From NCBI GenBank assembly GCA_963665095.1, contig OY762069.1, forward strand, positions 2,560,001-2,624,000: a stretch of 64,000 nt of DNA, in the 5' to 3' direction. The stretch's first letter is position 1; every line of letters begins with the position of its first letter. The notes beneath the pieces are model-generated. The model was not told where the DNA came from, ran no database searches, and saw only the letters and a program-made list of their open reading frames with translations. The DNA comes from an uncultured Desulfobacter sp. (lineage in GTDB: Bacteria > Desulfobacterota > Desulfobacteria > Desulfobacterales > Desulfobacteraceae). Shown here piece after piece: positions 1-64,000 of this stretch. Made by a program: the position numbers and the translations under genes.

Positions 1-974
1 ACAATAACCGATTCCGTGAATAGATCTTCTGGGATGCTCAACCCCAATTTTTTAACTGTGGTCATATTGATCAGCAACTGAGGGGCCTCATCAACCAGCA
101 CAGGGATCTCTTCTATTTTTTCACCCTGCTGATGCCGGTTTACGACTTCTGCGGCAAGTCTTCCTAATTTGTAATAACTTGGCAGCGTTCCTATTGTGAT
201 ACCAGCCTCCACAAGTTTCCGGTTTGCACCAACACTGACAAGCCTGGCTTTAATCAACGCTTCAGCTATCAGTGATGCATTTGAAATCAGAAAGCCATCC
301 TGGGGAAGGTAGACTGAGTCCACATCAAGGGACTGACTAATTAATTTTGACAAATTGGATTCAAGTGCAACAGCACTGGAAGCCGTGCGCAACGAGACAA
401 CTTCAAACCCCATCTCTTTTCCAATCTCCATCAAACTTTCCTGGAAAACCTGTGACTGCGGTTCTATGGGGTTGAAAAAAATACCCATTTTCTTAATTTG
501 ATGCGTTTTAAGCGCATTCAGAATCTGTAACCGTATTGATACGCCGCTGGCTGTCCCGGCAAGGTTACCGCCGGAGCCATCCATACTTTTGACGATCCCT
601 GTTTTCACGGGATTTGCCGGAAGATTAAATATTTGCGGGATGTTAATGCGTTTTGTCTCCAGCCACTGTTTGACTTTTAAAGATACAGTGGTACCAAATG
701 AGTATATATAATCATAATTCTCATACCGGATCTCTTTTCTGATCTGGTAAACCAGTTTGCCAATGTCCTGCTCACCATTAAAAATTTCATACTCAGCAGA
801 ATATCCCAGCTCGTTTAATCCGTCTTTAAATCCTTTTTCCCCATCCGTTTCTCCCCGCCATAAAACAAGGGCAATTTTCAATGTTTTTGCATTGCCTGTG
901 GGCAGATTAAAAACCATACCAGCCAAAATAAAAAAGAGACTGAATAAAAAAAATAATATTTTATCTGTTTTCAT
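1..974 (-). CDS. ABC transporter substrate-binding protein (3' end runs off the window)
   Basis: Hand translation from ATG at 974 (RBS GGAGG): signal peptide MKTDKILFFLFSLFFILAG..., and C-terminal INMTTVKKLGLSIPEDL typical of the ABC_sub_bind family; no stop inside the window. Confidence 0.75.
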   Translation of the reverse strand, partial: MKTDKILFFLFSLFFILAGMVFNLPTGNAKTLKIALVLWRGETDGEKGFKDGLNELGYSAEYEIFNGEQDIGKLVYQIRKEIRYENYDYIYSFGTTVSLKVKQWLETKRINIPQIFNLPANPVKTGIVKSMDGSGGNLAGTASGVSIRLQILNALKTHQIKKMGIFFNPIEPQSQVFQESLMEIGKEMGFEVVSLRTASSAVALESNLSKLISQSLDVDSVYLPQDGFLISNASLIAEALIKARLVSVGANRKLVEAGITIGTLPSYYKLGRLAAEVVNRHQQGEKIEEIPVLVDEAPQLLINMTTVKKLGLSIPEDLFTESVI

Positions 975-1274
975 GTAACCTCCTTTTGAACAACTGCCCA
1001 TAGTCAGGTTGGCTGCAGGATAGACGTCTCAAGCATGTTTCATAAACGCCTGGCAGGGAATCGGATTTTGTCGGGATATTAAAACCATGGGGATCAACAA
1101 GTTGCTGCGGTATCGCAACAGTCAGACAGGAGGATTGCCCGCTCAGGGACGCCGTGAAAATACAATAGGACCACCCAACAATAAAACACCCTATGACGAA
1201 AAAATATTTTTTGTCAAGCAGATTTACCCGCCTCTCTGCTTATATCTCCAGGGATATGGTGCGGACAAAAGACA

Positions 1275-3128
1275 TTGACGTATTGCACATCACTGATTAG
1301 TTTAGCTGGTTATGAACCTGAATCAATCAATAATGATATTACATACAAGAAACATATGAACAACGATTATCTAATTGCCAACAAAATACGAAAAGAACTC
1401 AAACTGCAGGAACAGCGCCGGGATATCCTTTTCAGTGACGGAGAAAAAGCCCTTGACATGATTCTGGAGGCACCCTCCCCGGCTGCCCTGATCCAGTCTT
1501 TTCCAGACCAGGATCTGTATTACCTGATGCATAAAATTGGAATTCAGGATTTTATTCCGGTCCTGGCCATGGCCCAGTCCAGCCAGTGGGAATATATTCT
1601 CGACGTGGAGGTCTGGGATGATGACCGACTTGATCCGCGTATGATGACCCAGGTGTTTTCCCTTATATTTAAAGCCGATCCCCACCGGCTGCTGCGCTGG
1701 GCCATTACAGAGAAGCCTGATTTTGTAGAATACTATCTTTTCCGGAATATGCAGATTGTCATCCGGGAACACGATGAGCTGCCGCCTGAAGATTTTGACG
1801 ACTATATTACTCTGGATGACAAATTCTATTTCAGGTTTCCCGACAAATCACAGGCAAACCAGAATGATGCCCCGGATGAGCTGCTTCCCCAGGAAACACC
1901 CCGGGAGACAACCCTTAATGACGATGCGCCAGAGCTGATTGAACAGATGCTTAAGACCCTGGCAGGCATGGATTTATCCGTACTACACGGCCTGTTGCTT
2001 GAAACATCAGCTCTGCTGCCGGCTGAGGCGGAAGAAGAAGAGTTTCGGCTTAAAAATATCCGCCTGGCAGAAAAGGGATTTCTGCCGGCCCATGAGGCAG
2101 TAGGAATTTACCAGCAGGTCAGGGATCTTGATCTGCGGCAGCGCTCCGGGACAGCAGGTGAGGATCCGGTGACAAATCCGGATATCCCCATGCCCCCAAT
2201 CTACTTTACCCAGTTCACAAAAGACACAAGTCTGTTCGCCCAGGTTCTTGAAAGAATAAGTACGGATGGCGGGCTTTCCGGTCTCGACAGTGAACTGGCC
2301 GCGTTAATCAATAAAATCATCTCTGCCGACCGAATCCAGATCCGGGACAGGGAATCCATTGAGAACCCAGTTAAAAAGGCCATGGCCTATCTGAGTCTGG
2401 GTCTTGAAGTACTGATGCCGAAAGGGGCTTTCCCAATTGAAGCGGGTGCAGACCTTATAAAAAAATATTTTTTCGAAGATATCTTCAGAACCGGAGCCAG
2501 GGAAGGACAGCGCCTTCAGGCCCGCGTGCAGAAGTGGCACCAGACAAGCTTTGTCAAAAAGAAAAACCTGCCGCTGGGATTCCTGGGAGAAAATTATCTT
2601 GGGGTCATTGGCGGGCTTTTGATTCAACGGCCCATGTTTTTTGCCAACTACGCTGACAGGGAACTTTACAGAGACTTTTCAAGCCTCGCCGACATCAAGG
2701 CCACCCGGCGTATCGTGGATGAAATCATCTGCCTGGATGATTTTTTGAAAGGTCTGGACATTGATATCTTTACCCATACATCAGGAGTGCTTACTTATAA
2801 AAGTATGATTCTGACCCTGTGGGCCAGGGATCGCACGGGCCAGAACGCTTCAAATCCATTAAGTCTTGCGCCCATGGATGCCTCTTTGTTCAAAAATTTT
2901 TTTGCACAGCTTTTCAGTGATGCATCCGGGATCGGAGATACCGCTGCAAAGGATATAGCCCTGTGGGCGGCAACAATGTCGGGCGTTCACGAGACAAATC
3001 TGCCGGTTCCTTTCCAGGGTGTTCTGTATGCTTTAATAAGGGAAGTGGAATCAGAATACCAGAACGTCAACACCCGGGATCTGGATCCGAGATTCATGCC
3101 CCTGTTTCTTCTGGACCATCAGGGATAG
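1275..3128 (+). CDS. DUF6178-like conserved deltaproteobacterial protein (true start possibly ATG 1356)
   Basis: 617-aa ORF; motifs LYYLMHKIG, QWEYILDVEVW, RLAEKGFLP recalled from this family. Confidence 0.6.
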   Translation: MTYCTSLISLAGYEPESINNDITYKKHMNNDYLIANKIRKELKLQEQRRDILFSDGEKALDMILEAPSPAALIQSFPDQDLYYLMHKIGIQDFIPVLAMAQSSQWEYILDVEVWDDDRLDPRMMTQVFSLIFKADPHRLLRWAITEKPDFVEYYLFRNMQIVIREHDELPPEDFDDYITLDDKFYFRFPDKSQANQNDAPDELLPQETPRETTLNDDAPELIEQMLKTLAGMDLSVLHGLLLETSALLPAEAEEEEFRLKNIRLAEKGFLPAHEAVGIYQQVRDLDLRQRSGTAGEDPVTNPDIPMPPIYFTQFTKDTSLFAQVLERISTDGGLSGLDSELAALINKIISADRIQIRDRESIENPVKKAMAYLSLGLEVLMPKGAFPIEAGADLIKKYFFEDIFRTGAREGQRLQARVQKWHQTSFVKKKNLPLGFLGENYLGVIGGLLIQRPMFFANYADRELYRDFSSLADIKATRRIVDEIICLDDFLKGLDIDIFTHTSGVLTYKSMILTLWARDRTGQNASNPLSLAPMDASLFKNFFAQLFSDASGIGDTAAKDIALWAATMSGVHETNLPVPFQGVLYALIREVESEYQNVNTRDLDPRFMPLFLLDHQG

Positions 3129-3174
3129 AACAGTAGTCTGATGCCTGGACCGGATATTTCCGGGCAGGCACTGC

Positions 3175-3915
3175 CTACTCTTCCGGATCAAAAATATACC
3201 CCACAGACCGCCTGCTTTTAAAATAGACCGGGGACTTTGGATCTGGTTCAAAATATTTCCGGAACCGGACAATAAAATTGTCCACAGTGCGGGTTGTGGT
3301 ATCTTTTGCATACCCCCACCCGGCTTTAAGCAGCATTTTACGGGACAACGCTTTTCCCTTGTGAGCAATGAATATACGCAAAAGGGTCACTTCCTGTTCT
3401 GTCAGGATGACATGGCCTGCGGTACAGGTAGCTTGTGAGGTTTCAAAATTAATGTAATTCTGCCCAAAGGAATAGGTATCGCCCTTAAAAAGCATCCGGT
3501 CGGTCTCTTCCAGCTCTCTTTTGGGGGGGGCATACCACTCCCGGCGTTTTAAAAGCCGCTCCACTCGCAAAAGGAACTCTTCCAAGTCAAAGGGCTTGGA
3601 CAAATAATCATCCACCCCGTATTTCAACCCTTTCACCTTATCCTGGGTGTCTCCCCGGGCCGACAAAATCAGCACCGGAATTTTCTCATCCTCCCGGCGG
3701 ATGGTCTGAAGAACGGAAAATCCGTCCACCATGGGCAGCATGATATCCAGTACAATGAGGTCCGGATGCCAGGCCCGCCAAAGCCTCAACCCTTCCACGC
3801 CGTCCGGGGCCACTGCAGCGTCATGGCCCTGCAGGGTCAGGTTCAGTTTAATGCCCTCAGCAATATGATTTTCATCCTCTATGACCAGGACACGCTTTTT
3901 TTCAGCCGTTTCCAT
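3175..3915 (-). CDS. OmpR-family response regulator
   Basis: REC domain (VIEDE, LDIMLP, DDYLSKPF) plus winged-helix C-terminus (TRTVDNFIVRFRK, SVGYIF). Confidence 0.93.
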   Translation of the reverse strand: METAEKKRVLVIEDENHIAEGIKLNLTLQGHDAAVAPDGVEGLRLWRAWHPDLIVLDIMLPMVDGFSVLQTIRREDEKIPVLILSARGDTQDKVKGLKYGVDDYLSKPFDLEEFLLRVERLLKRREWYAPPKRELEETDRMLFKGDTYSFGQNYINFETSQATCTAGHVILTEQEVTLLRIFIAHKGKALSRKMLLKAGWGYAKDTTTRTVDNFIVRFRKYFEPDPKSPVYFKSRRSVGYIFDPEE

Positions 3916-4901
3916 AACTCTTTCTCTCTGACGCTGGCAATGCTTGCACGCGGTATGGTAATAGTAAATCTGGAGCCTTTTCCCTTGCCCTCACTGGACA
4001 CGGAGGCCCGCCAGCCATGGATACCTGCAATACTTGACACAAGATAAAGCCCTAAGCCCGATCCAGTGTTGCCTTCGGTATTATTCCGGGCTGCCTGGTA
4101 AAACTTGCGAAATATCTTTCTTGCATCCTTTTTATCCACTCCGATACCATTGTCAATGAAATCAATGGTAATTTTTTGCAGATGGCTTTTGAACCGGATG
4201 GTGAGGCAGGGGTTATCATCCTCATTATACCGAATGGCATTTGAAATAATATTCATCAGAAGAATTTCAAATAAAAACGAATTAACCGGATATTCAAATC
4301 TTGCTTTGGCGGGATTGTCAATCCGGATATCAAGATCCCTGAAAATGGAGGCATTCTTCCGACAAAAATTCTCCACAAATGCCACCATATCCTCCCGTGT
4401 CACCTTTGAGCCGAAATTCTGGCTCTCAATCCTGGCCAGATCAAGTATCCGGTTGATATTCTCGGTGAGACGGTCAATATCCTTAAGCATACTGGTGCTG
4501 TATTTTTTTACGTCTTCCGGATCCATGGGGTGTCGAATAAAAGTTTCAAGGTAAAGCCGCAGGGAGGTAACAGGGGTTTTCAGCTCATGGGTAAAATTAT
4601 AGATAAAATTGTGCTGGAGCCGGAACAAATTCACGGTTTTCTGATAATAAATAAAGGCCAGAAGGATGCCGGCCAGTACCACAGCAATCAAAAGACTTAA
4701 CACCAGAATCGTCATCCCGGTTTTGGAAGGGAATATGGCCTGGGGCGCTATATTGAACTTGAGCATCACCACTTCAAGTGCTGACCGGATCTCCATGTAC
4801 AGGCTGACGGTGAGTACCAGGAATGTGGCCAACGCAAAAATGGAGCAGGCAAAAATAAATACCGGATGAAGATACCAGCGGGAAGGGTTCAGAATCTGCA
4901 T
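3879..4901 (-). CDS. Membrane sensor histidine kinase
   Basis: Two TM helices, H-box THELKTP, N-box NAIRY, G boxes DNGIG and GSGLGL; overlaps the regulator start. Confidence 0.92.
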   Translation of the reverse strand: MQILNPSRWYLHPVFIFACSIFALATFLVLTVSLYMEIRSALEVVMLKFNIAPQAIFPSKTGMTILVLSLLIAVVLAGILLAFIYYQKTVNLFRLQHNFIYNFTHELKTPVTSLRLYLETFIRHPMDPEDVKKYSTSMLKDIDRLTENINRILDLARIESQNFGSKVTREDMVAFVENFCRKNASIFRDLDIRIDNPAKARFEYPVNSFLFEILLMNIISNAIRYNEDDNPCLTIRFKSHLQKITIDFIDNGIGVDKKDARKIFRKFYQAARNNTEGNTGSGLGLYLVSSIAGIHGWRASVSSEGKGKGSRFTITIPRASIASVREKELWKRLKKSVSWS

Positions 4902-4904
4902 AGG

Positions 4905-6146
4905 TCAGTGCTCTTCTTTCAGCTCCGGGAAAGTGATGGTAAACTTCACCCCCTTGCCCGGGGCGGATTCCATATCGATTCTGCCCTTCAAGGTCTGGGT
5001 GACCAGGTTGAACAGAATGGACATACCAAGGCCGGTGCCACCTTTACCGCGCATGGTGGTAAAAAAAGGATCAAATATTTTTTCCTTTTGCTCGTCATTC
5101 ATTCCCATGCCGGTATCACTGTATGTGAATACCACCTCCTGGTTCTCAAACCGGACCTTTATATTCATGGCACCATTCTCCATCTGTTTAAACCCATGGA
5201 GAAGAGAGTTATTAATCAAATTACTTATTATCTGGGAAACCGCACCGGGATAAGAGGAAACGCTGATATTGTCAGGACAGTCCACCTCAATGGTATGGCT
5301 GGTTTTTTTGTACTTGGGCCGCAAACTGAGCAGCACTTCATCAATATATTCCTTTACATTGAACCGCCGCAGATTCTGACTGGACTGGTCCACTGCCACC
5401 TGTTTAAAGCTGGAAATCAGCTCGGCTGCCCGCTGCATATTGATCAGGATTGAATTTGAGATCTCCTTTGTTGTGTTCAAAAAGGCCTCAAGCTCACTGC
5501 GTTTCAGCTGTCCTGCCTGATAAGAGGTCATAAACTCTTTGGTCTTTGCATCAAGAAATGACGCTGCGGTTACGCCGACTCCCACTGGCGTGTTGATCTC
5601 ATGGGCCACACCGGCCACAAGCTCCCCTAAAGCAGCCATTTTTTCGGACTGAACCAGCCGGTCCCGCGTTTCCTTCAAGGTGTCCAGGGAAACCTGAAGC
5701 TCTTTATTGGTTATTTCAAGGTCGTTCCGGTATTTTTCCTTTTCCTCAATCAGATTTCTGCGTTCAAACGCTTTATTGACCGCATGAAATAACACATTCA
5801 TGTCCTGGACAGGCTTGATAATGTAATCCCAGGCACCTAAACGCAGGGCTTCAACGGTATCACCAATATTCCCTGCACCGGAAACAATAATGATGGGAAT
5901 GCTGTCATCCAGCTTGGAAACCTGGGACAAAACCTCCAGGCCATCCATCACAGGCATACGCAAATCGCAAAGAATGAGATCCGGATGCTCCCTGGTAACG
6001 ATTTCAAGGCCCACCTTTCCATTTTCTGCTTGCATTACTTCAAAATCATAATCCTCCAGGAACCCAATGATTGAATCCCGGATATAAACTTCATCATCAA
6101 TGACAAGAATTTTTTTCCCTGCATTATCAAACATTTGCTTCGTCAT
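4905..6146 (-). CDS. Hybrid receiver-histidine kinase
   Basis: N-terminal REC (IDDE, DLRMP, KP), then AHEINTP, DTGMG, GGTGLG. Confidence 0.9.
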   Translation of the reverse strand: MTKQMFDNAGKKILVIDDEVYIRDSIIGFLEDYDFEVMQAENGKVGLEIVTREHPDLILCDLRMPVMDGLEVLSQVSKLDDSIPIIIVSGAGNIGDTVEALRLGAWDYIIKPVQDMNVLFHAVNKAFERRNLIEEKEKYRNDLEITNKELQVSLDTLKETRDRLVQSEKMAALGELVAGVAHEINTPVGVGVTAASFLDAKTKEFMTSYQAGQLKRSELEAFLNTTKEISNSILINMQRAAELISSFKQVAVDQSSQNLRRFNVKEYIDEVLLSLRPKYKKTSHTIEVDCPDNISVSSYPGAVSQIISNLINNSLLHGFKQMENGAMNIKVRFENQEVVFTYSDTGMGMNDEQKEKIFDPFFTTMRGKGGTGLGMSILFNLVTQTLKGRIDMESAPGKGVKFTITFPELKEEH

Positions 6147-6422
6147 CCTTCTGGATCATGAAAGTTAACGGTCAAGGGCTATGACACATCCCTGAACTTA
6201 TTTTGTTATAGAAGTTTTCGCCGTTTTTTAAAGGGGTTAATATCGTCCTTCTTACGAACTTTAATTACATATCAGCATACCATGATTTTATAGGTTTATT
6301 ATTTCTTTAAATGAAAAAAAGTCAAGATATTATTGCCGTTCAGAGCAAAAAGGTACAAAAGAATATCAGGATATGCTTGACCCGGATCGGCCAAAAAGAT
6401 AATACATTTCGCACATCAGTTA

Positions 6423-6665
6423 ATGGAGGAAACTGTGACGGGAAAATATATATTATTTTGTGAATATGTTCATTGCTGTGGAAAACAAAAAGTGATTCTT
6501 GGAGAAACTGACAGTGAACCCAGGGCAGCCGAGTGGGTAAAACTTCAGGAGGAACAAGGCGGAAGGCCCCGACTTCCACAAAATGATCTGGTGCTTAACT
6601 GCCCGGTTAACCATTGTCCGGCAAAGCGCCAGACTCCCCGGTATGACTACTGCCAAGCGATTTGA
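6423..6665 (+). CDS. Small Cys-rich hypothetical protein
   Basis: 80-aa ORF with HCCG and CPVNHC filling an intergenic gap. Confidence 0.45.
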   Translation: MEETVTGKYILFCEYVHCCGKQKVILGETDSEPRAAEWVKLQEEQGGRPRLPQNDLVLNCPVNHCPAKRQTPRYDYCQAI

Positions 6666-6707
6666 ACCTGAACCCAAAATCACACTTCATAATGGAGGCG
6701 CACCCTT

Positions 6708-7946
6708 TCAGTTCAGGTTGGACCCGGCTGTTTCCGGAACTATTAAGGCCTGGGTGACAGCAGAAAGACTGGCACTGTTTAGTATTTTTAATTCCTTATT
6801 GTATCTGGAGCAAAGATGTTTGACTTTTAAGCAGGCATTGTGGCTGTTGCAGCTGACAGGACAGACAACAATATCGCACCGTCTGACTTTGGCAGCAAGA
6901 TCTGCATTACTATTTTTCAGATAACCGTCATGATAATCAAACTCACCCCCTGCCTTTTCAACGATCTGTCGGTAATATGATTTCATTTTTGTGATTCCGC
7001 CTATCATAAAAATACGCCTGGCGCAGAGACGGTGATTTGGGCAGTTATCCCTTGAGCAGGCCCCTTGTATCGGACAGGCTGTTAACTCCTCAGGAGACGC
7101 TATCTCGTTAACCCCGGCAGCTGAAAAAACAGAAGAGAGCTGGGTCAACTCTTCCTTAAGCATGGCATTCTCACTCCTGAGACTGAACAGCTGAATTTCA
7201 AGCTGCTTTCTTTCCCGTTCGATACGCAGATTTTCCTCTTTTTGTTGTTCAACGGCCTGTTTAAGGTCGAAAATCTGCCTTCCACCTTCCTGAAGTGCTT
7301 GTGCGGGTTTTCTGGTCTGATTTTGAAATTCGTCTAGTTTGACTTTCAGGCGTGCCTTTTCCATGACTGCGGTCTCTTTTTCCCGGGAGGCCTGTTTCAA
7401 CTCCCTGGCCAGTTCCCGGATACGTTCACTTTTTTCACGGGTTGTCTGCTTTTCCCGAGATAACGCCTGGTCTGCCTTTTCAAGGTGTTTGCGGATGGTA
7501 AACACTTCGTTCATATTTGCATGGGAAAGCATATGGACCTCTCCATGGATATCCTGGAGAAGCTCTATGTCTGTGTCCCTGTGAGAGACAATGGCATACA
7601 TGACAGGACCGATAACGCCTTGTTCCGCATATTTTTCCCAAAGTTTTCTGACGCCCTTTGCATCTTTCTTCTCATAAAGAGCAGCCACCTCTTTCATGTA
7701 TTTCAAGGATTGATGGCGGATATAGTTGTTTGTTTTTCTGGAAACAGCATTTTCATCCCCCACGCATCCCATAAGATAGCTGTGATATTCATAGGGTTTC
7801 AACACGCTGACATCCCATCCGCATTTTTTTAGAATACTTTTATGTTTTTCCACCGTCAGCATGGCGCCTATTACAGGGCATTTAAAATTGCGCTCAATTT
7901 CCCAAATATTTAAGAATTCACTCATGGTGCCCATAGATAACTCCAA
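6708..7946 (-). CDS. DUF2325 domain protein with central coiled coil
   Basis: CPVIG and GEVHMLSH motifs; C-terminal MIGG...HDG...VCPVSCNSHNAC. Confidence 0.8.
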   Translation of the reverse strand: MELSMGTMSEFLNIWEIERNFKCPVIGAMLTVEKHKSILKKCGWDVSVLKPYEYHSYLMGCVGDENAVSRKTNNYIRHQSLKYMKEVAALYEKKDAKGVRKLWEKYAEQGVIGPVMYAIVSHRDTDIELLQDIHGEVHMLSHANMNEVFTIRKHLEKADQALSREKQTTREKSERIRELARELKQASREKETAVMEKARLKVKLDEFQNQTRKPAQALQEGGRQIFDLKQAVEQQKEENLRIERERKQLEIQLFSLRSENAMLKEELTQLSSVFSAAGVNEIASPEELTACPIQGACSRDNCPNHRLCARRIFMIGGITKMKSYYRQIVEKAGGEFDYHDGYLKNSNADLAAKVRRCDIVVCPVSCNSHNACLKVKHLCSRYNKELKILNSASLSAVTQALIVPETAGSNLN

Positions 7947-7965
7947 ACTTTATTATGAATTTATT

Positions 7966-8007
7966 TTAAGTTAGACAAAACTAATTTTTAGTTAAATATA
8001 TAACTAA
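7966..8007. promoter_or_regulatory. Tandem DtxR/IdeR-like operator boxes upstream of the DUF2325 gene
   Basis: TTAAGTTAGACAAAACTAA (7966-7984) resembles the DtxR 19-mer; palindrome TTAGTTA-N6-TAACTAA at 7988-8007. Confidence 0.35.
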
Positions 8008-8079
8008 TTCCAAAATGTCAACAAATAAATATCAATTTGATGTCGATTAATTAGTAACGAGAAAACAAAGAAGAGGGGT

Positions 8080-8119
8080 AAAAAAAATAAAAACCCGGCA
8101 GTCGAAACTGCCGGGTTTT
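8080..8119 (-). terminator. Rho-independent terminator (originally downstream of the tRNA)
   Basis: Perfect 13-bp stem AAAACCCGGCAGT/ACTGCCGGGTTTT, TTCG loop and T-rich tail on the minus strand. Confidence 0.85.
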
Positions 8120-8135
8120 ATAATATCTTTTAAAG

Positions 8136-8145
8136 TGGCTCCCCG
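8136..8145 (-). other. att site: displaced tRNA 3' end (CGGGGAGCCA, tRNA-Asn-like)
   Basis: CCA-ending acceptor-stem fragment just upstream of a tRNA-type terminator, with no T-arm or remainder of a tRNA; lies at the switch from host to accessory genes. Confidence 0.65.
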
Positions 8146-8603
8146 ATTCATCCGCAGAGCGAACCAAGTCAGTTTCAGAGCTAATCCCCTGTTTTTTCAG
8201 GTATAACAGCAAACAGAAAGCCTTACTTAAAGGTGCAAAACCTGACAGTTTTCCGGCAAACAAGGCGATCACAAAGAGGGATTGGGAACAATCATTACGT
8301 CCCCAAAAAAAGCCGGTCAATCCAGTTGCAATAGGTTTGCAGTTCATTGAATACCTCGAAAACAATCCGTCTGCAACATATCAAACCTTAGCTGATGAAT
8401 CCAAAATCACTAAGGCAAGGGTATGCCAGATGGTCGCACTTGTCAGAAGGCTGCCAGCAGAAATCATTGATTTCCTAAAGGAATCGGAAGATCCGCAGAT
8501 CTTGAGCCTGTTTACAGAACGGAAATTAAGGCCGCTTACCTTGATGCCGTCTGATGATGATAAATTATTGAGTTTCAATAAGATGAGGGCTGAATTTGAG
8601 TGA
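8136..8603 (+). pseudogene. C-terminal HTH fragment, probably of a recombinase gene split at the att site
   Basis: Frame is open from WLPDSSAERT (encoded by the att core) through ORF 8337-8603 (TYQTLADESKITKARVCQMVALVRRLPAEI); stop at 8121-8123 and no ATG before the HTH. Confidence 0.5.
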
Positions 8604-8624
8604 TTTAGATCCCGGCAATCAACC

Positions 8625-8918
8625 ATGAAAGGAGATATGATGAGACCATACATCCACCACATCCACAAACTGGAAAATGATAATCCAGGCGAACACATCG
8701 CAACCGTTAAGGGTAAGGTTCATTTCAGAAAATGGGTCAAGAGACGCTATTTCGAAAAATGTGGCTCAAGGGTTTGTTTCTGTCTGGATGCAGACAGCCC
8801 ATATTATGGTGTCATTCCGTTTGTGGCCCTGAAAGGCAAGAGCAAGGTGAAGGATCGGATTATTTTTTTTAGGATCGGGTGTGAACCGGACAATCCAGTT
8901 AACGATATCCCGTTTTGA
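8625..8918 (+). CDS. Hypothetical protein ending in NDIPF
   Basis: 97-aa ORF; RBS GGAG precedes ATG 8637. Confidence 0.5.
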   Translation: MKGDMMRPYIHHIHKLENDNPGEHIATVKGKVHFRKWVKRRYFEKCGSRVCFCLDADSPYYGVIPFVALKGKSKVKDRIIFFRIGCEPDNPVNDIPF

Positions 8919-9030
8919 TTAATAAAGAAAAGCTTAGGAGGTGAGAGATATGAATGATAATTGTCCGCCATTTTCAAGCTGAATAAATATTTCAAAATTT
9001 TTTTAAATTTTCGTCACAAAGCAGTTCCAA

Positions 9031-9073
9031 ATTTTGCTAAGGACATTTATATTTTGCTAAATTGATTTAGCAA
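9031..9073. promoter_or_regulatory. Putative operator of the XRE regulator
   Basis: ATTTTGCTAA direct repeat at 9031 and 9051; perfect inverted repeat TTGCTAAAT-tg-ATTTAGCAA at 9054-9073. Confidence 0.55.
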
Positions 9074-9089
9074 GATTTATATATTAGTT

Positions 9090-9440
9090 ATGAAATACGG
9101 AGTAACTATGGCAAACAAAATCGGAAAATACCTTAAAGATAAACGGTTGCAGAAACGACTCACACTTCGGCAGGTAGAGGAACAGACTGAGATAAAGAAC
9201 GCATATCTTAGCCAACTTGAAAATGGTAAAATTGAGAAACCTTCGCCAAAGTATCTGCACAAGCTCGCAGGGGCTTATGGAGTTCCTTATGCCATGCTGC
9301 TTGAGATGGCAGGATATCCTTCTTTTGATGAAGAGAGCAATATTAAAAGATTTGTTTCAAATGAACTGAACACAATAACATCAGATGAAGAAGAAAAACT
9401 TATTGAATACCTTCGTTTTCTTCGGAGCACAAAAAAGTGA
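9090..9440 (+). CDS. XRE-family HTH transcriptional regulator (start probably ATG 9108)
   Basis: LTLRQVEEQTEIKNAYLSQLENGKIEKPS is a classic HTH_3 signature. Confidence 0.9.
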   Translation: MKYGVTMANKIGKYLKDKRLQKRLTLRQVEEQTEIKNAYLSQLENGKIEKPSPKYLHKLAGAYGVPYAMLLEMAGYPSFDEESNIKRFVSNELNTITSDEEEKLIEYLRFLRSTKK

Positions 9441-9447
9441 GAACATA

Positions 9448-10401
9448 ATGGACTGGTCTATTTCAAAAGCAAAGCTGTTTCAATCATGTCAGCGCAAATG
9501 GTACTTCACAAACATTGCCAGATGGAATGCCAAGAAAAAGCCTATCAAACGGGAGGCTTATCTTCTAAAAAGCCTCCAGTCTATTCAAGCTTGGAGAGGG
9601 TCTCTTGTAGATATGGTCATAGAAAAGAGGATACTTCTCCCTATATATTTCGGAAATCCAATACCTAATGAAGATTCAGTGATATCATATGCATTATCGT
9701 TAGCAGATAAGCAGCTAAATTTCGGTATAAATAAACGGCATCTCGAAAAGGGAATGACAAAAAGCAAAGCAGGAGAAGAATTCGCAGCCTTTTTTGATGT
9801 CGAGTACAATGGGGGACTTGATCCTGATAAGATTGAACATGCAAAACAGGAAATAAAGACAGCGATCCAGAATTTCTACAAATTACCTATACTTCCAGAA
9901 CTCACCGACCCTAATACAAAATTGATAATTCAACGTAGCCTAAAGTTCCCCTATAACGGATTCAATGTAACAGCCATACCCGATCTCATAATCTTTAAAG
10001 AAGGCAAGCCTCCTCATATAATCGATTGGAAAGTACACGAAGGAAGATATACAGATTACTGGCAGCAGTTGACTGTTTATGCCTATGTTCTAAACCAAGT
10101 TGCTAATCTTAAGGCGCATAAGGATTTTCCACGATCATTTGTATCTGACATTCCAGACCCTCAGACTTATTCAATTACAGAATATCAGTTGCTGAAAGGA
10201 ATCTCTAAGCCTTATACGATATCACAAGAGGATATCAATCATGTAGAAGATTTGATCCACATTACAGGCGAATGGATGCAGGAATATTCCGAAGAAATAG
10301 AGACTCTTTCTCCAAAAGATTTCCAGACCACTCTTTTCCCTGCTTCATGCGTTGCCTGTAGTTTTAAAAAGCTCTGTCAGGAGGTTGAAAACAATGAATA
10401 G
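9448..10401 (+). CDS. Cas4-like PD-(D/E)XK nuclease with Fe-S cysteines, Argonaute-associated
   Basis: WSISKAKLFQSCQRKWYF, IPDLII...IIDWK, QLTVYA, C-terminal CVACSFKKLC; stop overlaps the pAgo start. Confidence 0.85.
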   Translation: MDWSISKAKLFQSCQRKWYFTNIARWNAKKKPIKREAYLLKSLQSIQAWRGSLVDMVIEKRILLPIYFGNPIPNEDSVISYALSLADKQLNFGINKRHLEKGMTKSKAGEEFAAFFDVEYNGGLDPDKIEHAKQEIKTAIQNFYKLPILPELTDPNTKLIIQRSLKFPYNGFNVTAIPDLIIFKEGKPPHIIDWKVHEGRYTDYWQQLTVYAYVLNQVANLKAHKDFPRSFVSDIPDPQTYSITEYQLLKGISKPYTISQEDINHVEDLIHITGEWMQEYSEEIETLSPKDFQTTLFPASCVACSFKKLCQEVENNE

Positions 10402-10966
10402 GAATGAGATCAATGCATTTGAGATTACCAATCTGAAAGAATTATCATGTGACTATGATTTGTACTCGGTGAAAGGTCTATCACGTGACCCGGATAACCC
10501 TTCTGAATATGAAAAAAGGTTTAATAAGCTTATAACCTCAATGTCGTTTAAGACATGGTCGCCATGCGTTCGTCTAGTAAAAGACGGTGTCCACTATATC
10601 GCCCAACCAACAGGTTCTAAAGAGTTGCCGAAAAAATGGGGAGTCATTGGTGGAAGCAATGTAATAATTGAGAAGCTTCCTGAAAGCTTTCACCTTGATT
10701 TTGATAATCTTGATTCAGACACTATCCATCTTGCGATTAGATTCCTGCAAGCCCAGATAATCAGGACACTTGCAACCCATCCAGAACTCTGGCAGCCAAG
10801 CTCTGCTGGTGGCGCAGTATACCTAAGGTGAGAATGATCACAAAAAATCATGGAAAAATTAAAGATAATTTGCAAGATATGCCAGGGATGAGGCAGAAGC
10901 TCCCCCGTTTATCTCGCAAATAATCAATGGAACTTCTGCCCCTATTACCCTAACAGGGCAGGAGAT

Positions 10967-11542
10967 ATGCTATCAGAACTTATTAAAAACAAAAATCTTT
11001 TTTTCCATCTTTACGAAATCGATAAAAATACAGCAAAACAGTACAGACAGTTGCCTTGTCCGCATTGTGGAGGCCCCTTATATTTCAGCAATTACATGCG
11101 CAAGCCCCGGGGAGAGCCTGAGGGCGTGCCGGAGGAATTCTTTATTCAGTTCAGCCTATGTTGTGGAACCGAAGGGTGTCGCAAAAGATTGATGCCGCCG
11201 TCCTGCCGTTTTCTGGGGAGAAAAGTCTACTGGTTTGCAGTTATTCTGTGTGTTTTAACAGACTGGCAAAATACCAATGAAAAAATCACCGTTTATGATT
11301 TGTCCATACGAACTGGCATTAGCCGGAACACAATAAACCGCTGGCTTGCCTTTTTTCAGGATACATTTCCAGTGAGCCGAACCTGGCGAAGGCTTCGGGG
11401 GCAGATATCCGCTGGTGTCAGTAACAGCCGTCTGCCGTCAAGTTTCATCAATTATTGCCGGGCGGTGAAATCCAACGCCGAAAACGCACTTGTATCAAGC
11501 CTGATAATCTTATCAGGCGGGTCCAAAATCAGGGCCGGATAA
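10967..11542 (+). CDS. Transposon accessory protein (Zn-binding plus HTH)
   Basis: CPHCGG, CCGTEGCRKR, GISRNTINRW. Confidence 0.7.
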   Translation: MLSELIKNKNLFFHLYEIDKNTAKQYRQLPCPHCGGPLYFSNYMRKPRGEPEGVPEEFFIQFSLCCGTEGCRKRLMPPSCRFLGRKVYWFAVILCVLTDWQNTNEKITVYDLSIRTGISRNTINRWLAFFQDTFPVSRTWRRLRGQISAGVSNSRLPSSFINYCRAVKSNAENALVSSLIILSGGSKIRAG

Positions 11543-11648
11543 TCTCGCGCAGAGGATGAACATAGACAAATATATGCAGGCTGTTTTACCACCTGATTTC
11601 AGACGTTGATCCGAAATTTTAACCTGAAATTAAAAAGGAGCCTGATTT

Positions 11649-13094
11649 ATGAGTGGTAAAACACAGCACCCGGCAGACCTGTGGGCATTATTTCGCTTTT
11701 CGGTTATCGGCGGTTTACTGGCACGCCCTCCGGCAAAGGGAGAGTTGCAAAATGAACTGACCCGGCTCGCAGGTCAAATCTATTCTCATCCTGTGACGAA
11801 CAAACCGACCTGTTTTCATTTTTCCACAATTGAGGCCTGGTATTACAGGGCAAAAAATTGCCAGGACCCAATTCTGGCTCTGGGCCGTAAAGTTCGTTCA
11901 GATATGGGCAAATCCACAGCATTGAATGCTGAATTGATCCGCCTTCTTGGTGTCCAGTACAACACTTATCCGCAATGGAGCTATCAGCTTCATTGCGACA
12001 ACCTGGCAGCTGAAATCGCTGAACAGGGCCTGTGTGAGAATCCGCCGTCCTATGCAAGTGTGAGAAGGCGTATGGTTGAACGGGGTTGGAGAAAAAAGGC
12101 TTCCAAGAACAAAAATCAAACATCCGGACAGAAATCAGCTTTTAAGCGATTAGAAACGTATGAAGTCCGTAGTTATGAAACCGAAAACATCCATGAATTA
12201 TGGCATCTGGACTTTCACGAATGCAGCAGGCGCGTGGTGGACGAAAAAGGTCAGTGGCATACGCCCAAGGCATTGTGCATTCTTGATGATCGCTCCCGTC
12301 TGTGTTGTCATATTCAATGGTATTTGAATGAAACGGCAGAGGTTTTGATCCACGGCTTGTCCCAGGCGTTTTACAAAAGAGGGCTTCCCAGAGCCTTGAT
12401 GACAGATAATGGTTCTGCCATGATTGCTCATGAAACCGGCAACGGACTTAAACGATTGGGCGTCAGTCATGAGACCACGTTGCCATACTCGCCCTATCAA
12501 AATGGGAAGCAGGAAGCCTTTTGGGGTACACTTGAAGGCCGTTTGATCGCCATGCTGAGCCGGATGGATTCTTTGACCCTGGTATATTTAAATCAGGTCT
12601 CCCAGGCCTGGATCGAGATGGAATACAACAAGTCAACCCATGATGAAATTCATATGTCGCCATTGCAATGCGCCCTTGACGGCAAGGATGTGTCACGTCC
12701 TGCACCGGAACCTGAACAGCTTCAATTTTCGTTTACAGCCTGTGAATCCAGAAAACAGCGTCTGTCCGATGGTACCATCTCTTTGATGGGCATCCGGTTT
12801 GAAATCCCTTCACGGTTTAATCATATCCAGCGTCTTCATGTCTGTTTTTGCTCCTGGGATAAATCGGTTGCCTGGCTGATAGATAAACGAACCGGAAATA
12901 AGCTTGCCGCAATTTATCCCCAGGACAAGACAAAGAATGCTTCAGCAATCCGTCGTATCAAATCCACTCCGGATGAAATTAACCCTGGCCATGAAACCCT
13001 GTCCGGATCAGAACCGGCCCTGCTTAAAAAGCTCTTGTCCGATTATGCAGCAACCGGAATGCCTTGTGCCTACTTGCCAATGGAGGAAAAGTGA
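11649..13094 (+). CDS. DDE (rve/integrase-core) transposase with Mu-like C-terminus
   Basis: LWHLDF, LDDRSR, TDNGSAM, PYSPYQNGKQE. Confidence 0.9.
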   Translation: MSGKTQHPADLWALFRFSVIGGLLARPPAKGELQNELTRLAGQIYSHPVTNKPTCFHFSTIEAWYYRAKNCQDPILALGRKVRSDMGKSTALNAELIRLLGVQYNTYPQWSYQLHCDNLAAEIAEQGLCENPPSYASVRRRMVERGWRKKASKNKNQTSGQKSAFKRLETYEVRSYETENIHELWHLDFHECSRRVVDEKGQWHTPKALCILDDRSRLCCHIQWYLNETAEVLIHGLSQAFYKRGLPRALMTDNGSAMIAHETGNGLKRLGVSHETTLPYSPYQNGKQEAFWGTLEGRLIAMLSRMDSLTLVYLNQVSQAWIEMEYNKSTHDEIHMSPLQCALDGKDVSRPAPEPEQLQFSFTACESRKQRLSDGTISLMGIRFEIPSRFNHIQRLHVCFCSWDKSVAWLIDKRTGNKLAAIYPQDKTKNASAIRRIKSTPDEINPGHETLSGSEPALLKKLLSDYAATGMPCAYLPMEEK

Positions 13095-13918
13095 TGAACA
13101 GCAAACGATTATTGGCTTATTATGGATTGAAGTACAATCCTTTTTTACCAAATATTCCTGTGGACTCATTATGGCATCCACCCCGGATGGAGGCATTTAT
13201 TACACGCCTTGAAAATATGACCATGAACGGTGGATTTGCATTAATCGCCGGTGAACCCGGTCTTGGCAAATCCAAGACACTACAGGCGATTGCCCATCAG
13301 CTTGGCAAGCTTGATGAAGTCGTTGTCGGCGTTATGGAGCGCCCCCAAAGCAGCGTGGCCGATTTCTATCGGGAAATGGGGACACTGTTTGGTGTCAATT
13401 TGAGTCCGGCCAACCGTTACGGAGGGTTCAAAGATCTGCGGCAACGATGGAAAAATCATATTAAAACAACCCTGTTCAGACCCGTCCTGCTCATTGATGA
13501 GGCTCAGGAAATGCTTACCGGATGCCTGAATGAGCTTCGGTTGCTCAACAGTATGGATTTTGACTCCCAGAATTTATTGACCACCATTATCTGTGGTGAT
13601 ACCCGGCTGCCGGAACGGTTCAGAACCAGTGCATTGGTAGCCCTGGGGAGTCGACTCCGGTTCCGGTTAAAATTGGATCCTTATACCCGGGAAGAATTGT
13701 TGGATTATATAGCGCATTGCCTAAATCAGGCCGGAGCTCCTCAACTCATGACAAAACCTTTAATCACCGCTTTGGTAGAGCACTGTACAGGAAACTTACG
13801 GGTCCTCAATAATATGTCGGCAGAACTGCTTGAAGTGGGCGTTCAAAGAGAGCTGCCGCAACTGGATGAGAAACTTTTCATAGAGCTTTTTTCACTGAAA
13901 CCGTCGCCAACCAGATAA
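13094..13918 (+). CDS. ExeA/AAA-family transposition ATPase
   Basis: YGLKYNPF, Walker A GEPGLGKS, Walker B LLIDEAQ, GNLRVLNN; ATG overlaps the transposase stop. Confidence 0.88.
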   Translation: MNSKRLLAYYGLKYNPFLPNIPVDSLWHPPRMEAFITRLENMTMNGGFALIAGEPGLGKSKTLQAIAHQLGKLDEVVVGVMERPQSSVADFYREMGTLFGVNLSPANRYGGFKDLRQRWKNHIKTTLFRPVLLIDEAQEMLTGCLNELRLLNSMDFDSQNLLTTIICGDTRLPERFRTSALVALGSRLRFRLKLDPYTREELLDYIAHCLNQAGAPQLMTKPLITALVEHCTGNLRVLNNMSAELLEVGVQRELPQLDEKLFIELFSLKPSPTR

Positions 13919-13929
13919 GAGGTATAAAA

Positions 13930-14172
13930 ATGACAATCAATGAAACACAACTTGAAAAAACAATGGCTGAAATTGTCGACGAGCTGGGCAATCTGGTCAT
14001 GGAGTTGATCCTTGTCAGTTTAAAAAAAATAAACTCGGAAAATCATCTTTTGACAGAATTGCTGGAGATCAAACAAGAGGAACAAAGAGAAAATGAATTT
14101 TATGGTTTTGGTGAAACGGAGCCGGGACATCCTGGGGAGGAAACCCGGCAAGGGATAGCCAAAAGCAGGTAG
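13930..14172 (+). CDS. Small acidic hypothetical protein in the transposon
   Basis: 80-aa ORF with RBS GAGGT directly after the ATPase. Confidence 0.5.
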   Translation: MTINETQLEKTMAEIVDELGNLVMELILVSLKKINSENHLLTELLEIKQEEQRENEFYGFGETEPGHPGEETRQGIAKSR

Positions 14173-14189
14173 CATTGAATAATGCGCCG

Positions 14190-14221
14190 GGGGAAGCGGG
14201 GTTGACCTGCTTCCCCTTTCT
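14190..14221 (+). terminator. Terminator-like hairpin at the transposon right end
   Basis: GGGGAAGCGGG-gttga-CCTGCTTCCCC followed by TTTCT. Confidence 0.6.
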
Positions 14222-16297
14222 GTATTATTCAAGCTTTCCTGCTCATGCCTTAAAAAACCCAATAAAATCAGTCGGAGCGCAGCGACATCTGCTAATCATT
14301 GAAAATACAGTTATGCCTTTCCCTGATTTATCCTGATTGTCGCTCCATTGATTATCGTGCTTCCTCTCACCTAAGAACGCCGGATAGTGAATTCCGAAAA
14401 TATTCTCGTGATATCGACCTGTTCAGGGGGTTCAGCCTAAGAGTGGCACAATTGCCTTATTACAGCATCGGGATAGTTGTCGACCAAAGCTCAAAATATG
14501 TGAAAAGATTCCCTCTTCCGTCCAAAATAAACCATAATGATTTCAGGAAGCTGAAAGGGAAATCAGCTGTTTATGAGTATGGAAAGCATCTTTATGAAAT
14601 CAAACTGCATGAATTGAGTGACCTAAATGTAAGCGAGACTGATATAAATGGCGTAAGCTTGTATGATGATATCATATCAAAATACAAAGATGTTCCTAAA
14701 TCATCACTAGTTGCAGATCTGAAACCGGAATGTGCAGTCTTGGTATATAGGAATAACCGTGATGAGGCAAGAAACATGCCCTCTGCGATGTGCCGATTAT
14801 CTGTGGACACACGAGAAGTCAAAGATGCTCACATATATTCAATCATGCCGCCATATAAAAAACGCCTTGATATAAACGCTATCGTCAATAGATTCTTTCG
14901 TGGATTAAGCTTCAATTCAGTGAAACTACAGATATCCAGAGATATGCATGTCCCGATATTCCAAGAACTGCCTTTCCCTGTCCTGCAATTCGGCAATAAC
15001 AGAACCCTCGACATAAACCATCTTGCCAGAAGAAAAGACTTCGGAAAACAGAAAGAGACGCTGCTGCTATCACCTGAAGCTGGATTCTATGAAAGGAAAC
15101 CGCTTGGCCAGCAATACCTATTATTACCGAAATCGGTCTATGAGACATGGGGAGACAAATTCATTTCAGACCTGTGTGGCACATTCAATCATATCTATAA
15201 AGAGCAGTATTCACCCAAAATCATTCCATATGATGATTCAAAGAAATCGGTGCCACATCTTTCAAAAAGCATACTTAATGCAATAAATGCGAATGGTGCG
15301 ACATCAGGATACTGCCTGGTAATGATACATAGATTCAAAAAGTCTAATTTGAACAAAGAAGATTATCTGGCTAATACTGTAATAAGAAAATTGGCTGAGA
15401 TGAAGCTTAATGCATCAGTGATACACACATCGGTTTCAGAGGATAGCATCCTTCAAAAGACCGATAATAACGGCAACCGAACTTGGGATGTCATTCATAA
15501 GATGAGAGGCAGGTACAAAGGGTATCTCAAGAATGTTGTAATGAATAAGATTCTCCTATTGAATGATATCCGGCCATTTACCCTGAAAGAAAGATTGAAT
15601 TCTGATGTGGTTATAGGTATCGACAGGAAAAGCAACCATGCTGGGTTTGTTTTCGTAACATCTCACGGCGAAAGCATATATTTTACACCACATAAGACCA
15701 AAAGAAATGAGAAGCTACGTCCTGGACTGATCAAGACAGCCATCTCATCATACCTTAAGGATATATATGCCATTGTTGCATCAAATTTACCAAAGAATAT
15801 CCTCATACATCGAGATGGGGCATTATTTGATGAAGAGATTGCTGCAATAAAGCAGACCATTGATGATCTAAAGATCGAGAATGTAGTGCATAAGGATTGC
15901 CAATGTACATTCGTAGAGATAAGGAAAACCCATATGTTGCCTCTCCGTATCTTTAATGTAAGTCCAAACGACGGATCAAATTCAGAGTACGTTTCAAATC
16001 CAAATATCGGCACTACATTCCTTAATGATAATGACGCCTTTATGACTACAACTGGTAAACCATACCATCTCAATGGCACAAGCAATCCGCTTCTGGTTTC
16101 ATACAAAGGCGGTGGATTATCATTCCAGGATGCCCTTAGCGATACTTTCGCTCTGACGCATCTGACATGGACAAAAATTGATTACTGCTCACGTATTCCC
16201 ATCACAATAAGATTTGGTGATATAGGGCTTCGGGATGTTGCCGGGGAATATGATGAGGATGACATTGAATACGGAATTGAAGAGGGAGGTGCATAAA

Positions 16298-16702
16298 ATG
16301 AGTGACATAGGACTATCAGGAGCACAGTTTGAAATAAACCAAGAAATATTAAGGGCGTTCGATGATGCTGTGGGTAAAATCCAAACACATACTGTATCAA
16401 ACAAGAAATTGATATCAGATGCGTTGTTGAAAATAATGGAACCTATTGCAGAATCTATGCAATTTAAGACAAATACTGTAACCGTGATTGATGAATACAG
16501 TATAATGGAATTCTTAAAGAATAAGGCTGTGTCAAGAGAGGGGAGCAACTGGAATCAATACATCAATGCTTTCCAAAGTATGATAGCACGGATGAAGACA
16601 GACGATATGAATTTCGGCAGTGAAGATATTGAAATCCTGAATGATATTGGTGATGCACTGAATGAAGAATGCAATCGTCATTATCGTAAACTGCGTGGTT
16701 GA
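16298..16702 (+). CDS. Hypothetical helical protein (134 aa) coupled to pAgo
   Basis: ATG 1 nt after the pAgo stop, RBS GGAGGT. Confidence 0.75.
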   Translation: MSDIGLSGAQFEINQEILRAFDDAVGKIQTHTVSNKKLISDALLKIMEPIAESMQFKTNTVTVIDEYSIMEFLKNKAVSREGSNWNQYINAFQSMIARMKTDDMNFGSEDIEILNDIGDALNEECNRHYRKLRG

Positions 16703-16703
16703 T

Positions 16704-17852
16704 ATGAAAGGATACCTTCAGAAACTGATCCAAGAACTGGAAAGACGGGGAGAAAGGCTCAAGGCGTTAATCAGATGCCCAATCGAAATAACAGAGCTGA
16801 ACTCGCTTGCTGTAAAATGCGAGGAGAAAATAGATGTAAGCATAAAGCAGCTTCAAGAGATAGAGACATATCTGAATCTCCCGGATTGTGATGAGCAGAC
16901 AATCAGATTTATCTATCGGCGATATCATGATGAATATAGAAATATCGATCTTATTGAGCGTTATGGCATCAGCTTACTTAAAGTAGATTGCCCGGACCTG
17001 AAATATCACAACAGACTCATTGCACAAATACAGAAGGAATCAAATATCCCATTGACAATTGCATCAGTCGCAAGCTTCTCTACAGATTCCTTTTTCTATG
17101 CACCAAAGACACATGTCATTTTTGTTCCAGCTGCTGAGCATCTTTTTCTTCAGCTCATCCCTATACTATATCACGAGCTTGGGCATTATGTAAGCGGCCA
17201 TGTTAATCATCTGCGTCTTTCAAAGCTGAAAGAAAAAGTAGCTAATTGTCGTATTAGCATAAATCGACATTATTCTGATATACTGAAGCGTGAACTACTC
17301 GAAACACATTCAAAAGAACATCTGAAAATCACATTTGCCATAATGAACAAGTGGAAAGGTTCATGGTTTGAGGAAATTTTCTGTGATGCCTTTGCGACTT
17401 TTTTGGTCGGACCTGCTTATGCATGGTCATGGGTACATATTGTAACCAAGATGAATGACGATGTATTCTATTTCAATGAGAAAGTATATCTTGAACATCC
17501 ATCTCATGAGGCAAGGTTTAGATTCATCATTCGCTGCTTAACAATATCTGGATTTGAAAAAGAAGTTGAAGATCTAAAGAAAGTATGGAACTCCTTGATC
17601 TTCGTTTCAGGAAAGACAGGAAGTCCAGACTATTTCGTCGCATTCCCAGATAAATTATTTGAAGAGATTTCAAACCTGATAAAGACTGGTCTTGAGGAAA
17701 ATAATTTCGAGCTTGCTTCTCCCAAGAAATTTGAAACCACCAATGGAATCTCAAAATCATTAAATGAAGTATGGAAATATTTCTGGAATTCTCCGGATGA
17801 TTTCCTTCAGTTTGAAGAGAAAATTATAAAAGAAATTCTGGATAAATCTTAA
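16704..17852 (+). CDS. HEXXH zinc metallopeptidase-like protein
   Basis: LYHELGH, then WFEEIFCD (third ligand) and HPSHEARF; ATG 1 nt after the previous stop. Confidence 0.75.
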   Translation: MKGYLQKLIQELERRGERLKALIRCPIEITELNSLAVKCEEKIDVSIKQLQEIETYLNLPDCDEQTIRFIYRRYHDEYRNIDLIERYGISLLKVDCPDLKYHNRLIAQIQKESNIPLTIASVASFSTDSFFYAPKTHVIFVPAAEHLFLQLIPILYHELGHYVSGHVNHLRLSKLKEKVANCRISINRHYSDILKRELLETHSKEHLKITFAIMNKWKGSWFEEIFCDAFATFLVGPAYAWSWVHIVTKMNDDVFYFNEKVYLEHPSHEARFRFIIRCLTISGFEKEVEDLKKVWNSLIFVSGKTGSPDYFVAFPDKLFEEISNLIKTGLEENNFELASPKKFETTNGISKSLNEVWKYFWNSPDDFLQFEEKIIKEILDKS

Positions 17853-17861
17853 TGTGATAAA

Positions 17862-18716
17862 ATGGAAACCGCAAAAATCTCAGCGCCAATGATGGGCAAA
17901 AAACTTTACCAAAAGCGTGCCCAATCTGCATTCCCTATTCTTGTCCGACAGGCAGAAGCCGGGAGCCCAATTTTTTATTCTGATCTCGCCGATGAGCTTG
18001 AAATGCCCAATCCTCGGAATCTGAATTATGTTTTGGGCAGTATCGGCCAGACCATGAAAAATTTGTCAAAAAAATGGAAAGTTGAGATACCTCCAATACA
18101 ATGCTTAGTCATCAATAAAAATACTGGCCTGCCTGGTGAGGGCATTGGCTGGTTTTTAACCTCAAAAGATGATTTCCATAAACTATCAAGGGAGCAGAAA
18201 AGGCGTATTGTGGAGGCTGAACTTCAGAAAATATTTTCATTTCCAAGGTGGAACGAGGTTCTTGAAGTTTTGAACTTAACACCTGTCAAATCCGACTATT
18301 CAATAAAATTATCCAGGACATCAAACCTTGGTGGTGGCGGTGGAGAGAGCGACCAGCATAAAAGACTCAAACAATTTATCTCAGAGCATCCTGCTCTTTT
18401 TAATCTCCCCTCCAAATTACAGGGAAACATTGAATACCCTTTGCCCTCAGGGGATGTTGTTGACGTATTTTTTGAAAATTCTGGCGAGTATTTATGCATA
18501 GAAGCAAAATCAGCCATCTCACAAGAGACTGACATTATCCGTGGAATTTTTCAATGCATCAAATATAGAGCTGTAATCAATGCAGTTTTAGTTTCCAAAG
18601 GATTACCTCAAAATGGCCGAGCGATTTTAGCATTAGAGGGGCCTTTCCCCAAAAGTCTCCTGCCGTTGAAAAACATGTTGTCTGTGGAAGTCATAGACAA
18701 TATTAAGCCGCTTTAA
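17862..18716 (+). CDS. Putative PD-(D/E)XK endonuclease with N-terminal DNA-binding domain
   Basis: GESDQHKRLK, EYPLPSGDVVDVFF, IEAKS, RGIFQCIKY. Confidence 0.6.
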   Translation: METAKISAPMMGKKLYQKRAQSAFPILVRQAEAGSPIFYSDLADELEMPNPRNLNYVLGSIGQTMKNLSKKWKVEIPPIQCLVINKNTGLPGEGIGWFLTSKDDFHKLSREQKRRIVEAELQKIFSFPRWNEVLEVLNLTPVKSDYSIKLSRTSNLGGGGGESDQHKRLKQFISEHPALFNLPSKLQGNIEYPLPSGDVVDVFFENSGEYLCIEAKSAISQETDIIRGIFQCIKYRAVINAVLVSKGLPQNGRAILALEGPFPKSLLPLKNMLSVEVIDNIKPL

Positions 18717-20559
18717 AGTAATCTGTCGACCATAGCTGCTCACATATACGTTGGACTAGTTCCTGTCTTTCTTCAAGATCTGCCTTTTTGAATTCAGGAT
18801 GTGCCTTGAAATCCAACTCATTGATTTTTGAGGATTTAAGAAAATTTGGGTTCTTTTCATAATAATCAGGATGCAGTGTTTTTGCGTATGTATTCTCTTT
18901 CAGATAGTGTTTAAGCTTATCTTTGTATTTATCGCTACTGAATGATTGATTCGTCCCATTTGGCAAAAGGATCAATGCACCTATCGAATTCCGCCAGTCC
19001 TGGAAATCACTCTCTTGCTCAAACTCATCTTTGAAATATTCAAATTTATCTGCCCAGATATGCTCAATCTCAAACTGTTTGCCTTTGGGATGCTGATAAC
19101 TCACATAATTGTTTGTCTTTCCTACGAGACTATCAAGATAACTTGAAATCCTTGATAACAGGTGTTTGACAAATTTCCTATTTTGTCCATGAAGGCCGAA
19201 ATCCTGAATACCATCCCATTTGTGTTCTATCTCGTCAATAGCTTCAGTGAGATTCTTACCTAATGTCTCTAAATCGTTGTTTCTTATCCGTTTAATGAGG
19301 TTGAACATTGTGTATTTGATAGTTGTCTGTCCGAATTTTTTGTAGTTGACAGCCCTTCTGACTGTAAATGTCTCGATAAATCTTGCCACAAAATCAAGCT
19401 TCTTTTCAACAGTCTCTTCATCATCTTCAAACTTGATCGATGATAAAAGAAATGGATCTTGCAAGGAATCCGCTATACCCCAATTATAGATGTAGTGCAG
19501 ATGTGGGATCTGATCATCCATATTGTTCCATGAGTTACATGTCCTGATGTACCATTTTACGAAGAAAGGAAATTGATTCTTGAAGAATCCATAGAAATCA
19601 TTTGAATTTTTTAGGCCGAAAAGCTTTCTGTGGTTATCCTTGAACCAATTATGGAACCTCGAACCTATAAGTTCAAAATCTTTATTCTCAGATCCAGCCT
19701 GGCCAGGCCTTATACTGACTGCATATTTTCCCCTGAACCATGCTTGGAAAAAGGCTTGGTCAGCAGTTTCATCATACTCATGCAGCTTTTGTATCTGGGT
19801 CTTCCATATATCGTTAATTTCGTTCCGCTTGTCTGGATCAGTTATCTTCGAAAGGACAAAGCCTTTCAGCATCTCAGAGGGGGTCAGATTAAGTCCTCTG
19901 TCATTCATGGTCTCGAATATTACATATGCATTCTCATCCGAATAAGCCATTATCTCGACTAATACGACATTTTCAATGAACCAATCGACGAAATATGGAA
20001 GAGCTTCATTTGTTAGGTCCTCTGGAAATGAATGATCGATATCAGCGTACCGTTCAACCATGTTTCGGACTGTCTCATCGTCATTATCTTTGACGTCATA
20101 TTTTCCTTCTTCAAATAGTGCCTTGAGACAGGGTTCACGCTGATCATCTGTCATGTTGAATGATTTTTCTCCATATTTCTCAGAGAATATCAGCTTACTG
20201 ATAGAGACCTTATCGTCCCTTTTAGCTTGCAGGTGGTTTAGGTATATAAGAAGCAGAGTGATTGATGTTATCCTCTGCTGGCCGTCAATAATAGATTTCT
20301 TGCCATTTGTCGAATTTACGCTGAAGACGACAGGGCCAAGATAATAGCTTTGGTACTTAGCGACATCTGAACGTCGGTCTTCGGGTTTATAAGATTTCAA
20401 GAAAGTAGATGTCAGGTCCTCGACAAGCAGTTTGATGTGCTTTTCCTGCCAACGGAATTCCCTCTGGAAATAATCAATAAAGAATTTCTGGTCTTTCAGC
20501 AATGAACTGATGCTCTTGTTTATGGCCTCAATCTTGTTAGCCAATGGGTTCGTTGTCAT
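18703..20559 (-). CDS. GmrSD-family type IV restriction protein (DUF262 + DUF1524)
   Basis: FQREFRW, IIDGQQRIT, FETMNDRG, EIEHIW, IGALILL...N. Confidence 0.88.
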   Translation of the reverse strand: MTTNPLANKIEAINKSISSLLKDQKFFIDYFQREFRWQEKHIKLLVEDLTSTFLKSYKPEDRRSDVAKYQSYYLGPVVFSVNSTNGKKSIIDGQQRITSITLLLIYLNHLQAKRDDKVSISKLIFSEKYGEKSFNMTDDQREPCLKALFEEGKYDVKDNDDETVRNMVERYADIDHSFPEDLTNEALPYFVDWFIENVVLVEIMAYSDENAYVIFETMNDRGLNLTPSEMLKGFVLSKITDPDKRNEINDIWKTQIQKLHEYDETADQAFFQAWFRGKYAVSIRPGQAGSENKDFELIGSRFHNWFKDNHRKLFGLKNSNDFYGFFKNQFPFFVKWYIRTCNSWNNMDDQIPHLHYIYNWGIADSLQDPFLLSSIKFEDDEETVEKKLDFVARFIETFTVRRAVNYKKFGQTTIKYTMFNLIKRIRNNDLETLGKNLTEAIDEIEHKWDGIQDFGLHGQNRKFVKHLLSRISSYLDSLVGKTNNYVSYQHPKGKQFEIEHIWADKFEYFKDEFEQESDFQDWRNSIGALILLPNGTNQSFSSDKYKDKLKHYLKENTYAKTLHPDYYEKNPNFLKSSKINELDFKAHPEFKKADLEERQELVQRICEQLWSTDYFKAA

Positions 20560-20761
20560 TTTTATGAGCCTTCATATATTTTGTGATTTATTGCAATCCA
20601 AGATATCTTAAAATGTCTTAATCATTTATAATATTTGCGTAAATGTCATAATCGGAAACAATACCTGGGTAAAACAAACCATCAGAAATTTTTTGGTTCA
20701 ATAAAAATGTTAATTATATATCTAAAAGCATTATTAAATCAAGCATAAGCAAATAATTGAA

Positions 20762-21085
20762 TCAACAATCTCGGATTCTTATCTTATCCAAAAATCTTCT
20801 CAAATACCCGCCAAAATCCCGAACTGTCCCGTAATAGATCTTTTTAAACGGTGTCCTGTAATTTTCCCATGACCCTTTTTTGATCTCTTTGACATGGAAC
20901 ACGATGATCTTGTCATCCCATGACAGGCCATATTCAGACACAAGGATCTTTGGAATTGTCGGGTATGGTTTCAGGAAAGTCTTTACGTGCTTGTTTTTCC
21001 GGAGATTCCTGTATTTTTTCGGGACATTGTCTGAATCCGAATAAATTTTGACAAATTTTTTGACAATCAGGACCATTTTCTTCAC
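20762..21085 (-). CDS. Basic hypothetical protein
   Basis: 107-aa ORF directly downstream of the ATPase. Confidence 0.4.
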   Translation of the reverse strand: MKKMVLIVKKFVKIYSDSDNVPKKYRNLRKNKHVKTFLKPYPTIPKILVSEYGLSWDDKIIVFHVKEIKKGSWENYRTPFKKIYYGTVRDFGGYLRRFLDKIRIRDC

Positions 21086-21089
21086 ACCC

Positions 21090-22451
21090 TTAGGGGGATA
21101 CCCTCAAGGACTTTTTCAGAATATCATCTGTCACCTTTCCTTTGATGATTCGGATATGTGGCACATTGATAAGCATCGGTCTTGTGGCCCTTCCTTTCAG
21201 TTTTACGATTGCCTGACCGATTTTCAAAAGATCGATATATTTCATTTCTTCGATCTCAAGCATCATGCATTGGGAAATATCAAGGATATCCTTGCCATTG
21301 CCGAGATTGAAAGTGATTTTGCAATAAGTGTTTGCCTTAATAGAATCAGAGAGTTTGCTTGGTTCCTGATCAATAGCTACGATTGCCTCACCGAACTCCC
21401 TTATCTGACGAAGTGATGTTTCAATTATGGTCTCAGCACCATCCAAATTTTCTTTTTGGTTGGAAAGGATGTGGTGGGCTTCTTCAATCAGGATTGCGTG
21501 CTTGAATAATTCTCGCTTAGATTCATTTTTCCGGTATTCGTATATCCAAAGGATTAAGGCTTCAGTGAAAAACACCTTATCATTGTCACTGACTGAATCC
21601 ATCTCGATGATGATATCTTGTTCCAACAATTTCCCTATATCGATCTTTTCCTTTGTCTCAAACGAAATGCCAAGGCCATACTTATACGTCATACTCTCAA
21701 GTGCTCTCATTGTTGACGCTTTCCAAAGAGACATCCTGCCTGTAAGTGGTAAGCTTAAAACATAAGCTTTTATCTCAGAAAATGTCGGGTATGAACCTGA
21801 CCCTTCAAACACGCCATGCCGTTCATAAACTTTTTCAATTGCGAGCCGCAGTAGATATTCAACCCCGTCACCACAGAAATATGCGTGCTTTATTATATCG
21901 ACAAGCCTTGCAAGCCAAACACCTGGATCAATCTTATCAGGCGGGATAAGTGGATTGAAAAAAAACGCTGATATCCTGCTTCCTATAGTATAAATTTTCA
22001 AATCCTCAAATCTGCTTAGCTGGATCAAGTCCCTGTAATTCCTTTTCCAATCAAAAACCATGAATGGTTTTTTATTCTTTTTAAGCTCTTTTAGGATCTG
22101 GAAACATAGATTTGTTTTTCCGACACCAGACATGCCTGTGATAAGAATATGCTTGAGCCATTCATTCTCTCTAATTCCAAATCTGGCATAACTTTTATCA
22201 GGATAAATGATGGTGCCTAAATGATATTCGCCTTCGCATGCATATGTAGGTTCAGGGTCAAGATGAATATTTTTATTGAAATCCTTTCCGATTTTTTGGT
22301 CAAGTAGAATATCTATCAATTCTTCTGTTTCTTGACGTTCCTCAGAATCTCCTGAAAGATATAGCAACCATAAGAGGTCTGCCTGGTCGTCAACAGATTT
22401 CAGTTTCCGCAGTTTTTCAGAAATCTCAGGCATGGTGATCTTATGTTGCAT
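21090..22451 (-). CDS. HerA/VirB4-like (DUF87) ATPase
   Basis: HILITGMSGVGKT, VFDWKRNY, FNPL, ILIEEAH, REFGE, DQEPS. Confidence 0.82.
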   Translation of the reverse strand: MQHKITMPEISEKLRKLKSVDDQADLLWLLYLSGDSEERQETEELIDILLDQKIGKDFNKNIHLDPEPTYACEGEYHLGTIIYPDKSYARFGIRENEWLKHILITGMSGVGKTNLCFQILKELKKNKKPFMVFDWKRNYRDLIQLSRFEDLKIYTIGSRISAFFFNPLIPPDKIDPGVWLARLVDIIKHAYFCGDGVEYLLRLAIEKVYERHGVFEGSGSYPTFSEIKAYVLSLPLTGRMSLWKASTMRALESMTYKYGLGISFETKEKIDIGKLLEQDIIIEMDSVSDNDKVFFTEALILWIYEYRKNESKRELFKHAILIEEAHHILSNQKENLDGAETIIETSLRQIREFGEAIVAIDQEPSKLSDSIKANTYCKITFNLGNGKDILDISQCMMLEIEEMKYIDLLKIGQAIVKLKGRATRPMLINVPHIRIIKGKVTDDILKKSLRVSP

Positions 22452-22458
22452 TGCTCAT

Positions 22459-22731
22459 CTATTTGAATCGTTCTTTGATGCCTTTCATCTTTTCATGGAT
22501 ACTCAAAAGTTTTCGGTAACAATCAATCTCAGCAATTTCACGTTTCTGCCTCAGCTCGGTCAGATACTTCTCATACCATTCCATCTGCTTTTTAATACGG
22601 TACGCCTTCTCTTCAGCATTCTGAATCCGGTAATTGATAATCCGCAATGCTTCATTTTTTTCTTTTATTGCCCTGTCCATTTCATATTTCAGGACTTCGA
22701 TTTGAGTATCCTTGTTTATGTCATTATCCAT
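22459..22731 (-). CDS. Small coiled-coil hypothetical protein
   Basis: 90-aa charged helical ORF 7 nt upstream of the ATPase. Confidence 0.5.
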   Translation of the reverse strand: MDNDINKDTQIEVLKYEMDRAIKEKNEALRIINYRIQNAEEKAYRIKKQMEWYEKYLTELRQKREIAEIDCYRKLLSIHEKMKGIKERFK

Positions 22732-22891
22732 AAGATGAATCGATCGTTTGGTGATTTATGAATTTTGTAATGCATTTTGCAGTGCCATAATCATTTCTAA
22801 AAAACACGAGGAGCTAAAAAATCAAGATAAACCAATCTTGGTTTATTTCAGGGGTGAAGAGATATATTCTAAACCATCAATAGATAGAGGA

Positions 22892-23134
22892 ATGGTAAAG
22901 ATAAGGACGATCCAGGTCAGGTTGGATAGGCAGCAGTATGACAGGATAAAAACCGATTGCAAAAATCAAGGTTTCAACTCACTATCTGCATATTTCCGAT
23001 TTTTAGCGTTGTACCGGGATCGAATTTTATCAAAAAAGATACTTGAGATCCATGATTCAATCGTCGGTCAAAAATCATCGAAAAATTCATCCTATAAAAA
23101 ATCTCACGATGAAGAACTCAAAAAGGCCTTATAA
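22892..23134 (+). CDS. Ribbon-helix-helix-like regulator
   Basis: RTIQVRLDRQQYDRIK...GFNSLSAYFR pattern; RBS GAGG. Confidence 0.5.
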   Translation: MVKIRTIQVRLDRQQYDRIKTDCKNQGFNSLSAYFRFLALYRDRILSKKILEIHDSIVGQKSSKNSSYKKSHDEELKKAL

Positions 23135-23618
23135 ATATTATATTGCGACATTCAATGACTATACTCTCTCGAATATCGAAAACAAAAAGACAAGAGATGT
23201 TGCTGTAACAGGCAATAATGGCAAGCCTGATTTATTGAACAATATCCTAAAAGATAAGTTTGACACGATCAGGGTCTCTTTGTCTGATATAGTATATGAG
23301 ATCCACACCCGGTCGTCACTTGATCATACACTGACTGGCAGAATCAACGATGAAATCTGCGAATTAAGAACCAACCTCATGGAACTTGAAAACTGGCCGA
23401 TCGGCAGCAATATGGCAATCGATAAACGAAGGCAAAATCTTGAAGACAAAATCAATGGACTTGAAAAAGAGCTTCGCAACAAAGATATCCGAAGATGGCA
23501 GGATCTCGTTGTCCTGAAAAAAGAATTCAGAAAAACATTCCGGGAATATAAAGACATAAAAAGGAAATTCCTGATAATCGAAGATGGAAACAAAAAGCGA
23601 ATCGAAAATCGAGAATAG
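23043..23618 (+). CDS. Coiled-coil hypothetical protein
   Basis: 191-aa ORF; start uncertain. Confidence 0.5.
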   Translation: MRSMIQSSVKNHRKIHPIKNLTMKNSKRPYKYYIATFNDYTLSNIENKKTRDVAVTGNNGKPDLLNNILKDKFDTIRVSLSDIVYEIHTRSSLDHTLTGRINDEICELRTNLMELENWPIGSNMAIDKRRQNLEDKINGLEKELRNKDIRRWQDLVVLKKEFRKTFREYKDIKRKFLIIEDGNKKRIENRE

Positions 23619-23717
23619 TATCAAGGATCATGATGAAATTGACACTCCAAAATGGATCAAAATTCTGAAGGACAGTTTCATCAAATATGGCTGATTTCTT
23701 TATATAGGTCCATTATC

Positions 23718-23731
23718 GAAAAGTTTATATA
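23718..23731 (+). promoter_or_regulatory. Archaeal-type BRE/TATA motif upstream of the integrase
   Basis: GAAAAG-TTTATATA; a second motif CAAAATATTTAAA at 23848-23860. Confidence 0.4.
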
Positions 23732-23884
23732 ACCAGTTCTACTCAATTCATTCAGTTAGTCAGGTTTTTATCAAAAAAAAGATGGGAGTTGAACAAATCT
23801 GTTCATTGCCCGCCAGGGGCTTATATACATTTTCGTTCAATTCCCTACAAAATATTTAAAGAAACCTGGCTTGAGGTACTTTAA

Positions 23885-25084
23885 ATGAAACACATTGAGG
23901 AAATTGACATCCATAATGCGGAATATAGGTATCAGATTGCAATCAAGAATTTCAGAAATGATCCGGATGCAACTGATGCGAATAAAACATATATTCAGGA
24001 TTTTCTGAGCGACTGTCAGATCGGAAAGACGATTCTCAAGAAGGCCAAGAAAAAAATCAAGGCTAAGAGGCTGATGAAATACTTATACATATTAAAAAAG
24101 GTCGACCTGTTTCTTAAAAAAGATTTCAAAAATGTCACCCAAAATGACATGGAAAATTTTATCAGGAAACTGGAAAGCAATGAGCTGACGACAATGAATC
24201 AGAACGGGACATTGAAAAAGCATCATTATGGAGAATGGACAAAACATGATATAAAAATTGCATTGAAAAAATTCTACAAATGGCTTCTCGGTAATAATTC
24301 TGAGTATCCGTCAATCGTTTCTTGGATTGATACGCATATCAAAGAATCAGACCCACCTGCATTGAATAAAGACGAAATTGATTCTCTATCTGAATACGCA
24401 ATTGGTCCAAGATCGAAAGCTTTGGTCTGGTGCCTCTTTGAAACCGGTGCACGGGCAAGTGAACTTCTCAATGTCCGATTATGCCATGTATCCGATAAAG
24501 GAAAACATTTTATCATCAGAATCGAATTTTCAAAAACATTCAAAAGATCTGTACCGATTTTTGAGGGACATGAATTCTTAAAAGAATGGTTGATTGTGCA
24601 CCCTGACAAAAACAATCCAGAAGCACAACTGTTTCCGATGACATATGGGGCATTAAGGATGTGGTTGAAACGTCTGGGTAAAAAAGCACTCAAAAAAGAA
24701 GTCCATCCCCATTTAATGAGGCATAGTTATGCTACTTGGCTTGCCGGAAAGAAAGTCGGCAGGTATCAAATGTGCAAATTGATGGGTTGGGCAATGAGTT
24801 CAAACATGCCTGACAGGTATATAGACCGTCAAGGTGTAATCGAAGAAGAGACAATTCAGAGCATTAGGGGCGATGAACTCAAAAAAGAACATGCAGTCAA
24901 TCATGAATTGAAAAATGAGCTTAACACCCTTCAAATGAAATATAACCAGATCATCGAACAGCTTGAACGAAAAAAAGGGGTCGACAATCTGATGGAAAAA
25001 TTGGTTGCAGATACCGAAGTCCAACAGATTCTATGCCAGAAGATCAAGGAAATGGGCCTCAAAACAGAGTTTTCACAGCTTTGA
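23885..25084 (+). CDS. Tyrosine recombinase/integrase (archaeal XerA-like type) with C-terminal coiled coil
   Basis: ETGARASELL, SKT, HPHLMRHSYAT, MGW, RYI. Confidence 0.9.
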   Translation: MKHIEEIDIHNAEYRYQIAIKNFRNDPDATDANKTYIQDFLSDCQIGKTILKKAKKKIKAKRLMKYLYILKKVDLFLKKDFKNVTQNDMENFIRKLESNELTTMNQNGTLKKHHYGEWTKHDIKIALKKFYKWLLGNNSEYPSIVSWIDTHIKESDPPALNKDEIDSLSEYAIGPRSKALVWCLFETGARASELLNVRLCHVSDKGKHFIIRIEFSKTFKRSVPIFEGHEFLKEWLIVHPDKNNPEAQLFPMTYGALRMWLKRLGKKALKKEVHPHLMRHSYATWLAGKKVGRYQMCKLMGWAMSSNMPDRYIDRQGVIEEETIQSIRGDELKKEHAVNHELKNELNTLQMKYNQIIEQLERKKGVDNLMEKLVADTEVQQILCQKIKEMGLKTEFSQL

Positions 25085-25276
25085 CTGATTCTGAAAATTT
25101 TATTAATTATTTCAGCCTTTTTCTACTGATTCTGCTGTCTATAAATAAGAGGAAAAGGGATGGAGAATAGCATAAATGAGGGGTCAATTATGGAAATAGG
25201 TATTGGGTAAATAATGGAATAATGCAGTACAAAGTTAATAAGTGCTCCTGCAATTAATTGGTTTAAGAGAGGTTGA

Positions 25277-25804
25277 TTGTGGGGGAATGATACCATGAAT
25301 TCACGGTATGTTGATTGGCAAAAAGAGTATCAGAGAGATACATGGGAATATGTAGGCAGGGATGCCCTTGTAAAAACACATGGTGAGTATTCAAGGGGTA
25401 ATCCTGACGGAGTGGAAGCTGACGATGGTTATCCGATGATGAATTTTGCGTATCCATTGAATAATGATGATGTCAGCCTGGAAAAAATTGTAGAGGTATG
25501 TGAAAAGACGAACTGTACTGTCATATATAATAACGAAGATGACAGATATTACCTTGCCCTTACAGGCGGTGGTATGGATCTTACACAGGATATTGCACTT
25601 GCATACATGATCGCAGACGGCTGCATAGAATGGGACATGCTCCGGGATGTTTATATCGATGCACCTTTAAGCGTAAGCAAGAATGAATATAAAATGATCC
25701 TGACCGAACTTCAAAGACAGCTTCAAATTTCAATCAGCAATTATCAATCACAGCTCAAAAGGGTAAATCAGAATCTGGAATCAATTCTTGATAAAAAAGA
25801 TTGA
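25277..25804 (+). CDS. Hypothetical mobile-element protein
   Basis: 175-aa ORF with PMMNFAYPL and YLALTGGGMDL motifs. Confidence 0.6.
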   Translation: MWGNDTMNSRYVDWQKEYQRDTWEYVGRDALVKTHGEYSRGNPDGVEADDGYPMMNFAYPLNNDDVSLEKIVEVCEKTNCTVIYNNEDDRYYLALTGGGMDLTQDIALAYMIADGCIEWDMLRDVYIDAPLSVSKNEYKMILTELQRQLQISISNYQSQLKRVNQNLESILDKKD

Positions 25805-25836
25805 GACTGTGAAAAAAGTCTTTTGGAGGACAAAAA

Positions 25837-26145
25837 ATGGATGAAAAAAAGAATTGGGAATACATCGAGACTGAAGTCTGGAAACCGACCAAAGATAAAG
25901 ATCATCTGATCGGCACACTGATTGGCAAGGCAGAAAAAGATGAAAATATCGGTGCCAGGTATTATGTTGAAAACAATTCCGGCAAATTCATTGTGTGGGG
26001 TAGTGCAATCCTTGATAACAAGATGCAGTTCGTAAACATCGGTCAGACTGTCCGGATCTGTTATAAAGGAAAATCAAAAGGCAGGAATGGCCAGGACCTG
26101 AACAATTTCACAGTCGCTGTACAGAAGGCTTCCCTATCCAGTTGA
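25837..26145 (+). CDS. Putative OB-fold/ssDNA-binding protein (paralogue 1)
   Basis: VWKP...LIG...VWGSAILDNKM...IGQTVRI; paralogous to 28182-28550. Confidence 0.55.
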   Translation: MDEKKNWEYIETEVWKPTKDKDHLIGTLIGKAEKDENIGARYYVENNSGKFIVWGSAILDNKMQFVNIGQTVRICYKGKSKGRNGQDLNNFTVAVQKASLSS

Positions 26146-26419
26146 CAGTATGATCTGAACCATTCTGATGTTTGAGGCGGCATTGATGACTCTTGCAGTC
26201 CATGATGCAGATACAGATTCGAATTTGAAATAGCTTTTATAGACTGACATCCAAATCAAATTTTCATTTTTAAATTTAAATGTATCATCGCTAAAAAATT
26301 CTTCATCAATATCAATCCAGTTGAATTATCTATCAGCTAACATCTTCCTGGGACATGAATCTATGTGACTTTCCCGCCCAACTTTCCGGGGCGGCAAAGA
26401 TCCCCGGAGGTAGATATGA

Positions 26420-28009
26420 ATGGAAATCGATACGGAAAAAATAATTGTTAAAAACAATCCAAGAAAAGATTTCGGTAACATGGACGAACTGGTTGCATCT
26501 GTCAAGGAAAAAGGTGTCATTGAACCGATTGTCGTAAAAAATCTTGGAAACGGAAATTTTGAACTGATAGCTGGCGAACGACGGCTTCGAGCTGCCAAAT
26601 CCGCAGGTTTGAAAACAATCCCTTACTGCCAATATTCTGAACAAAATGATACTGACATTGAAGAGGTCAAGCTTGTTGAGAACATGCACAGGAAAGGTTT
26701 CAATCCTGTTGAAGAAGCCGAAGCGTTCAATCAATACCTGGACATTACAAAACAAAGCATCGATACTCTGGCCCAAAAGATATCTAAGCCGAAGATGTAT
26801 ATCCAACGACGCCTTGAACTTCTGGCTCTTCCTGATGAGATAACAATTGCATTATCTGAAGGAAAAATCCAGCTTGGCCATGCCTTGATGCTTGCCCGGA
26901 TAAAAAATGTATCTGACCAGAAAAAGATGTTCAAGATGGTTGTCAGCGAAAAAATGGGTGTGCATGAAGCTGAAAAGAATATGAGATACGCAGATTCATC
27001 CGCACAACTCAAAAATTCTGTCTTTGACACTGCATCATGCAAAGGTTGCAGGCATAACGGCGGCGAACAGTCACTTTTATTTGAATCCGGGACTGGATTG
27101 AAAGACCTCTGCCTGAACAAGAGATGCTTTATCTCAAAAACTCTTGCCTGGAAAGAACAGGAAATAAAGAACCTGAAAAAAGACGGCGTCAAGGTTCTCT
27201 CCCCTACTAACCTTGAAAAGCTCAAGACCAAGCAACATGTCTCAGAATATGACGATGATTATAAATCGGTCGTACAGAAACTGTCCAAAGAGCCAGAAAA
27301 CTATGCAGTGGTGTTTGATGAAGATTATCGTGGTGTGCCCATAAAACATATCTATTGCACCAACCCAAAAGCGAGACGAGCAGCATCCAGACCTCAGACA
27401 GTCAATGATGAAAAGGAAAGATTGCAGAATGCAAATGACAAACTTAAATCCAGGGTCCATGAATTCAGAAGGAATTTCCTGATTGAAAAATCAAGACAGC
27501 TGATTGCCACTGGAAAAAAGGAATCAAAAGCCATGACATTGTACTCATTGTTAAGAGAGGGGTGTGACTGGAAGGATCGGGCCAAACGGGACCTTACCCA
27601 GGACATCATCAAATCTTCAAAGACCGGTGTTGAAATCTACGGTTGCATCGAGCCAAACTTCAGCAAGATTCTATCCCTTGATGAAAACGAGATTGACAGG
27701 CTTATAACTGAGGTCTCATCTTTGTGGATAAAAAACCTTGGCAATGAACTCCAAAAAGCTTCAGCGGTTTTCGGTGTCGATATAAAAAAGCATTTCGTCA
27801 TCACTGAAGATTATCTGAAACTTCATACAAAAGACCAGCTGATATCCCTTGCAAAAGAGATAGGTCTTGACAGACATCTGGATAAAAAAGGCATTGAGAA
27901 ATGGGACAAGGCAAAACGTTCAGAACTGATAGATAATTTCCTTGACTCCGGTTTTGACCTGAAAGGCAAAGTCCCGGTCATTATGAAAAAAGGAGTAGCT
28001 AATCAATAG
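26420..28009 (+). CDS. parB: ParB/RepB/Spo0J-family protein with extended C-terminus
   Basis: LVASVKEKGVIEPIVV, IAGERRLRAA, LVENMHR, NPVEEA, HTH, CxxC. Confidence 0.85.
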   Translation: MEIDTEKIIVKNNPRKDFGNMDELVASVKEKGVIEPIVVKNLGNGNFELIAGERRLRAAKSAGLKTIPYCQYSEQNDTDIEEVKLVENMHRKGFNPVEEAEAFNQYLDITKQSIDTLAQKISKPKMYIQRRLELLALPDEITIALSEGKIQLGHALMLARIKNVSDQKKMFKMVVSEKMGVHEAEKNMRYADSSAQLKNSVFDTASCKGCRHNGGEQSLLFESGTGLKDLCLNKRCFISKTLAWKEQEIKNLKKDGVKVLSPTNLEKLKTKQHVSEYDDDYKSVVQKLSKEPENYAVVFDEDYRGVPIKHIYCTNPKARRAASRPQTVNDEKERLQNANDKLKSRVHEFRRNFLIEKSRQLIATGKKESKAMTLYSLLREGCDWKDRAKRDLTQDIIKSSKTGVEIYGCIEPNFSKILSLDENEIDRLITEVSSLWIKNLGNELQKASAVFGVDIKKHFVITEDYLKLHTKDQLISLAKEIGLDRHLDKKGIEKWDKAKRSELIDNFLDSGFDLKGKVPVIMKKGVANQ

Positions 28010-28181
28010 CTGACAGATATTTTGGGTATCCCCCTTAATCCTGAAGGGGAATTACCCTTTTGGAGCGTGAGATGCAAGATGAAAAAAGACAGCTTGAATG
28101 ACAAACTGTGGTATGACGCATGGATAGAATCCTTTGAAGATGACTATCCAATGAATAAAAACAAGACCGAGGTGGCAAACA

Positions 28182-28550
28182 ATGTCAGGAAATGAATGGC
28201 AAAAGATAGAACCAGGTGTCTGGAAACCTGAAAATAAAGGTGACTCAATAATCGGTGTTCTTATCAGTAAAGAGCCAAAAACTGAAGATTCAAGCGCTAG
28301 ATACAATATCGAGAACCAAGACGGCATATTCCTTGTCTGGGGAACGACCATACTTGACGACCGGCTCCGGCATGTCCAGATAGGCCAAAAATTAAAGATT
28401 GTTTTTAATGGCAAGACTAAAAATAAGCGTGGCCAGGACCTGAACCTTTATGAAGTTGCTGTCGCAAAAAATCCGAAGAACAACCAAGTATTGACGGATT
28501 TGAAATTTAAAAATGGCAACGAGCTTATCCCTGCCGGAGATATCCTTTGA
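28182..28550 (+). CDS. Putative OB-fold/ssDNA-binding protein (paralogue 2)
   Basis: VWKPENKGDSIIG...VWGTTILDDRL...IGQKLKI...GQDLN. Confidence 0.55.
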   Translation: MSGNEWQKIEPGVWKPENKGDSIIGVLISKEPKTEDSSARYNIENQDGIFLVWGTTILDDRLRHVQIGQKLKIVFNGKTKNKRGQDLNLYEVAVAKNPKNNQVLTDLKFKNGNELIPAGDIL

Positions 28551-28623
28551 TTTCTTTTGTTATGATTTTTTCTTTTTCAGTCCAATGCCTTGAGGCCTAA
28601 AAGACCATTCGGAGATGAAATAT

Positions 28624-28776
28624 ATGTCAAAAGATAGCAGATGCGTATGTATGGAATGCCCTAAATGCAAATGTATGGCCCTTGTGATTCATAGTGAGGG
28701 TATATTATCAGACGGCAGGCATTATCCAATGGAACGTTGCATTAATTGCGGATTTGAACCAACAGATTTCGAATAA
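28624..28776 (+). CDS. 50-aa Zn-ribbon microprotein (not in the ORF track)
   Basis: Hand translation MSKDSRCVCMECPKCKC...ERCINCGFEPTDFE; RBS GGAG at 28611. Confidence 0.55.
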   Translation: MSKDSRCVCMECPKCKCMALVIHSEGILSDGRHYPMERCINCGFEPTDFE

Positions 28777-29003
28777 ATTTCTAAGATTTCTTTTTTTATA
28801 TTGAGATTTTCCTGTCAATTTACTGCTAAAGCTTTAAAAGCGATTTGCCATTGAGGGAAAATCGCCAATTTAAATCTTTCCCCTTCGGGTCGCTTATGAC
28901 AGCGATTGTCCTTTCTGAACCAACCTACACTAAATTTTCATTCTCCGATTTATTGTCACGGTTCGCTATCTGATATCTAGTTTGGCCCGCTCTCATTTTT
29001 CTG

Positions 29004-29621
29004 TTGAATGAGAGCGGACGCAAAGACGCCCGTTCTTGGAGGCATATAAAAATGAACCGAGAACAGATAAGTTCAGAAGTTGATGCATGGATTGCAGAAG
29101 AAGAATTACCGACCTGCTTAAAACCGGTAAAGATGTACGACAGCCTGTATCCTGGCAATGATGAAGAAGAAAGAGAAGCGTACCTGGATTTCATGCACTG
29201 GCATTTGACCAAAGATTGGGAATTATTGAACCTGATACCAGACAACAGGAACACGGACTATTTCCAGAATCCAATATCAGCAAATGAAGACAGTGCCTTT
29301 TACACGATGGATTATCGGAAAAAGGCTGGATACAGCTTCAGCGGGTATTACTTAAGATTAAAGAAAATATACGAAAGAATCAAAGACCTTGCCATATTGC
29401 ACAGCTCTATAAGCCATGAGGAAGGCAGAGCAAATATCAGGCAGAGGTACAACAATCTGGTCGATGATGAATTTCGGACCCAGAGAAACGAGATTCTTGA
29501 CACATTGAGGAAAAATCCTCAGTTGATAGACAAAGGTAAGGCATTAGAGCGATTGTCAGAACTCAATATCAGAATCAGCAAAGCATACAGCATCTGGAAT
29601 CAATATGCGGACTGGAAATAG
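29004..29621 (+). CDS. Hypothetical protein (start possibly ATG 29052)
   Basis: 205-aa ORF; RBS GGAGG before ATG 29052. Confidence 0.6.
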   Translation: MNESGRKDARSWRHIKMNREQISSEVDAWIAEEELPTCLKPVKMYDSLYPGNDEEEREAYLDFMHWHLTKDWELLNLIPDNRNTDYFQNPISANEDSAFYTMDYRKKAGYSFSGYYLRLKKIYERIKDLAILHSSISHEEGRANIRQRYNNLVDDEFRTQRNEILDTLRKNPQLIDKGKALERLSELNIRISKAYSIWNQYADWK

Positions 29622-29698
29622 GTGCATCCGGAACAGGATGCCTTCTTGATGATTCCCATTACTAAGCAGATGGGAATCATCCCGGAGGTAAACTGAAA

Positions 29699-30505
29699 AT
29701 GAACAAAAACATCCAGCAGATCCTGAATTCAATATTATCAGCCTTTGAATCAGGCGATATTCCAGAGGCAGTTGCAGTGGCAAGCTTCCCTATCCCGGAT
29801 ATTCCAAGCGCTCAATGGAGCTTTACGAATCGGACCATCCAGTTCATTAACAGGACCGGAGATGCACGAGGCTTCCGACAATGGAAAAATGCCGGTCGTG
29901 GCGTGAAAAAGGGTTCTAAGGCCATCTATATCCTTGTCCCCTGCTTTAAATCCCAAAACGATGATGAAACGGAGGATGAAGAGAAAATGGTGAAATATTT
30001 CAAAGCGACGCCTGTGTTCAGAGCAGAAGACACTGATGGGAAACCGTTGGATTACCAAAATATAGAGCTGCCTGATCTGCCATTAATCGAAAGAGCGAAT
30101 GACTGGGGGATAAATGTAAAAGCTGTTCCAGGCAATTACAGGTATTATGGATATTTTGACCCTGAGCAAAAAGAGATCGCTCTTGCCACATCAGCAGAAA
30201 AGACTTTTTTCCATGAACTGGCGCATGCAGCAGATCATATCATCAAGGGCGATCTTAAGCCTGGACAAAACCCGCTACAGGAGATCACAGCAGAGCTAAG
30301 TGCCCAAGCCCTTGCCCGTATTGCAGGCAAAGAAACAGGGGACACCATGGGCAACAGCTATCAGTATATCAAACGCTATGCGAAACAAATCAAGGTGAGT
30401 CCTCATAAAGCCTGCCTCAAAGTCCTTTCAGACACCGAGAAAATCTTGAATCTGATTATATATGGCAAGATTGACGGTTTCAATGATTTTCAAGATTCGG
30501 CATAA
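29699..30505 (+). CDS. ardC: ArdC-like antirestriction protein (ssDNA-binding domain plus metallopeptidase)
   Basis: WSFTNR, GFRQWKNAGRGVKKGSKAI, PVF, FHELAH, EITAE. Confidence 0.78.
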   Translation: MNKNIQQILNSILSAFESGDIPEAVAVASFPIPDIPSAQWSFTNRTIQFINRTGDARGFRQWKNAGRGVKKGSKAIYILVPCFKSQNDDETEDEEKMVKYFKATPVFRAEDTDGKPLDYQNIELPDLPLIERANDWGINVKAVPGNYRYYGYFDPEQKEIALATSAEKTFFHELAHAADHIIKGDLKPGQNPLQEITAELSAQALARIAGKETGDTMGNSYQYIKRYAKQIKVSPHKACLKVLSDTEKILNLIIYGKIDGFNDFQDSA

Positions 30506-30571
30506 AATTGTTTCTTATCCGTATTTTCCTTTGGCAAATAACCTCACCAACGCCTTCGAGGTGAGGTTATC

Positions 30572-30982
30572 ATGGAACTAAATGAACTTGAAGAAATGTT
30601 TGTATGTGATGTCGTTGTGGAAAGCAGCACTCAGGTGTATCACGAAATGCGTGATATCAAATCCTGGTCAAAGGAAGCCTTTGTCGCTTTTTATTTGGAT
30701 ACAAGGAACAAGGTCATTTCCCGTGAGATTATCAGTGTCGGCACACTGGATGCAGCCATTATCCATCCTCGTGAAGTTTTCAGGACAGCGATAATGCGTA
30801 ATGCAGCATCAGTTGTGATTGCCCACAACCATCCATCAGGCGGCCTCAGTCCAAGCAACGACGATATCGAAATCACAAAGCAGCTAACAAAGGCCGGTGA
30901 ACTAATCGGCATCCAGCTCATAGACCATGTGATTGTCTCAAGGGATGGATTCTATAGTTTCTGCGATAAGGGCGAAATATAA
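30572..30982 (+). CDS. radC: RadC-like JAB-domain protein
   Basis: GTLDAAIIHPREVF, AHNHPSG, PSNDD, LIDHVIV. Confidence 0.9.
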   Translation: MELNELEEMFVCDVVVESSTQVYHEMRDIKSWSKEAFVAFYLDTRNKVISREIISVGTLDAAIIHPREVFRTAIMRNAASVVIAHNHPSGGLSPSNDDIEITKQLTKAGELIGIQLIDHVIVSRDGFYSFCDKGEI

Positions 30983-31000
30983 CAGCTCTGAGATTTATTA

Positions 31001-31146
31001 ACAGCTCAGGATTATACAGTTGACTGACTCTGATCGATTCTGGGCATGGCAGGTCTTTTTTACTTCACCGTCGGTGCACCCCCAAGATCCCCCCCTATGG
31101 AGGCGGTTTTCGGGCATTTCTGGCGAAATGAACACCCTAAATCAGC
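31001..31146. repeat. 146-bp structured repeat, copy A
   Basis: 133/146 identical by hand alignment to 33312-33457, same orientation. Confidence 0.92.
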
Positions 31147-31219
31147 ACCTTAATAGAACTGCGATAGATAGATGGTTAGGGTGTTTACACCTCATAATTC
31201 AACTATAAAAGATATGTCT

Positions 31220-31450
31220 CTACCATATTTTTTGCAACAAAAAGAAGCCACCTAAACTCAAAATAATCCCAAGGACATATGTATAAAGAGTATAAAATTT
31301 TTTTAACATTTGTGTAGTCTTTTTATTCATTCTTTTTTTCCCAATTACTATCTCATTTAATAATAAAAAATATCTCACAAAAAATTTGTTTAATGAAATC
31401 AGTGATAAACCAAGTAAAATTAAAAACATACTAAAAAACTTTAAATTCAT
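31220..31450 (-). CDS. Putative 2-TM immunity protein for the orphan Rhs tip
   Basis: ATGA overlap with the orphan tip ORF; two hydrophobic segments. Confidence 0.6.
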   Translation of the reverse strand: MNLKFFSMFLILLGLSLISLNKFFVRYFLLLNEIVIGKKRMNKKTTQMLKKFYTLYTYVLGIILSLGGFFLLQKIW

Positions 31451-31953
31451 TTTTCTTCTCCTCCATCAGATGTCTTATGACTATCAGATTTGCTACTTGA
31501 ACCTGTTGGAAAACTAATCATTTGATAAGATATTTTGTCAGATGTTCCAACATCATTTGATCCTACATCTTCAAATAAATCTAAATCATCTGATGCAGAT
31601 GCAGTTGCATGAGCTTTGCCTGTATTATCAAACACTTTTGGGGTGACTTCCGCAAATTCAGATAAAGTTTTATCAACTTTAGATAATTGCTTCTCTGACA
31701 ATAAATCTGTCCTTCCCATCCTATACATCGCACCAGATGGACCTGGATTGCTTATTGGACCAGACAAGGCATCAGCAATATCCAATTCCAAAGCAATTCT
31801 ATTGTCAATGTTGGTTGGATCTTGATAAGCATTAATCATACTTATTGTTAGACTAACTGCGTCAATTGTTGCTTCCAAGGCCGAATATATTACTGCGATA
31901 GCCACCACTGAGTTTGGTTCACGACCATCAGGATCTGTATACTTATAAGGATT
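31447..31953 (-). pseudogene. Orphan Rhs C-terminal tip cassette
   Basis: Starts with the core-end motif NPYKYTDPDGR; 32 bp (31922-31953) identical to 34431-34462. Confidence 0.8.
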
Positions 31954-32028
31954 GTCTTCTTGAGGGTATTCTGCTAACATTTACTATCATTTCTCCGAGT
32001 TAATCTTATCTCAAATTACGACTTCATG

Positions 32029-32099
32029 ATTGATAACTTAGACACGGCTGTATGGATGGGCTGAAATACCCGAGGATAATCCTGTGGACAGTTATCAAT
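32029..32099 (+). ncRNA. Candidate IS110 bridge/seek RNA stem-loop domain
   Basis: 10-bp stem ATTGATAACT/AGTTATCAAT enclosing CACGG/CTGTG, two 10-nt internal loop strands and a GGG/CCC hairpin, directly before the RBS of the IS110 gene. Confidence 0.5.
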
Positions 32100-32113
32100 T
32101 GGAGGTAAATATC

Positions 32114-33235
32114 ATGTACTGCGGAATTGATGTAGCTAAAAACAAATCCAATATCTGTATAATGGATAGTCAAAACAACATCATCAGCGAGTTTGATATA
32201 GTACATGATAAGTCTGGATTTAATAAACTTATTGGTAAATTGACACATGATACAAAGATAGGAATGGAAGTTACAGGTAACTATTCAAAAGCATTGTATA
32301 ACTTTCTGAAAGATATATATGATGTCTGCTTTCTTGACAGCAATCAGATAAAGAACTTTGCAAAGTTCCATTCTCCTTTGGTAAAGAATGACGTCATTGA
32401 TGCAAGAATCATTGCAAAAGCACTTGTATATGGATTGAAAGAGATAAAGCCTATCAAGGTTGATGAGCTCAAGGATTTATGCAAACTATATCAGAAGTCA
32501 ATCAATCAGCTAATAAAATACAAATGCATGTTCAAGGATCAGTTGAATATCATCTTTCCTGAAGCTGAAAGATTATTAACTTCAAAGTTCAATAAAGGTA
32601 TATGTAACTTACTCTTGAGATATTCTTCACCTTCAGATATTAATACTGCTTCTTTAGAGGCGATTAGAGATGCGATGAACAGTGGTCTGAAGATAAAGAC
32701 TTTTGGAATCAAAAAGGCTCAGGAAATCAAGGAACTTGCTTCTGAATCGGTTGGAATTCGAGATTATCCTACAAACTGCTTTAAGCAGACAATTAAGATA
32801 ATGTTCTTCTATCACAATATGATTGAAGAATTGATTATTGAAATGGAAAAAGCAGTGATGAAAACACCTTATTCCAGATTGATGGATAGATACGGTTACA
32901 ATCTTATTGGACTTTCTGTACTTGTTTCAGAAATAGGCGATATCAGAAGGTTTGCAACGCACAAGAAGATTGTAAGCTACTGCGGGTATTCTATCACAGA
33001 ATCAAGGTCAGGAGTGTCTGTAAACAAGAAAGGACATTTATCAAAGCGAGGTAATGCAAATATTAGGCATGTGCTATATGTACAGGTGATGTCACATCTT
33101 CGAAGAAAGACTGATCTTAATGACTTCTATCAAAGATTGAAATCAAAAGGAAAACATGCAAACCAATGCATGACAGCAGTTGCAAGAAAACTTGCTGTAA
33201 GGACGTATTATGATATGATGAAGTGTCACCAATAG
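32114..33235 (+). CDS. IS110-family DEDD recombinase/transposase
   Basis: GIDVAK, GMEVTG, KNDVIDA, EIGDIRRF, SRSG catalytic Ser loop, SKRGN, AVARKL; RBS GGAGGT. Confidence 0.93.
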   Translation: MYCGIDVAKNKSNICIMDSQNNIISEFDIVHDKSGFNKLIGKLTHDTKIGMEVTGNYSKALYNFLKDIYDVCFLDSNQIKNFAKFHSPLVKNDVIDARIIAKALVYGLKEIKPIKVDELKDLCKLYQKSINQLIKYKCMFKDQLNIIFPEAERLLTSKFNKGICNLLLRYSSPSDINTASLEAIRDAMNSGLKIKTFGIKKAQEIKELASESVGIRDYPTNCFKQTIKIMFFYHNMIEELIIEMEKAVMKTPYSRLMDRYGYNLIGLSVLVSEIGDIRRFATHKKIVSYCGYSITESRSGVSVNKKGHLSKRGNANIRHVLYVQVMSHLRRKTDLNDFYQRLKSKGKHANQCMTAVARKLAVRTYYDMMKCHQ

Positions 33236-33311
33236 TGAAAACTTTGTCAACTTTATCGACGAGAGAACGACAAAATATAAATATGAGTTGCAATATCTCC
33301 AATAGATATTG

Positions 33312-33457
33312 ACAGCTCAGGATTATACAGTCGACTGACTCTGATCGATTCTGGGCATGGCAGGTCTTTTTTACTTCACCGTCGGTGCACACCCAAGTGA
33401 ACACCCTATAGTGGCAGATTTCGGGCATTTCCGGCGAAATGAACCCCCTAAATCAGC
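33312..33457. repeat. 146-bp structured repeat, copy B
   Basis: Second copy, 76 bp downstream of the IS110 stop. Confidence 0.92.
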
Positions 33458-33570
33458 CGGGAGTAAGGACTTATCTTATATTTAGTTTAGGGTGGGTAAA
33501 GAAGAACTTAAGGCAGAAGTTAAAGGTAAGAAGTTGATTATTGAAGAAGTAGAAAAATAATTTGGGATTA

Positions 33571-33858
33571 TTATTTAAGATACATAATAATTGGAAATAA
33601 TAAAAATAATAAGCAGATAAATAAATATAAATAAGCTACTATTTTTACTACAATTTCTCCTTCGTGATAGCCAAAAAATATATGTACTAACTTTCCTGTA
33701 AATTTATATTCAATGAATCTATACAACATAATTGAGATTATGATTCCAAGTGCAAATAGGAATGGTGATAGACTATTATACGATAATGTAAATATTATCA
33801 CATAGATTAAACATGTAAGTAATGCAAATTTTTTTTGGGATTTTGTCATATCACTCAT
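33571..33858 (-). CDS. Putative 3-TM immunity protein
   Basis: ATG 1 nt after the Rhs stop; hydrophobic. Confidence 0.6.
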   Translation of the reverse strand: MSDMTKSQKKFALLTCLIYVIIFTLSYNSLSPFLFALGIIISIMLYRFIEYKFTGKLVHIFFGYHEGEIVVKIVAYLYLFICLLFLLFPIIMYLK

Positions 33859-33859
33859 T

Positions 33860-35041
33860 TTAATATCCCCCCCCATATTCATCAATCTTATTACCCTCTT
33901 TTAAATCATTTTTAGAGTAATAATAAGCTTGATAACCGGCTGTAATTGGTGATTGCACTATACCGGAATAAGGTATATACCCTAATCCATTCCAAAGTCC
34001 CAGTGCCCACTTACGTTTAAATAATGCTTCCCCCGCTTGTGCAGTGGTTATTGCATTGCCACCAATACCCACTGCACCCTTAGCATATTTATTAGTTAAG
34101 GGCTTATATAAACTTGTAGCTCCAATTGCAACATTCGTACTGATTACCCTTGCATCAGAATCGATTCTCCAAGGGTTTGCATTATCATTAGCAATAATAT
34201 CATTCAAACTCATTGTTGTGCCATCAGTAGTTTTCACATTATAGTCATATTTAGGTTCTACACCAACCCTTTTCCCTTCAGAATCAAATACAGGTTCGAA
34301 AGTTACACTTGGTGCCCCTGATAATTCACCTATTAATTCATTATCCACATATATATTATGATGTGTAGATGTGATTTTATTACCATTTTTATCAGTAGTA
34401 GTTGTTTGTTCCTTTTTATGTTCAACAAACCGACCATCAGGATCTGTATACTTATAAGGATTATTCAATTCAAATGCATACCGATTAAGATTCTGAGGGT
34501 TGTAAACATCCATCAATGGATCTGGTTGTGTAAATATCCTCTTTGAAGAATCGTAATATCGAGCACCGAAGTAATTCAGTCCAGTATCATCAAGTCCTTT
34601 TCCCTCATATCCTCTTTCAACATCCCCCACTTGCTTTCCAAACGGATAATATGATACTTCTCTAACAACATCTCCAGAGCTATTAGTAACAACGGAAGAA
34701 CTACCAAGATGATCACCATGTACAAATTCATCACCAATAGCAACAAGTTCATCTGCATAGACATAGACAACATCAAAAGAACCAGAACTATTAATCACTT
34801 TAGTATAATCTCCAAAGTAATAGACAGTTTCATATGAATTGTTCTTCATGACCCTATTACCATTATAATCGTATTTATAATTTTCTGTGAAATTTGATGA
34901 ATTTACGTGAATCAACTGATTAAATGAATCATAGGTATAGGTGTATTCTCCATCATATATCATGTTTCCATTTGCATCGTAATCAATTGCATAGCATACA
35001 GGAAGCAGTACAATCATCCAAATTAATAGCAACTTTTTCAT
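33860..35041 (-). CDS. Short Rhs core plus variable tip, with its own signal peptide
   Basis: MKKLLLIWMIVLLPVCYA, YDANGN, DHLGSS, YYPFG, GLNYFGARYYD, QPDP, NNPYKYTDPDG. Confidence 0.88.
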   Translation of the reverse strand: MKKLLLIWMIVLLPVCYAIDYDANGNMIYDGEYTYTYDSFNQLIHVNSSNFTENYKYDYNGNRVMKNNSYETVYYFGDYTKVINSSGSFDVVYVYADELVAIGDEFVHGDHLGSSSVVTNSSGDVVREVSYYPFGKQVGDVERGYEGKGLDDTGLNYFGARYYDSSKRIFTQPDPLMDVYNPQNLNRYAFELNNPYKYTDPDGRFVEHKKEQTTTTDKNGNKITSTHHNIYVDNELIGELSGAPSVTFEPVFDSEGKRVGVEPKYDYNVKTTDGTTMSLNDIIANDNANPWRIDSDARVISTNVAIGATSLYKPLTNKYAKGAVGIGGNAITTAQAGEALFKRKWALGLWNGLGYIPYSGIVQSPITAGYQAYYYSKNDLKEGNKIDEYGGGY

Positions 35042-38000
35042 TGTACACTCACCTGCATATTTTCAATGGTCTCATTGTTAACTGATAAAGAGACCGAATA
35101 ATACCCAGACCCTGGATAATCATATCCAATGTAATTGAATCCTGTCGCATTCGCATCAAGGCTCATATTTCCTGTAAGATTTATAGCACCAGTATCAAGA
35201 TTCCAACTTATCACCTTGCTGGTATTATATTTGTTCCATATCTTAAACTCAAATATATCAGTAAGATAATTGAAATCTAAAACATCAATATCTCCTGATA
35301 CATCAAATGTAGTAACCCTTGCCAATTCATCATTGATATATAATTGTGCATGTTTTCCACCTGCATAATCGTATTCATATTCAATATAATTAAAGATCAT
35401 ATTATCTATTACATTACTTCCATCAATCATACCCTCACCAGTATCAATGCTCCAATTGTAATCAGTATCATTACTAAGATTATCAACTGTAAAATCAAAT
35501 ACGACGGTCTTATTATCAGAGGATAATGCTGTGAATTTTTTAGCTGCTATGGAATTAAATTCATAAATTATACTTGGTGCATGAGGTAATAAATAATCAT
35601 ATCCAATATAAAATCCAGGATCAGAAATACCAAGCAAATTTCCAATAGAATTATAGCTAAAAATCATATCAAACACTCCTGTTTTATTCGATGCTACCAA
35701 CCTATCCAGATCGTCATATTCCATGGTTGTATTTTTGGAATTGACTGAATCTTCAATTTTGACAATATTCCCGACTGAATCAAATTCATATCCTAAATCC
35801 TGAATACTGCTTGTCTTTATCTCTTCTAACCTAAAGTTTTCAGAATCATATGAATACTCTGTCACAAGATTATTTGCATATGTCTTATTGATAATGAATC
35901 CGACAGAATTATAATTGAAATTATCAATAACATCTGAAATGCTCTCAACTAGGTTCTGGTCATTATAGGTATAAATCAGGTCCTTTGATGGGATAGACTT
36001 GTTGAGTACCCTATCCATAGAGTCGTATGTCAACTGGTCTACAAAAGTATAACCATCAATTTTCCTTGTCTCTGTTGTGACCCTATACCTATCATCGTAA
36101 ACATATGTGGTCTCTGTACTGTCATTTACACCATACAATGTCCCATTCAATTCAACATCATAGGAATACTCAATATCTTCTTTTGTTAAAATCCTATCAA
36201 GGGCATCATATGTCATATTAATTGTATTTATTTCATCCGTTTGAGATATCAAATTTCCGTTTGCATCGTAATTATAATTCACAGTGCCTGAGTCCGGGTC
36301 TTCTTGAGATATTCTTCTTCCAAGAGAATCAAACTCGTATTGCCATTCATTATCCAAATTATCTGTAATCTTGACCAAATTTCCAAGTGAATCATATTCA
36401 TAGGTTGTATTATAGATTTCATTTTCATTGTATTCTCGTACAGTAATTACCCGTCCATATGCATCCTTATCGAACTCTTTTTTATTTCCATTCTCATCTG
36501 TCACAATTTCAGTCCAATGATCATACTCAGTACTTTTACTTGTCCCATCAGGATTTATCACTTCAACGACTCTTTTTACTGCATCATAGACAGTTATTGA
36601 CTGATTGACTGTTTGTGGATTAGAATAGTTCTCGAAGAATTCAATCATGTATGGATTATCTCTTTGCACAGGCAATCCATCTTCATCATAATAGACATTA
36701 TTGACAATCTGGCCTGATTCTGCATCAGTCTTCATCTGTATCCATCTGCCATATCCATCATAGAATACATAAGTGTCATATGTATCTGTTCCAGACTCCT
36801 TTTGCTTAGTTACGATTGACTCAGGCGCAATACCATCAAAGTCATAGATGTATTCTTTTGTAGGATTTGAAACAGAATCATAAGGCTTAATCTCTTTCAA
36901 TTGCCTTCCAAATACATCATATGTGTAGTTTGTAGCAATCCTGTTCGAATCAATCTCTGCAAGGACATTGCCAGTTGAAAAGTCATAATCGTATTCAATT
37001 GTATGACCTTTTGGATTTGTTGATTTAGTCAAGAAAGTACCAGTACTATCATACTCATTAATAGTTGAATATCCTCTCGCGTCTGTTGAATTGATTACAT
37101 TTCTAAACAAGTCATATTCATAGTATTCATTCAGGTCTGAACCCGTATCTAACCAATACTTTATCCTTGTAATGTCTCCGATGATTGGTGGCTCACCATA
37201 TCCTAAGTTATCATAGTAGTAGCTGGCTTCTCTTATTTTGCTGAAATCAGAATCATAGATTGAATTCTTTTTCGGAGTATTTACTATCCATGCAGTCTCA
37301 TTATAGGCATATTCAGTGTAATTATAATATTCATCACCAGAGATAGATATATCCCCAAGATAGCTGGTCTTATTTATATTTCCATAACCATCATATTCAA
37401 ACGTAGTATTTACGACTTTTGGGCCTGTAGTAGAACCATCAAAGATATATTCTTCTTGGGCATCCAGATGCGAGATGAAATGATCATCAACTGTTGAACT
37501 GCTCCAAAGATATGAGATGTTCTGGAATGGTGCTTGTGATTTATTCAATATTGTCTCTTCATACAATTTCGACTTTAAATCATCAGATTGATGATAACGA
37601 TCCTGGATAATGGCATTATCTTTCGTCTGGATTGCATACTTGAATCCTCTGAACTCTCTATCTTCATAATCATGGACACCGCCTGAAAAGTTATAGGAAA
37701 TAGTTATTAAATTTTGATGATCTCCATCCATGCCATTAAATTTTTCAATCGAATCTACAACCCATAAATTATATCCTAAATCAGAGAATGAATCATCGCC
37801 AGAATTGTTCAACTGTGTCGAAGGCTTGTAATTAATAGTAATATTGCCTCCCAATGGGTGATAGATCCTTTTTAAGAGATAAGAACCTGCTGCATTGTTA
37901 ATCCAAGCATGTCTGGTGCTGTCTATTCCTCGAAGCAAATCAGTGTAACCATCTCCATTCACATCAGATAATCTTAGACCTAAATCATGACTATCGGAAT

Positions 38001-39915
38001 CAATAAAATCCATTACCGGTTCCCAATTGTCATCCCTTACCCAGCCTGTGCCATTATTGATCCAAGCTTTTTCATTATTGTTATTGCCATGTAGAATATC
38101 AACCAATCCATCACCAGTAACATCAGCAAGTCTCACTCCAAGTTCTCTGTTTCCATATGGGGCTACAAAACATACATCATCATCAGTTGGGAAATACCAG
38201 TTATGGTCTTGAGTCCATCCTGTTCCAGTATTGATCCAGATATCTTTACCACTGCTTCCACAATTACCAGTGCTTGTCTCCATTGCTCTTAAAATATCGG
38301 TCAATCCATCTCCATTTATATCAACTAACCTTACGCCTAAATCATCTCCACCATTGTCATTCAGACAAGTCGGTATTCTCCAAGTAGTATCACCATCAAA
38401 TCCATTCCCTGTATTGATATAAGTGTCTCTTTGGTCTGTAGAACAGCTCCCTCCATATTCATATCCTCTGACAATATCTAAAAGTCCATCTCCATTGACA
38501 TCAGATTCAATAATTCCCATAGTACCCCCAGTTGAAGTTACAAAACACTTTGGTGGTTGCCAAGAATCATTATTAACCCAATCAGTTCCATTGTTTATAT
38601 AAGCGGTCTTCTCACTATCCCCGCAAATACTTGCAGAATATCTACCTTTCAAAATATCTGGGTAGCCATCATTGTTCAAATCAACGATTCTTATACCCAT
38701 ATCTTCTCCGTTCTCTCCTGCGATATATGCAGGTGGAGCCCAATTGTCATTATTATACCATCCTGAACCATAATTAATATAAGCAGTTTTTGAACCCCCA
38801 CTTACAGTGTCTTCTCCCTTTACCATATCCATGAGCCCATCTCTATTTACGTCTGTAAATCTAGTACCCTCATCTTCATGATAACCATCTTCAAGAAATT
38901 TTTCAGGAGGATCCCATGTACTGTCACCTAACCACCCAGATGTTAACTCTTCATATTCAAATTTAATAGGCGGCAATGCAGTTGAATTATCATTGCCATA
39001 TTGGGTGATATTTGAGACTGATACAATAGTATTGATTCCAAGATTTTGATAGCTGAAATGGTATCTTCTGACTAAAGAATCATTATAGAATACATTGATA
39101 TCAGAAAGCATTCGAACCTGAGAAAATTTATTGCCGTTTACATATGACTCAAGGAGATTCTCTCTATCACTTGTTTCATATTCAAATTCTATTGATCTTA
39201 ATCTATCATTATTGTATTCAATTTTATCCATATATACGGCAGCAGAATCACCTGGGAACGGATCTTCATTATAATAATAATATATAGAGTTATCATGTAT
39301 ATCATTGACCTGCTCTAAACTCCACTTATATACAAAATTGTTACTATATGTTGAGACATGCTCGCTTTGGTTAGTATAGCCGAAGGTATACGCTGTACCA
39401 TCTTTAGCCTTTACAATCCAATAATCCCCATTAGAATTATCTCCATCTGTCTTTTTTTCGATATGCAGATAAGACTCGATTTTAGTGACATAAATAGAAT
39501 CATTTATAGGAATCAGATCATAACTCTGACCGTTTAAGGATAATTTATATTCATCATCTGAAGTATCGCTTTTTGTATAGTTGATATCTCGAAATACATA
39601 ATCATCTGATAATGTCCATCCCGAGCCGACTATTGAATATTTGTCGGTTGCAGAGTGACTATTGTATGAAACGGATATATGAGGAGACAAACCATTTGTA
39701 CCAGCTGGTACGCTTATAGGGTAATCGTATGTGAATGACCCCATATTCAGGCTTGTAGTACCGTAATTGGCATCCATATATTTATATTCAGGACTTACAG
39801 GATCATGCAAAAACGGCTGATATGTTATTATAGGATCGGCTTGAACAATGACTGGAATAAAGAATAAAGCCAGTAATACTACAATAATTCCTTTTAGATT
39901 TTTTCCTTTGTTCAT
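35038..39915 (-). CDS. Large secreted TcB/Rhs-shell protein (SpvB-like, FG-GAP/VCBS, toxin-mid, YD repeats, C-terminal Ig-like region)
   Basis: Signal peptide, VPAGTNGLSP...YNS...GSGW, repeated DVNGDGLxD, REFRGF, many YD repeats; no DPxG core. Confidence 0.88.
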   Translation of the reverse strand: MNKGKNLKGIIVVLLALFFIPVIVQADPIITYQPFLHDPVSPEYKYMDANYGTTSLNMGSFTYDYPISVPAGTNGLSPHISVSYNSHSATDKYSIVGSGWTLSDDYVFRDINYTKSDTSDDEYKLSLNGQSYDLIPINDSIYVTKIESYLHIEKKTDGDNSNGDYWIVKAKDGTAYTFGYTNQSEHVSTYSNNFVYKWSLEQVNDIHDNSIYYYYNEDPFPGDSAAVYMDKIEYNNDRLRSIEFEYETSDRENLLESYVNGNKFSQVRMLSDINVFYNDSLVRRYHFSYQNLGINTIVSVSNITQYGNDNSTALPPIKFEYEELTSGWLGDSTWDPPEKFLEDGYHEDEGTRFTDVNRDGLMDMVKGEDTVSGGSKTAYINYGSGWYNNDNWAPPAYIAGENGEDMGIRIVDLNNDGYPDILKGRYSASICGDSEKTAYINNGTDWVNNDSWQPPKCFVTSTGGTMGIIESDVNGDGLLDIVRGYEYGGSCSTDQRDTYINTGNGFDGDTTWRIPTCLNDNGGDDLGVRLVDINGDGLTDILRAMETSTGNCGSSGKDIWINTGTGWTQDHNWYFPTDDDVCFVAPYGNRELGVRLADVTGDGLVDILHGNNNNEKAWINNGTGWVRDDNWEPVMDFIDSDSHDLGLRLSDVNGDGYTDLLRGIDSTRHAWINNAAGSYLLKRIYHPLGGNITINYKPSTQLNNSGDDSFSDLGYNLWVVDSIEKFNGMDGDHQNLITISYNFSGGVHDYEDREFRGFKYAIQTKDNAIIQDRYHQSDDLKSKLYEETILNKSQAPFQNISYLWSSSTVDDHFISHLDAQEEYIFDGSTTGPKVVNTTFEYDGYGNINKTSYLGDISISGDEYYNYTEYAYNETAWIVNTPKKNSIYDSDFSKIREASYYYDNLGYGEPPIIGDITRIKYWLDTGSDLNEYYEYDLFRNVINSTDARGYSTINEYDSTGTFLTKSTNPKGHTIEYDYDFSTGNVLAEIDSNRIATNYTYDVFGRQLKEIKPYDSVSNPTKEYIYDFDGIAPESIVTKQKESGTDTYDTYVFYDGYGRWIQMKTDAESGQIVNNVYYDEDGLPVQRDNPYMIEFFENYSNPQTVNQSITVYDAVKRVVEVINPDGTSKSTEYDHWTEIVTDENGNKKEFDKDAYGRVITVREYNENEIYNTTYEYDSLGNLVKITDNLDNEWQYEFDSLGRRISQEDPDSGTVNYNYDANGNLISQTDEINTINMTYDALDRILTKEDIEYSYDVELNGTLYGVNDSTETTYVYDDRYRVTTETRKIDGYTFVDQLTYDSMDRVLNKSIPSKDLIYTYNDQNLVESISDVIDNFNYNSVGFIINKTYANNLVTEYSYDSENFRLEEIKTSSIQDLGYEFDSVGNIVKIEDSVNSKNTTMEYDDLDRLVASNKTGVFDMIFSYNSIGNLLGISDPGFYIGYDYLLPHAPSIIYEFNSIAAKKFTALSSDNKTVVFDFTVDNLSNDTDYNWSIDTGEGMIDGSNVIDNMIFNYIEYEYDYAGGKHAQLYINDELARVTTFDVSGDIDVLDFNYLTDIFEFKIWNKYNTSKVISWNLDTGAINLTGNMSLDANATGFNYIGYDYPGSGYYSVSLSVNNETIENMQVSVQ

Positions 39916-39924
39916 CTAAACCAC

Positions 39925-41313
39925 CTACACTTTTGTGTCATTCACATACTGTGAAACGATATCCGGTACTTCTGAAATAGATGTGTCAAACAGATCCAGC
40001 ACATATACAGAAGGTGTCATATTGAAAAGACCTAAAGGAGTAAAGTTCTCATCTGCAACATTGATAATCCATCTCTGATTGCCATATTCAGCAATTAGGT
40101 TAACATTTGCGTATATATCGTTTCCTATTGAATTCCTCAAATATACTTCCTTATCAATATAAGTACTTGCACCAGGCCAGATAATGCTCTGCTGAATTCC
40201 TGCAAGTATTGCCATTGAATAGTTCATTGCAAGATCTGTGATATTCATTTGAAGCTCAATAGATGCTTCTTCAGTCTGATTATCATTGTTTGGATTTGCA
40301 CAGCTGATATAGACATAAGAATCCTGATAAATCAATTCATCATCAACATTCAGTGTACATGTATGGTTTTCATCAGGTCCATCACAGTCCCTTTCGCTGC
40401 CCATCTCTGTATAGTTCAAATTTGTATTTCCTATCCTGCAATTGGACTGGATATCAGTATTGAACGTAAATGTTGGAGTAGTGTCGCTTGTCTCATATGG
40501 AGGCGTTGAATCGCCGTATGGAATGTTGCATGAAGTGCACATTAAATCACTTATAATCGGTGCATTAAATGTAAGAGGATAAGCTAACGCATCGCCTTCA
40601 TTATATAAATAATCAATCTCTGATTCAGACAAAGGTCTACTCCAAATGCCTACTTCATCTATTGAGCCATTGAAAGTATCATCAATAGTAGGAGTCGTTC
40701 CCAAATCTCTACAGCCAATATAAGCATTCTGGTTATCTTCCCAAGCCGTATTATTGATGGCAAAGCTACACGCTGTACTATTTTCTTGTACCCCATTAAT
40801 ATAGATGGAAGAATGAGTTATATTGTACACTCCAGAGATGAAAACCCATTCATTTTGTGGTATCTCATTTGATTGGGCCATGCACTGTCCATTTGCTGGA
40901 ATTCCATCAGCTAAAACTTCAAATCTAGAAAAATTTTCATCATGTACAAATAATCTTAAAAATTTATCATCATTTCCATCATATTTTGTTATAATATATT
41001 GATTATCCCCATCATATGAGTATTTAACCCATGAACTGAATGAGCAACCATTTATGCATAGATTAGAAAAATCTGATCCTGTGCCAATTACTACATTATC
41101 ATCACTATCATTAAAGTAGAATGCATTTTCAATCTTTCCATTAACTCCTCTAGTCGCACCATTATTTGTTCCATCATAATTTCCTGTCTCATCAATCACT
41201 TCTCCACTTGTCGCATTAAGCATGTAATATGCAACCAACTCATTTTGTAAATTTGCATGGACAAAACTACTGAGCACGATAAGTATAAATCCCAGAATTA
41301 ATATCTTCTTCAT
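39925..41313 (-). CDS. Secreted LamG/ConA-like domain protein
   Basis: Signal peptide, LVAYY, GKIENAFYF, WVFISGVY, IYING, FNGSIDEVGIWSRPLS. Confidence 0.8.
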   Translation of the reverse strand: MKKILILGFILIVLSSFVHANLQNELVAYYMLNATSGEVIDETGNYDGTNNGATRGVNGKIENAFYFNDSDDNVVIGTGSDFSNLCINGCSFSSWVKYSYDGDNQYIITKYDGNDDKFLRLFVHDENFSRFEVLADGIPANGQCMAQSNEIPQNEWVFISGVYNITHSSIYINGVQENSTACSFAINNTAWEDNQNAYIGCRDLGTTPTIDDTFNGSIDEVGIWSRPLSESEIDYLYNEGDALAYPLTFNAPIISDLMCTSCNIPYGDSTPPYETSDTTPTFTFNTDIQSNCRIGNTNLNYTEMGSERDCDGPDENHTCTLNVDDELIYQDSYVYISCANPNNDNQTEEASIELQMNITDLAMNYSMAILAGIQQSIIWPGASTYIDKEVYLRNSIGNDIYANVNLIAEYGNQRWIINVADENFTPLGLFNMTPSVYVLDLFDTSISEVPDIVSQYVNDTKV

Positions 41314-41861
41314 TCTAGCACCTCCACTTTGACCTTATCCACAAAGAATGAATCATCACTCTCCATAAACTCGTGCTTAGAATTCTTCTCGTACTTCTTG
41401 ACATCTTTTCCATCGATCTCGAACTTCATGCAGCTTTCTCCTGACTGACAGATACCGTCGCCATTGCCGTCATAGATACTGTCGCAGATTACAATTACAA
41501 CTTCATCGTATTCATTGGCAGTACATTGATATCCTGCATATTCCAATTCTACTTGTTTATCGATTATTGCTTTATTTTTATCAATCTTTTCAAACCTGCT
41601 CTCTTTTTCTATCATCGGCTCATCAGGGATACTTTCTACGATATTGGATACTTCAAGAGGGATGGTTTCAGTTACAATATTATCTGTTTCTTCAGATGGA
41701 GCTATCGCTAGATTGCTAACTTCAGCTGAATTATCAATATAATCATCTAAGAATTCAGACAAATCTGTCTCATTGGTGCTATCTGTAACATTTGAGCTAG
41801 CTATTGCAAATATCGACAAAATTATCGTCAATAAAACAGCTAACGCTAATTTATATTTCAT
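41310..41861 (-). CDS. Secreted acidic hypothetical protein
   Basis: Signal peptide; CDSIYDGNGDGICQSGESC motif; first gene of the Rhs operon. Confidence 0.7.
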   Translation of the reverse strand: MKYKLALAVLLTIILSIFAIASSNVTDSTNETDLSEFLDDYIDNSAEVSNLAIAPSEETDNIVTETIPLEVSNIVESIPDEPMIEKESRFEKIDKNKAIIDKQVELEYAGYQCTANEYDEVVIVICDSIYDGNGDGICQSGESCMKFEIDGKDVKKYEKNSKHEFMESDDSFFVDKVKVEVLE

Positions 41862-41906
41862 ATCTATCCCCCCGGATTATGTATATTACACTATAAGACT
41901 AAGTAA

Positions 41907-41920
41907 TATTTATATTTTTC
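41907..41920 (-). promoter_or_regulatory. Archaeal-type BRE/TATA motif upstream of the Rhs operon
   Basis: GAAAAA-TATAAATA on the minus strand. Confidence 0.4.
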
Positions 41921-42169
41921 TATTATTTATTCGAAATGGGATAATATCATATAATCTTGAATTGATTGGAAACAACGCCGAGACAGATCTTTGTTTCTGG
42001 CGGTTCGGCAACTGCGGAGATTTGAGTGGTAAGAAATGATATCCCTCTATAATTCTTGTTTATTCATTATTTATTGACATTGTGCCACTTGTAAGGGATA
42101 AAATTTGCTAACCTTTATAAATGCAGGTCTGATTTCCTAATAACCATAAAAGGGGGACTGGGAAGCCGA

Positions 42170-44269
42170 ATGAAATTAAGCAAGATCAATATCAAAAACT
42201 TTCGCCGTTTGGAAGATGTCGAAATCGACCTCGAAGATGAAGAAACCGTTTTTGTTGGTCCCAACAACAGCGGCAAGACTTCAGCAACTGCGGTCTTCAG
42301 GTATTTTATAAAAGGGAATGAGTTCCGAATTCATGATTTTTCGGTATCAAGGGTTAGGGAAATCGATCAATTTGGAAACCAAGAGGAAAAGGAAGGCTTA
42401 AACCTGCCTTCAATTGATTTGGATCTATGGTTCAAAATCGATCCGGACATTGAATTCGGTCGGGTATTCTCTCTTTTGCCCGATAGTTTAACTGATCTCG
42501 AAGAAGTAGGCATTAGGATAAGTTTTGCTGCAAAGCAAGATGACATTGACGGCCTTATCTCCAAATATGAAGAGGTCAGATCCAGCAAGCCTGATGATGC
42601 CAGCCGTGAAGCATTCACACTGTCACGATTTTTAGGACTCAACGGAAACTTGAAAAAATATTTTCGCCTCCATTATTTCGTGCTGAAAAGAACTGATAAC
42701 GATCCTACATTTTCAGCTCTTGAACCATCTGAAGCAGAACGTGTGTTAGCATCCCTTCTCCGAATAGATTTTGTAGATGCACAAAGGAATATAGATGACC
42801 AGGAAGCCAGCCGTAATAATCGACTTTCGACTGCTTTTGCATCCTTTTACAGACACAATCTTGAGGAGCCAGCTATCAATGAAGCCGCAAACCGGCTCAT
42901 TGATGATAATAATCAGAGTCTGACAGCACATTACGAAACGACTTTTAAAGAACTAATCGGGGTTATCTCCAAACTAGGCGTCCCTTCTGTCAATGATCGT
43001 GCTTTGAAGATTGTATCTACCCTAAATCCAGAAGTTGCACTTAAAGGCAACACCGAACTCCTGTATGTCGATCCATCGCTTAATCATGAACTCCCGGAGG
43101 CATATAATGGCCTTGGGTTCAAGAATCTTATCTATATCGCCATCCAGGTCACTCATTACCATTTACAATGGCTTAAAACAAAGGTAAACAGACCTATATG
43201 CCATTTAATATTTATTGAAGAGCCTGAAGTCCATCTTCATGCACAGGTCCAGCAGACATTTATCACCAATATATGGAATATCCTCAAAGAGGGCGCCAGA
43301 GATGCCGGAGAAGAAGATCTAATACCGCAACTTTGTGTAACGACGCACTCTTCCCATATTCTGGATGCTGTCGAATTCCAGAAAGTAAGATACTTCAAGC
43401 GCTGTCAGATGCAGGGTGATCCACTTTGTGAGACAAAGACCCTTCACGCCTCAACTGTAAAAAACCTTCAGGATTTTCGGCCTGAAAACACGTCAGCTTC
43501 AAGTGAAAAAGATAATAGGGACGAAACTCTGAAATTCCTAAAACAGTATCTGAAACTCACTCATTGTGACCTATTTTTTGCAGATGCTGCTGTCCTTGTT
43601 GAGGGTATTGCTGAAAAGCTCTTACTCCCAAAAATGATTGAAAAAGAAGCAGATAAACTTAAGCTATGTTACCTGACTGTTCTTGAAGTTGGTGGAGCCT
43701 ACGCTCACCGTTTTGCTGAGCTTTTCAAGTTCATCGGGATACCTTATCTAATCATAACAGATGTCGACTCTGTCAATCCCGCTGATGCCAGAAAGTCTTG
43801 CAGGGCAGACACACCAAGTGCTAAGACTTCAAACGCATGCCTTAAATTCTTTTATGATAAAGATATTACCATTGAACAGCTGTGCGCCAAAGAAGAAGTT
43901 GAACAGATCCTCGAAGAAGATTGTTGTTATTTGACATTTCAAAAGCCCGTATTTGTTGATGGATATCAAGAAGATGTAAAAATGCATGGCAGAACATTTG
44001 AAGAAGCTTTCATTTACGAGAATCTGGAATTGTTCAAATCTGGGAAGTTTTCGATTCCTTTAGCGCTTGAGGGTAATTATGATTTGGATCATAAACAGAT
44101 CTACGAATTAGTAAAATCAGACAATTTCAAAAAGGCTGAATTTGCTCTCGATATTGCTTTCTCAGAAGAGGACTGGAAAGTGCCTCATTACATAAAGACC
44201 GGGTTGAATTGGCTTCAATCCAAGCTGAAAAACCAGCTTGAAACAAGCATGGAGGCACCAATACAATGA
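42170..44269 (+). CDS. gajA: OLD-family ATP-dependent nuclease (ABC ATPase + TOPRIM), GajA-like
   Basis: IKNFR, GPNNSGKTS, NGLG, IEEPEVHLH, TTHS, LVEGIAE, ITDVD. Confidence 0.8.
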   Translation: MKLSKINIKNFRRLEDVEIDLEDEETVFVGPNNSGKTSATAVFRYFIKGNEFRIHDFSVSRVREIDQFGNQEEKEGLNLPSIDLDLWFKIDPDIEFGRVFSLLPDSLTDLEEVGIRISFAAKQDDIDGLISKYEEVRSSKPDDASREAFTLSRFLGLNGNLKKYFRLHYFVLKRTDNDPTFSALEPSEAERVLASLLRIDFVDAQRNIDDQEASRNNRLSTAFASFYRHNLEEPAINEAANRLIDDNNQSLTAHYETTFKELIGVISKLGVPSVNDRALKIVSTLNPEVALKGNTELLYVDPSLNHELPEAYNGLGFKNLIYIAIQVTHYHLQWLKTKVNRPICHLIFIEEPEVHLHAQVQQTFITNIWNILKEGARDAGEEDLIPQLCVTTHSSHILDAVEFQKVRYFKRCQMQGDPLCETKTLHASTVKNLQDFRPENTSASSEKDNRDETLKFLKQYLKLTHCDLFFADAAVLVEGIAEKLLLPKMIEKEADKLKLCYLTVLEVGGAYAHRFAELFKFIGIPYLIITDVDSVNPADARKSCRADTPSAKTSNACLKFFYDKDITIEQLCAKEEVEQILEEDCCYLTFQKPVFVDGYQEDVKMHGRTFEEAFIYENLELFKSGKFSIPLALEGNYDLDHKQIYELVKSDNFKKAEFALDIAFSEEDWKVPHYIKTGLNWLQSKLKNQLETSMEAPIQ

Positions 44270-46110
44270 AACCCAAACTAATCCCAACCAAGGCAGATAA
44301 TGAAATAAAGGAATGCATTGACGAAAACCGATGTTTCTCGGTTATTTCTGGCGCAGGCTCAGGCAAAACCCAATCCTTACTCACAGCTCTTTCTTACATC
44401 CGGGAGTCCAAGGGCGGCACATTGCGAAAAACCGGCCAAAAAATTCTTTGCATCACATACACAAACCGTGCAGTTGACGTCATATTCAGTCGACTAAATT
44501 TCGATGATATATTTAATGTGTCAACGCTTCATAAATTCTTGTGGTCTGCCATAAAAAGGTTTACCACTGATATAAGAAATACTCTTATTGACTTTCATAT
44601 CCCTGCTCAAATCGAAAAAAAACGAGTAGATGATAACGGTGGGAATAGTAAGAAGGCTATCCGTGCAAGAGAAAAGATTGCTTCTTTGGAAGAGGATATT
44701 ATATCACTTCAAGATGTGGACACTTTTTCTTATAGTGAAAATTCCACATTCAGCAATTATAGCGAAGGCCAACTTAATCATGATGATATCATTGCCATAG
44801 CTGGATATCTTATCACCAATAGTTTGATCCTTCAAAAAATTCTATCCCAACAATATCCATATGTTTTTGTTGATGAAGCCCAGGATACTTTTCCTGAAAT
44901 TGTAACCGCACTGAATACTCTCTGTTCAGGTAGCGGATTTCCCGTTATTGGCTATTTTGGTGATCCTGTTCAACAGATCTATGATAAACGTGCCGGAGAT
45001 TTCTCAGGCCCAGACGGTTTCAAATTAATCAAAAAAGAAGAGAATTTTAGATGTTCTAAAGCTGTTGTGAATCTTCTGAATGCATTTAGAAAGGATATTC
45101 AACAGGTGTCGGCAGGTAATGCTTCAAAACTTGAGGGAAGCGTAGAGATTAGACTTGTTGCTGCTGAAGCGCCTGAAGGTCCAAGAAAGCGATATACAGA
45201 TGATCAAATTCAAAGAGCTTCAACTAAATTTAATGATATCTTGAAAATCTGGGGTCTGCATGAGGACGAAGAAACCAAGTATTTGTTTTTAGTTAGGCAG
45301 ATGATTGCAAAACGCCTTGGATTTGAAAGTCTGCAAAAATTATTTACTGGTCCATTTGCTTCAGCTCGTGCTCAAGAGGAATACGAGTCCGGAGAACACT
45401 TTTTGCTGAAACCCTTTATTAAGGTGTTATCTCCTTTGCTGATTGCACACAGGACAAACAGTCAGAAAGAACTACTTGATATCCTTCGTAAATATTGTCC
45501 GACGTTTAACCCCAAGGGAAAGAATGCCAGAAGATCTTTGAGGCAAATGAGGGATCTGGCTAAAAAACTTGTTGAGGAGTTATCAAGAAAATGGAAGAGC
45601 CAATCTATAAAGGAAATCTTGCTATTTTGTCAGGCTAATGAAGTTATCGAGATTTCCGAGCGGCTTTCAGGTCACCTTAAACGATCTCCTCGAACTGAAA
45701 ATTATGACGATGACCTTCATGCAATAGAAAAGGAAGACTGGTTAGTTGATGAATTCTTTAATATGCGTGCGGATGATATCGAACCATATGCTGCTTTTAT
45801 ACATGATAACACTCCTTATAGCACTCAACACGGTGTGAAAGGAGAAGAGTATAAAAACATAGTTGTGGTTTATGATGATATTGAGGCTGCATGGAATCAA
45901 TATAGCTTCATTAAGATGCTTGTACCAGAGATCGCTGGAAATCCGACAGAAGGCCAACTCGACAGGACAACAAGACTTGCTTATGTTTCCTTTTCAAGAG
46001 CTGCTGAAAACCTTCGCATTCTTTTGTTTACACCTGACCCTGAAGGGACAAAGAGTGTTTTGATCAAGAAATCGCTATTTCAGGAAGATCAAATTGTTAT
46101 TGGGCCATGA
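44266..46110 (+). CDS. gajB: UvrD-like helicase, GajB-like
   Basis: [52 protein letters not shown] overlap with the OLD nuclease. Confidence 0.8.
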
Positions 46111-49100
46111 CAATATCCATCAGTTTGCCGAAACTGTCCACAACGTCGTATTTCACATTTTCCGGGTTGATCTTTCGGTTGATCTCATCAAAGAATTTCC
46201 TGGCACATTCTATCTTTGTCTTTTCAATTTCTCTAAGTTCCATACTGGACATTGAACCTTTTGTTTCTGCCACAAAATATACATGCTTAACAGTGCCTTC
46301 TTTGAATGTTATTGCCCAGTCAGGATTATAGTTTCCAACTGGCGTGGGTATATGGAATCCTTTTGGCAATTTTGCATACACAACCACATCTGAGCTGGTA
46401 TCGAGTTCCTTGATAAAGGTACGTTCTGTTTTGGAATCAGTTATGACATAGTCATATATGTGACGTTTAAGAGGCTCTCCTGCCTTGCTAAAATCCTGCT
46501 TGCTTTGTCCATCAGTGAAAATATCGATATCATGGGTATCTGATACAGCATCATAGCTTAAATGCTCGATGATGACTGTTGCTTTCTGCTCTTGAATCAA
46601 TCGTGTTGCTTCAGAAATAAAGTTTTCCGGGTTGGTTTTGAATTGATCGAAAACCGGTTTTTCTATGCCTGACAAGATTTCTGTGACAGTTTTTCTTGTA
46701 AGCTGCACATTTTCAGCTATTTTGCCTATTAGGTCATATTTAACAGCGGAATGGATCGAGTGAGCGTCGTATTCAGTTGACGTTTCCTTGACTTCAAAGC
46801 TCTCACCGAATTTCATCTGGTCATAGCTTATGTTTTCTGATTGTTCTCCTCTTTGGACAGAATATCTAAGTGGGACCACCCTCAGCTCCATATTGAGTGT
46901 CTTTACACATTTACCAACCAGTTCAGCGCTGTCGAAATGAACACTGTATGCAGCTTTCCGGTTAATCCTGTTCCAAAGCTCTTTGAACTCTTTCTTCTCA
47001 AAATTAGCATTTAAAGGATTAGTCTTTGCTCCACGGTCATTTTCAATATCTGGCAGCTTGGCATCGCTGTATACGCTATCAATCAACTGGAAGATCTGTT
47101 CCTTGTACAGCTGCAAATCTTCTGGCAATTCTGCAAGATTTTGATCTTTGAGTGCATCATGGTATTTCTGGGAAATATTTTTCTTACGGTCAACATAACC
47201 GTTCTGTATCAGGTAAAACTCAATGCCTTCAGCCATATCCTTTGTCACTTCAACGGTACCCTCAGCTGTCTGCATAATCTTGCCTGTGAAATATTTTACA
47301 TCTGCCACTCTTGGCCTTTCAGAAAGTGACTCACTGATATCCTTCTGAAGTGCTGTGACAAAATCTTTATAGCTTTCACTGGCAACCACTGTCAGAACGT
47401 TTGTCTGATGAACTGTTGCCGGGTCGTCCTGCCGTTCTCCAAGCTGGTTGACCGCAATACGAAGCCCACGGCCAACTTCCTGTCTTCGTGAGATTGTATT
47501 ATCGCTATGTTTCAGTGTGCAGATGACAAATACATTGGGGTTATCCCATCCCTCCCTAAGTGCAGAATGTGAAAATATGAACCGGGTCGGCTCGCTAAAA
47601 GAAAGCAGCCGCTCCTTATCTTTCAGGATCAAGTCATAAGCATCGACATCGTCAGCCTCTGTCGATTTCTTTCCGGTGATCGGATCAATCATACGCTTGC
47701 TTTTCTTATCAATCGAAAAATAACCGTTATGGGTCTGGCTTATCGAGATACTGTCAAGATGTTTTTTGTATGCCTCATGCATGAAAAGGTCCTGCTTAAT
47801 CTCATTCAATGCATCTTTGTATTCCTCTTCAAATATTTTGGCATATTCGCCGCCTTCTTCTCCTGCATCTGTATATATCCTGTATTTTGCGACTTCATCG
47901 ATAAAAAAGAGGGTCAGGACCTTGATTCCCTGATGGTAAAGGACCTGTTCTTTCTCGAAGTGGGCTTTGATGGCCTCCCGTATCTGAATCCTCCTAAGGG
48001 TAGACTCGTTGACGTCTCCTGTCGCTTCTCCTGCCTGCAATTGATGACCGTTTGTAAATTCGATGGTATCAGTAATGGCATTGATATCCGAGATGACAAA
48101 CCCTTCTTTGTATTGGTCCAGTTCCCCGGAAATATCATAAAGATTGTCGCCTTTCTTAAGCTTACGGATGATCCGCTTGATTCCGCTGTTCTGCTTGACT
48201 TCAATCTCAATCCTTGCTACAGGTGCCTGCTTTGACACTTCAATGGATTCCAGATACAGGTATGCATTGGTTCCTGCAAGACCTTTGACAGAGATACCAC
48301 GGACAGCGATCTTCTTTACCAATTTCTGGTTATATGCATCCAAAGCATCAAGCCTGTGTACCTTATTGTACTGGGTCTTATGCGTGGCTGAATAACGCAG
48401 GATAAATAATGGATTGAACTCCTTGAGTGAGTCCAGAGTTTTTGCGCCTTCCATCTTTTGTGGTTCATCCAGGATCAGGATTGGACGGTTCGCTTTAATA
48501 ACATCTATAGGGCGTCTGCTCTGGAAATCGTCCAATTCTTCATATATTCGTCTTGCATCCTTACCCCGTGCATTGAAAGCCTGGACATTTATGACCATTA
48601 CATTGATTCCGCCATCTGAAGAAAAACTTTCAAGGTTATGAAGCTGCTTGGAATTGTAGATGAAAAACTTGATTTTTTTGGCATATGTTTCCTGAAAATG
48701 TTCAGCTGTAATTTCCAATGATTTATATACGCCTTCCCTGATTGCGATGCTTGGAACAACGACAATGAACTTTCTCCATCCAAACTGCTTGTACATTTCG
48801 AATATTGTTTTGATATAGCAATATGTTTTCCCTGTCCCGGTCTCCATCTCCACATCAAGGTTTAAAGAAGATATCTTTGTCTTGATCAGGCTTGTGGATT
48901 GCGGAAGGTTCTGAAACCGTTGCACGTTCTGGATGTTTTCAAGTATCTGCTGTTCAGTAAGGACAATATCCCTGTTCTTGAAGCCTGATAATTCGTACAA
49001 TCTTTGTTGCGTGTATCCCGTTGCTCCTGCTTTGATTATTCCTGGATCTATCCGATAACCGATACCTGCTGTATTTGGTTGGCCTTTGAAACAATCAACA

Positions 49101-49153
49101 ACCGCTTCAACAGCTCGTGTCTGGTAGGCCTGTTTTTTGAATTTAAGTTTCAC
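46097..49153 (-). CDS. res: Type III restriction endonuclease subunit
   Basis: [46 protein letters not shown]. Confidence 0.93.
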
Positions 49154-49165
49154 TTTAGGCCTCCA

Positions 49166-51046
49166 TTAAATTGTTTTAACATCTGTCTGCGGACTTTTGA
49201 GCTTGAATATCTGCTCAACATTGATTTTTGCGCTATCATTCTTGAAACCAGAGTCCCTGAAAACAACACGCAATGGTTGGCGTTCGGCTAATTTCTTGCA
49301 GAAGTCTTCAGTTATTTTTCCACCTTTCTCAAAGCAAGCTGCCAAGGCGTTTCCATCGACAAAGAACACCTCGTGGCCTTCAATAGTTTCTTTAGTGATT
49401 GGTAGTGTCAAATCCACACCCCAGTCAAGCAGGACTTGGAAAAGAAGATCTTCAGAGCTACGGTCGTCTTTGATGTTGTCTGTTAATTGGAACAATTCTT
49501 TTTGTACAACCTTATCAGGCGTATAATAGATGTCTGCCATATTGGATGAATCTATTTTAAGGACACGGAATCCTATATCAAGATTTGAAGCTGTTTCATT
49601 CTCTTCTTTGATCTTTTTACCAGCTCTACGAATACGTTCTTTGGCTATTTCAGCTATGTTTTTGTAACCAGCCCTGAATGCGCCAGTTTTTTCACCACAA
49701 ATTTCTGGAAGCTGAACTAAAATGAACTTTCGTTTGCCACTGTCTTCTGCATTTTGCTGCATAACAGCATGGGCCGTGGTAGCAGAGCCTGCAAAAAAGT
49801 CAAGGACTATGTCATTTTTATCAGTACCTATACGTAATGCTTTTTGAATGAGAGCATATGGTTTTGGGAAGTCGAACACTTTAGCACTCATTAATTTTTC
49901 TAAATTCTTACTTGCTTCATCAGTAGTCCCTGCATCTTGACGCGTCCACAAATTAACTGGAACCATTCCGCCATCCATCTCTGAAAGAAATTTTTTCAAC
50001 CTTGGATAAGTGTTGTTTCCATTCTTTCCCCAATACAACCTGTTCTCCTCAAGATGTTTTAAATAGGTTTTCTTTTCATATTTCCATGCATGCGTTGGAT
50101 GAGTAACTGATGCTCCAGTAATAGGATTTTTTAAATCATAAGAAAGATTTGGACGATTCTCTTTTGTAGCAGGATTTACATATGAAACACTTGTCCAAAC
50201 CCCTCTTGGATCATCATCTGGATTACTATATGTCGAATCTGCTTTTTCGTTCCTCGGCTCTTTTACTTCTGCCAAGGTATTTGATTTACGAAAACAAAGT
50301 AAATGCTCAGTTAAGGTTGCAAAAGTTTTAGAATTATTGCTTCTGGTAAACCTCTTTTCCCATATTATATTTGCTAAAAAGTTTTCCTCTCCAAATATTT
50401 CATCACACATCCTTTTTAGATTTGCTTGCTCACCATCATCTATACTTATAAAAACTATCCCATCATCCCTTAGGAGATTTCTCACCAGTTTTAATCTCGA
50501 ATACATCATAGAAAGCCAGTCAGAATGGAACCGGCCATTGGAATCAGGATTTGCAACAAGACGATTCTGTTCTTCATCTTTTTGATTTGATTTTCTTAGG
50601 AATTCATCTGTATTTTCTGAAAAATCATCGTCATATACGAAATCATGCCCTGTATTATAAGGCGGGTCGATATAAATCATCTTGACTTTGCCAAGATAGG
50701 TCTCCTGCAATAGCTTTAATGCATCCAGATTATCACCCTCAATAAAAAGGTTCTCTGTTGTATCAAAATCAACACTCTCTTCTCGGCAGGGACGAAGCGT
50801 CTTTGCGATAGGAGCGTTAGCTGTAAGCAAGGCCTCTCGTTTACCAGGCCAATCAAGATGGTAACGCTCTTGTGGACCTTCCACGATTGAAGTTGAAAGT
50901 TCCTGTCGTAACAGGTCAAAGTCAATGGTCTTTATCATGTTGCCTTTATCATCAGCAGATTCGGTAATGCAGCCCGGAAAAAAGGCCGCAATCTTTTCAA
51001 TATTTTCGTCAGCAAAATTTGGGCTGTGCAGTTTCATTTTTTCCAT
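49166..51046 (-). CDS. mod: Type III DNA methyltransferase subunit
   Basis: IEGDNL, IYIDPPYNTG, FDFPKP, LDFFAGSATTAHAV. Confidence 0.93.
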   Translation of the reverse strand: MEKMKLHSPNFADENIEKIAAFFPGCITESADDKGNMIKTIDFDLLRQELSTSIVEGPQERYHLDWPGKREALLTANAPIAKTLRPCREESVDFDTTENLFIEGDNLDALKLLQETYLGKVKMIYIDPPYNTGHDFVYDDDFSENTDEFLRKSNQKDEEQNRLVANPDSNGRFHSDWLSMMYSRLKLVRNLLRDDGIVFISIDDGEQANLKRMCDEIFGEENFLANIIWEKRFTRSNNSKTFATLTEHLLCFRKSNTLAEVKEPRNEKADSTYSNPDDDPRGVWTSVSYVNPATKENRPNLSYDLKNPITGASVTHPTHAWKYEKKTYLKHLEENRLYWGKNGNNTYPRLKKFLSEMDGGMVPVNLWTRQDAGTTDEASKNLEKLMSAKVFDFPKPYALIQKALRIGTDKNDIVLDFFAGSATTAHAVMQQNAEDSGKRKFILVQLPEICGEKTGAFRAGYKNIAEIAKERIRRAGKKIKEENETASNLDIGFRVLKIDSSNMADIYYTPDKVVQKELFQLTDNIKDDRSSEDLLFQVLLDWGVDLTLPITKETIEGHEVFFVDGNALAACFEKGGKITEDFCKKLAERQPLRVVFRDSGFKNDSAKINVEQIFKLKSPQTDVKTI

Positions 51047-51179
51047 GGCTCGGGCTCCTATATGGGTTTTAAATAACCCCTTTAGTACAAAATTTTATTC
51101 AATCTTTTTTATAATTTTCTATAATATTGAGATGTCGCCATAATATTGCCGATTATTCAGTGCTAATTTCGACATTAGT

Positions 51180-51842
51180 TCAGCGATTTAACTCTTTGAT
51201 TTCCTTTTTCAATAAATTCAAATTTCTGTTCAGTTCCACACGCCGGTTATACTGTTTTTCTCTATTTATCCGGCTCTCTAATTTTTCAGCTTCCCGTTCT
51301 TTAACGCATAAGAGGTCAACTCTTGATACCAAACTGTTCAAATTTTCCCCTTTCCTGAAAGGCAAAGGACTTAGGTTTGATAGAAAAGATTGATAAAGCG
51401 CTCCCATGTTGAGCACCACAGGGAGTTCAGATACTTTAGCGTTATCATTTATCCAGCCTGACTGGAAATAGCTGCTGATTACCCACTTGCTTTTATCCGC
51501 TTCACTGGGTCTTTTGTAACTGGCAGCATACCTGGTTTTCCCGCCATATTTCAATTCAAATAGGATGGGAGATGGTATCGCTTTGTCTATCGCATTTAAA
51601 ACATCTTGTGATAGTTCACCAGTTTTTAGGCTGATTGTAAAAATTTGAATTTCCTGCACACCCTCACTTGCCGGAAGATTGATTGTTGCAGGAGAAAGCT
51701 TGTATGCCCAGGTCATTTTTTCAATCTGCTGAACGAACAGATTTTTCACCTTAGTGTTTGGCGTTGCGTGTTGATATATCTTATTTTTTGCGATATTTCG
51801 TCCAAACTCCGCAGCCTTAGGAAAATTGTATAAGGTTTTCAC
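51180..51842 (-). CDS. DUF4391 domain protein
   Basis: EIQIF, IDKAIPSP, EKQYNRRVELN; usual position between the SNF2 helicase and mod. Confidence 0.8.
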   Translation of the reverse strand: MKTLYNFPKAAEFGRNIAKNKIYQHATPNTKVKNLFVQQIEKMTWAYKLSPATINLPASEGVQEIQIFTISLKTGELSQDVLNAIDKAIPSPILFELKYGGKTRYAASYKRPSEADKSKWVISSYFQSGWINDNAKVSELPVVLNMGALYQSFLSNLSPLPFRKGENLNSLVSRVDLLCVKEREAEKLESRINREKQYNRRVELNRNLNLLKKEIKELNR

Positions 51843-54800
51843 TCCCCGTCCTCCTTAACAACAAGGAAGGAAATCAGCTCAAAATCGTCCAGGCCGTGTA
51901 TGGTATCAACCAAGGCTGTTGTGTTTGTGCTTGAAAACAGGCTATCTATATCCTTGTCTTCCTTGACCTTAATCATTGTACGGATTGCCTGTCCGAGAAG
52001 TTCGGAATATTTCCCCATGTTTCTTCCGTCTTCTGTCTCAGAATTAAACTTTTTGCATAATGGAGTGATTGGCACTTCTTGTCCTTTGCAACTTGTTCTT
52101 ACCAAGTCCAGAAGGGGCTTGACTTGTGTATGGTCAGTAATCACCTGTCCATCATCATTGATGTAAACGAGGTAATATGGATGCAGCCTATTGTGTTGAT
52201 TGATATTGACACCCGAATTTCTGTTCCTTAGTGTAAATATTACCCCTGGTTTTAAGCCTATGCTTTCGTTTGCTGGAACAATGGCATGAAGCCCACTTGG
52301 TAAATGTCCCATATCTCCGTTGTCTTTGATATGGTTCAGTAGATCCATCCTGAAATCATTAAGTCCAAGATCGGTGATGTTCACTCCTGTTTTCAGATCT
52401 TCGAGTTCAATCACTTCATCCTGAAGACGTCTTAGCTGCTCTTTTCTGTAGCTCACATCATTGGCTTGTGCAGACAATACATTGTCATCACCAGTGGCTG
52501 TGACATCGGCAATCACCATCCGGTTTTCAACACGCTCTTTGAGATTGATGTATTCATCCAGCGAAATGTCCGGCCAATAGTTCACCAGCTGGATGGATTC
52601 ATTTAATGAACCGATCCTGTCTATACGGCCAAACCGTTGGATGATACGTACAGGGTTCCAGTGGATATCATAGTTTATCAGGTAATCGCAGTCCTGAAGA
52701 TTCTGGCCTTCTGAGATGCAATCAGTACCGATCAGAATATCAATCTCGCCTTGCTCTTTAGGAAAGATCAGATCCTTTTCCTTGGATATAGGAGAGAAAA
52801 GGGTAAGGATTGACTGGAAATCATATCCTCTCCTTTTATTGATCTTTGTCAAAGTAGTTTTTGGAGCATCTTTTCCTGTCACTTTGCCTGTATGGATTCC
52901 GGTCTTTAAAAGGCAATCGGAAAGGTTTTCATATAGGTAATTTGCAGTATCTGCAAACGCTGTAAAGATTACGATTTTCTTGTTTCCTGGATTTATCGGC
53001 TTCTTGATCTTCTCCTTGATATGAGATTTTAAATGCTGAAGCTTTGCGTCATCTTTAGGTGCAACTTTCTTCATCTCTTCAAGCAATGCTGAAATTATCA
53101 GAAGATCTGATCTTAAATCATGCTCCCAGGACGGCAGGTCCATATCACTCAAATCCACCTTGACCTTGCCTCCGATTATGAAATCGCCAAGACCGATCAT
53201 GTCATCGTCTTCAGCTTCAAGCTCACCAAGAGAATCAGCCAGATCGTGGATTGATATATCTTTGCCCGACTTCTTGAACTTTTCAATTATGTCAAGCATG
53301 CCCTTATGGTTATTTTCAAGGGAACCAAGGGTCAATCTGAATGATTCAACTGAACTTTCAAGCCGTTTCAACAGATTGGTCGTCATTAGTGATTGCAGGC
53401 TCTTTTCCCGGTCAGCCTGTTTAAGCTTTCCTTTGCCACCCTCAACATCAGTATCATATAGCTCTTCGTATTTTTTCAATCTGCTTGGCAGGATGTAGCT
53501 TACAGGCGCATAAATGGATAGCCTCAAAAGCGATAATTGCGTATAGATATCGTTGAAGCTTACGACATCTTTACGGCTTGTCAACGGACATCTGAATGAT
53601 AATGGTTTTCGCCTTACAGGGAATTTCCCGATATCTGTTGTGTCATAGAAGGTCTCTATATGCTTCCTTGATCTTGCAATGGTTACGCTGTCAAGCAGCT
53701 CGAAGAAATCAAAATCCAGTGCATCCAGTATCGCTCTGGCTGTCCTTTCTTCAGCAGGCAGTTTTGACCAGGAATTGAAAACTTTCTGTGCATGACGGAA
53801 TATCTCTTCAACTGTTTTCTCGATCCTTAGTTTGCTGCTAAGAGTTTCCGATTCACCCTCATATGCCAACGCCAATTGGTTTCTTAAATCATTGAACCGA
53901 TTATTGACAGGAGTTGCTGAAAGCATCAGGACTTTTGTCTTAACACCTGCTCTGATGACAGAGTTCATCAATTTTTGATATCTTGTTTCCTTGTCCTTAT
54001 AGGCATCATTATTCCTGAAATTGTGCGACTCATCAATGACCACAAGGTCATAATTCCCCCAATTGATCTTGTTAAGTGGTGTCCCGAAAGATTCACCGCT
54101 TGTACGTTGCAAGTCTGTATGGCAGAGGACATCATAATTAAACCGGTCTTTGGACAAGATATTTGTTACCAGGTTCCGGTTATAATTCAGCCAGTTATCG
54201 GCAAGCTTTTTTGGACATAGAACCAAGACCGATCGGTTCCTTAGTTCATAATATTTAATGACAGCGAGCGCAGTGAATGTCTTTCCAAGACCTACACTAT
54301 CTGCAAGAATGCAACCATTATAGTTTTCAAGCTTATTTATTATTCCAGTTGCTGCATCTCTTTGAAAATTGAACAGCTTATTCCAGATAACGCTGTTCTT
54401 GTATCCTGTCAGATCGTTTGGCAGGACATCTTCGTTTAAGTCCTCAAGGAACTCGTTGAAGATGTTATAGAGCATCAAGAAATAGATCTTTTCCGGCGAA
54501 TTTTCTTGATATACAGATTCAATATGCGAGCAGATGACATCTGTTACATCTTTCAGCTTGGAATCATCGTTCCATATCTGATTAAAAAGGTTCAGCCAGG
54601 TCTGTGTTGAAGGAGCATCGTCAAATTTTGTTATGAAGTTCGAGACAGCATCACCTTGCTGATAACCAAGATCCACAGCTGTAAACCCGTGAAGCGGCAT
54701 ATATGCAGCTGCCTCTTTTCCAATATTTAGGCATGCAAACTGCTGCATCGGTGCTTTTGACGAATTTGAACGGAAACTTGCTTTACGCCTGATCCAGTCC

Positions 54801-55126
54801 GCACACTCTTTTGCAATGGCTCGTTGCGTCAGCTTATTTTTCAGCTGAATCTCAAACTCGCTTCCATAAAGATCTCGTTCACGCTGCCGTTTAGGTATAT
54901 GGAACTCCCGACGTTCTTTTGAGATCTTATCTGTCACCTCATCTGGGACAAACGCCGAAGCAGTGAAAATGAATTCAAGAGAATCAATCTTTTCCAGTTC
55001 TTTTTTGAGGGCTTCGAATGCATAGATGGAAAAGCATGAGGCTGCAATTTTCAGTTTCGCACCGGTTTTAAGGGTCTGCTTTAGGTCATTGCCCCACAAT
55101 GTGTTTATGTTGTCCAAGATCTGCAT
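51839..55126 (-). CDS. SNF2-related helicase associated with type III R-M
   Basis: LADSVGLGKT, IDESHNFRN, LSATP, EGQNLQ, QRFGRIDRIG. Confidence 0.88.
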   Translation of the reverse strand: MQILDNINTLWGNDLKQTLKTGAKLKIAASCFSIYAFEALKKELEKIDSLEFIFTASAFVPDEVTDKISKERREFHIPKRQRERDLYGSEFEIQLKNKLTQRAIAKECADWIRRKASFRSNSSKAPMQQFACLNIGKEAAAYMPLHGFTAVDLGYQQGDAVSNFITKFDDAPSTQTWLNLFNQIWNDDSKLKDVTDVICSHIESVYQENSPEKIYFLMLYNIFNEFLEDLNEDVLPNDLTGYKNSVIWNKLFNFQRDAATGIINKLENYNGCILADSVGLGKTFTALAVIKYYELRNRSVLVLCPKKLADNWLNYNRNLVTNILSKDRFNYDVLCHTDLQRTSGESFGTPLNKINWGNYDLVVIDESHNFRNNDAYKDKETRYQKLMNSVIRAGVKTKVLMLSATPVNNRFNDLRNQLALAYEGESETLSSKLRIEKTVEEIFRHAQKVFNSWSKLPAEERTARAILDALDFDFFELLDSVTIARSRKHIETFYDTTDIGKFPVRRKPLSFRCPLTSRKDVVSFNDIYTQLSLLRLSIYAPVSYILPSRLKKYEELYDTDVEGGKGKLKQADREKSLQSLMTTNLLKRLESSVESFRLTLGSLENNHKGMLDIIEKFKKSGKDISIHDLADSLGELEAEDDDMIGLGDFIIGGKVKVDLSDMDLPSWEHDLRSDLLIISALLEEMKKVAPKDDAKLQHLKSHIKEKIKKPINPGNKKIVIFTAFADTANYLYENLSDCLLKTGIHTGKVTGKDAPKTTLTKINKRRGYDFQSILTLFSPISKEKDLIFPKEQGEIDILIGTDCISEGQNLQDCDYLINYDIHWNPVRIIQRFGRIDRIGSLNESIQLVNYWPDISLDEYINLKERVENRMVIADVTATGDDNVLSAQANDVSYRKEQLRRLQDEVIELEDLKTGVNITDLGLNDFRMDLLNHIKDNGDMGHLPSGLHAIVPANESIGLKPGVIFTLRNRNSGVNINQHNRLHPYYLVYINDDGQVITDHTQVKPLLDLVRTSCKGQEVPITPLCKKFNSETEDGRNMGKYSELLGQAIRTMIKVKEDKDIDSLFSSTNTTALVDTIHGLDDFELISFLVVKEDGE

Positions 55127-56229
55127 TTTTTTAAGCCACCCTTTTGAATCCTATGCCTCATTATTTGATTTTAAGTATAAAACTAGCCCCTTATATAAAA
55201 ACTTAACTTAAATCCCTACATAATAGTGAATTAACAAATGTCAATAAATGTTTCAGAATATCAGATAAATGAATAAATAACAATAAGAAACAATGCTTTA
55301 ATCATCATTAAAAGCAATGAGATACATTATTTTATCGGTCTGCTGATTTGGGTATGAAGTATGGATTTAAACAATGGAAAAATAGATTAGGAATATCTGG
55401 AAGAAATTTTATGACAGATTTACAAACCGGAAGCGTGGCTAATCTTGTATTTGAATCTATGAATTAAAATCCGTCACCCCATTACTTAAAAAGATTTTGT
55501 TTAACTCTGAAATGATATTTTGCTTTGTAAATATTGGCTGATCTGATTGAATCATGGCATCATAAATCGGCCTCATTGTGTCAAACCCTTCATACTCGTT
55601 GTAAATTCTAATCATTTTATCGAATAGCGGCTGGCTGTTGCTATTTCCTATGCCCTCATCTATGCCTAATACAGTATAATTTTTTATTTTAGCTGCTGTG
55701 TCTCCTGCTTTTTCACATTGGTAATCTTTTGCAATCCTTTCCAATACTGCCACCTGAAGAATGGTTGTAAAAGGTTCAGGGAAAAAATTGTCTCCATTTG
55801 GTCGATATTTGAAATCTTTCAAAATGCAATGTATGGTTTCATGTAAAAGGCCACCATAGATTTCGGACATGTATTCGTTTCTATACTTTAGATATATGAC
55901 ACTTTTTTCTACAGAACAATATGGCCCTTTTTCTGCTTCTAAATCTCTAAAAACAATAATAAGCTTTGAAATTGTCCACGTATGACAAAGGATGCTTTCA
56001 ACAATTGGTAGATATTCTTCAACCCTATCGTGCGCTTCCGGCAAGCTAGCGTAAAACCCAAAAGTTGACATAACACCCCAAGTCGGCCCATCGGGTTTTA
56101 AGGCGCCTGGAGCGATTAGCCGGGATTTAGATCGCCCGAAAGTGTCTCAAACCAGCCAGAACAGGACCTGATGACGATTCTCTGATTATCAGTGATTTAC
56201 TCAGATTTTTGTTGATTGCAGCTCAACGT

Positions 56230-57804
56230 TCATGAAGGAATTTCAGCAGCCGCTTGATGGTAATTCCATGGCAGCCATTTTTCAGGATACATTAAGACTT
56301 TTCCCGTATTTTTAAGAATGGCCACCAAATATCTAAACGGATTGGCACCACACAGGCTGCATGTGTGGATGATGCTCATAAAAACATCTCCAACAGCTGC
56401 ACCGAAGCAGGTTTTATAAAAATAAGCATTTTTACGATTCAAGATCGCAAGCTTCAGGGCTCGCTCACAGACGTTGTTGTCAAGAGGTGCGCCGGGTACT
56501 TTTAAAAAGCGGGTAAGTGGTTCCCAATGTTTTAGCATATAGGATATTGCCTCACCCAGACCGGAGTTTGGTTCTACCTTTTTCTGGCTCACCTGTTCAT
56601 TGAACCAATCATATAAAGAATCCATTAATGGCTCGCTATGTTTCTGATGGTAGATGAGCCGTTCCTGATCAGATAATGACCGTTCCTTGGCAATATCATC
56701 ATTTTTGTAAACTTCTCTGATTATTTTGATGACATGTTTTGTCTCGTCAGGAAAATTCGAGACCTCATCGACAAAGTAACGGCGTCCGTGAGTCAAGCAA
56801 TTGCACAATTGGGTTTCATAACCTTTGGGGCAATTACGAGATAAAGCATCACACATCTGTATCGGCGGACTGCGATCTTTATCCCTTTCGGATAAAACAT
56901 CAGAGAGATTTTCACCGGCATGGTTTCGGCCAGAAAAAAACAAGGCTATTTTTTGGCTGCCTGTCACTGCAATAATTCCTGTGGTAAAAATTCCCGTGCG
57001 GCCTGATGTGTTTTCCTGGGCCATCAGCTCAAGGATTCTATTGTTGGTATCATCGTTATGAAGAATGTCTCCTTGGGCAGCAAGCTTTTTCAGTTCCAGG
57101 TAAACTGGATATACATTTTCGTATTCGGTTTTTACAATATCCCATTGGGTCGAGGACGGAAGTGGTATCCCTACACTCTTTTGAAGATTTTCGAATCTGT
57201 AAAAGGGAAAGCCACAACCATATTTCAAAAGGGGAATAATGGCACGTGCACTCTCATCATAGACTCTGGCTTTTTCCGTTTCTGGTGGTTTGGACGTGAA
57301 GATTTCGCCACAAAGATTACAACGCAGTTGATCAAACTCTGTAACTTTTGCAGACAAAGGGGCATGCCCCTCAATACTCACCAAAACTTGTGGAGTTTCT
57401 AACCGGTATATTTTTCCTTTAATGCAAAGGGGGCATTGATCACCGGGAATAAAATCCGGATGGGGTATAAATTTCTTGTCAGCACCTGTGAACGCATCTG
57501 CACCATTTCTGCCGTGGCCTTTGGGCTTCTTCTTTTCAGAAGACTTTTCATCGGAAGAACTTTTATCATCAGATTCATTTTTCAATATGTCTTTGGATTT
57601 TTCACTTTTGGAGCCAAAAATGATTTTTAATAAACGCTTTATAGAGGTGGTATTCTTCCTGTATGCGTTATTCAATGATGATAACGTTTCAAGGGCCGCG
57701 CAAAGCACATCACGATCTTCCTTAGAAAGAGAGCTTTGTTGTATGCGGTCTATCAGTTCTTTCCGGTCATTTGCGTTTAAAACAATCAGTTCGGGTGATG
57801 ACAT
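56230..57804 (-). CDS. tnpC: IS66 transposase
   Basis: FGSKSEK, CPLC, HNDDT, MCDAL, CLTHGRRYF, LDNNVCERAL. Confidence 0.9.
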   Translation of the reverse strand: MSSPELIVLNANDRKELIDRIQQSSLSKEDRDVLCAALETLSSLNNAYRKNTTSIKRLLKIIFGSKSEKSKDILKNESDDKSSSDEKSSEKKKPKGHGRNGADAFTGADKKFIPHPDFIPGDQCPLCIKGKIYRLETPQVLVSIEGHAPLSAKVTEFDQLRCNLCGEIFTSKPPETEKARVYDESARAIIPLLKYGCGFPFYRFENLQKSVGIPLPSSTQWDIVKTEYENVYPVYLELKKLAAQGDILHNDDTNNRILELMAQENTSGRTGIFTTGIIAVTGSQKIALFFSGRNHAGENLSDVLSERDKDRSPPIQMCDALSRNCPKGYETQLCNCLTHGRRYFVDEVSNFPDETKHVIKIIREVYKNDDIAKERSLSDQERLIYHQKHSEPLMDSLYDWFNEQVSQKKVEPNSGLGEAISYMLKHWEPLTRFLKVPGAPLDNNVCERALKLAILNRKNAYFYKTCFGAAVGDVFMSIIHTCSLCGANPFRYLVAILKNTGKVLMYPEKWLPWNYHQAAAEIPS

Positions 57805-58703
57805 AAATATTTTCTAAAATCAGGGGATAATGGATATCCCCAAACTGCTTTGATGGATCTGGTAATGCGCTGTGTTTTTTCTTTGATACCACGCCCGGTG
57901 GTATTCCCCAGATATACCCAGTTAGCGGCTTTATAACAGGTCCCCAGAAAGCGTTCAGTGTCTACAAATGTTTCAAGATAATATATGGGATGATTATAAA
58001 CCTGTTCCCAGTCTTTAGGTAAAACCCTCGCCATTTGACCAAGAATATGGGATGCCAGATTATGAACTTTCACCCAGGGCAAAATCAAAAATCGGCTGTT
58101 ATATGCCATGAGAGATAGATTTTTTTTACGGGTATCCATGGGCCATCCAATAAAATTATCTCTTACTCCTATATGATAAGGTGCGGACGACCATGTCATA
58201 CAGGCTATGGGTGTTTCACCGGAATAAATGATGTATTTAAGATGCTCACCCACCGGTTGACAGTACCCAAGGTAATGATGCTGTTCAATAAGGCTGTCAC
58301 ACAATATTTCTTTATCCGTTCTTCTCACCTTTCTAAATTCGAGCGGTTTCACTTGAAATATTGTTTTTTCAAACGGCGTCTGGTCAATCGTGATTTTGGG
58401 CCTTTTTTTCCGATCTACAAACGGATTTTTCGGGGAACACTTTTTGGGGGGAAGCGTAATATGTCCTGCTCTGTGAAGCTCAAGTATGAGGCCTCTTGCA
58501 ACCATATCCCGAAAAGCTCCGTTCTTTTGAACCCAGTTCCAGGCCTGACATAATTTTACAGACAATTTGCGTCTGGAATCATCCGGATTTTCAGCAATGA
58601 GTTTGCTTATAAAATTAACATCTTCCTGGTTTAAAGATTTACCTCTGTATTTAAATATTTCATTCATGCCGGTCTTGCTAACATATTTTTCACTGGAACG
58701 CAC
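57786..58703 (-). CDS. DUF4338 (DruA-like) domain protein
   Basis: SRRKLSVKLC, HHYLG, GEHLKY, RDNFIGW, NSRFLILPWV, LETFVD, GTCYKAANW. Confidence 0.8.
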   Translation of the reverse strand: MRSSEKYVSKTGMNEIFKYRGKSLNQEDVNFISKLIAENPDDSRRKLSVKLCQAWNWVQKNGAFRDMVARGLILELHRAGHITLPPKKCSPKNPFVDRKKRPKITIDQTPFEKTIFQVKPLEFRKVRRTDKEILCDSLIEQHHYLGYCQPVGEHLKYIIYSGETPIACMTWSSAPYHIGVRDNFIGWPMDTRKKNLSLMAYNSRFLILPWVKVHNLASHILGQMARVLPKDWEQVYNHPIYYLETFVDTERFLGTCYKAANWVYLGNTTGRGIKEKTQRITRSIKAVWGYPLSPDFRKYLCHHPN

Positions 58704-58721
58704 GTGATTTTTTCATTTTTT

Positions 58722-59078
58722 TCAAGAATTAATTTCTTTCCACAAGGGGGCCATTTTTATGCTTTTAATGTCGCCATTCCAGATCATCAGCTGTAACTCA
58801 TGAGCTGCAAGAGCCTTAAGTTTTTCATTACCGTTTTCAACCCAGTAATTAAACCGGCCCTGGGACAGTCTTTTCTGACATATCCAATATCCTTGACCAT
58901 CATAGCAAAGGATTTTGATAGATGTCTTCCGCTTATTCCGGAATACGAATACATATCCGGAAAATGGATCTGTTTTTAAAATGGTACGGCAAATTTTGGC
59001 TAATCCGTCAATGCCGCATCTGAAATCAACCGGATCAACAGCTACAAGTAACCGCATCTGAGGGGTGATTTGTATCAA
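58722..59078 (-). CDS. tnpB: IS66 accessory protein TnpB
   Basis: PVDFRCGIDGL, FVFRNKR, KILCYDGQGYWICQKRL. Confidence 0.9.
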   Translation of the reverse strand: MIQITPQMRLLVAVDPVDFRCGIDGLAKICRTILKTDPFSGYVFVFRNKRKTSIKILCYDGQGYWICQKRLSQGRFNYWVENGNEKLKALAAHELQLMIWNGDIKSIKMAPLWKEINS

Positions 59079-59515
59079 CGACTCTTCCTCCAGAATGCTT
59101 TGCCCAGTTCTAAAAGATCTAAATTGGTTTCACCACGAAAACACATTTTCATCTTACATCCGGATTTGTCTTCCATTTCGATGATGCATTCTGACTGGGT
59201 GAACAGTTTTTCAGAAGGAAGTTCTATAAATGATGCAGGCTTTTTACGGGAAACTGTTTTATAGTTCGAGCCTAAAATTCGTTTCTTTATATCAGTGTAA
59301 TTCAAGCGAAGATTCTTTGAGACTTCATTTATAGAATATTTAATTGCAAGATCTTTTACTTTCTCCCATAATCCTTCGGGGATAGGTTCTCTGGGGCTTT
59401 TTTTGCTTTCTCGCCAATAAGTGAGTTGATTTCTGGTTTCTTCAAGGTCTGGGGGTAATACATTCGCTTTTTCCATCGTTTGCTCTCCTTTGGTTTTTGC
59501 AAACGATAGTAACAA
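59075..59515 (-). CDS. IS66 TnpA-like small protein (start probably 59476)
   Basis: IPEGLW, HTH-like segment, FIEL; first ORF of the element. Confidence 0.7.
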   Translation of the reverse strand: MLLSFAKTKGEQTMEKANVLPPDLEETRNQLTYWRESKKSPREPIPEGLWEKVKDLAIKYSINEVSKNLRLNYTDIKKRILGSNYKTVSRKKPASFIELPSEKLFTQSECIIEMEDKSGCKMKMCFRGETNLDLLELGKAFWRKSR

Positions 59516-59692
59516 AATTATTTTTTTATTTCATGCAGGCCTGCCGGAAGGACACACCCTATCGATATAACATTTGAAATCAGCGAGTGTTTGGCTACTG
59601 AATTCGGGCGGGATTTCAGGGACAAAGAAAAATCCATTTTTGCTTTTCAATATTGTTCGCTCTGCTGCCATAATCCAATAATATCCCTCCCT

Positions 59693-59707
59693 TTTATATA
59701 GCTTTTC
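59693..59707 (-). promoter_or_regulatory. Archaeal-type BRE/TATA promoter
   Basis: GAAAAGC-TATATAAA ending 21 nt before ATG 59671. Confidence 0.45.
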
Positions 59708-59911
59708 CATCACTGACCAGCCTATCATCAAGCCTTGAAATTCTCAAACAGAATGTGGCATTGGGGTCTGGACAAATATGTTCGACTCCCTTATTTGTTT
59801 AAATATGATGTCTGACTTTATTTTTAGTTGAGGGTAGGTTGTATAAAAAATTATCTATCAAATAGCATATTGCAAGATACTATAATAGATCAAAGCAATT
59901 TATTTACTAGA

Positions 59912-60718
59912 TTATTTTTTGTATCTGTCAGAAAATTGATTTATTTCTTCATCAGTTAGATCTCTTAAATTAATAAAAAAATCTGCTTCATAAATTAATT
60001 TATCAGATATTACACTATTCTTTCCCTTATTATAGTATGAGCAAATTATGACTATTTTGCCTAATTTTTCTCTAACTAATTTAACTGATTCAATTAAATC
60101 TGTGTCGCCAGTTAATAAAATTGCAATATCATATGAATTAGTATAACCCAATTGTACTAAGTCTGTCGCAAGCTTTACATCTACACCTTTTTGACTAATA
60201 TAACAATTTCTTACCTGTAATGGTCGAGTCCTTAATTTTAAGAAATTTTGTTTGTCAAAATATTCTATTGTTTTTTTTTGAGATTCACTTCTCTTATTTT
60301 GAACAAGTATTGCATTCTGTTTCTCTTCTTTATGGTCTTTAAATAAATCTTTTAAAGTCTTTAGATGCAAGGATATTTGTTCTTTAGTTTCTTCTTCAAT
60401 TTCCAATGCATCTACTTTTGCTGCTAATTTTTTGGATTCAGCTAGTAGATTATTCATATCTCTTATTTCTGAACCACATTGTCTCCGAAATGCAGTCATC
60501 ATTTCTGGAGTATATTCACCTGTGTATACATATGTCCTAATTAGATTTAAGTTCGATAATCTATAAGATTTGCATTTGTGCAGTTTATCAAACATAAATT
60601 TATGAAACTTTTGAATTTTCCAATATCTTTTATTTTTTCCAAATTTTTGACGATCTTCATTAACAAGTTTTAAAGCACAATCAGAATTCTCTTTATCATT
60701 GAATATTATTACTTTCAT
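59912..60718 (-). CDS. NYN/LabA-family PIN-fold nuclease with coiled-coil insertion
   Basis: IFNDKEN, QKGVDVKLATD, LLTGDTDL, EADFFI. Confidence 0.8.
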   Translation of the reverse strand: MKVIIFNDKENSDCALKLVNEDRQKFGKNKRYWKIQKFHKFMFDKLHKCKSYRLSNLNLIRTYVYTGEYTPEMMTAFRRQCGSEIRDMNNLLAESKKLAAKVDALEIEEETKEQISLHLKTLKDLFKDHKEEKQNAILVQNKRSESQKKTIEYFDKQNFLKLRTRPLQVRNCYISQKGVDVKLATDLVQLGYTNSYDIAILLTGDTDLIESVKLVREKLGKIVIICSYYNKGKNSVISDKLIYEADFFINLRDLTDEEINQFSDRYKK

Positions 60719-60902
60719 TTTGTTAATTAGGTGAGAAAGATTCACTCCCAAGGGGAGTGGGCTTTCTCTAGTAAGTTATTATAATACTATTAAGAATAGA
60801 TATCCCATATAAATATTTTTCTTATTTACACTTATTATGTAATGTTAAAACTATTTTATTATATAAGAAAAATACTTAAAGGTATGATCTAATTCTTATA
60901 AT

Positions 60903-62420
60903 ATGATTCAAAAACCTACTAATACAATTGGTGTGGTTATCATCACTATACTTTGTATAATATGTATCCCAAAAACCTTTGCTGCTGAAGCCACACAATT
61001 AAATTATAATGTTAATCTAACAGAATCAAACTGCACATTACCTATTGGACTAGTTGCAATCCCAAGCGGACAAACGTCCAATATTAATAATATATATTCT
61101 GAAAAAACTTTACTTCGTGGAATTATCGTAAATCGCTGTAATAAAAAAATTGATAATTTAAGACTTGTACTTACCAATTCCAGTAATCACATAGAGCAAA
61201 ATATGGATTGGTTATTTACAAATATAACTGAAGGTAATAACTCTGAATTTACTATGACTGTTGAAAATAAACAAGATATGAATTTTAGTGTTTATATGCT
61301 AAATCTTAAAATTGATAATAATACATATTATAGTGAAAAACTAGGAAATTTTAATTGGCAAGTTGTACACCCACTATATCGATTTGAAGGTTGGAATAGA
61401 GAAATAGATTTCAATACATTTACACCTAAAATAACTGATAATATAATATTTACAACAAATTTTCAAGCTGATAAGATATCATTAAGATATCCTAATTTTT
61501 ATGGCAATTCACAAGAACTTAATTTCATCTATGTAAGCAAATGTCAAATAGATGGAAATTCTTGCAGAGTCATACCTGAGTATAATCCTAGCTACACCAC
61601 ATTAGATATTAGATTTGAGAAACAAATTCTTAACAACTCAAATATTGAATTAAGTTATAACATTGAAAAATCATTAAATTATACAAAAAAAAATTGGTTT
61701 CCATTTGATCAAGTTTCAAGCAAAAATATTTTTTTTCCAGATAAAATTAATATTGGAAATTCTACTAGTTCGCTTGATATTTTATATACTAACATAAATT
61801 TTAAGATAATTACTCCAAGTGGTTTTATTTTTAATGAAAAGAAGTCAAAAGAACTTACTGGCAATATTAATAGTTCATGTAATGCATTACAATATACAAT
61901 GCCAAGCAAGAATTTGGATAATGAAATTGAATTTTACTTAGATTTATATTTAACAGAAGTGATAAGATCACCTCAATTTGAATTGCTTAGTAATAATGGA
62001 GTAATCCTATATAGCGGTCGTTTAGATTCTTGCCAAGATTTAAATAAATTTGCTCTTGTATTTGATAGAGGGGAGATATACAAGGTTATCTTCTGGATCA
62101 TAGTCATAATATCTTTATTTTTTATCATAAGATCTTTTTGGGATAATACATATAAAACCTTGGAGAATTACATTACTGTTATAATCCTGACTATTATTGG
62201 ACAGTTTTTAATATTTCCAAGACCCTATAATATAACAATAAATGAGATTATTATATTTGTTTCAGGTATCATAATAATATTATCATTCTTAATAAGAAAA
62301 TTTAATCTAATAAAATTAACTTGTAATATTTTATCCAAATGGTGGCACTATTATATTTACTTAAAAAAAATGAGGTCATTCGAAAAAAGATTAAATAAAT
62401 CTCCTTTCAAAAAGAGGTAA
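60903..62420 (+). CDS. Membrane-anchored secreted protein, very AT-rich and sequon-rich
   Basis: Signal peptide, many N-x-S/T, three C-terminal TM helices; GAAAAATACTTAAA ~25 nt upstream. Confidence 0.7.
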   Translation: MIQKPTNTIGVVIITILCIICIPKTFAAEATQLNYNVNLTESNCTLPIGLVAIPSGQTSNINNIYSEKTLLRGIIVNRCNKKIDNLRLVLTNSSNHIEQNMDWLFTNITEGNNSEFTMTVENKQDMNFSVYMLNLKIDNNTYYSEKLGNFNWQVVHPLYRFEGWNREIDFNTFTPKITDNIIFTTNFQADKISLRYPNFYGNSQELNFIYVSKCQIDGNSCRVIPEYNPSYTTLDIRFEKQILNNSNIELSYNIEKSLNYTKKNWFPFDQVSSKNIFFPDKINIGNSTSSLDILYTNINFKIITPSGFIFNEKKSKELTGNINSSCNALQYTMPSKNLDNEIEFYLDLYLTEVIRSPQFELLSNNGVILYSGRLDSCQDLNKFALVFDRGEIYKVIFWIIVIISLFFIIRSFWDNTYKTLENYITVIILTIIGQFLIFPRPYNITINEIIIFVSGIIIILSFLIRKFNLIKLTCNILSKWWHYYIYLKKMRSFEKRLNKSPFKKR

Positions 62421-62525
62421 TAATAATATAGTCCATAAAAAAATAATCTGGAAATAAGTAATATGAGATAGTAAAATAAATAGAGTTTATTAAAAAATCA
62501 CCTACAAGATAATTTAAATTATTTT

Positions 62526-62879
62526 TTATCTCCAAAAATTCCTTTTTCGCGAAGTAATATTACCACTCCCCACAGCCATCATAACTATGTCAATAACAAG
62601 AACAATGCCAAATGAAATGCCATCAAGAGCAGATCTAAGAAACAGTAAAAACAGTAACATAACTCCCCCTATTGCTAACAAATCAAGTCCAACCCCGCCA
62701 ATCTTATGGACATATCCTAAGCCTTGCATGAACTTCTTAGAGATATCACCTGCATCAGACTGTCTGTTATAATTATTAGTTACTTTCTTGGTATAATTAT
62801 TATTAGATTTTCTTTTTACCATGTTATTAAAATCTAAAATGATAACCCCTTTGTTGCGACCGGTGTGAACATGATACAT
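62526..62879 (-). CDS. Small membrane hypothetical protein (start probably 62822)
   Basis: Two hydrophobic segments. Confidence 0.45.
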   Translation of the reverse strand: MYHVHTGRNKGVIILDFNNMVKRKSNNNYTKKVTNNYNRQSDAGDISKKFMQGLGYVHKIGGVGLDLLAIGGVMLLFLLFLRSALDGISFGIVLVIDIVMMAVGSGNITSRKRNFWR

Positions 62880-63321
62880 AACAACCGGTATGAAAACGCA
62901 TAGTGATATACAAAAAAAATCCCTTTTAAAATGTCAATTTTTATAATTATTGGGTTAATTGGCGAAGAAAAAGAAGAATATTTTTAAAAATTATTTTTTT
63001 TGAAGAAAAATAACCGAATAAAAATTACATCTTCAAACCGGATGGTTTATTACATTTTCAGGTCGGTCCTTACACCCCTTTATATAATTTTAGAACTAAT
63101 CAAAGAATATAACCAAAAAGAAAAAACACTCACACAGCTTTATAAACAGGATAGGGCTATGAACAAAAAAGTTTTAAGCCCCCGATGGGCGTTTAAATCA
63201 AAGCAAATTCCTTATTTATAAACCCCACGGTCACTTTTCTGGTATTTTCCGTAATGGCAATTAAATATTGCACTTAGTTACCATTCCATAGGGGCAAAAC
63301 AGCTCCGGAGGATGATATAAG

Positions 63322-63972
63322 ATGGAAGAGACACTGATGTTTATAACCGTAGATCATAGCGGACCTCAACCATGCTGGAAAATCGGAGGCAAGTGGATGA
63401 GGGATGCTGGTTTCAAAATTGGAAAAAAGATGTTTGTTCAGATCCATGATGGCAAGATTGAGGTTGAGCAGCATCAAAACGACCAGAAGTTGCAAGACCC
63501 TGATAAGAGCTACATCAAAGGGAATTCCCATTACGACAAAAATGGGTATCAGGGCTATAAAGTAAACCTAAAACTGGAAAGGGATGATAAATATATGCCA
63601 GTCTACCTAAGCCAGCCGTACCAGGTGTATAATTTCCTAAAATCCCTTCAATATGAACCAAGGGAAAAGGTCTTATCCCTGATGCTGGATAACAAAAACA
63701 AGCTTGTCGGGGTCTATGAATCGTCAAAAGGCGGGATAGACTCCGCAAGCCTTTCTCCATACGAAGTTTTCCAGCCTGCATATCTTGCAAACAGTAAACG
63801 GCTGATCCTCGCACATAATCACCCGAGCGGTGATAGCGAGCCAAGCAGACAGGACATTGATATTACAGATAGACTCAAAAAGGCTGCTGATCTCAATAAT
63901 GTACAGCTGCTTGACCATATCGTCATCGGGTATGACCAGTACACTTCATTGAAAGAAAAAGGGTTGCTTTGA
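63322..63972 (+). CDS. radC: SymE/AbrB-like domain fused to a RadC JAB domain
   Basis: N-terminal KIGGKWMRDAGFKIGKKMFVQIHDGKIEV; C-terminal AHNHPSGDSEPSRQD, LLDHIVIG. Confidence 0.75.
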   Translation: MEETLMFITVDHSGPQPCWKIGGKWMRDAGFKIGKKMFVQIHDGKIEVEQHQNDQKLQDPDKSYIKGNSHYDKNGYQGYKVNLKLERDDKYMPVYLSQPYQVYNFLKSLQYEPREKVLSLMLDNKNKLVGVYESSKGGIDSASLSPYEVFQPAYLANSKRLILAHNHPSGDSEPSRQDIDITDRLKKAADLNNVQLLDHIVIGYDQYTSLKEKGLL

Positions 63973-64000
63973 AATGATGCATGAAAAAGATGCTGTAAAT

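Follow-up and report, generated by a model that had tools for sequence, protein, structure and literature searches.

Why does a gene for an IS110-family recombinase lie between the toxin tips of an Rhs array, and could its product exchange them? The locus that raises this question is part of a 64,000-nt stretch of the genome of an uncultured Desulfobacter sp., here called the window. An earlier note, made from the sequence alone, had described it as two tip cassettes interleaved with a recombinase gene and had proposed a tip-swapping device.

Organization of the locus

The repeats, the IS110 gene, the tips and the immunity ORFs that the note had listed were all confirmed in place. The features are as follows; the guide is the stem-loop described below.

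30996 to 31146: repeat A, 151 nt, a solo copy adjoining the RadC stop codon; it holds a half-site (31002-31017, GG at 31009-31010) matching the right guide arm at 6/7 and the entire site at 9/16
31220 to 31450, minus strand: imm2, a hydrophobic ORF of 76 aa, the putative immunity gene for tip 2 from its position
31447 to 31980, minus strand: orphan tip-2 ORF, 177 aa, with the start MLAEYPQED, the core-end peptide NPYKYTDPDGR and then the tip
31922 to 31953: 32-bp repeat, copy 1 (orphan junction), with a guide-type site at 31942-31957 (GG core 31949-31950)
31954 to 32026, plus strand: non-coding stretch from repeat to stem-loop, the presumed left end of the IS110 module, a boundary without independent definition
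32027 to 32102, plus strand: stem-loop of about 75 nt, candidate guide RNA, defined by alignment, consensus fold and covariance model
32114 (ATG) or 32084 (GTG) to 33235, plus strand: IS110-family recombinase gene, 373 or 383 aa, intact
33307 to 33457: repeat B, 151 nt, 71 nt 3' of the IS110 stop codon, with a half-site at 33313-33328
33571 to 33885, minus strand: imm1, a multi-pass hydrophobic ORF of 104 aa, the putative immunity gene for tip 1 from its position
33860 to 35041, minus strand: small Rhs ORF, 393 aa, TcC-like, with Rhs_assc_core (residues 131-203) ahead of tip 1
34431 to 34462: 32-bp repeat, copy 2 (main junction), with a guide-type site at 34451-34466 (GG core 34458-34459)
35038 to 39915, minus strand: large Rhs ORF, 1625 aa, TcB-like, with SpvB, FG-GAP, TcdB_toxin_midN and RHS repeats
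36646 to 36661: best guide-site match in the window, in codons RDNPYM of the large Rhs ORF, 13/16 with 13 contiguous

The Rhs core assumed in the earlier note is present, but it is not a single gene: two ORFs overlap by ATGA, and the 32-bp repeat lies in the small second one. This small ORF encodes, in order, a signal-like N-terminus, the last YD repeats, Rhs_assc_core up to DPDGR and tip 1 (33860-34430). Homologous small ORFs starting at residues 1-5 are present in loci L004, L007, L008, L009, L012, L013, L014 and L087. No family or PDB match was found for tip 1, none in Pfam, NCBIfam or PDB for the orphan tip-2 ORF, and no family match for imm1 and imm2. Over residues 10-90, the tip-2 ORF shares 51% identity with a tip of a different Rhs array (L085).

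The 32-bp direct repeat is exact, with a spacing of 2509. The long repeat pair (30981/30996-31146 and 33292/33307-33457, spacing 2311) shows 87% identity in an ungapped comparison of 166 nt, and blastn gives 91% for 151 nt. Each of the two repeats occurs in two copies in the whole 6.9-Mb genome. An exact 32-bp repeat in 12 kb cannot have arisen by chance. Both copies encode NPYKYTDPDGR in the same reading frame, so that a deletion between them would fuse the core to tip 2 in frame, as the earlier note had predicted. At the orphan junction, identity stops 3 nt beyond the GG core. The copies are alike at all synonymous positions whereas the counterpart pair in the closest relative, L082, is 88% identical, which suggests a recent event.

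A recombinase clade associated with Rhs tip arrays

The recombinase carries the domains DEDD_Tnp_IS110 and Transposase_20, scores 180 bits against the NCBIfam model transpos_IS110 (cut-off 140) and matches the transposase chains of IS621 and ISCro4 with an E-value of about 1e-9. The DEDD and Ser columns are invariant among 51 homologues. With its ORF intact, the enzyme looks active, as judged from these sequence features. Its clade is single-copy in 6/6 genomes, namely that of the window and 5/5 others searched whole.

Close relatives, with 45-56% identity, are found in DPANN archaea, CPR bacteria and other MAGs. Rhs sequence was detected by tblastn in 27/36 of their loci, and in L015 by motif. 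Upon removal of duplicates (L093 equals L012; L083 lies within L006), 34 distinct close loci were left. Such genes had been expected to recur between Rhs tips, and they do so in 26/34 of these loci as against 4/108 distant ones; the comparison covered 629 kb of distant control loci and 225 kb of close loci. The clade is thus not scattered over random contexts with ordinary ends. All eight close loci without Rhs are contigs of 1.4-3.3 kb. Rhs segments lie on both sides of the IS110 gene in 13 of the 26 Rhs-bearing loci as well as in the window. The gene may have either orientation relative to Rhs, which counts against a device.

A second, distant IS110 group (28% identity; L022, L027 and L028) also adjoins Rhs tips.

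A conserved stem-loop upstream of the recombinase gene

The stem-loop consists of an outer stem P1, a stem P2 (CACG/UGUG), an internal loop of which the 5' arm ends in GG and the 3' arm in CC, and a stem P3 (UGGG/CCCG). The copy in the window scores 67.4 bits in cmsearch. All 32 matches to the model, eight of which were outside the set used to build it, are on the plus strand and upstream of IS110 starts. The element precedes 28/29 gene starts, the exception being L094. No match was obtained in 100 distant IS110 loci (612 kb), and there was no match in Rfam.

Conservation of the fold is evident from G-C to A-U changes in P3 in four sequences of the consensus fold and from P1, whose helices of 8-13 bp differ in sequence and co-vary; the mean longest helix is 8.3 versus 5.1 in shuffles. 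Three observations count against the device: a thermodynamic signal is absent (z 0.02), a search 5' of the stem-loop revealed no promoter-like site, and there is only one loop per gene (2-3 in L012) as against two in IS621-type bridge RNAs. No stable structure was found in the stretch 31954 to 32026. A promoter-like match from 32014 to 31986 on the minus strand faces the orphan ORF; such matches are not above chance.

Guide arms correspond to Rhs motifs

The loops were interpreted by the bridge-RNA rule, in which the 5' and 3' arms of a loop each pair with a different strand of the DNA and the two share a core of two bases (PMC11208160). A shared core dinucleotide is present in 27/31 parsed loops. 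Eighteen of the 27 predicted 16-mers decode to a five-residue peptide (at least 4/5 residues) that 3 to 21 other sources also have in their Rhs regions, at a threshold of p ≤ 0.04 against 100 arm shuffles each. The motifs of these 16-mers are NNPY/GNPY, YDPQ, QPDT, YxPFG, YHPxE and YDGFA; DHLG and the longer YDGFANL were also decoded from the loop arms. The remaining 9/27 guides failed this test, and the best DNA match in the whole locus beats shuffles for only 6/27 guides; both results count against the device. A stem-loop whose arms appear to be aimed at the Rhs gene is new here.

The guides of L009 and L011 match their sites at 15/16 (p 0.003 each), and the sites carry the same difference, GAT versus GAC, as the guides. 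In L011, a direct repeat (582-1149 and 4375-4939) flanks the IS110 gene and begins at guide sites. In L012, the 3' arm of loop L012a, AGGTAATCC, recurs at 3419 and the 3' arm of loop L012b, GGGTAATCC, at 6677; in each case the next orphan starts there. In L086, the 3' arm has a 9/9 match at an orphan start (4037). The boundaries of orphans and duplications coincide with guide-specified sites, and in the pairs L009/L011 and L012a/b a change in the guide goes with a change in the site.

The fit is less close in the window itself. Its best site, that in the large Rhs ORF, lies inside the Rhs core; it ranks first of 127,970 window positions and has the orientation of the junction sites. The note's crossover between the 32-bp copies has the right geometry, but the guide fits these copies only in part: the match is 11/16 at the main junction, a score among the best 62 of the 127,970 positions, and 10/16 at the orphan junction. 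The 5' arm matches only 3/7 at both junctions, which counts against the device; the 3' arm, read as its reverse complement, matches 8/9 on the core side and 7/9 where the IS110 left end starts. In shuffle tests, the window guide did not reach significance for the DNA match (p 0.11) or the peptide (p 0.28).

Proposed mechanism and alternatives

We put the chances at about even that the locus is an RNA-guided device for the integration and excision of tip cassettes. A module of about 2.5 kb would have integrated into a polymorphic-toxin gene of the Rhs type (TcB/TcC-like), at a site within the core-end coding sequence. In the direction of Rhs, this module would comprise the remainder of the core end, tip 1, imm1, the 151-nt repeat and, in antisense, the IS110 gene with its stem-loop. 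Its integration would have joined the core in frame with tip 1 and pushed an earlier module of tip 2, imm2 and repeat downstream as an orphan. The stem-loop, transcribed as a guide, would act as one binding loop of a bridge RNA; its arms would together specify a 16-bp site in a conserved Rhs motif, usually with a CC/GG core from a proline codon, and the recombinase would cut at such sites, giving rise to the present layout. A module circle would carry a site of the type present in the Rhs gene, so that a single loop could serve for both partners. A new tip would be loaded by integration, and excision between the direct sites (the 32-bp copies, 2509 bp apart) would return tip 2 to the core. A guide RNA apparently aimed at the toxin gene itself points to built-in, RNA-programmed tip swapping.

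The main rival, which we regard as possible although clearly less likely, is an ordinary selfish IS110 element whose guide RNA targets conserved Rhs coding sequence, as the guides of other IS110 members target REP or attC sites, while the gain, displacement and exchange of tips proceed by homologous recombination at the conserved core end without involvement of the IS. The element would insert into Rhs genes or orphan modules and travel with these. Post and Hall are said to have described, in 2009, IS1111 members targeting attC. IS110 elements are RNA-guided and site-specific and prefer repeated, conserved targets (PMC11208160). Several findings agree with such an element and count against a device: around the gene, L004 and L005 share no conserved DNA beyond the ORF and the stem-loop region (4867-6129), and the L004 array contains orphans without an adjoining IS110. 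A tip cassette common to L004 and L005 joins different core ends within DPDGH codons, away from the guide site, so that another exchange process must also operate, most simply homologous recombination. Decayed or truncated IS110 copies in L015, L066 and L100-L103 and the partial fit of the window guide to its flanking junctions are also as expected of an ordinary IS. However, no locus has a single Rhs frame cleanly split by a minimal IS, and the loci with two Rhs flanks (the 13 and the window) always hold a tip and small ORFs between the Rhs sites. Past the 3' side of the IS110 gene in the window come repeat B, imm1 and tip 1 instead of the upstream half of the target. The single copy per genome is unusual for a proliferating IS. 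Homologous recombination alone would probably need extra events to reach the window layout, and a double crossover between the core and repeat A would be expected to replace tip 2 rather than displace it.

Programmed toxin variation by a domesticated, locus-bound switch, in which the recombinase has ceased to move between genomes, excises or re-inserts modules only in its own array and thereby alters the expressed tip, is improbable. It would account for the single copy in each genome, which always lies in the Rhs locus, for guides aimed at the host locus itself and for direct sites flanking modules, excision of which would bring the next orphan into frame. Against it, the G+C content of the Rhs-IS110 segment is 0.26-0.39 versus 0.40-0.46 in the flanks, the segment lies within a mobile/defence island, and the closest relatives are from DPANN archaea and CPR bacteria whereas the host is a bacterium of 6.9 Mb, which implies horizontal movement. 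Moreover, guides differ among close relatives, as expected of retargeting elements, and excision as a non-replicating circle would lose both the recombinase and the active tip.

Least probable is coincidence with shared ancestry, that is, one insertion into an ancestral Rhs locus with which the IS110 was then inherited, a stem-loop that is a 5'-UTR regulatory element and a non-functional resemblance of arms and motifs: the loci are related and their counts therefore not independent, the fold is without thermodynamic support, and the whole-locus DNA match is non-significant in 21/27 guides, but the arms vary among at least six Rhs motifs on constant stems, they correspond to the two strands of a single contiguous site, one arm sense and one antisense, and overlap by 2 nt (bridge-RNA geometry), guides and sites co-vary in the two pairs named above, and the distant IS110 group is also found beside Rhs tips.

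Comparison with known systems

The putative tip-cassette device shares with IS621 and ISCro4 the two protein domains and the conserved DEDD and Ser positions, as well as a putative structured non-coding RNA, specified by the element end that precedes the gene, and internal-loop arms that each correspond to a different DNA strand and have a two-base core in common (PMC11208160). It differs in that one binding loop is detectable and not two, the predicted target is a motif in the coding sequence of a single gene family, each genome has one copy of the element, and the unit between sites holds toxin tip and immunity genes. In addition, the recombinase gene of its clade lies in either orientation relative to the sites and the RNA is without an Rfam family.

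Cargo, and boundaries with half-matches, are known from natural IS110 elements (10.64898/2026.08.14.744561), and ISPpu9 forms alternative module circles (PMC12288879). In these systems, extra DNA lies between IS110-type boundaries with guide half-matches, alternative circles arise from related boundary sequences, and the repeat 3' of the transposase gene also occurs solo (10.64898/2026.08.14.744561; PMC12288879); the counterpart in the window is the interleaved boundary pairs and solo repeat A. The cargo of expanded IS110 loci is mostly plasmid-derived DNA and resistance genes (10.64898/2026.08.14.744561), whereas that in the window is a toxin tip fused in frame to a resident gene. The words Rhs and toxin do not occur in the available text of 10.64898/2026.08.14.744561.

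In Rhs/CDI orphan arrays, exchange is attributed to general homologous recombination. Like the window, these arrays have a main gene, displaced orphan tips that retain a piece of the core end and cognate immunity genes, and tips are switched by deletion between core-end repeats (PMC3150448; PMC3967940). Here, by contrast, a dedicated recombinase lies inside the array with a candidate guide aimed at the core end, and orphan boundaries are at guide-specified sites.

Integrons likewise capture promoterless cassettes into arrays, at a recombination site beside an expressed position. Their cassettes pass through circular intermediates, which the window system may share. Its recombinase is of the DEDD/Ser type and not a tyrosine IntI, its predicted sites are RNA-specified coding motifs and not folded attC, and capture would yield a protein fusion whereas that in integrons is transcriptional.

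Piv/MooV-type invertases are related to IS110 and act on inverted sites to flip a segment, as in Moraxella pilin inversion. They too link an IS110-type enzyme to variation of a surface or competition factor. The analogy with Piv drawn in the earlier note had to be rejected, since all four candidate sites in the window are direct repeats, for which the expected products are deletion and integration.

Organization of the Rhs locus

The repeats, IS110 gene, Rhs core, toxin tips and immunity ORFs on which the earlier note had based its proposal of a tip-swapping device were all found where claimed. The tip of the main Rhs gene and its presumed immunity ORF are called tip 1 and imm1, their orphan counterparts tip 2 and imm2, and the two copies of the long repeat A and B.

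Repeats and genes of the Rhs locus (window coordinates)
31922-31953 and 34431-34462: 32-bp exact direct repeat, spacing 2509
30996-31146 (A) and 33307-33457 (B): 151-nt long repeat, 91 % identity, spacing 2311, with weaker similarity from 30981/33292
35038-39915, minus strand: large Rhs ORF, 1625 aa, with SpvB, FG-GAP, TcdB_toxin_midN and RHS repeats
33860-35041, minus strand: small Rhs ORF, 393 aa, with a signal-like start, the Rhs-associated core domain and NPYKYTDPDGR, followed by tip 1
32114-33235, plus strand: IS110-family gene, intact, with both family domains; alternative GTG start at 32084

Both the 32-bp and the 151-nt repeat are present in two copies in the whole 6.9-Mb single-contig genome. 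The large and small Rhs ORFs are joined by an ATGA stop/start overlap (35038-35041). As the split recurs in relatives, either as hits starting from residues 1-5 of the small ORF or, in L004 (a DNA locus carrying a homologous IS110 gene, as are all L-numbered loci below), as an ATGA overlap, the arrangement looks like a conserved TcB/TcC-type pair and not like a frameshifted pseudogene. Rhs/YD-repeat features are present (PF05593 at 8.9e-29; TIGR01643; TIGR03696 at residues 131-203 of the small ORF), and SpvB, FG-GAP and TcdB_toxin_midN are TcB-like marks. No TcA-like gene was seen among the 44 other ORFs scanned in the window.

In the Rhs sense, tip 1 is followed by imm1, repeat B, the IS110 gene in antisense orientation, the orphan tip-2 ORF, imm2 and repeat A; the RadC gene after repeat A is part of the surrounding island. 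The orphan ORF starts with MLAEYPQED-NPYKYTDPDGR, and beyond DPDGR the main copy and the orphan have unrelated tips. Since the two 32-bp copies are read in the same frame, a deletion between them would, as had been proposed, yield an in-frame fusion of the core with tip 2. Neither the tips nor imm1 and imm2 have a relative in Pfam, NCBIfam or PDB, and their presumed roles as toxic tips and protective small ORFs are assigned by position.

An IS110 clade associated with Rhs arrays

The window IS110 protein carries a DEDD (RuvC-like) domain (PF01548 at 9.2e-28) and a Transposase_20 domain (PF02371 at 5.5e-15), scores 180.4 bits against NCBIfam NF033542 (cut-off 140) and matches PDB chains of IS621 and ISCro4 with an E-value of about 1e-9. 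Across 51 homologues, residues D6, E52, D93, D96 and S299, which we take to be catalytic, do not vary; they also align with the ISCro4 chain. The closest proteins are only 45-56 % identical, and their named sources are Woesearchaeota and other metagenome bins. DNA loci of this clade were retrieved by alignment-based searches, a single-protein query having retrieved none; they come from Nanoarchaeota, Woesearchaeota, Bilamarchaeaceae, 'Methanosarcinales' MAGs, Gracilibacteria, Coatesbacteria and unbinned metagenome contigs.

Using the window's Rhs proteins as tblastn queries, Rhs sequence was detected in 27 of the 36 close loci, and a motif search added L015. After removal of two duplicate rows, 26 of 34 distinct close loci contain Rhs sequence; the remaining eight are contigs of 1.4-3.3 kb. 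The distant IS110 loci (22-32 % identity) amount to almost three times as much DNA, and Rhs sequence is present in only 4 of 108; three of these four form a single Lachnospiraceae group that shares the arrangement. A single gene of the clade is present in 6/6 genomes, namely that of the window and the 5/5 others searched whole. The homologous genes are thus found repeatedly between Rhs tips, and not in the random contexts that the earlier note had named as the outcome speaking against its proposal. Rhs segments flank the IS110 gene on both sides in 13 loci and in the window, and ORF maps show a repeating order of core end, tip, small hydrophobic ORF, (IS110), core-end fragment and tip. The ends of the IS110 element could not be fixed because the conserved DNA around the gene differs between locus pairs.

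The three Lachnospiraceae MAG loci (L022, L027 and L028; about 28 % identity) have the IS110 gene tail-to-tail with Rhs core ends and tips and gave no hit with the stem-loop model described below. They hint that the association with Rhs evolved, or persists, outside the clade studied here.

Several smaller genes accompany the arrays. Toxin-antitoxin-like pairs lie between IS110 and the next orphan tip in L004 (6207-6856) and L005 (6171-6847 and 2564-3569); named by eye from sequence motifs, they are nucleotidyltransferase plus HEPN-like and AbrB-like plus PIN-like, and they differ between these otherwise related arrays. A winged-helix-like small gene converges on the IS110 3' end in L012 (2996-3217 and 6217-6438) and L082 (6122-6391); the window has no counterpart, repeat B occupying that place. 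One subgroup carries a zinc-ribbon-like small ORF approximately 100-250 nt before the stem-loop (L006, L007, L008, L085, L087, L088, L090, L092 and also L012, 4422-4613), which belongs to the DNA conserved with the IS110 gene. Truncated IS110 genes that run straight into fragments of an Rhs core or tip were observed in L015 (4112-5217), L100-L103 and L066. In L103 the IS110 gene passes into a YD repeat at a TATGA microhomology, and the junctions of the truncated copies in L103 and L102 have just short microhomology. Such fusions attest to frequent rearrangement and decay of the arrays.

A stem-loop upstream of the recombinase gene

Directly upstream of the IS110 ORF lies a stem-loop of approximately 75 nt (window 32027-32102), a candidate guide RNA, consisting of an outer helix P1, a helix P2 (CACG/UGUG), an internal loop of about 9 nt per side, and a helix P3 (UGGG/CCCG) with a hairpin loop. 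A covariance model built from 24 copies detected 32 stem-loops in the close loci and the window, eight of them outside the model-building set. All 32 precede an IS110 start and share its strand; conversely, 28 of 29 IS110 gene starts have one, L094 being the only one without, and there were no matches in 100 distant IS110 loci (612 kb). G-C to A-U exchanges occur in P3, and P1 is kept despite quite different sequences. Thermodynamic scores are unremarkable, and the only Rfam match in 28000-36000 at E <= 1 resembles a snoRNA and is ascribed to chance. Whereas an IS621-type bridge RNA has two internal binding loops, for target and donor, one loop is detected by the model here. Of the 28 sources with a hit, 27 have a single stem-loop per gene; tandem copies occur only in L012.

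In L095 (7076-7200), a second stem-loop is followed by a second IS110 start, and its guide class differs from that of the first copy. Boxes of the TTTATATA type occur 40-45 nt upstream of the stem-loop in L009, L011, L082 and L086, at a spacing that, by eye, is as expected of archaeal promoters; the window, from a bacterial host, has neither such a box nor a clear bacterial promoter before its stem-loop. A promoter scan gave 8 sites versus 7.0 expected, none of them on the plus strand upstream of the stem-loop. One sigma-70-like match (32014-31986, minus strand), in the presumed IS110 left end, faces orphan tip 2/imm2; such matches are no commoner than in shuffled sequences.

Guide arms and conserved Rhs codons

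The published bridge-RNA rule (PMC11208160) was applied to the stem-loops: each arm, 5' and 3', pairs with a different strand of the site, and the two have a core dinucleotide in common. The arms share a core, usually GG/CC, in 27 of 31 parsed loops, each of which specifies one contiguous 16-bp site. Read in the Rhs sense, many of these predicted sites decode to conserved Rhs motifs.

Predicted sites decoded in the Rhs sense
NNPY or GNPY: window, L006, L012, L082, L084, L086, L090, L103
YDPQ: L004, L005, L013, L096
QPDT: L007, L087
YxPFG: L016
YHPxE: L089
DHLG-like: L098
YDGFA (YD repeat): L009, L011

For 18 of the 27 predicted sites, the decoded peptide is found (at least four of five residues) in the Rhs regions of 3 to 21 other sources; controls with shuffled arms gave a mean of about 0.3-1.1 sources (p <= 0.04 for each of the 18). 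L009 and L011 contain 15/16 DNA matches to their own guides (p 0.003). A one-base difference between these two guides is mirrored in the respective sites, and in L011 a 565-nt direct repeat around the IS110 unit begins at the guide matches. In L012, two tandem units, each with an IS110 gene, have 3' arms that differ by A/G, and an exact copy of each arm stands at the beginning of the orphan after it. The 3' arm is likewise found at the next orphan start with 9/9 matches in L086 and 8/9 in L004, L005 and L082. The 5' arms fit the adjacent site worse, usually at 4-5 of 7 positions, the mismatches often being at third codon positions. By a cruder test, in which the best DNA match in the whole locus was compared with shuffles, only 6 of 27 guides were significant, the window's not among them.

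Bridge-RNA geometry is found in most parsed loops of the clade and guide-site co-variation in L009/L011 and the two L012 units; the window conforms only partly. On the plus strand, its predicted site begins with the 5' arm, whose last two bases are GG, and continues as the reverse complement of the 3' arm. The best match among 127,970 window positions, 36646-36661 (13/16, 13 contiguous), is inside the large Rhs ORF at the RDNPYM codons and has the same orientation as the junctions, recombination with which would delete 2.2-4.7 kb. At the main junction the site 34451-34466 matches at 11/16, within the top 62 positions, and at the orphan junction 31942-31957 matches at 10/16; both 151-nt repeats contain a half-site at 9/16, with 6/7 in the right arm. 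Within the 32-bp identity the GG core occupies positions 28-29, and the copies diverge 3 nt beyond it. On the core side, 8/9 bases match the reverse complement of the 3' arm, and at the first bases of the IS110 left end 7/9 do. Taken alone, the window guide is not significant in shuffle tests (p 0.11 and 0.28); the window follows the clade pattern but is among its weaker cases. The sites of L009 and L011 are only about 10 codons upstream of the position corresponding to the window's core match, and the exchanged unit in these loci takes in the last third of the core.

A possible RNA-programmed cassette system

A Piv-type invertase switch, also raised in the earlier note, does not fit the locus: the 32-bp copies, the 151-nt copies and the four GG-centred sites are all direct. 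The tip-swapping idea itself gains from the clade-wide Rhs association and from the match of guide arms to Rhs codons; it loses from the window guide, which fits the two junctions at only 11/16 and 10/16.

On the simplest account of both the anatomy and the comparative data, a module between two Rhs-type sites could exist as a circle with one such site; in the window this module would comprise tip 1, imm1, the repeat, and IS110 with its guide. The stem-loop RNA would guide the recombinase, and the site on the circle would recombine with the equivalent site in an Rhs gene. Because the two sites are alike, one loop may serve both partners. Integration would fuse a new tip in frame and displace the old one, and excision between the direct sites would undo it. 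It is possible, if short of probable, that this IS110 clade with single-loop guide RNAs constitutes an RNA-programmed cassette system for Rhs/TcC-type toxins, in which conserved codons within the toxin gene are the recombination sites, circular modules of tip, immunity and recombinase genes are captured as in-frame fusions and can be released again, and which would be a functional analogue of integrons shared by DPANN archaea, CPR bacteria and ordinary bacteria.

A serious, if less likely, rival is that the clade represents a plain insertion sequence targeting Rhs genes. Some orphans have no IS110, conservation around IS110 between L004 and L005 is confined to the stem-loop and the gene, and a number of IS110 copies are truncated and joined to pieces of Rhs, as a decaying parasite would be. 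Moreover, L004 and L005 share a tip cassette that joins a different core end in each, the joint lying within the DPDGH codons; homologous recombination or another process must therefore also move tips. A site-bounded cassette would fit better than a minimal IS, since the orientation of the IS110 gene varies within units and some units contain extra genes (the toxin-antitoxin pairs of L004 and L005, the small winged-helix gene of L012 and L082).

Four public runs from one study, and no listed RNA run, contain the stretch; all four give it as 31-mer contigs, which break at the 58-nt and 32-nt repeats. They list no alternative joint, but such joints could not appear: a joint between identical 32-bp copies makes no new 31-mer, so circles and the deletion allele are invisible in these contigs. 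Both module orders are equally compatible with the contig graph.

Precedents are provided by cargo-bearing IS110 elements with half-matched boundaries, described in a preprint (10.64898/2026.08.14.744561), and by modular circles, described in a second source (PMC12288879); a word search of the preprint's text gave neither 'Rhs' nor 'toxin'. A full-text search confined to one literature collection found no paper linking IS110 to Rhs tips. Judged from sequence, the locus would combine two known kinds of element, an IS110 bridge-type recombinase and an Rhs orphan array; what appears to be new is the clade-wide association and the programming of guide arms against Rhs codons.

Tip acquisition and shuffling and the orphan arrays of polymorphic toxins are ascribed to general homologous recombination. 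If the cassette reading is true, an RNA-guided recombinase that reads the toxin's conserved codons would be a second, programmable route of tip exchange, and such a dedicated enzyme would account for the sharp boundaries of orphans. Bridge-type recombinases could then be bound to one host gene family instead of being free insertion sequences. A natural single-loop guide recognizing both partners would inform the evolution of bridge recombination, and the presence of the system in DPANN, in CPR and in the defence island of a large bacterial genome points to cross-domain gene flow of competition weapons.

Genomic setting

The 16S genes, in both size and score, show the host to be a bacterium. 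The Rhs-IS110 segment has a G+C content of 0.26-0.39 versus 0.40-0.46 on the left flank, which suggests a foreign origin, and is embedded in a mobile/defence island (9000-30982 and 42170-63972).

Genes of the surrounding island (window coordinates)
14299-16296: pAgo-like Piwi-domain protein
18703-20559: GmrSD
23885-25084: tyrosine integrase
42170-46110: OLD-family ATPase and UvrD helicase
46097-51046: type III restriction-modification
63322-63972: second RadC

The left part also contains a PD-(D/E)XK nuclease, an rve integrase with an AAA protein, a HerA-like ATPase, ParB-like and ArdC-like proteins and RadC, and the right part DUF4391 with an SNF2 helicase and IS66 with a DruA-like ORF.

The 151-nt repeat

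Each immunity gene has a copy of the 151-nt repeat downstream of it in the Rhs sense, and one copy also follows the IS110 gene. The repeat is absent from the genomes of 60 relatives, shares only chance-level words with the 36 close loci, folds no better than shuffles (z -1.8 and -0.85) and contains no match to the stem-loop model. An IS1111-style downstream bridge RNA, the right end of the IS and a conserved 3' flank of the tip cassette were considered as identities for the repeat; none of them could be established. In L011 and L015, unrelated repeats are interleaved in the same way, so the 151-nt repeat is perhaps just a 3' flank common to the module family that travels with the module. Given its own half-site and the precedent of ISPpu9 with a solo downstream module, it may instead have a role in recombination. 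To the left of repeat A, at 30981-31020 over the RadC stop codon, lies a degenerate second copy of the motif that includes the half-site (AACAGCTC...GAGATT beside AACAGCTCAGGATT).
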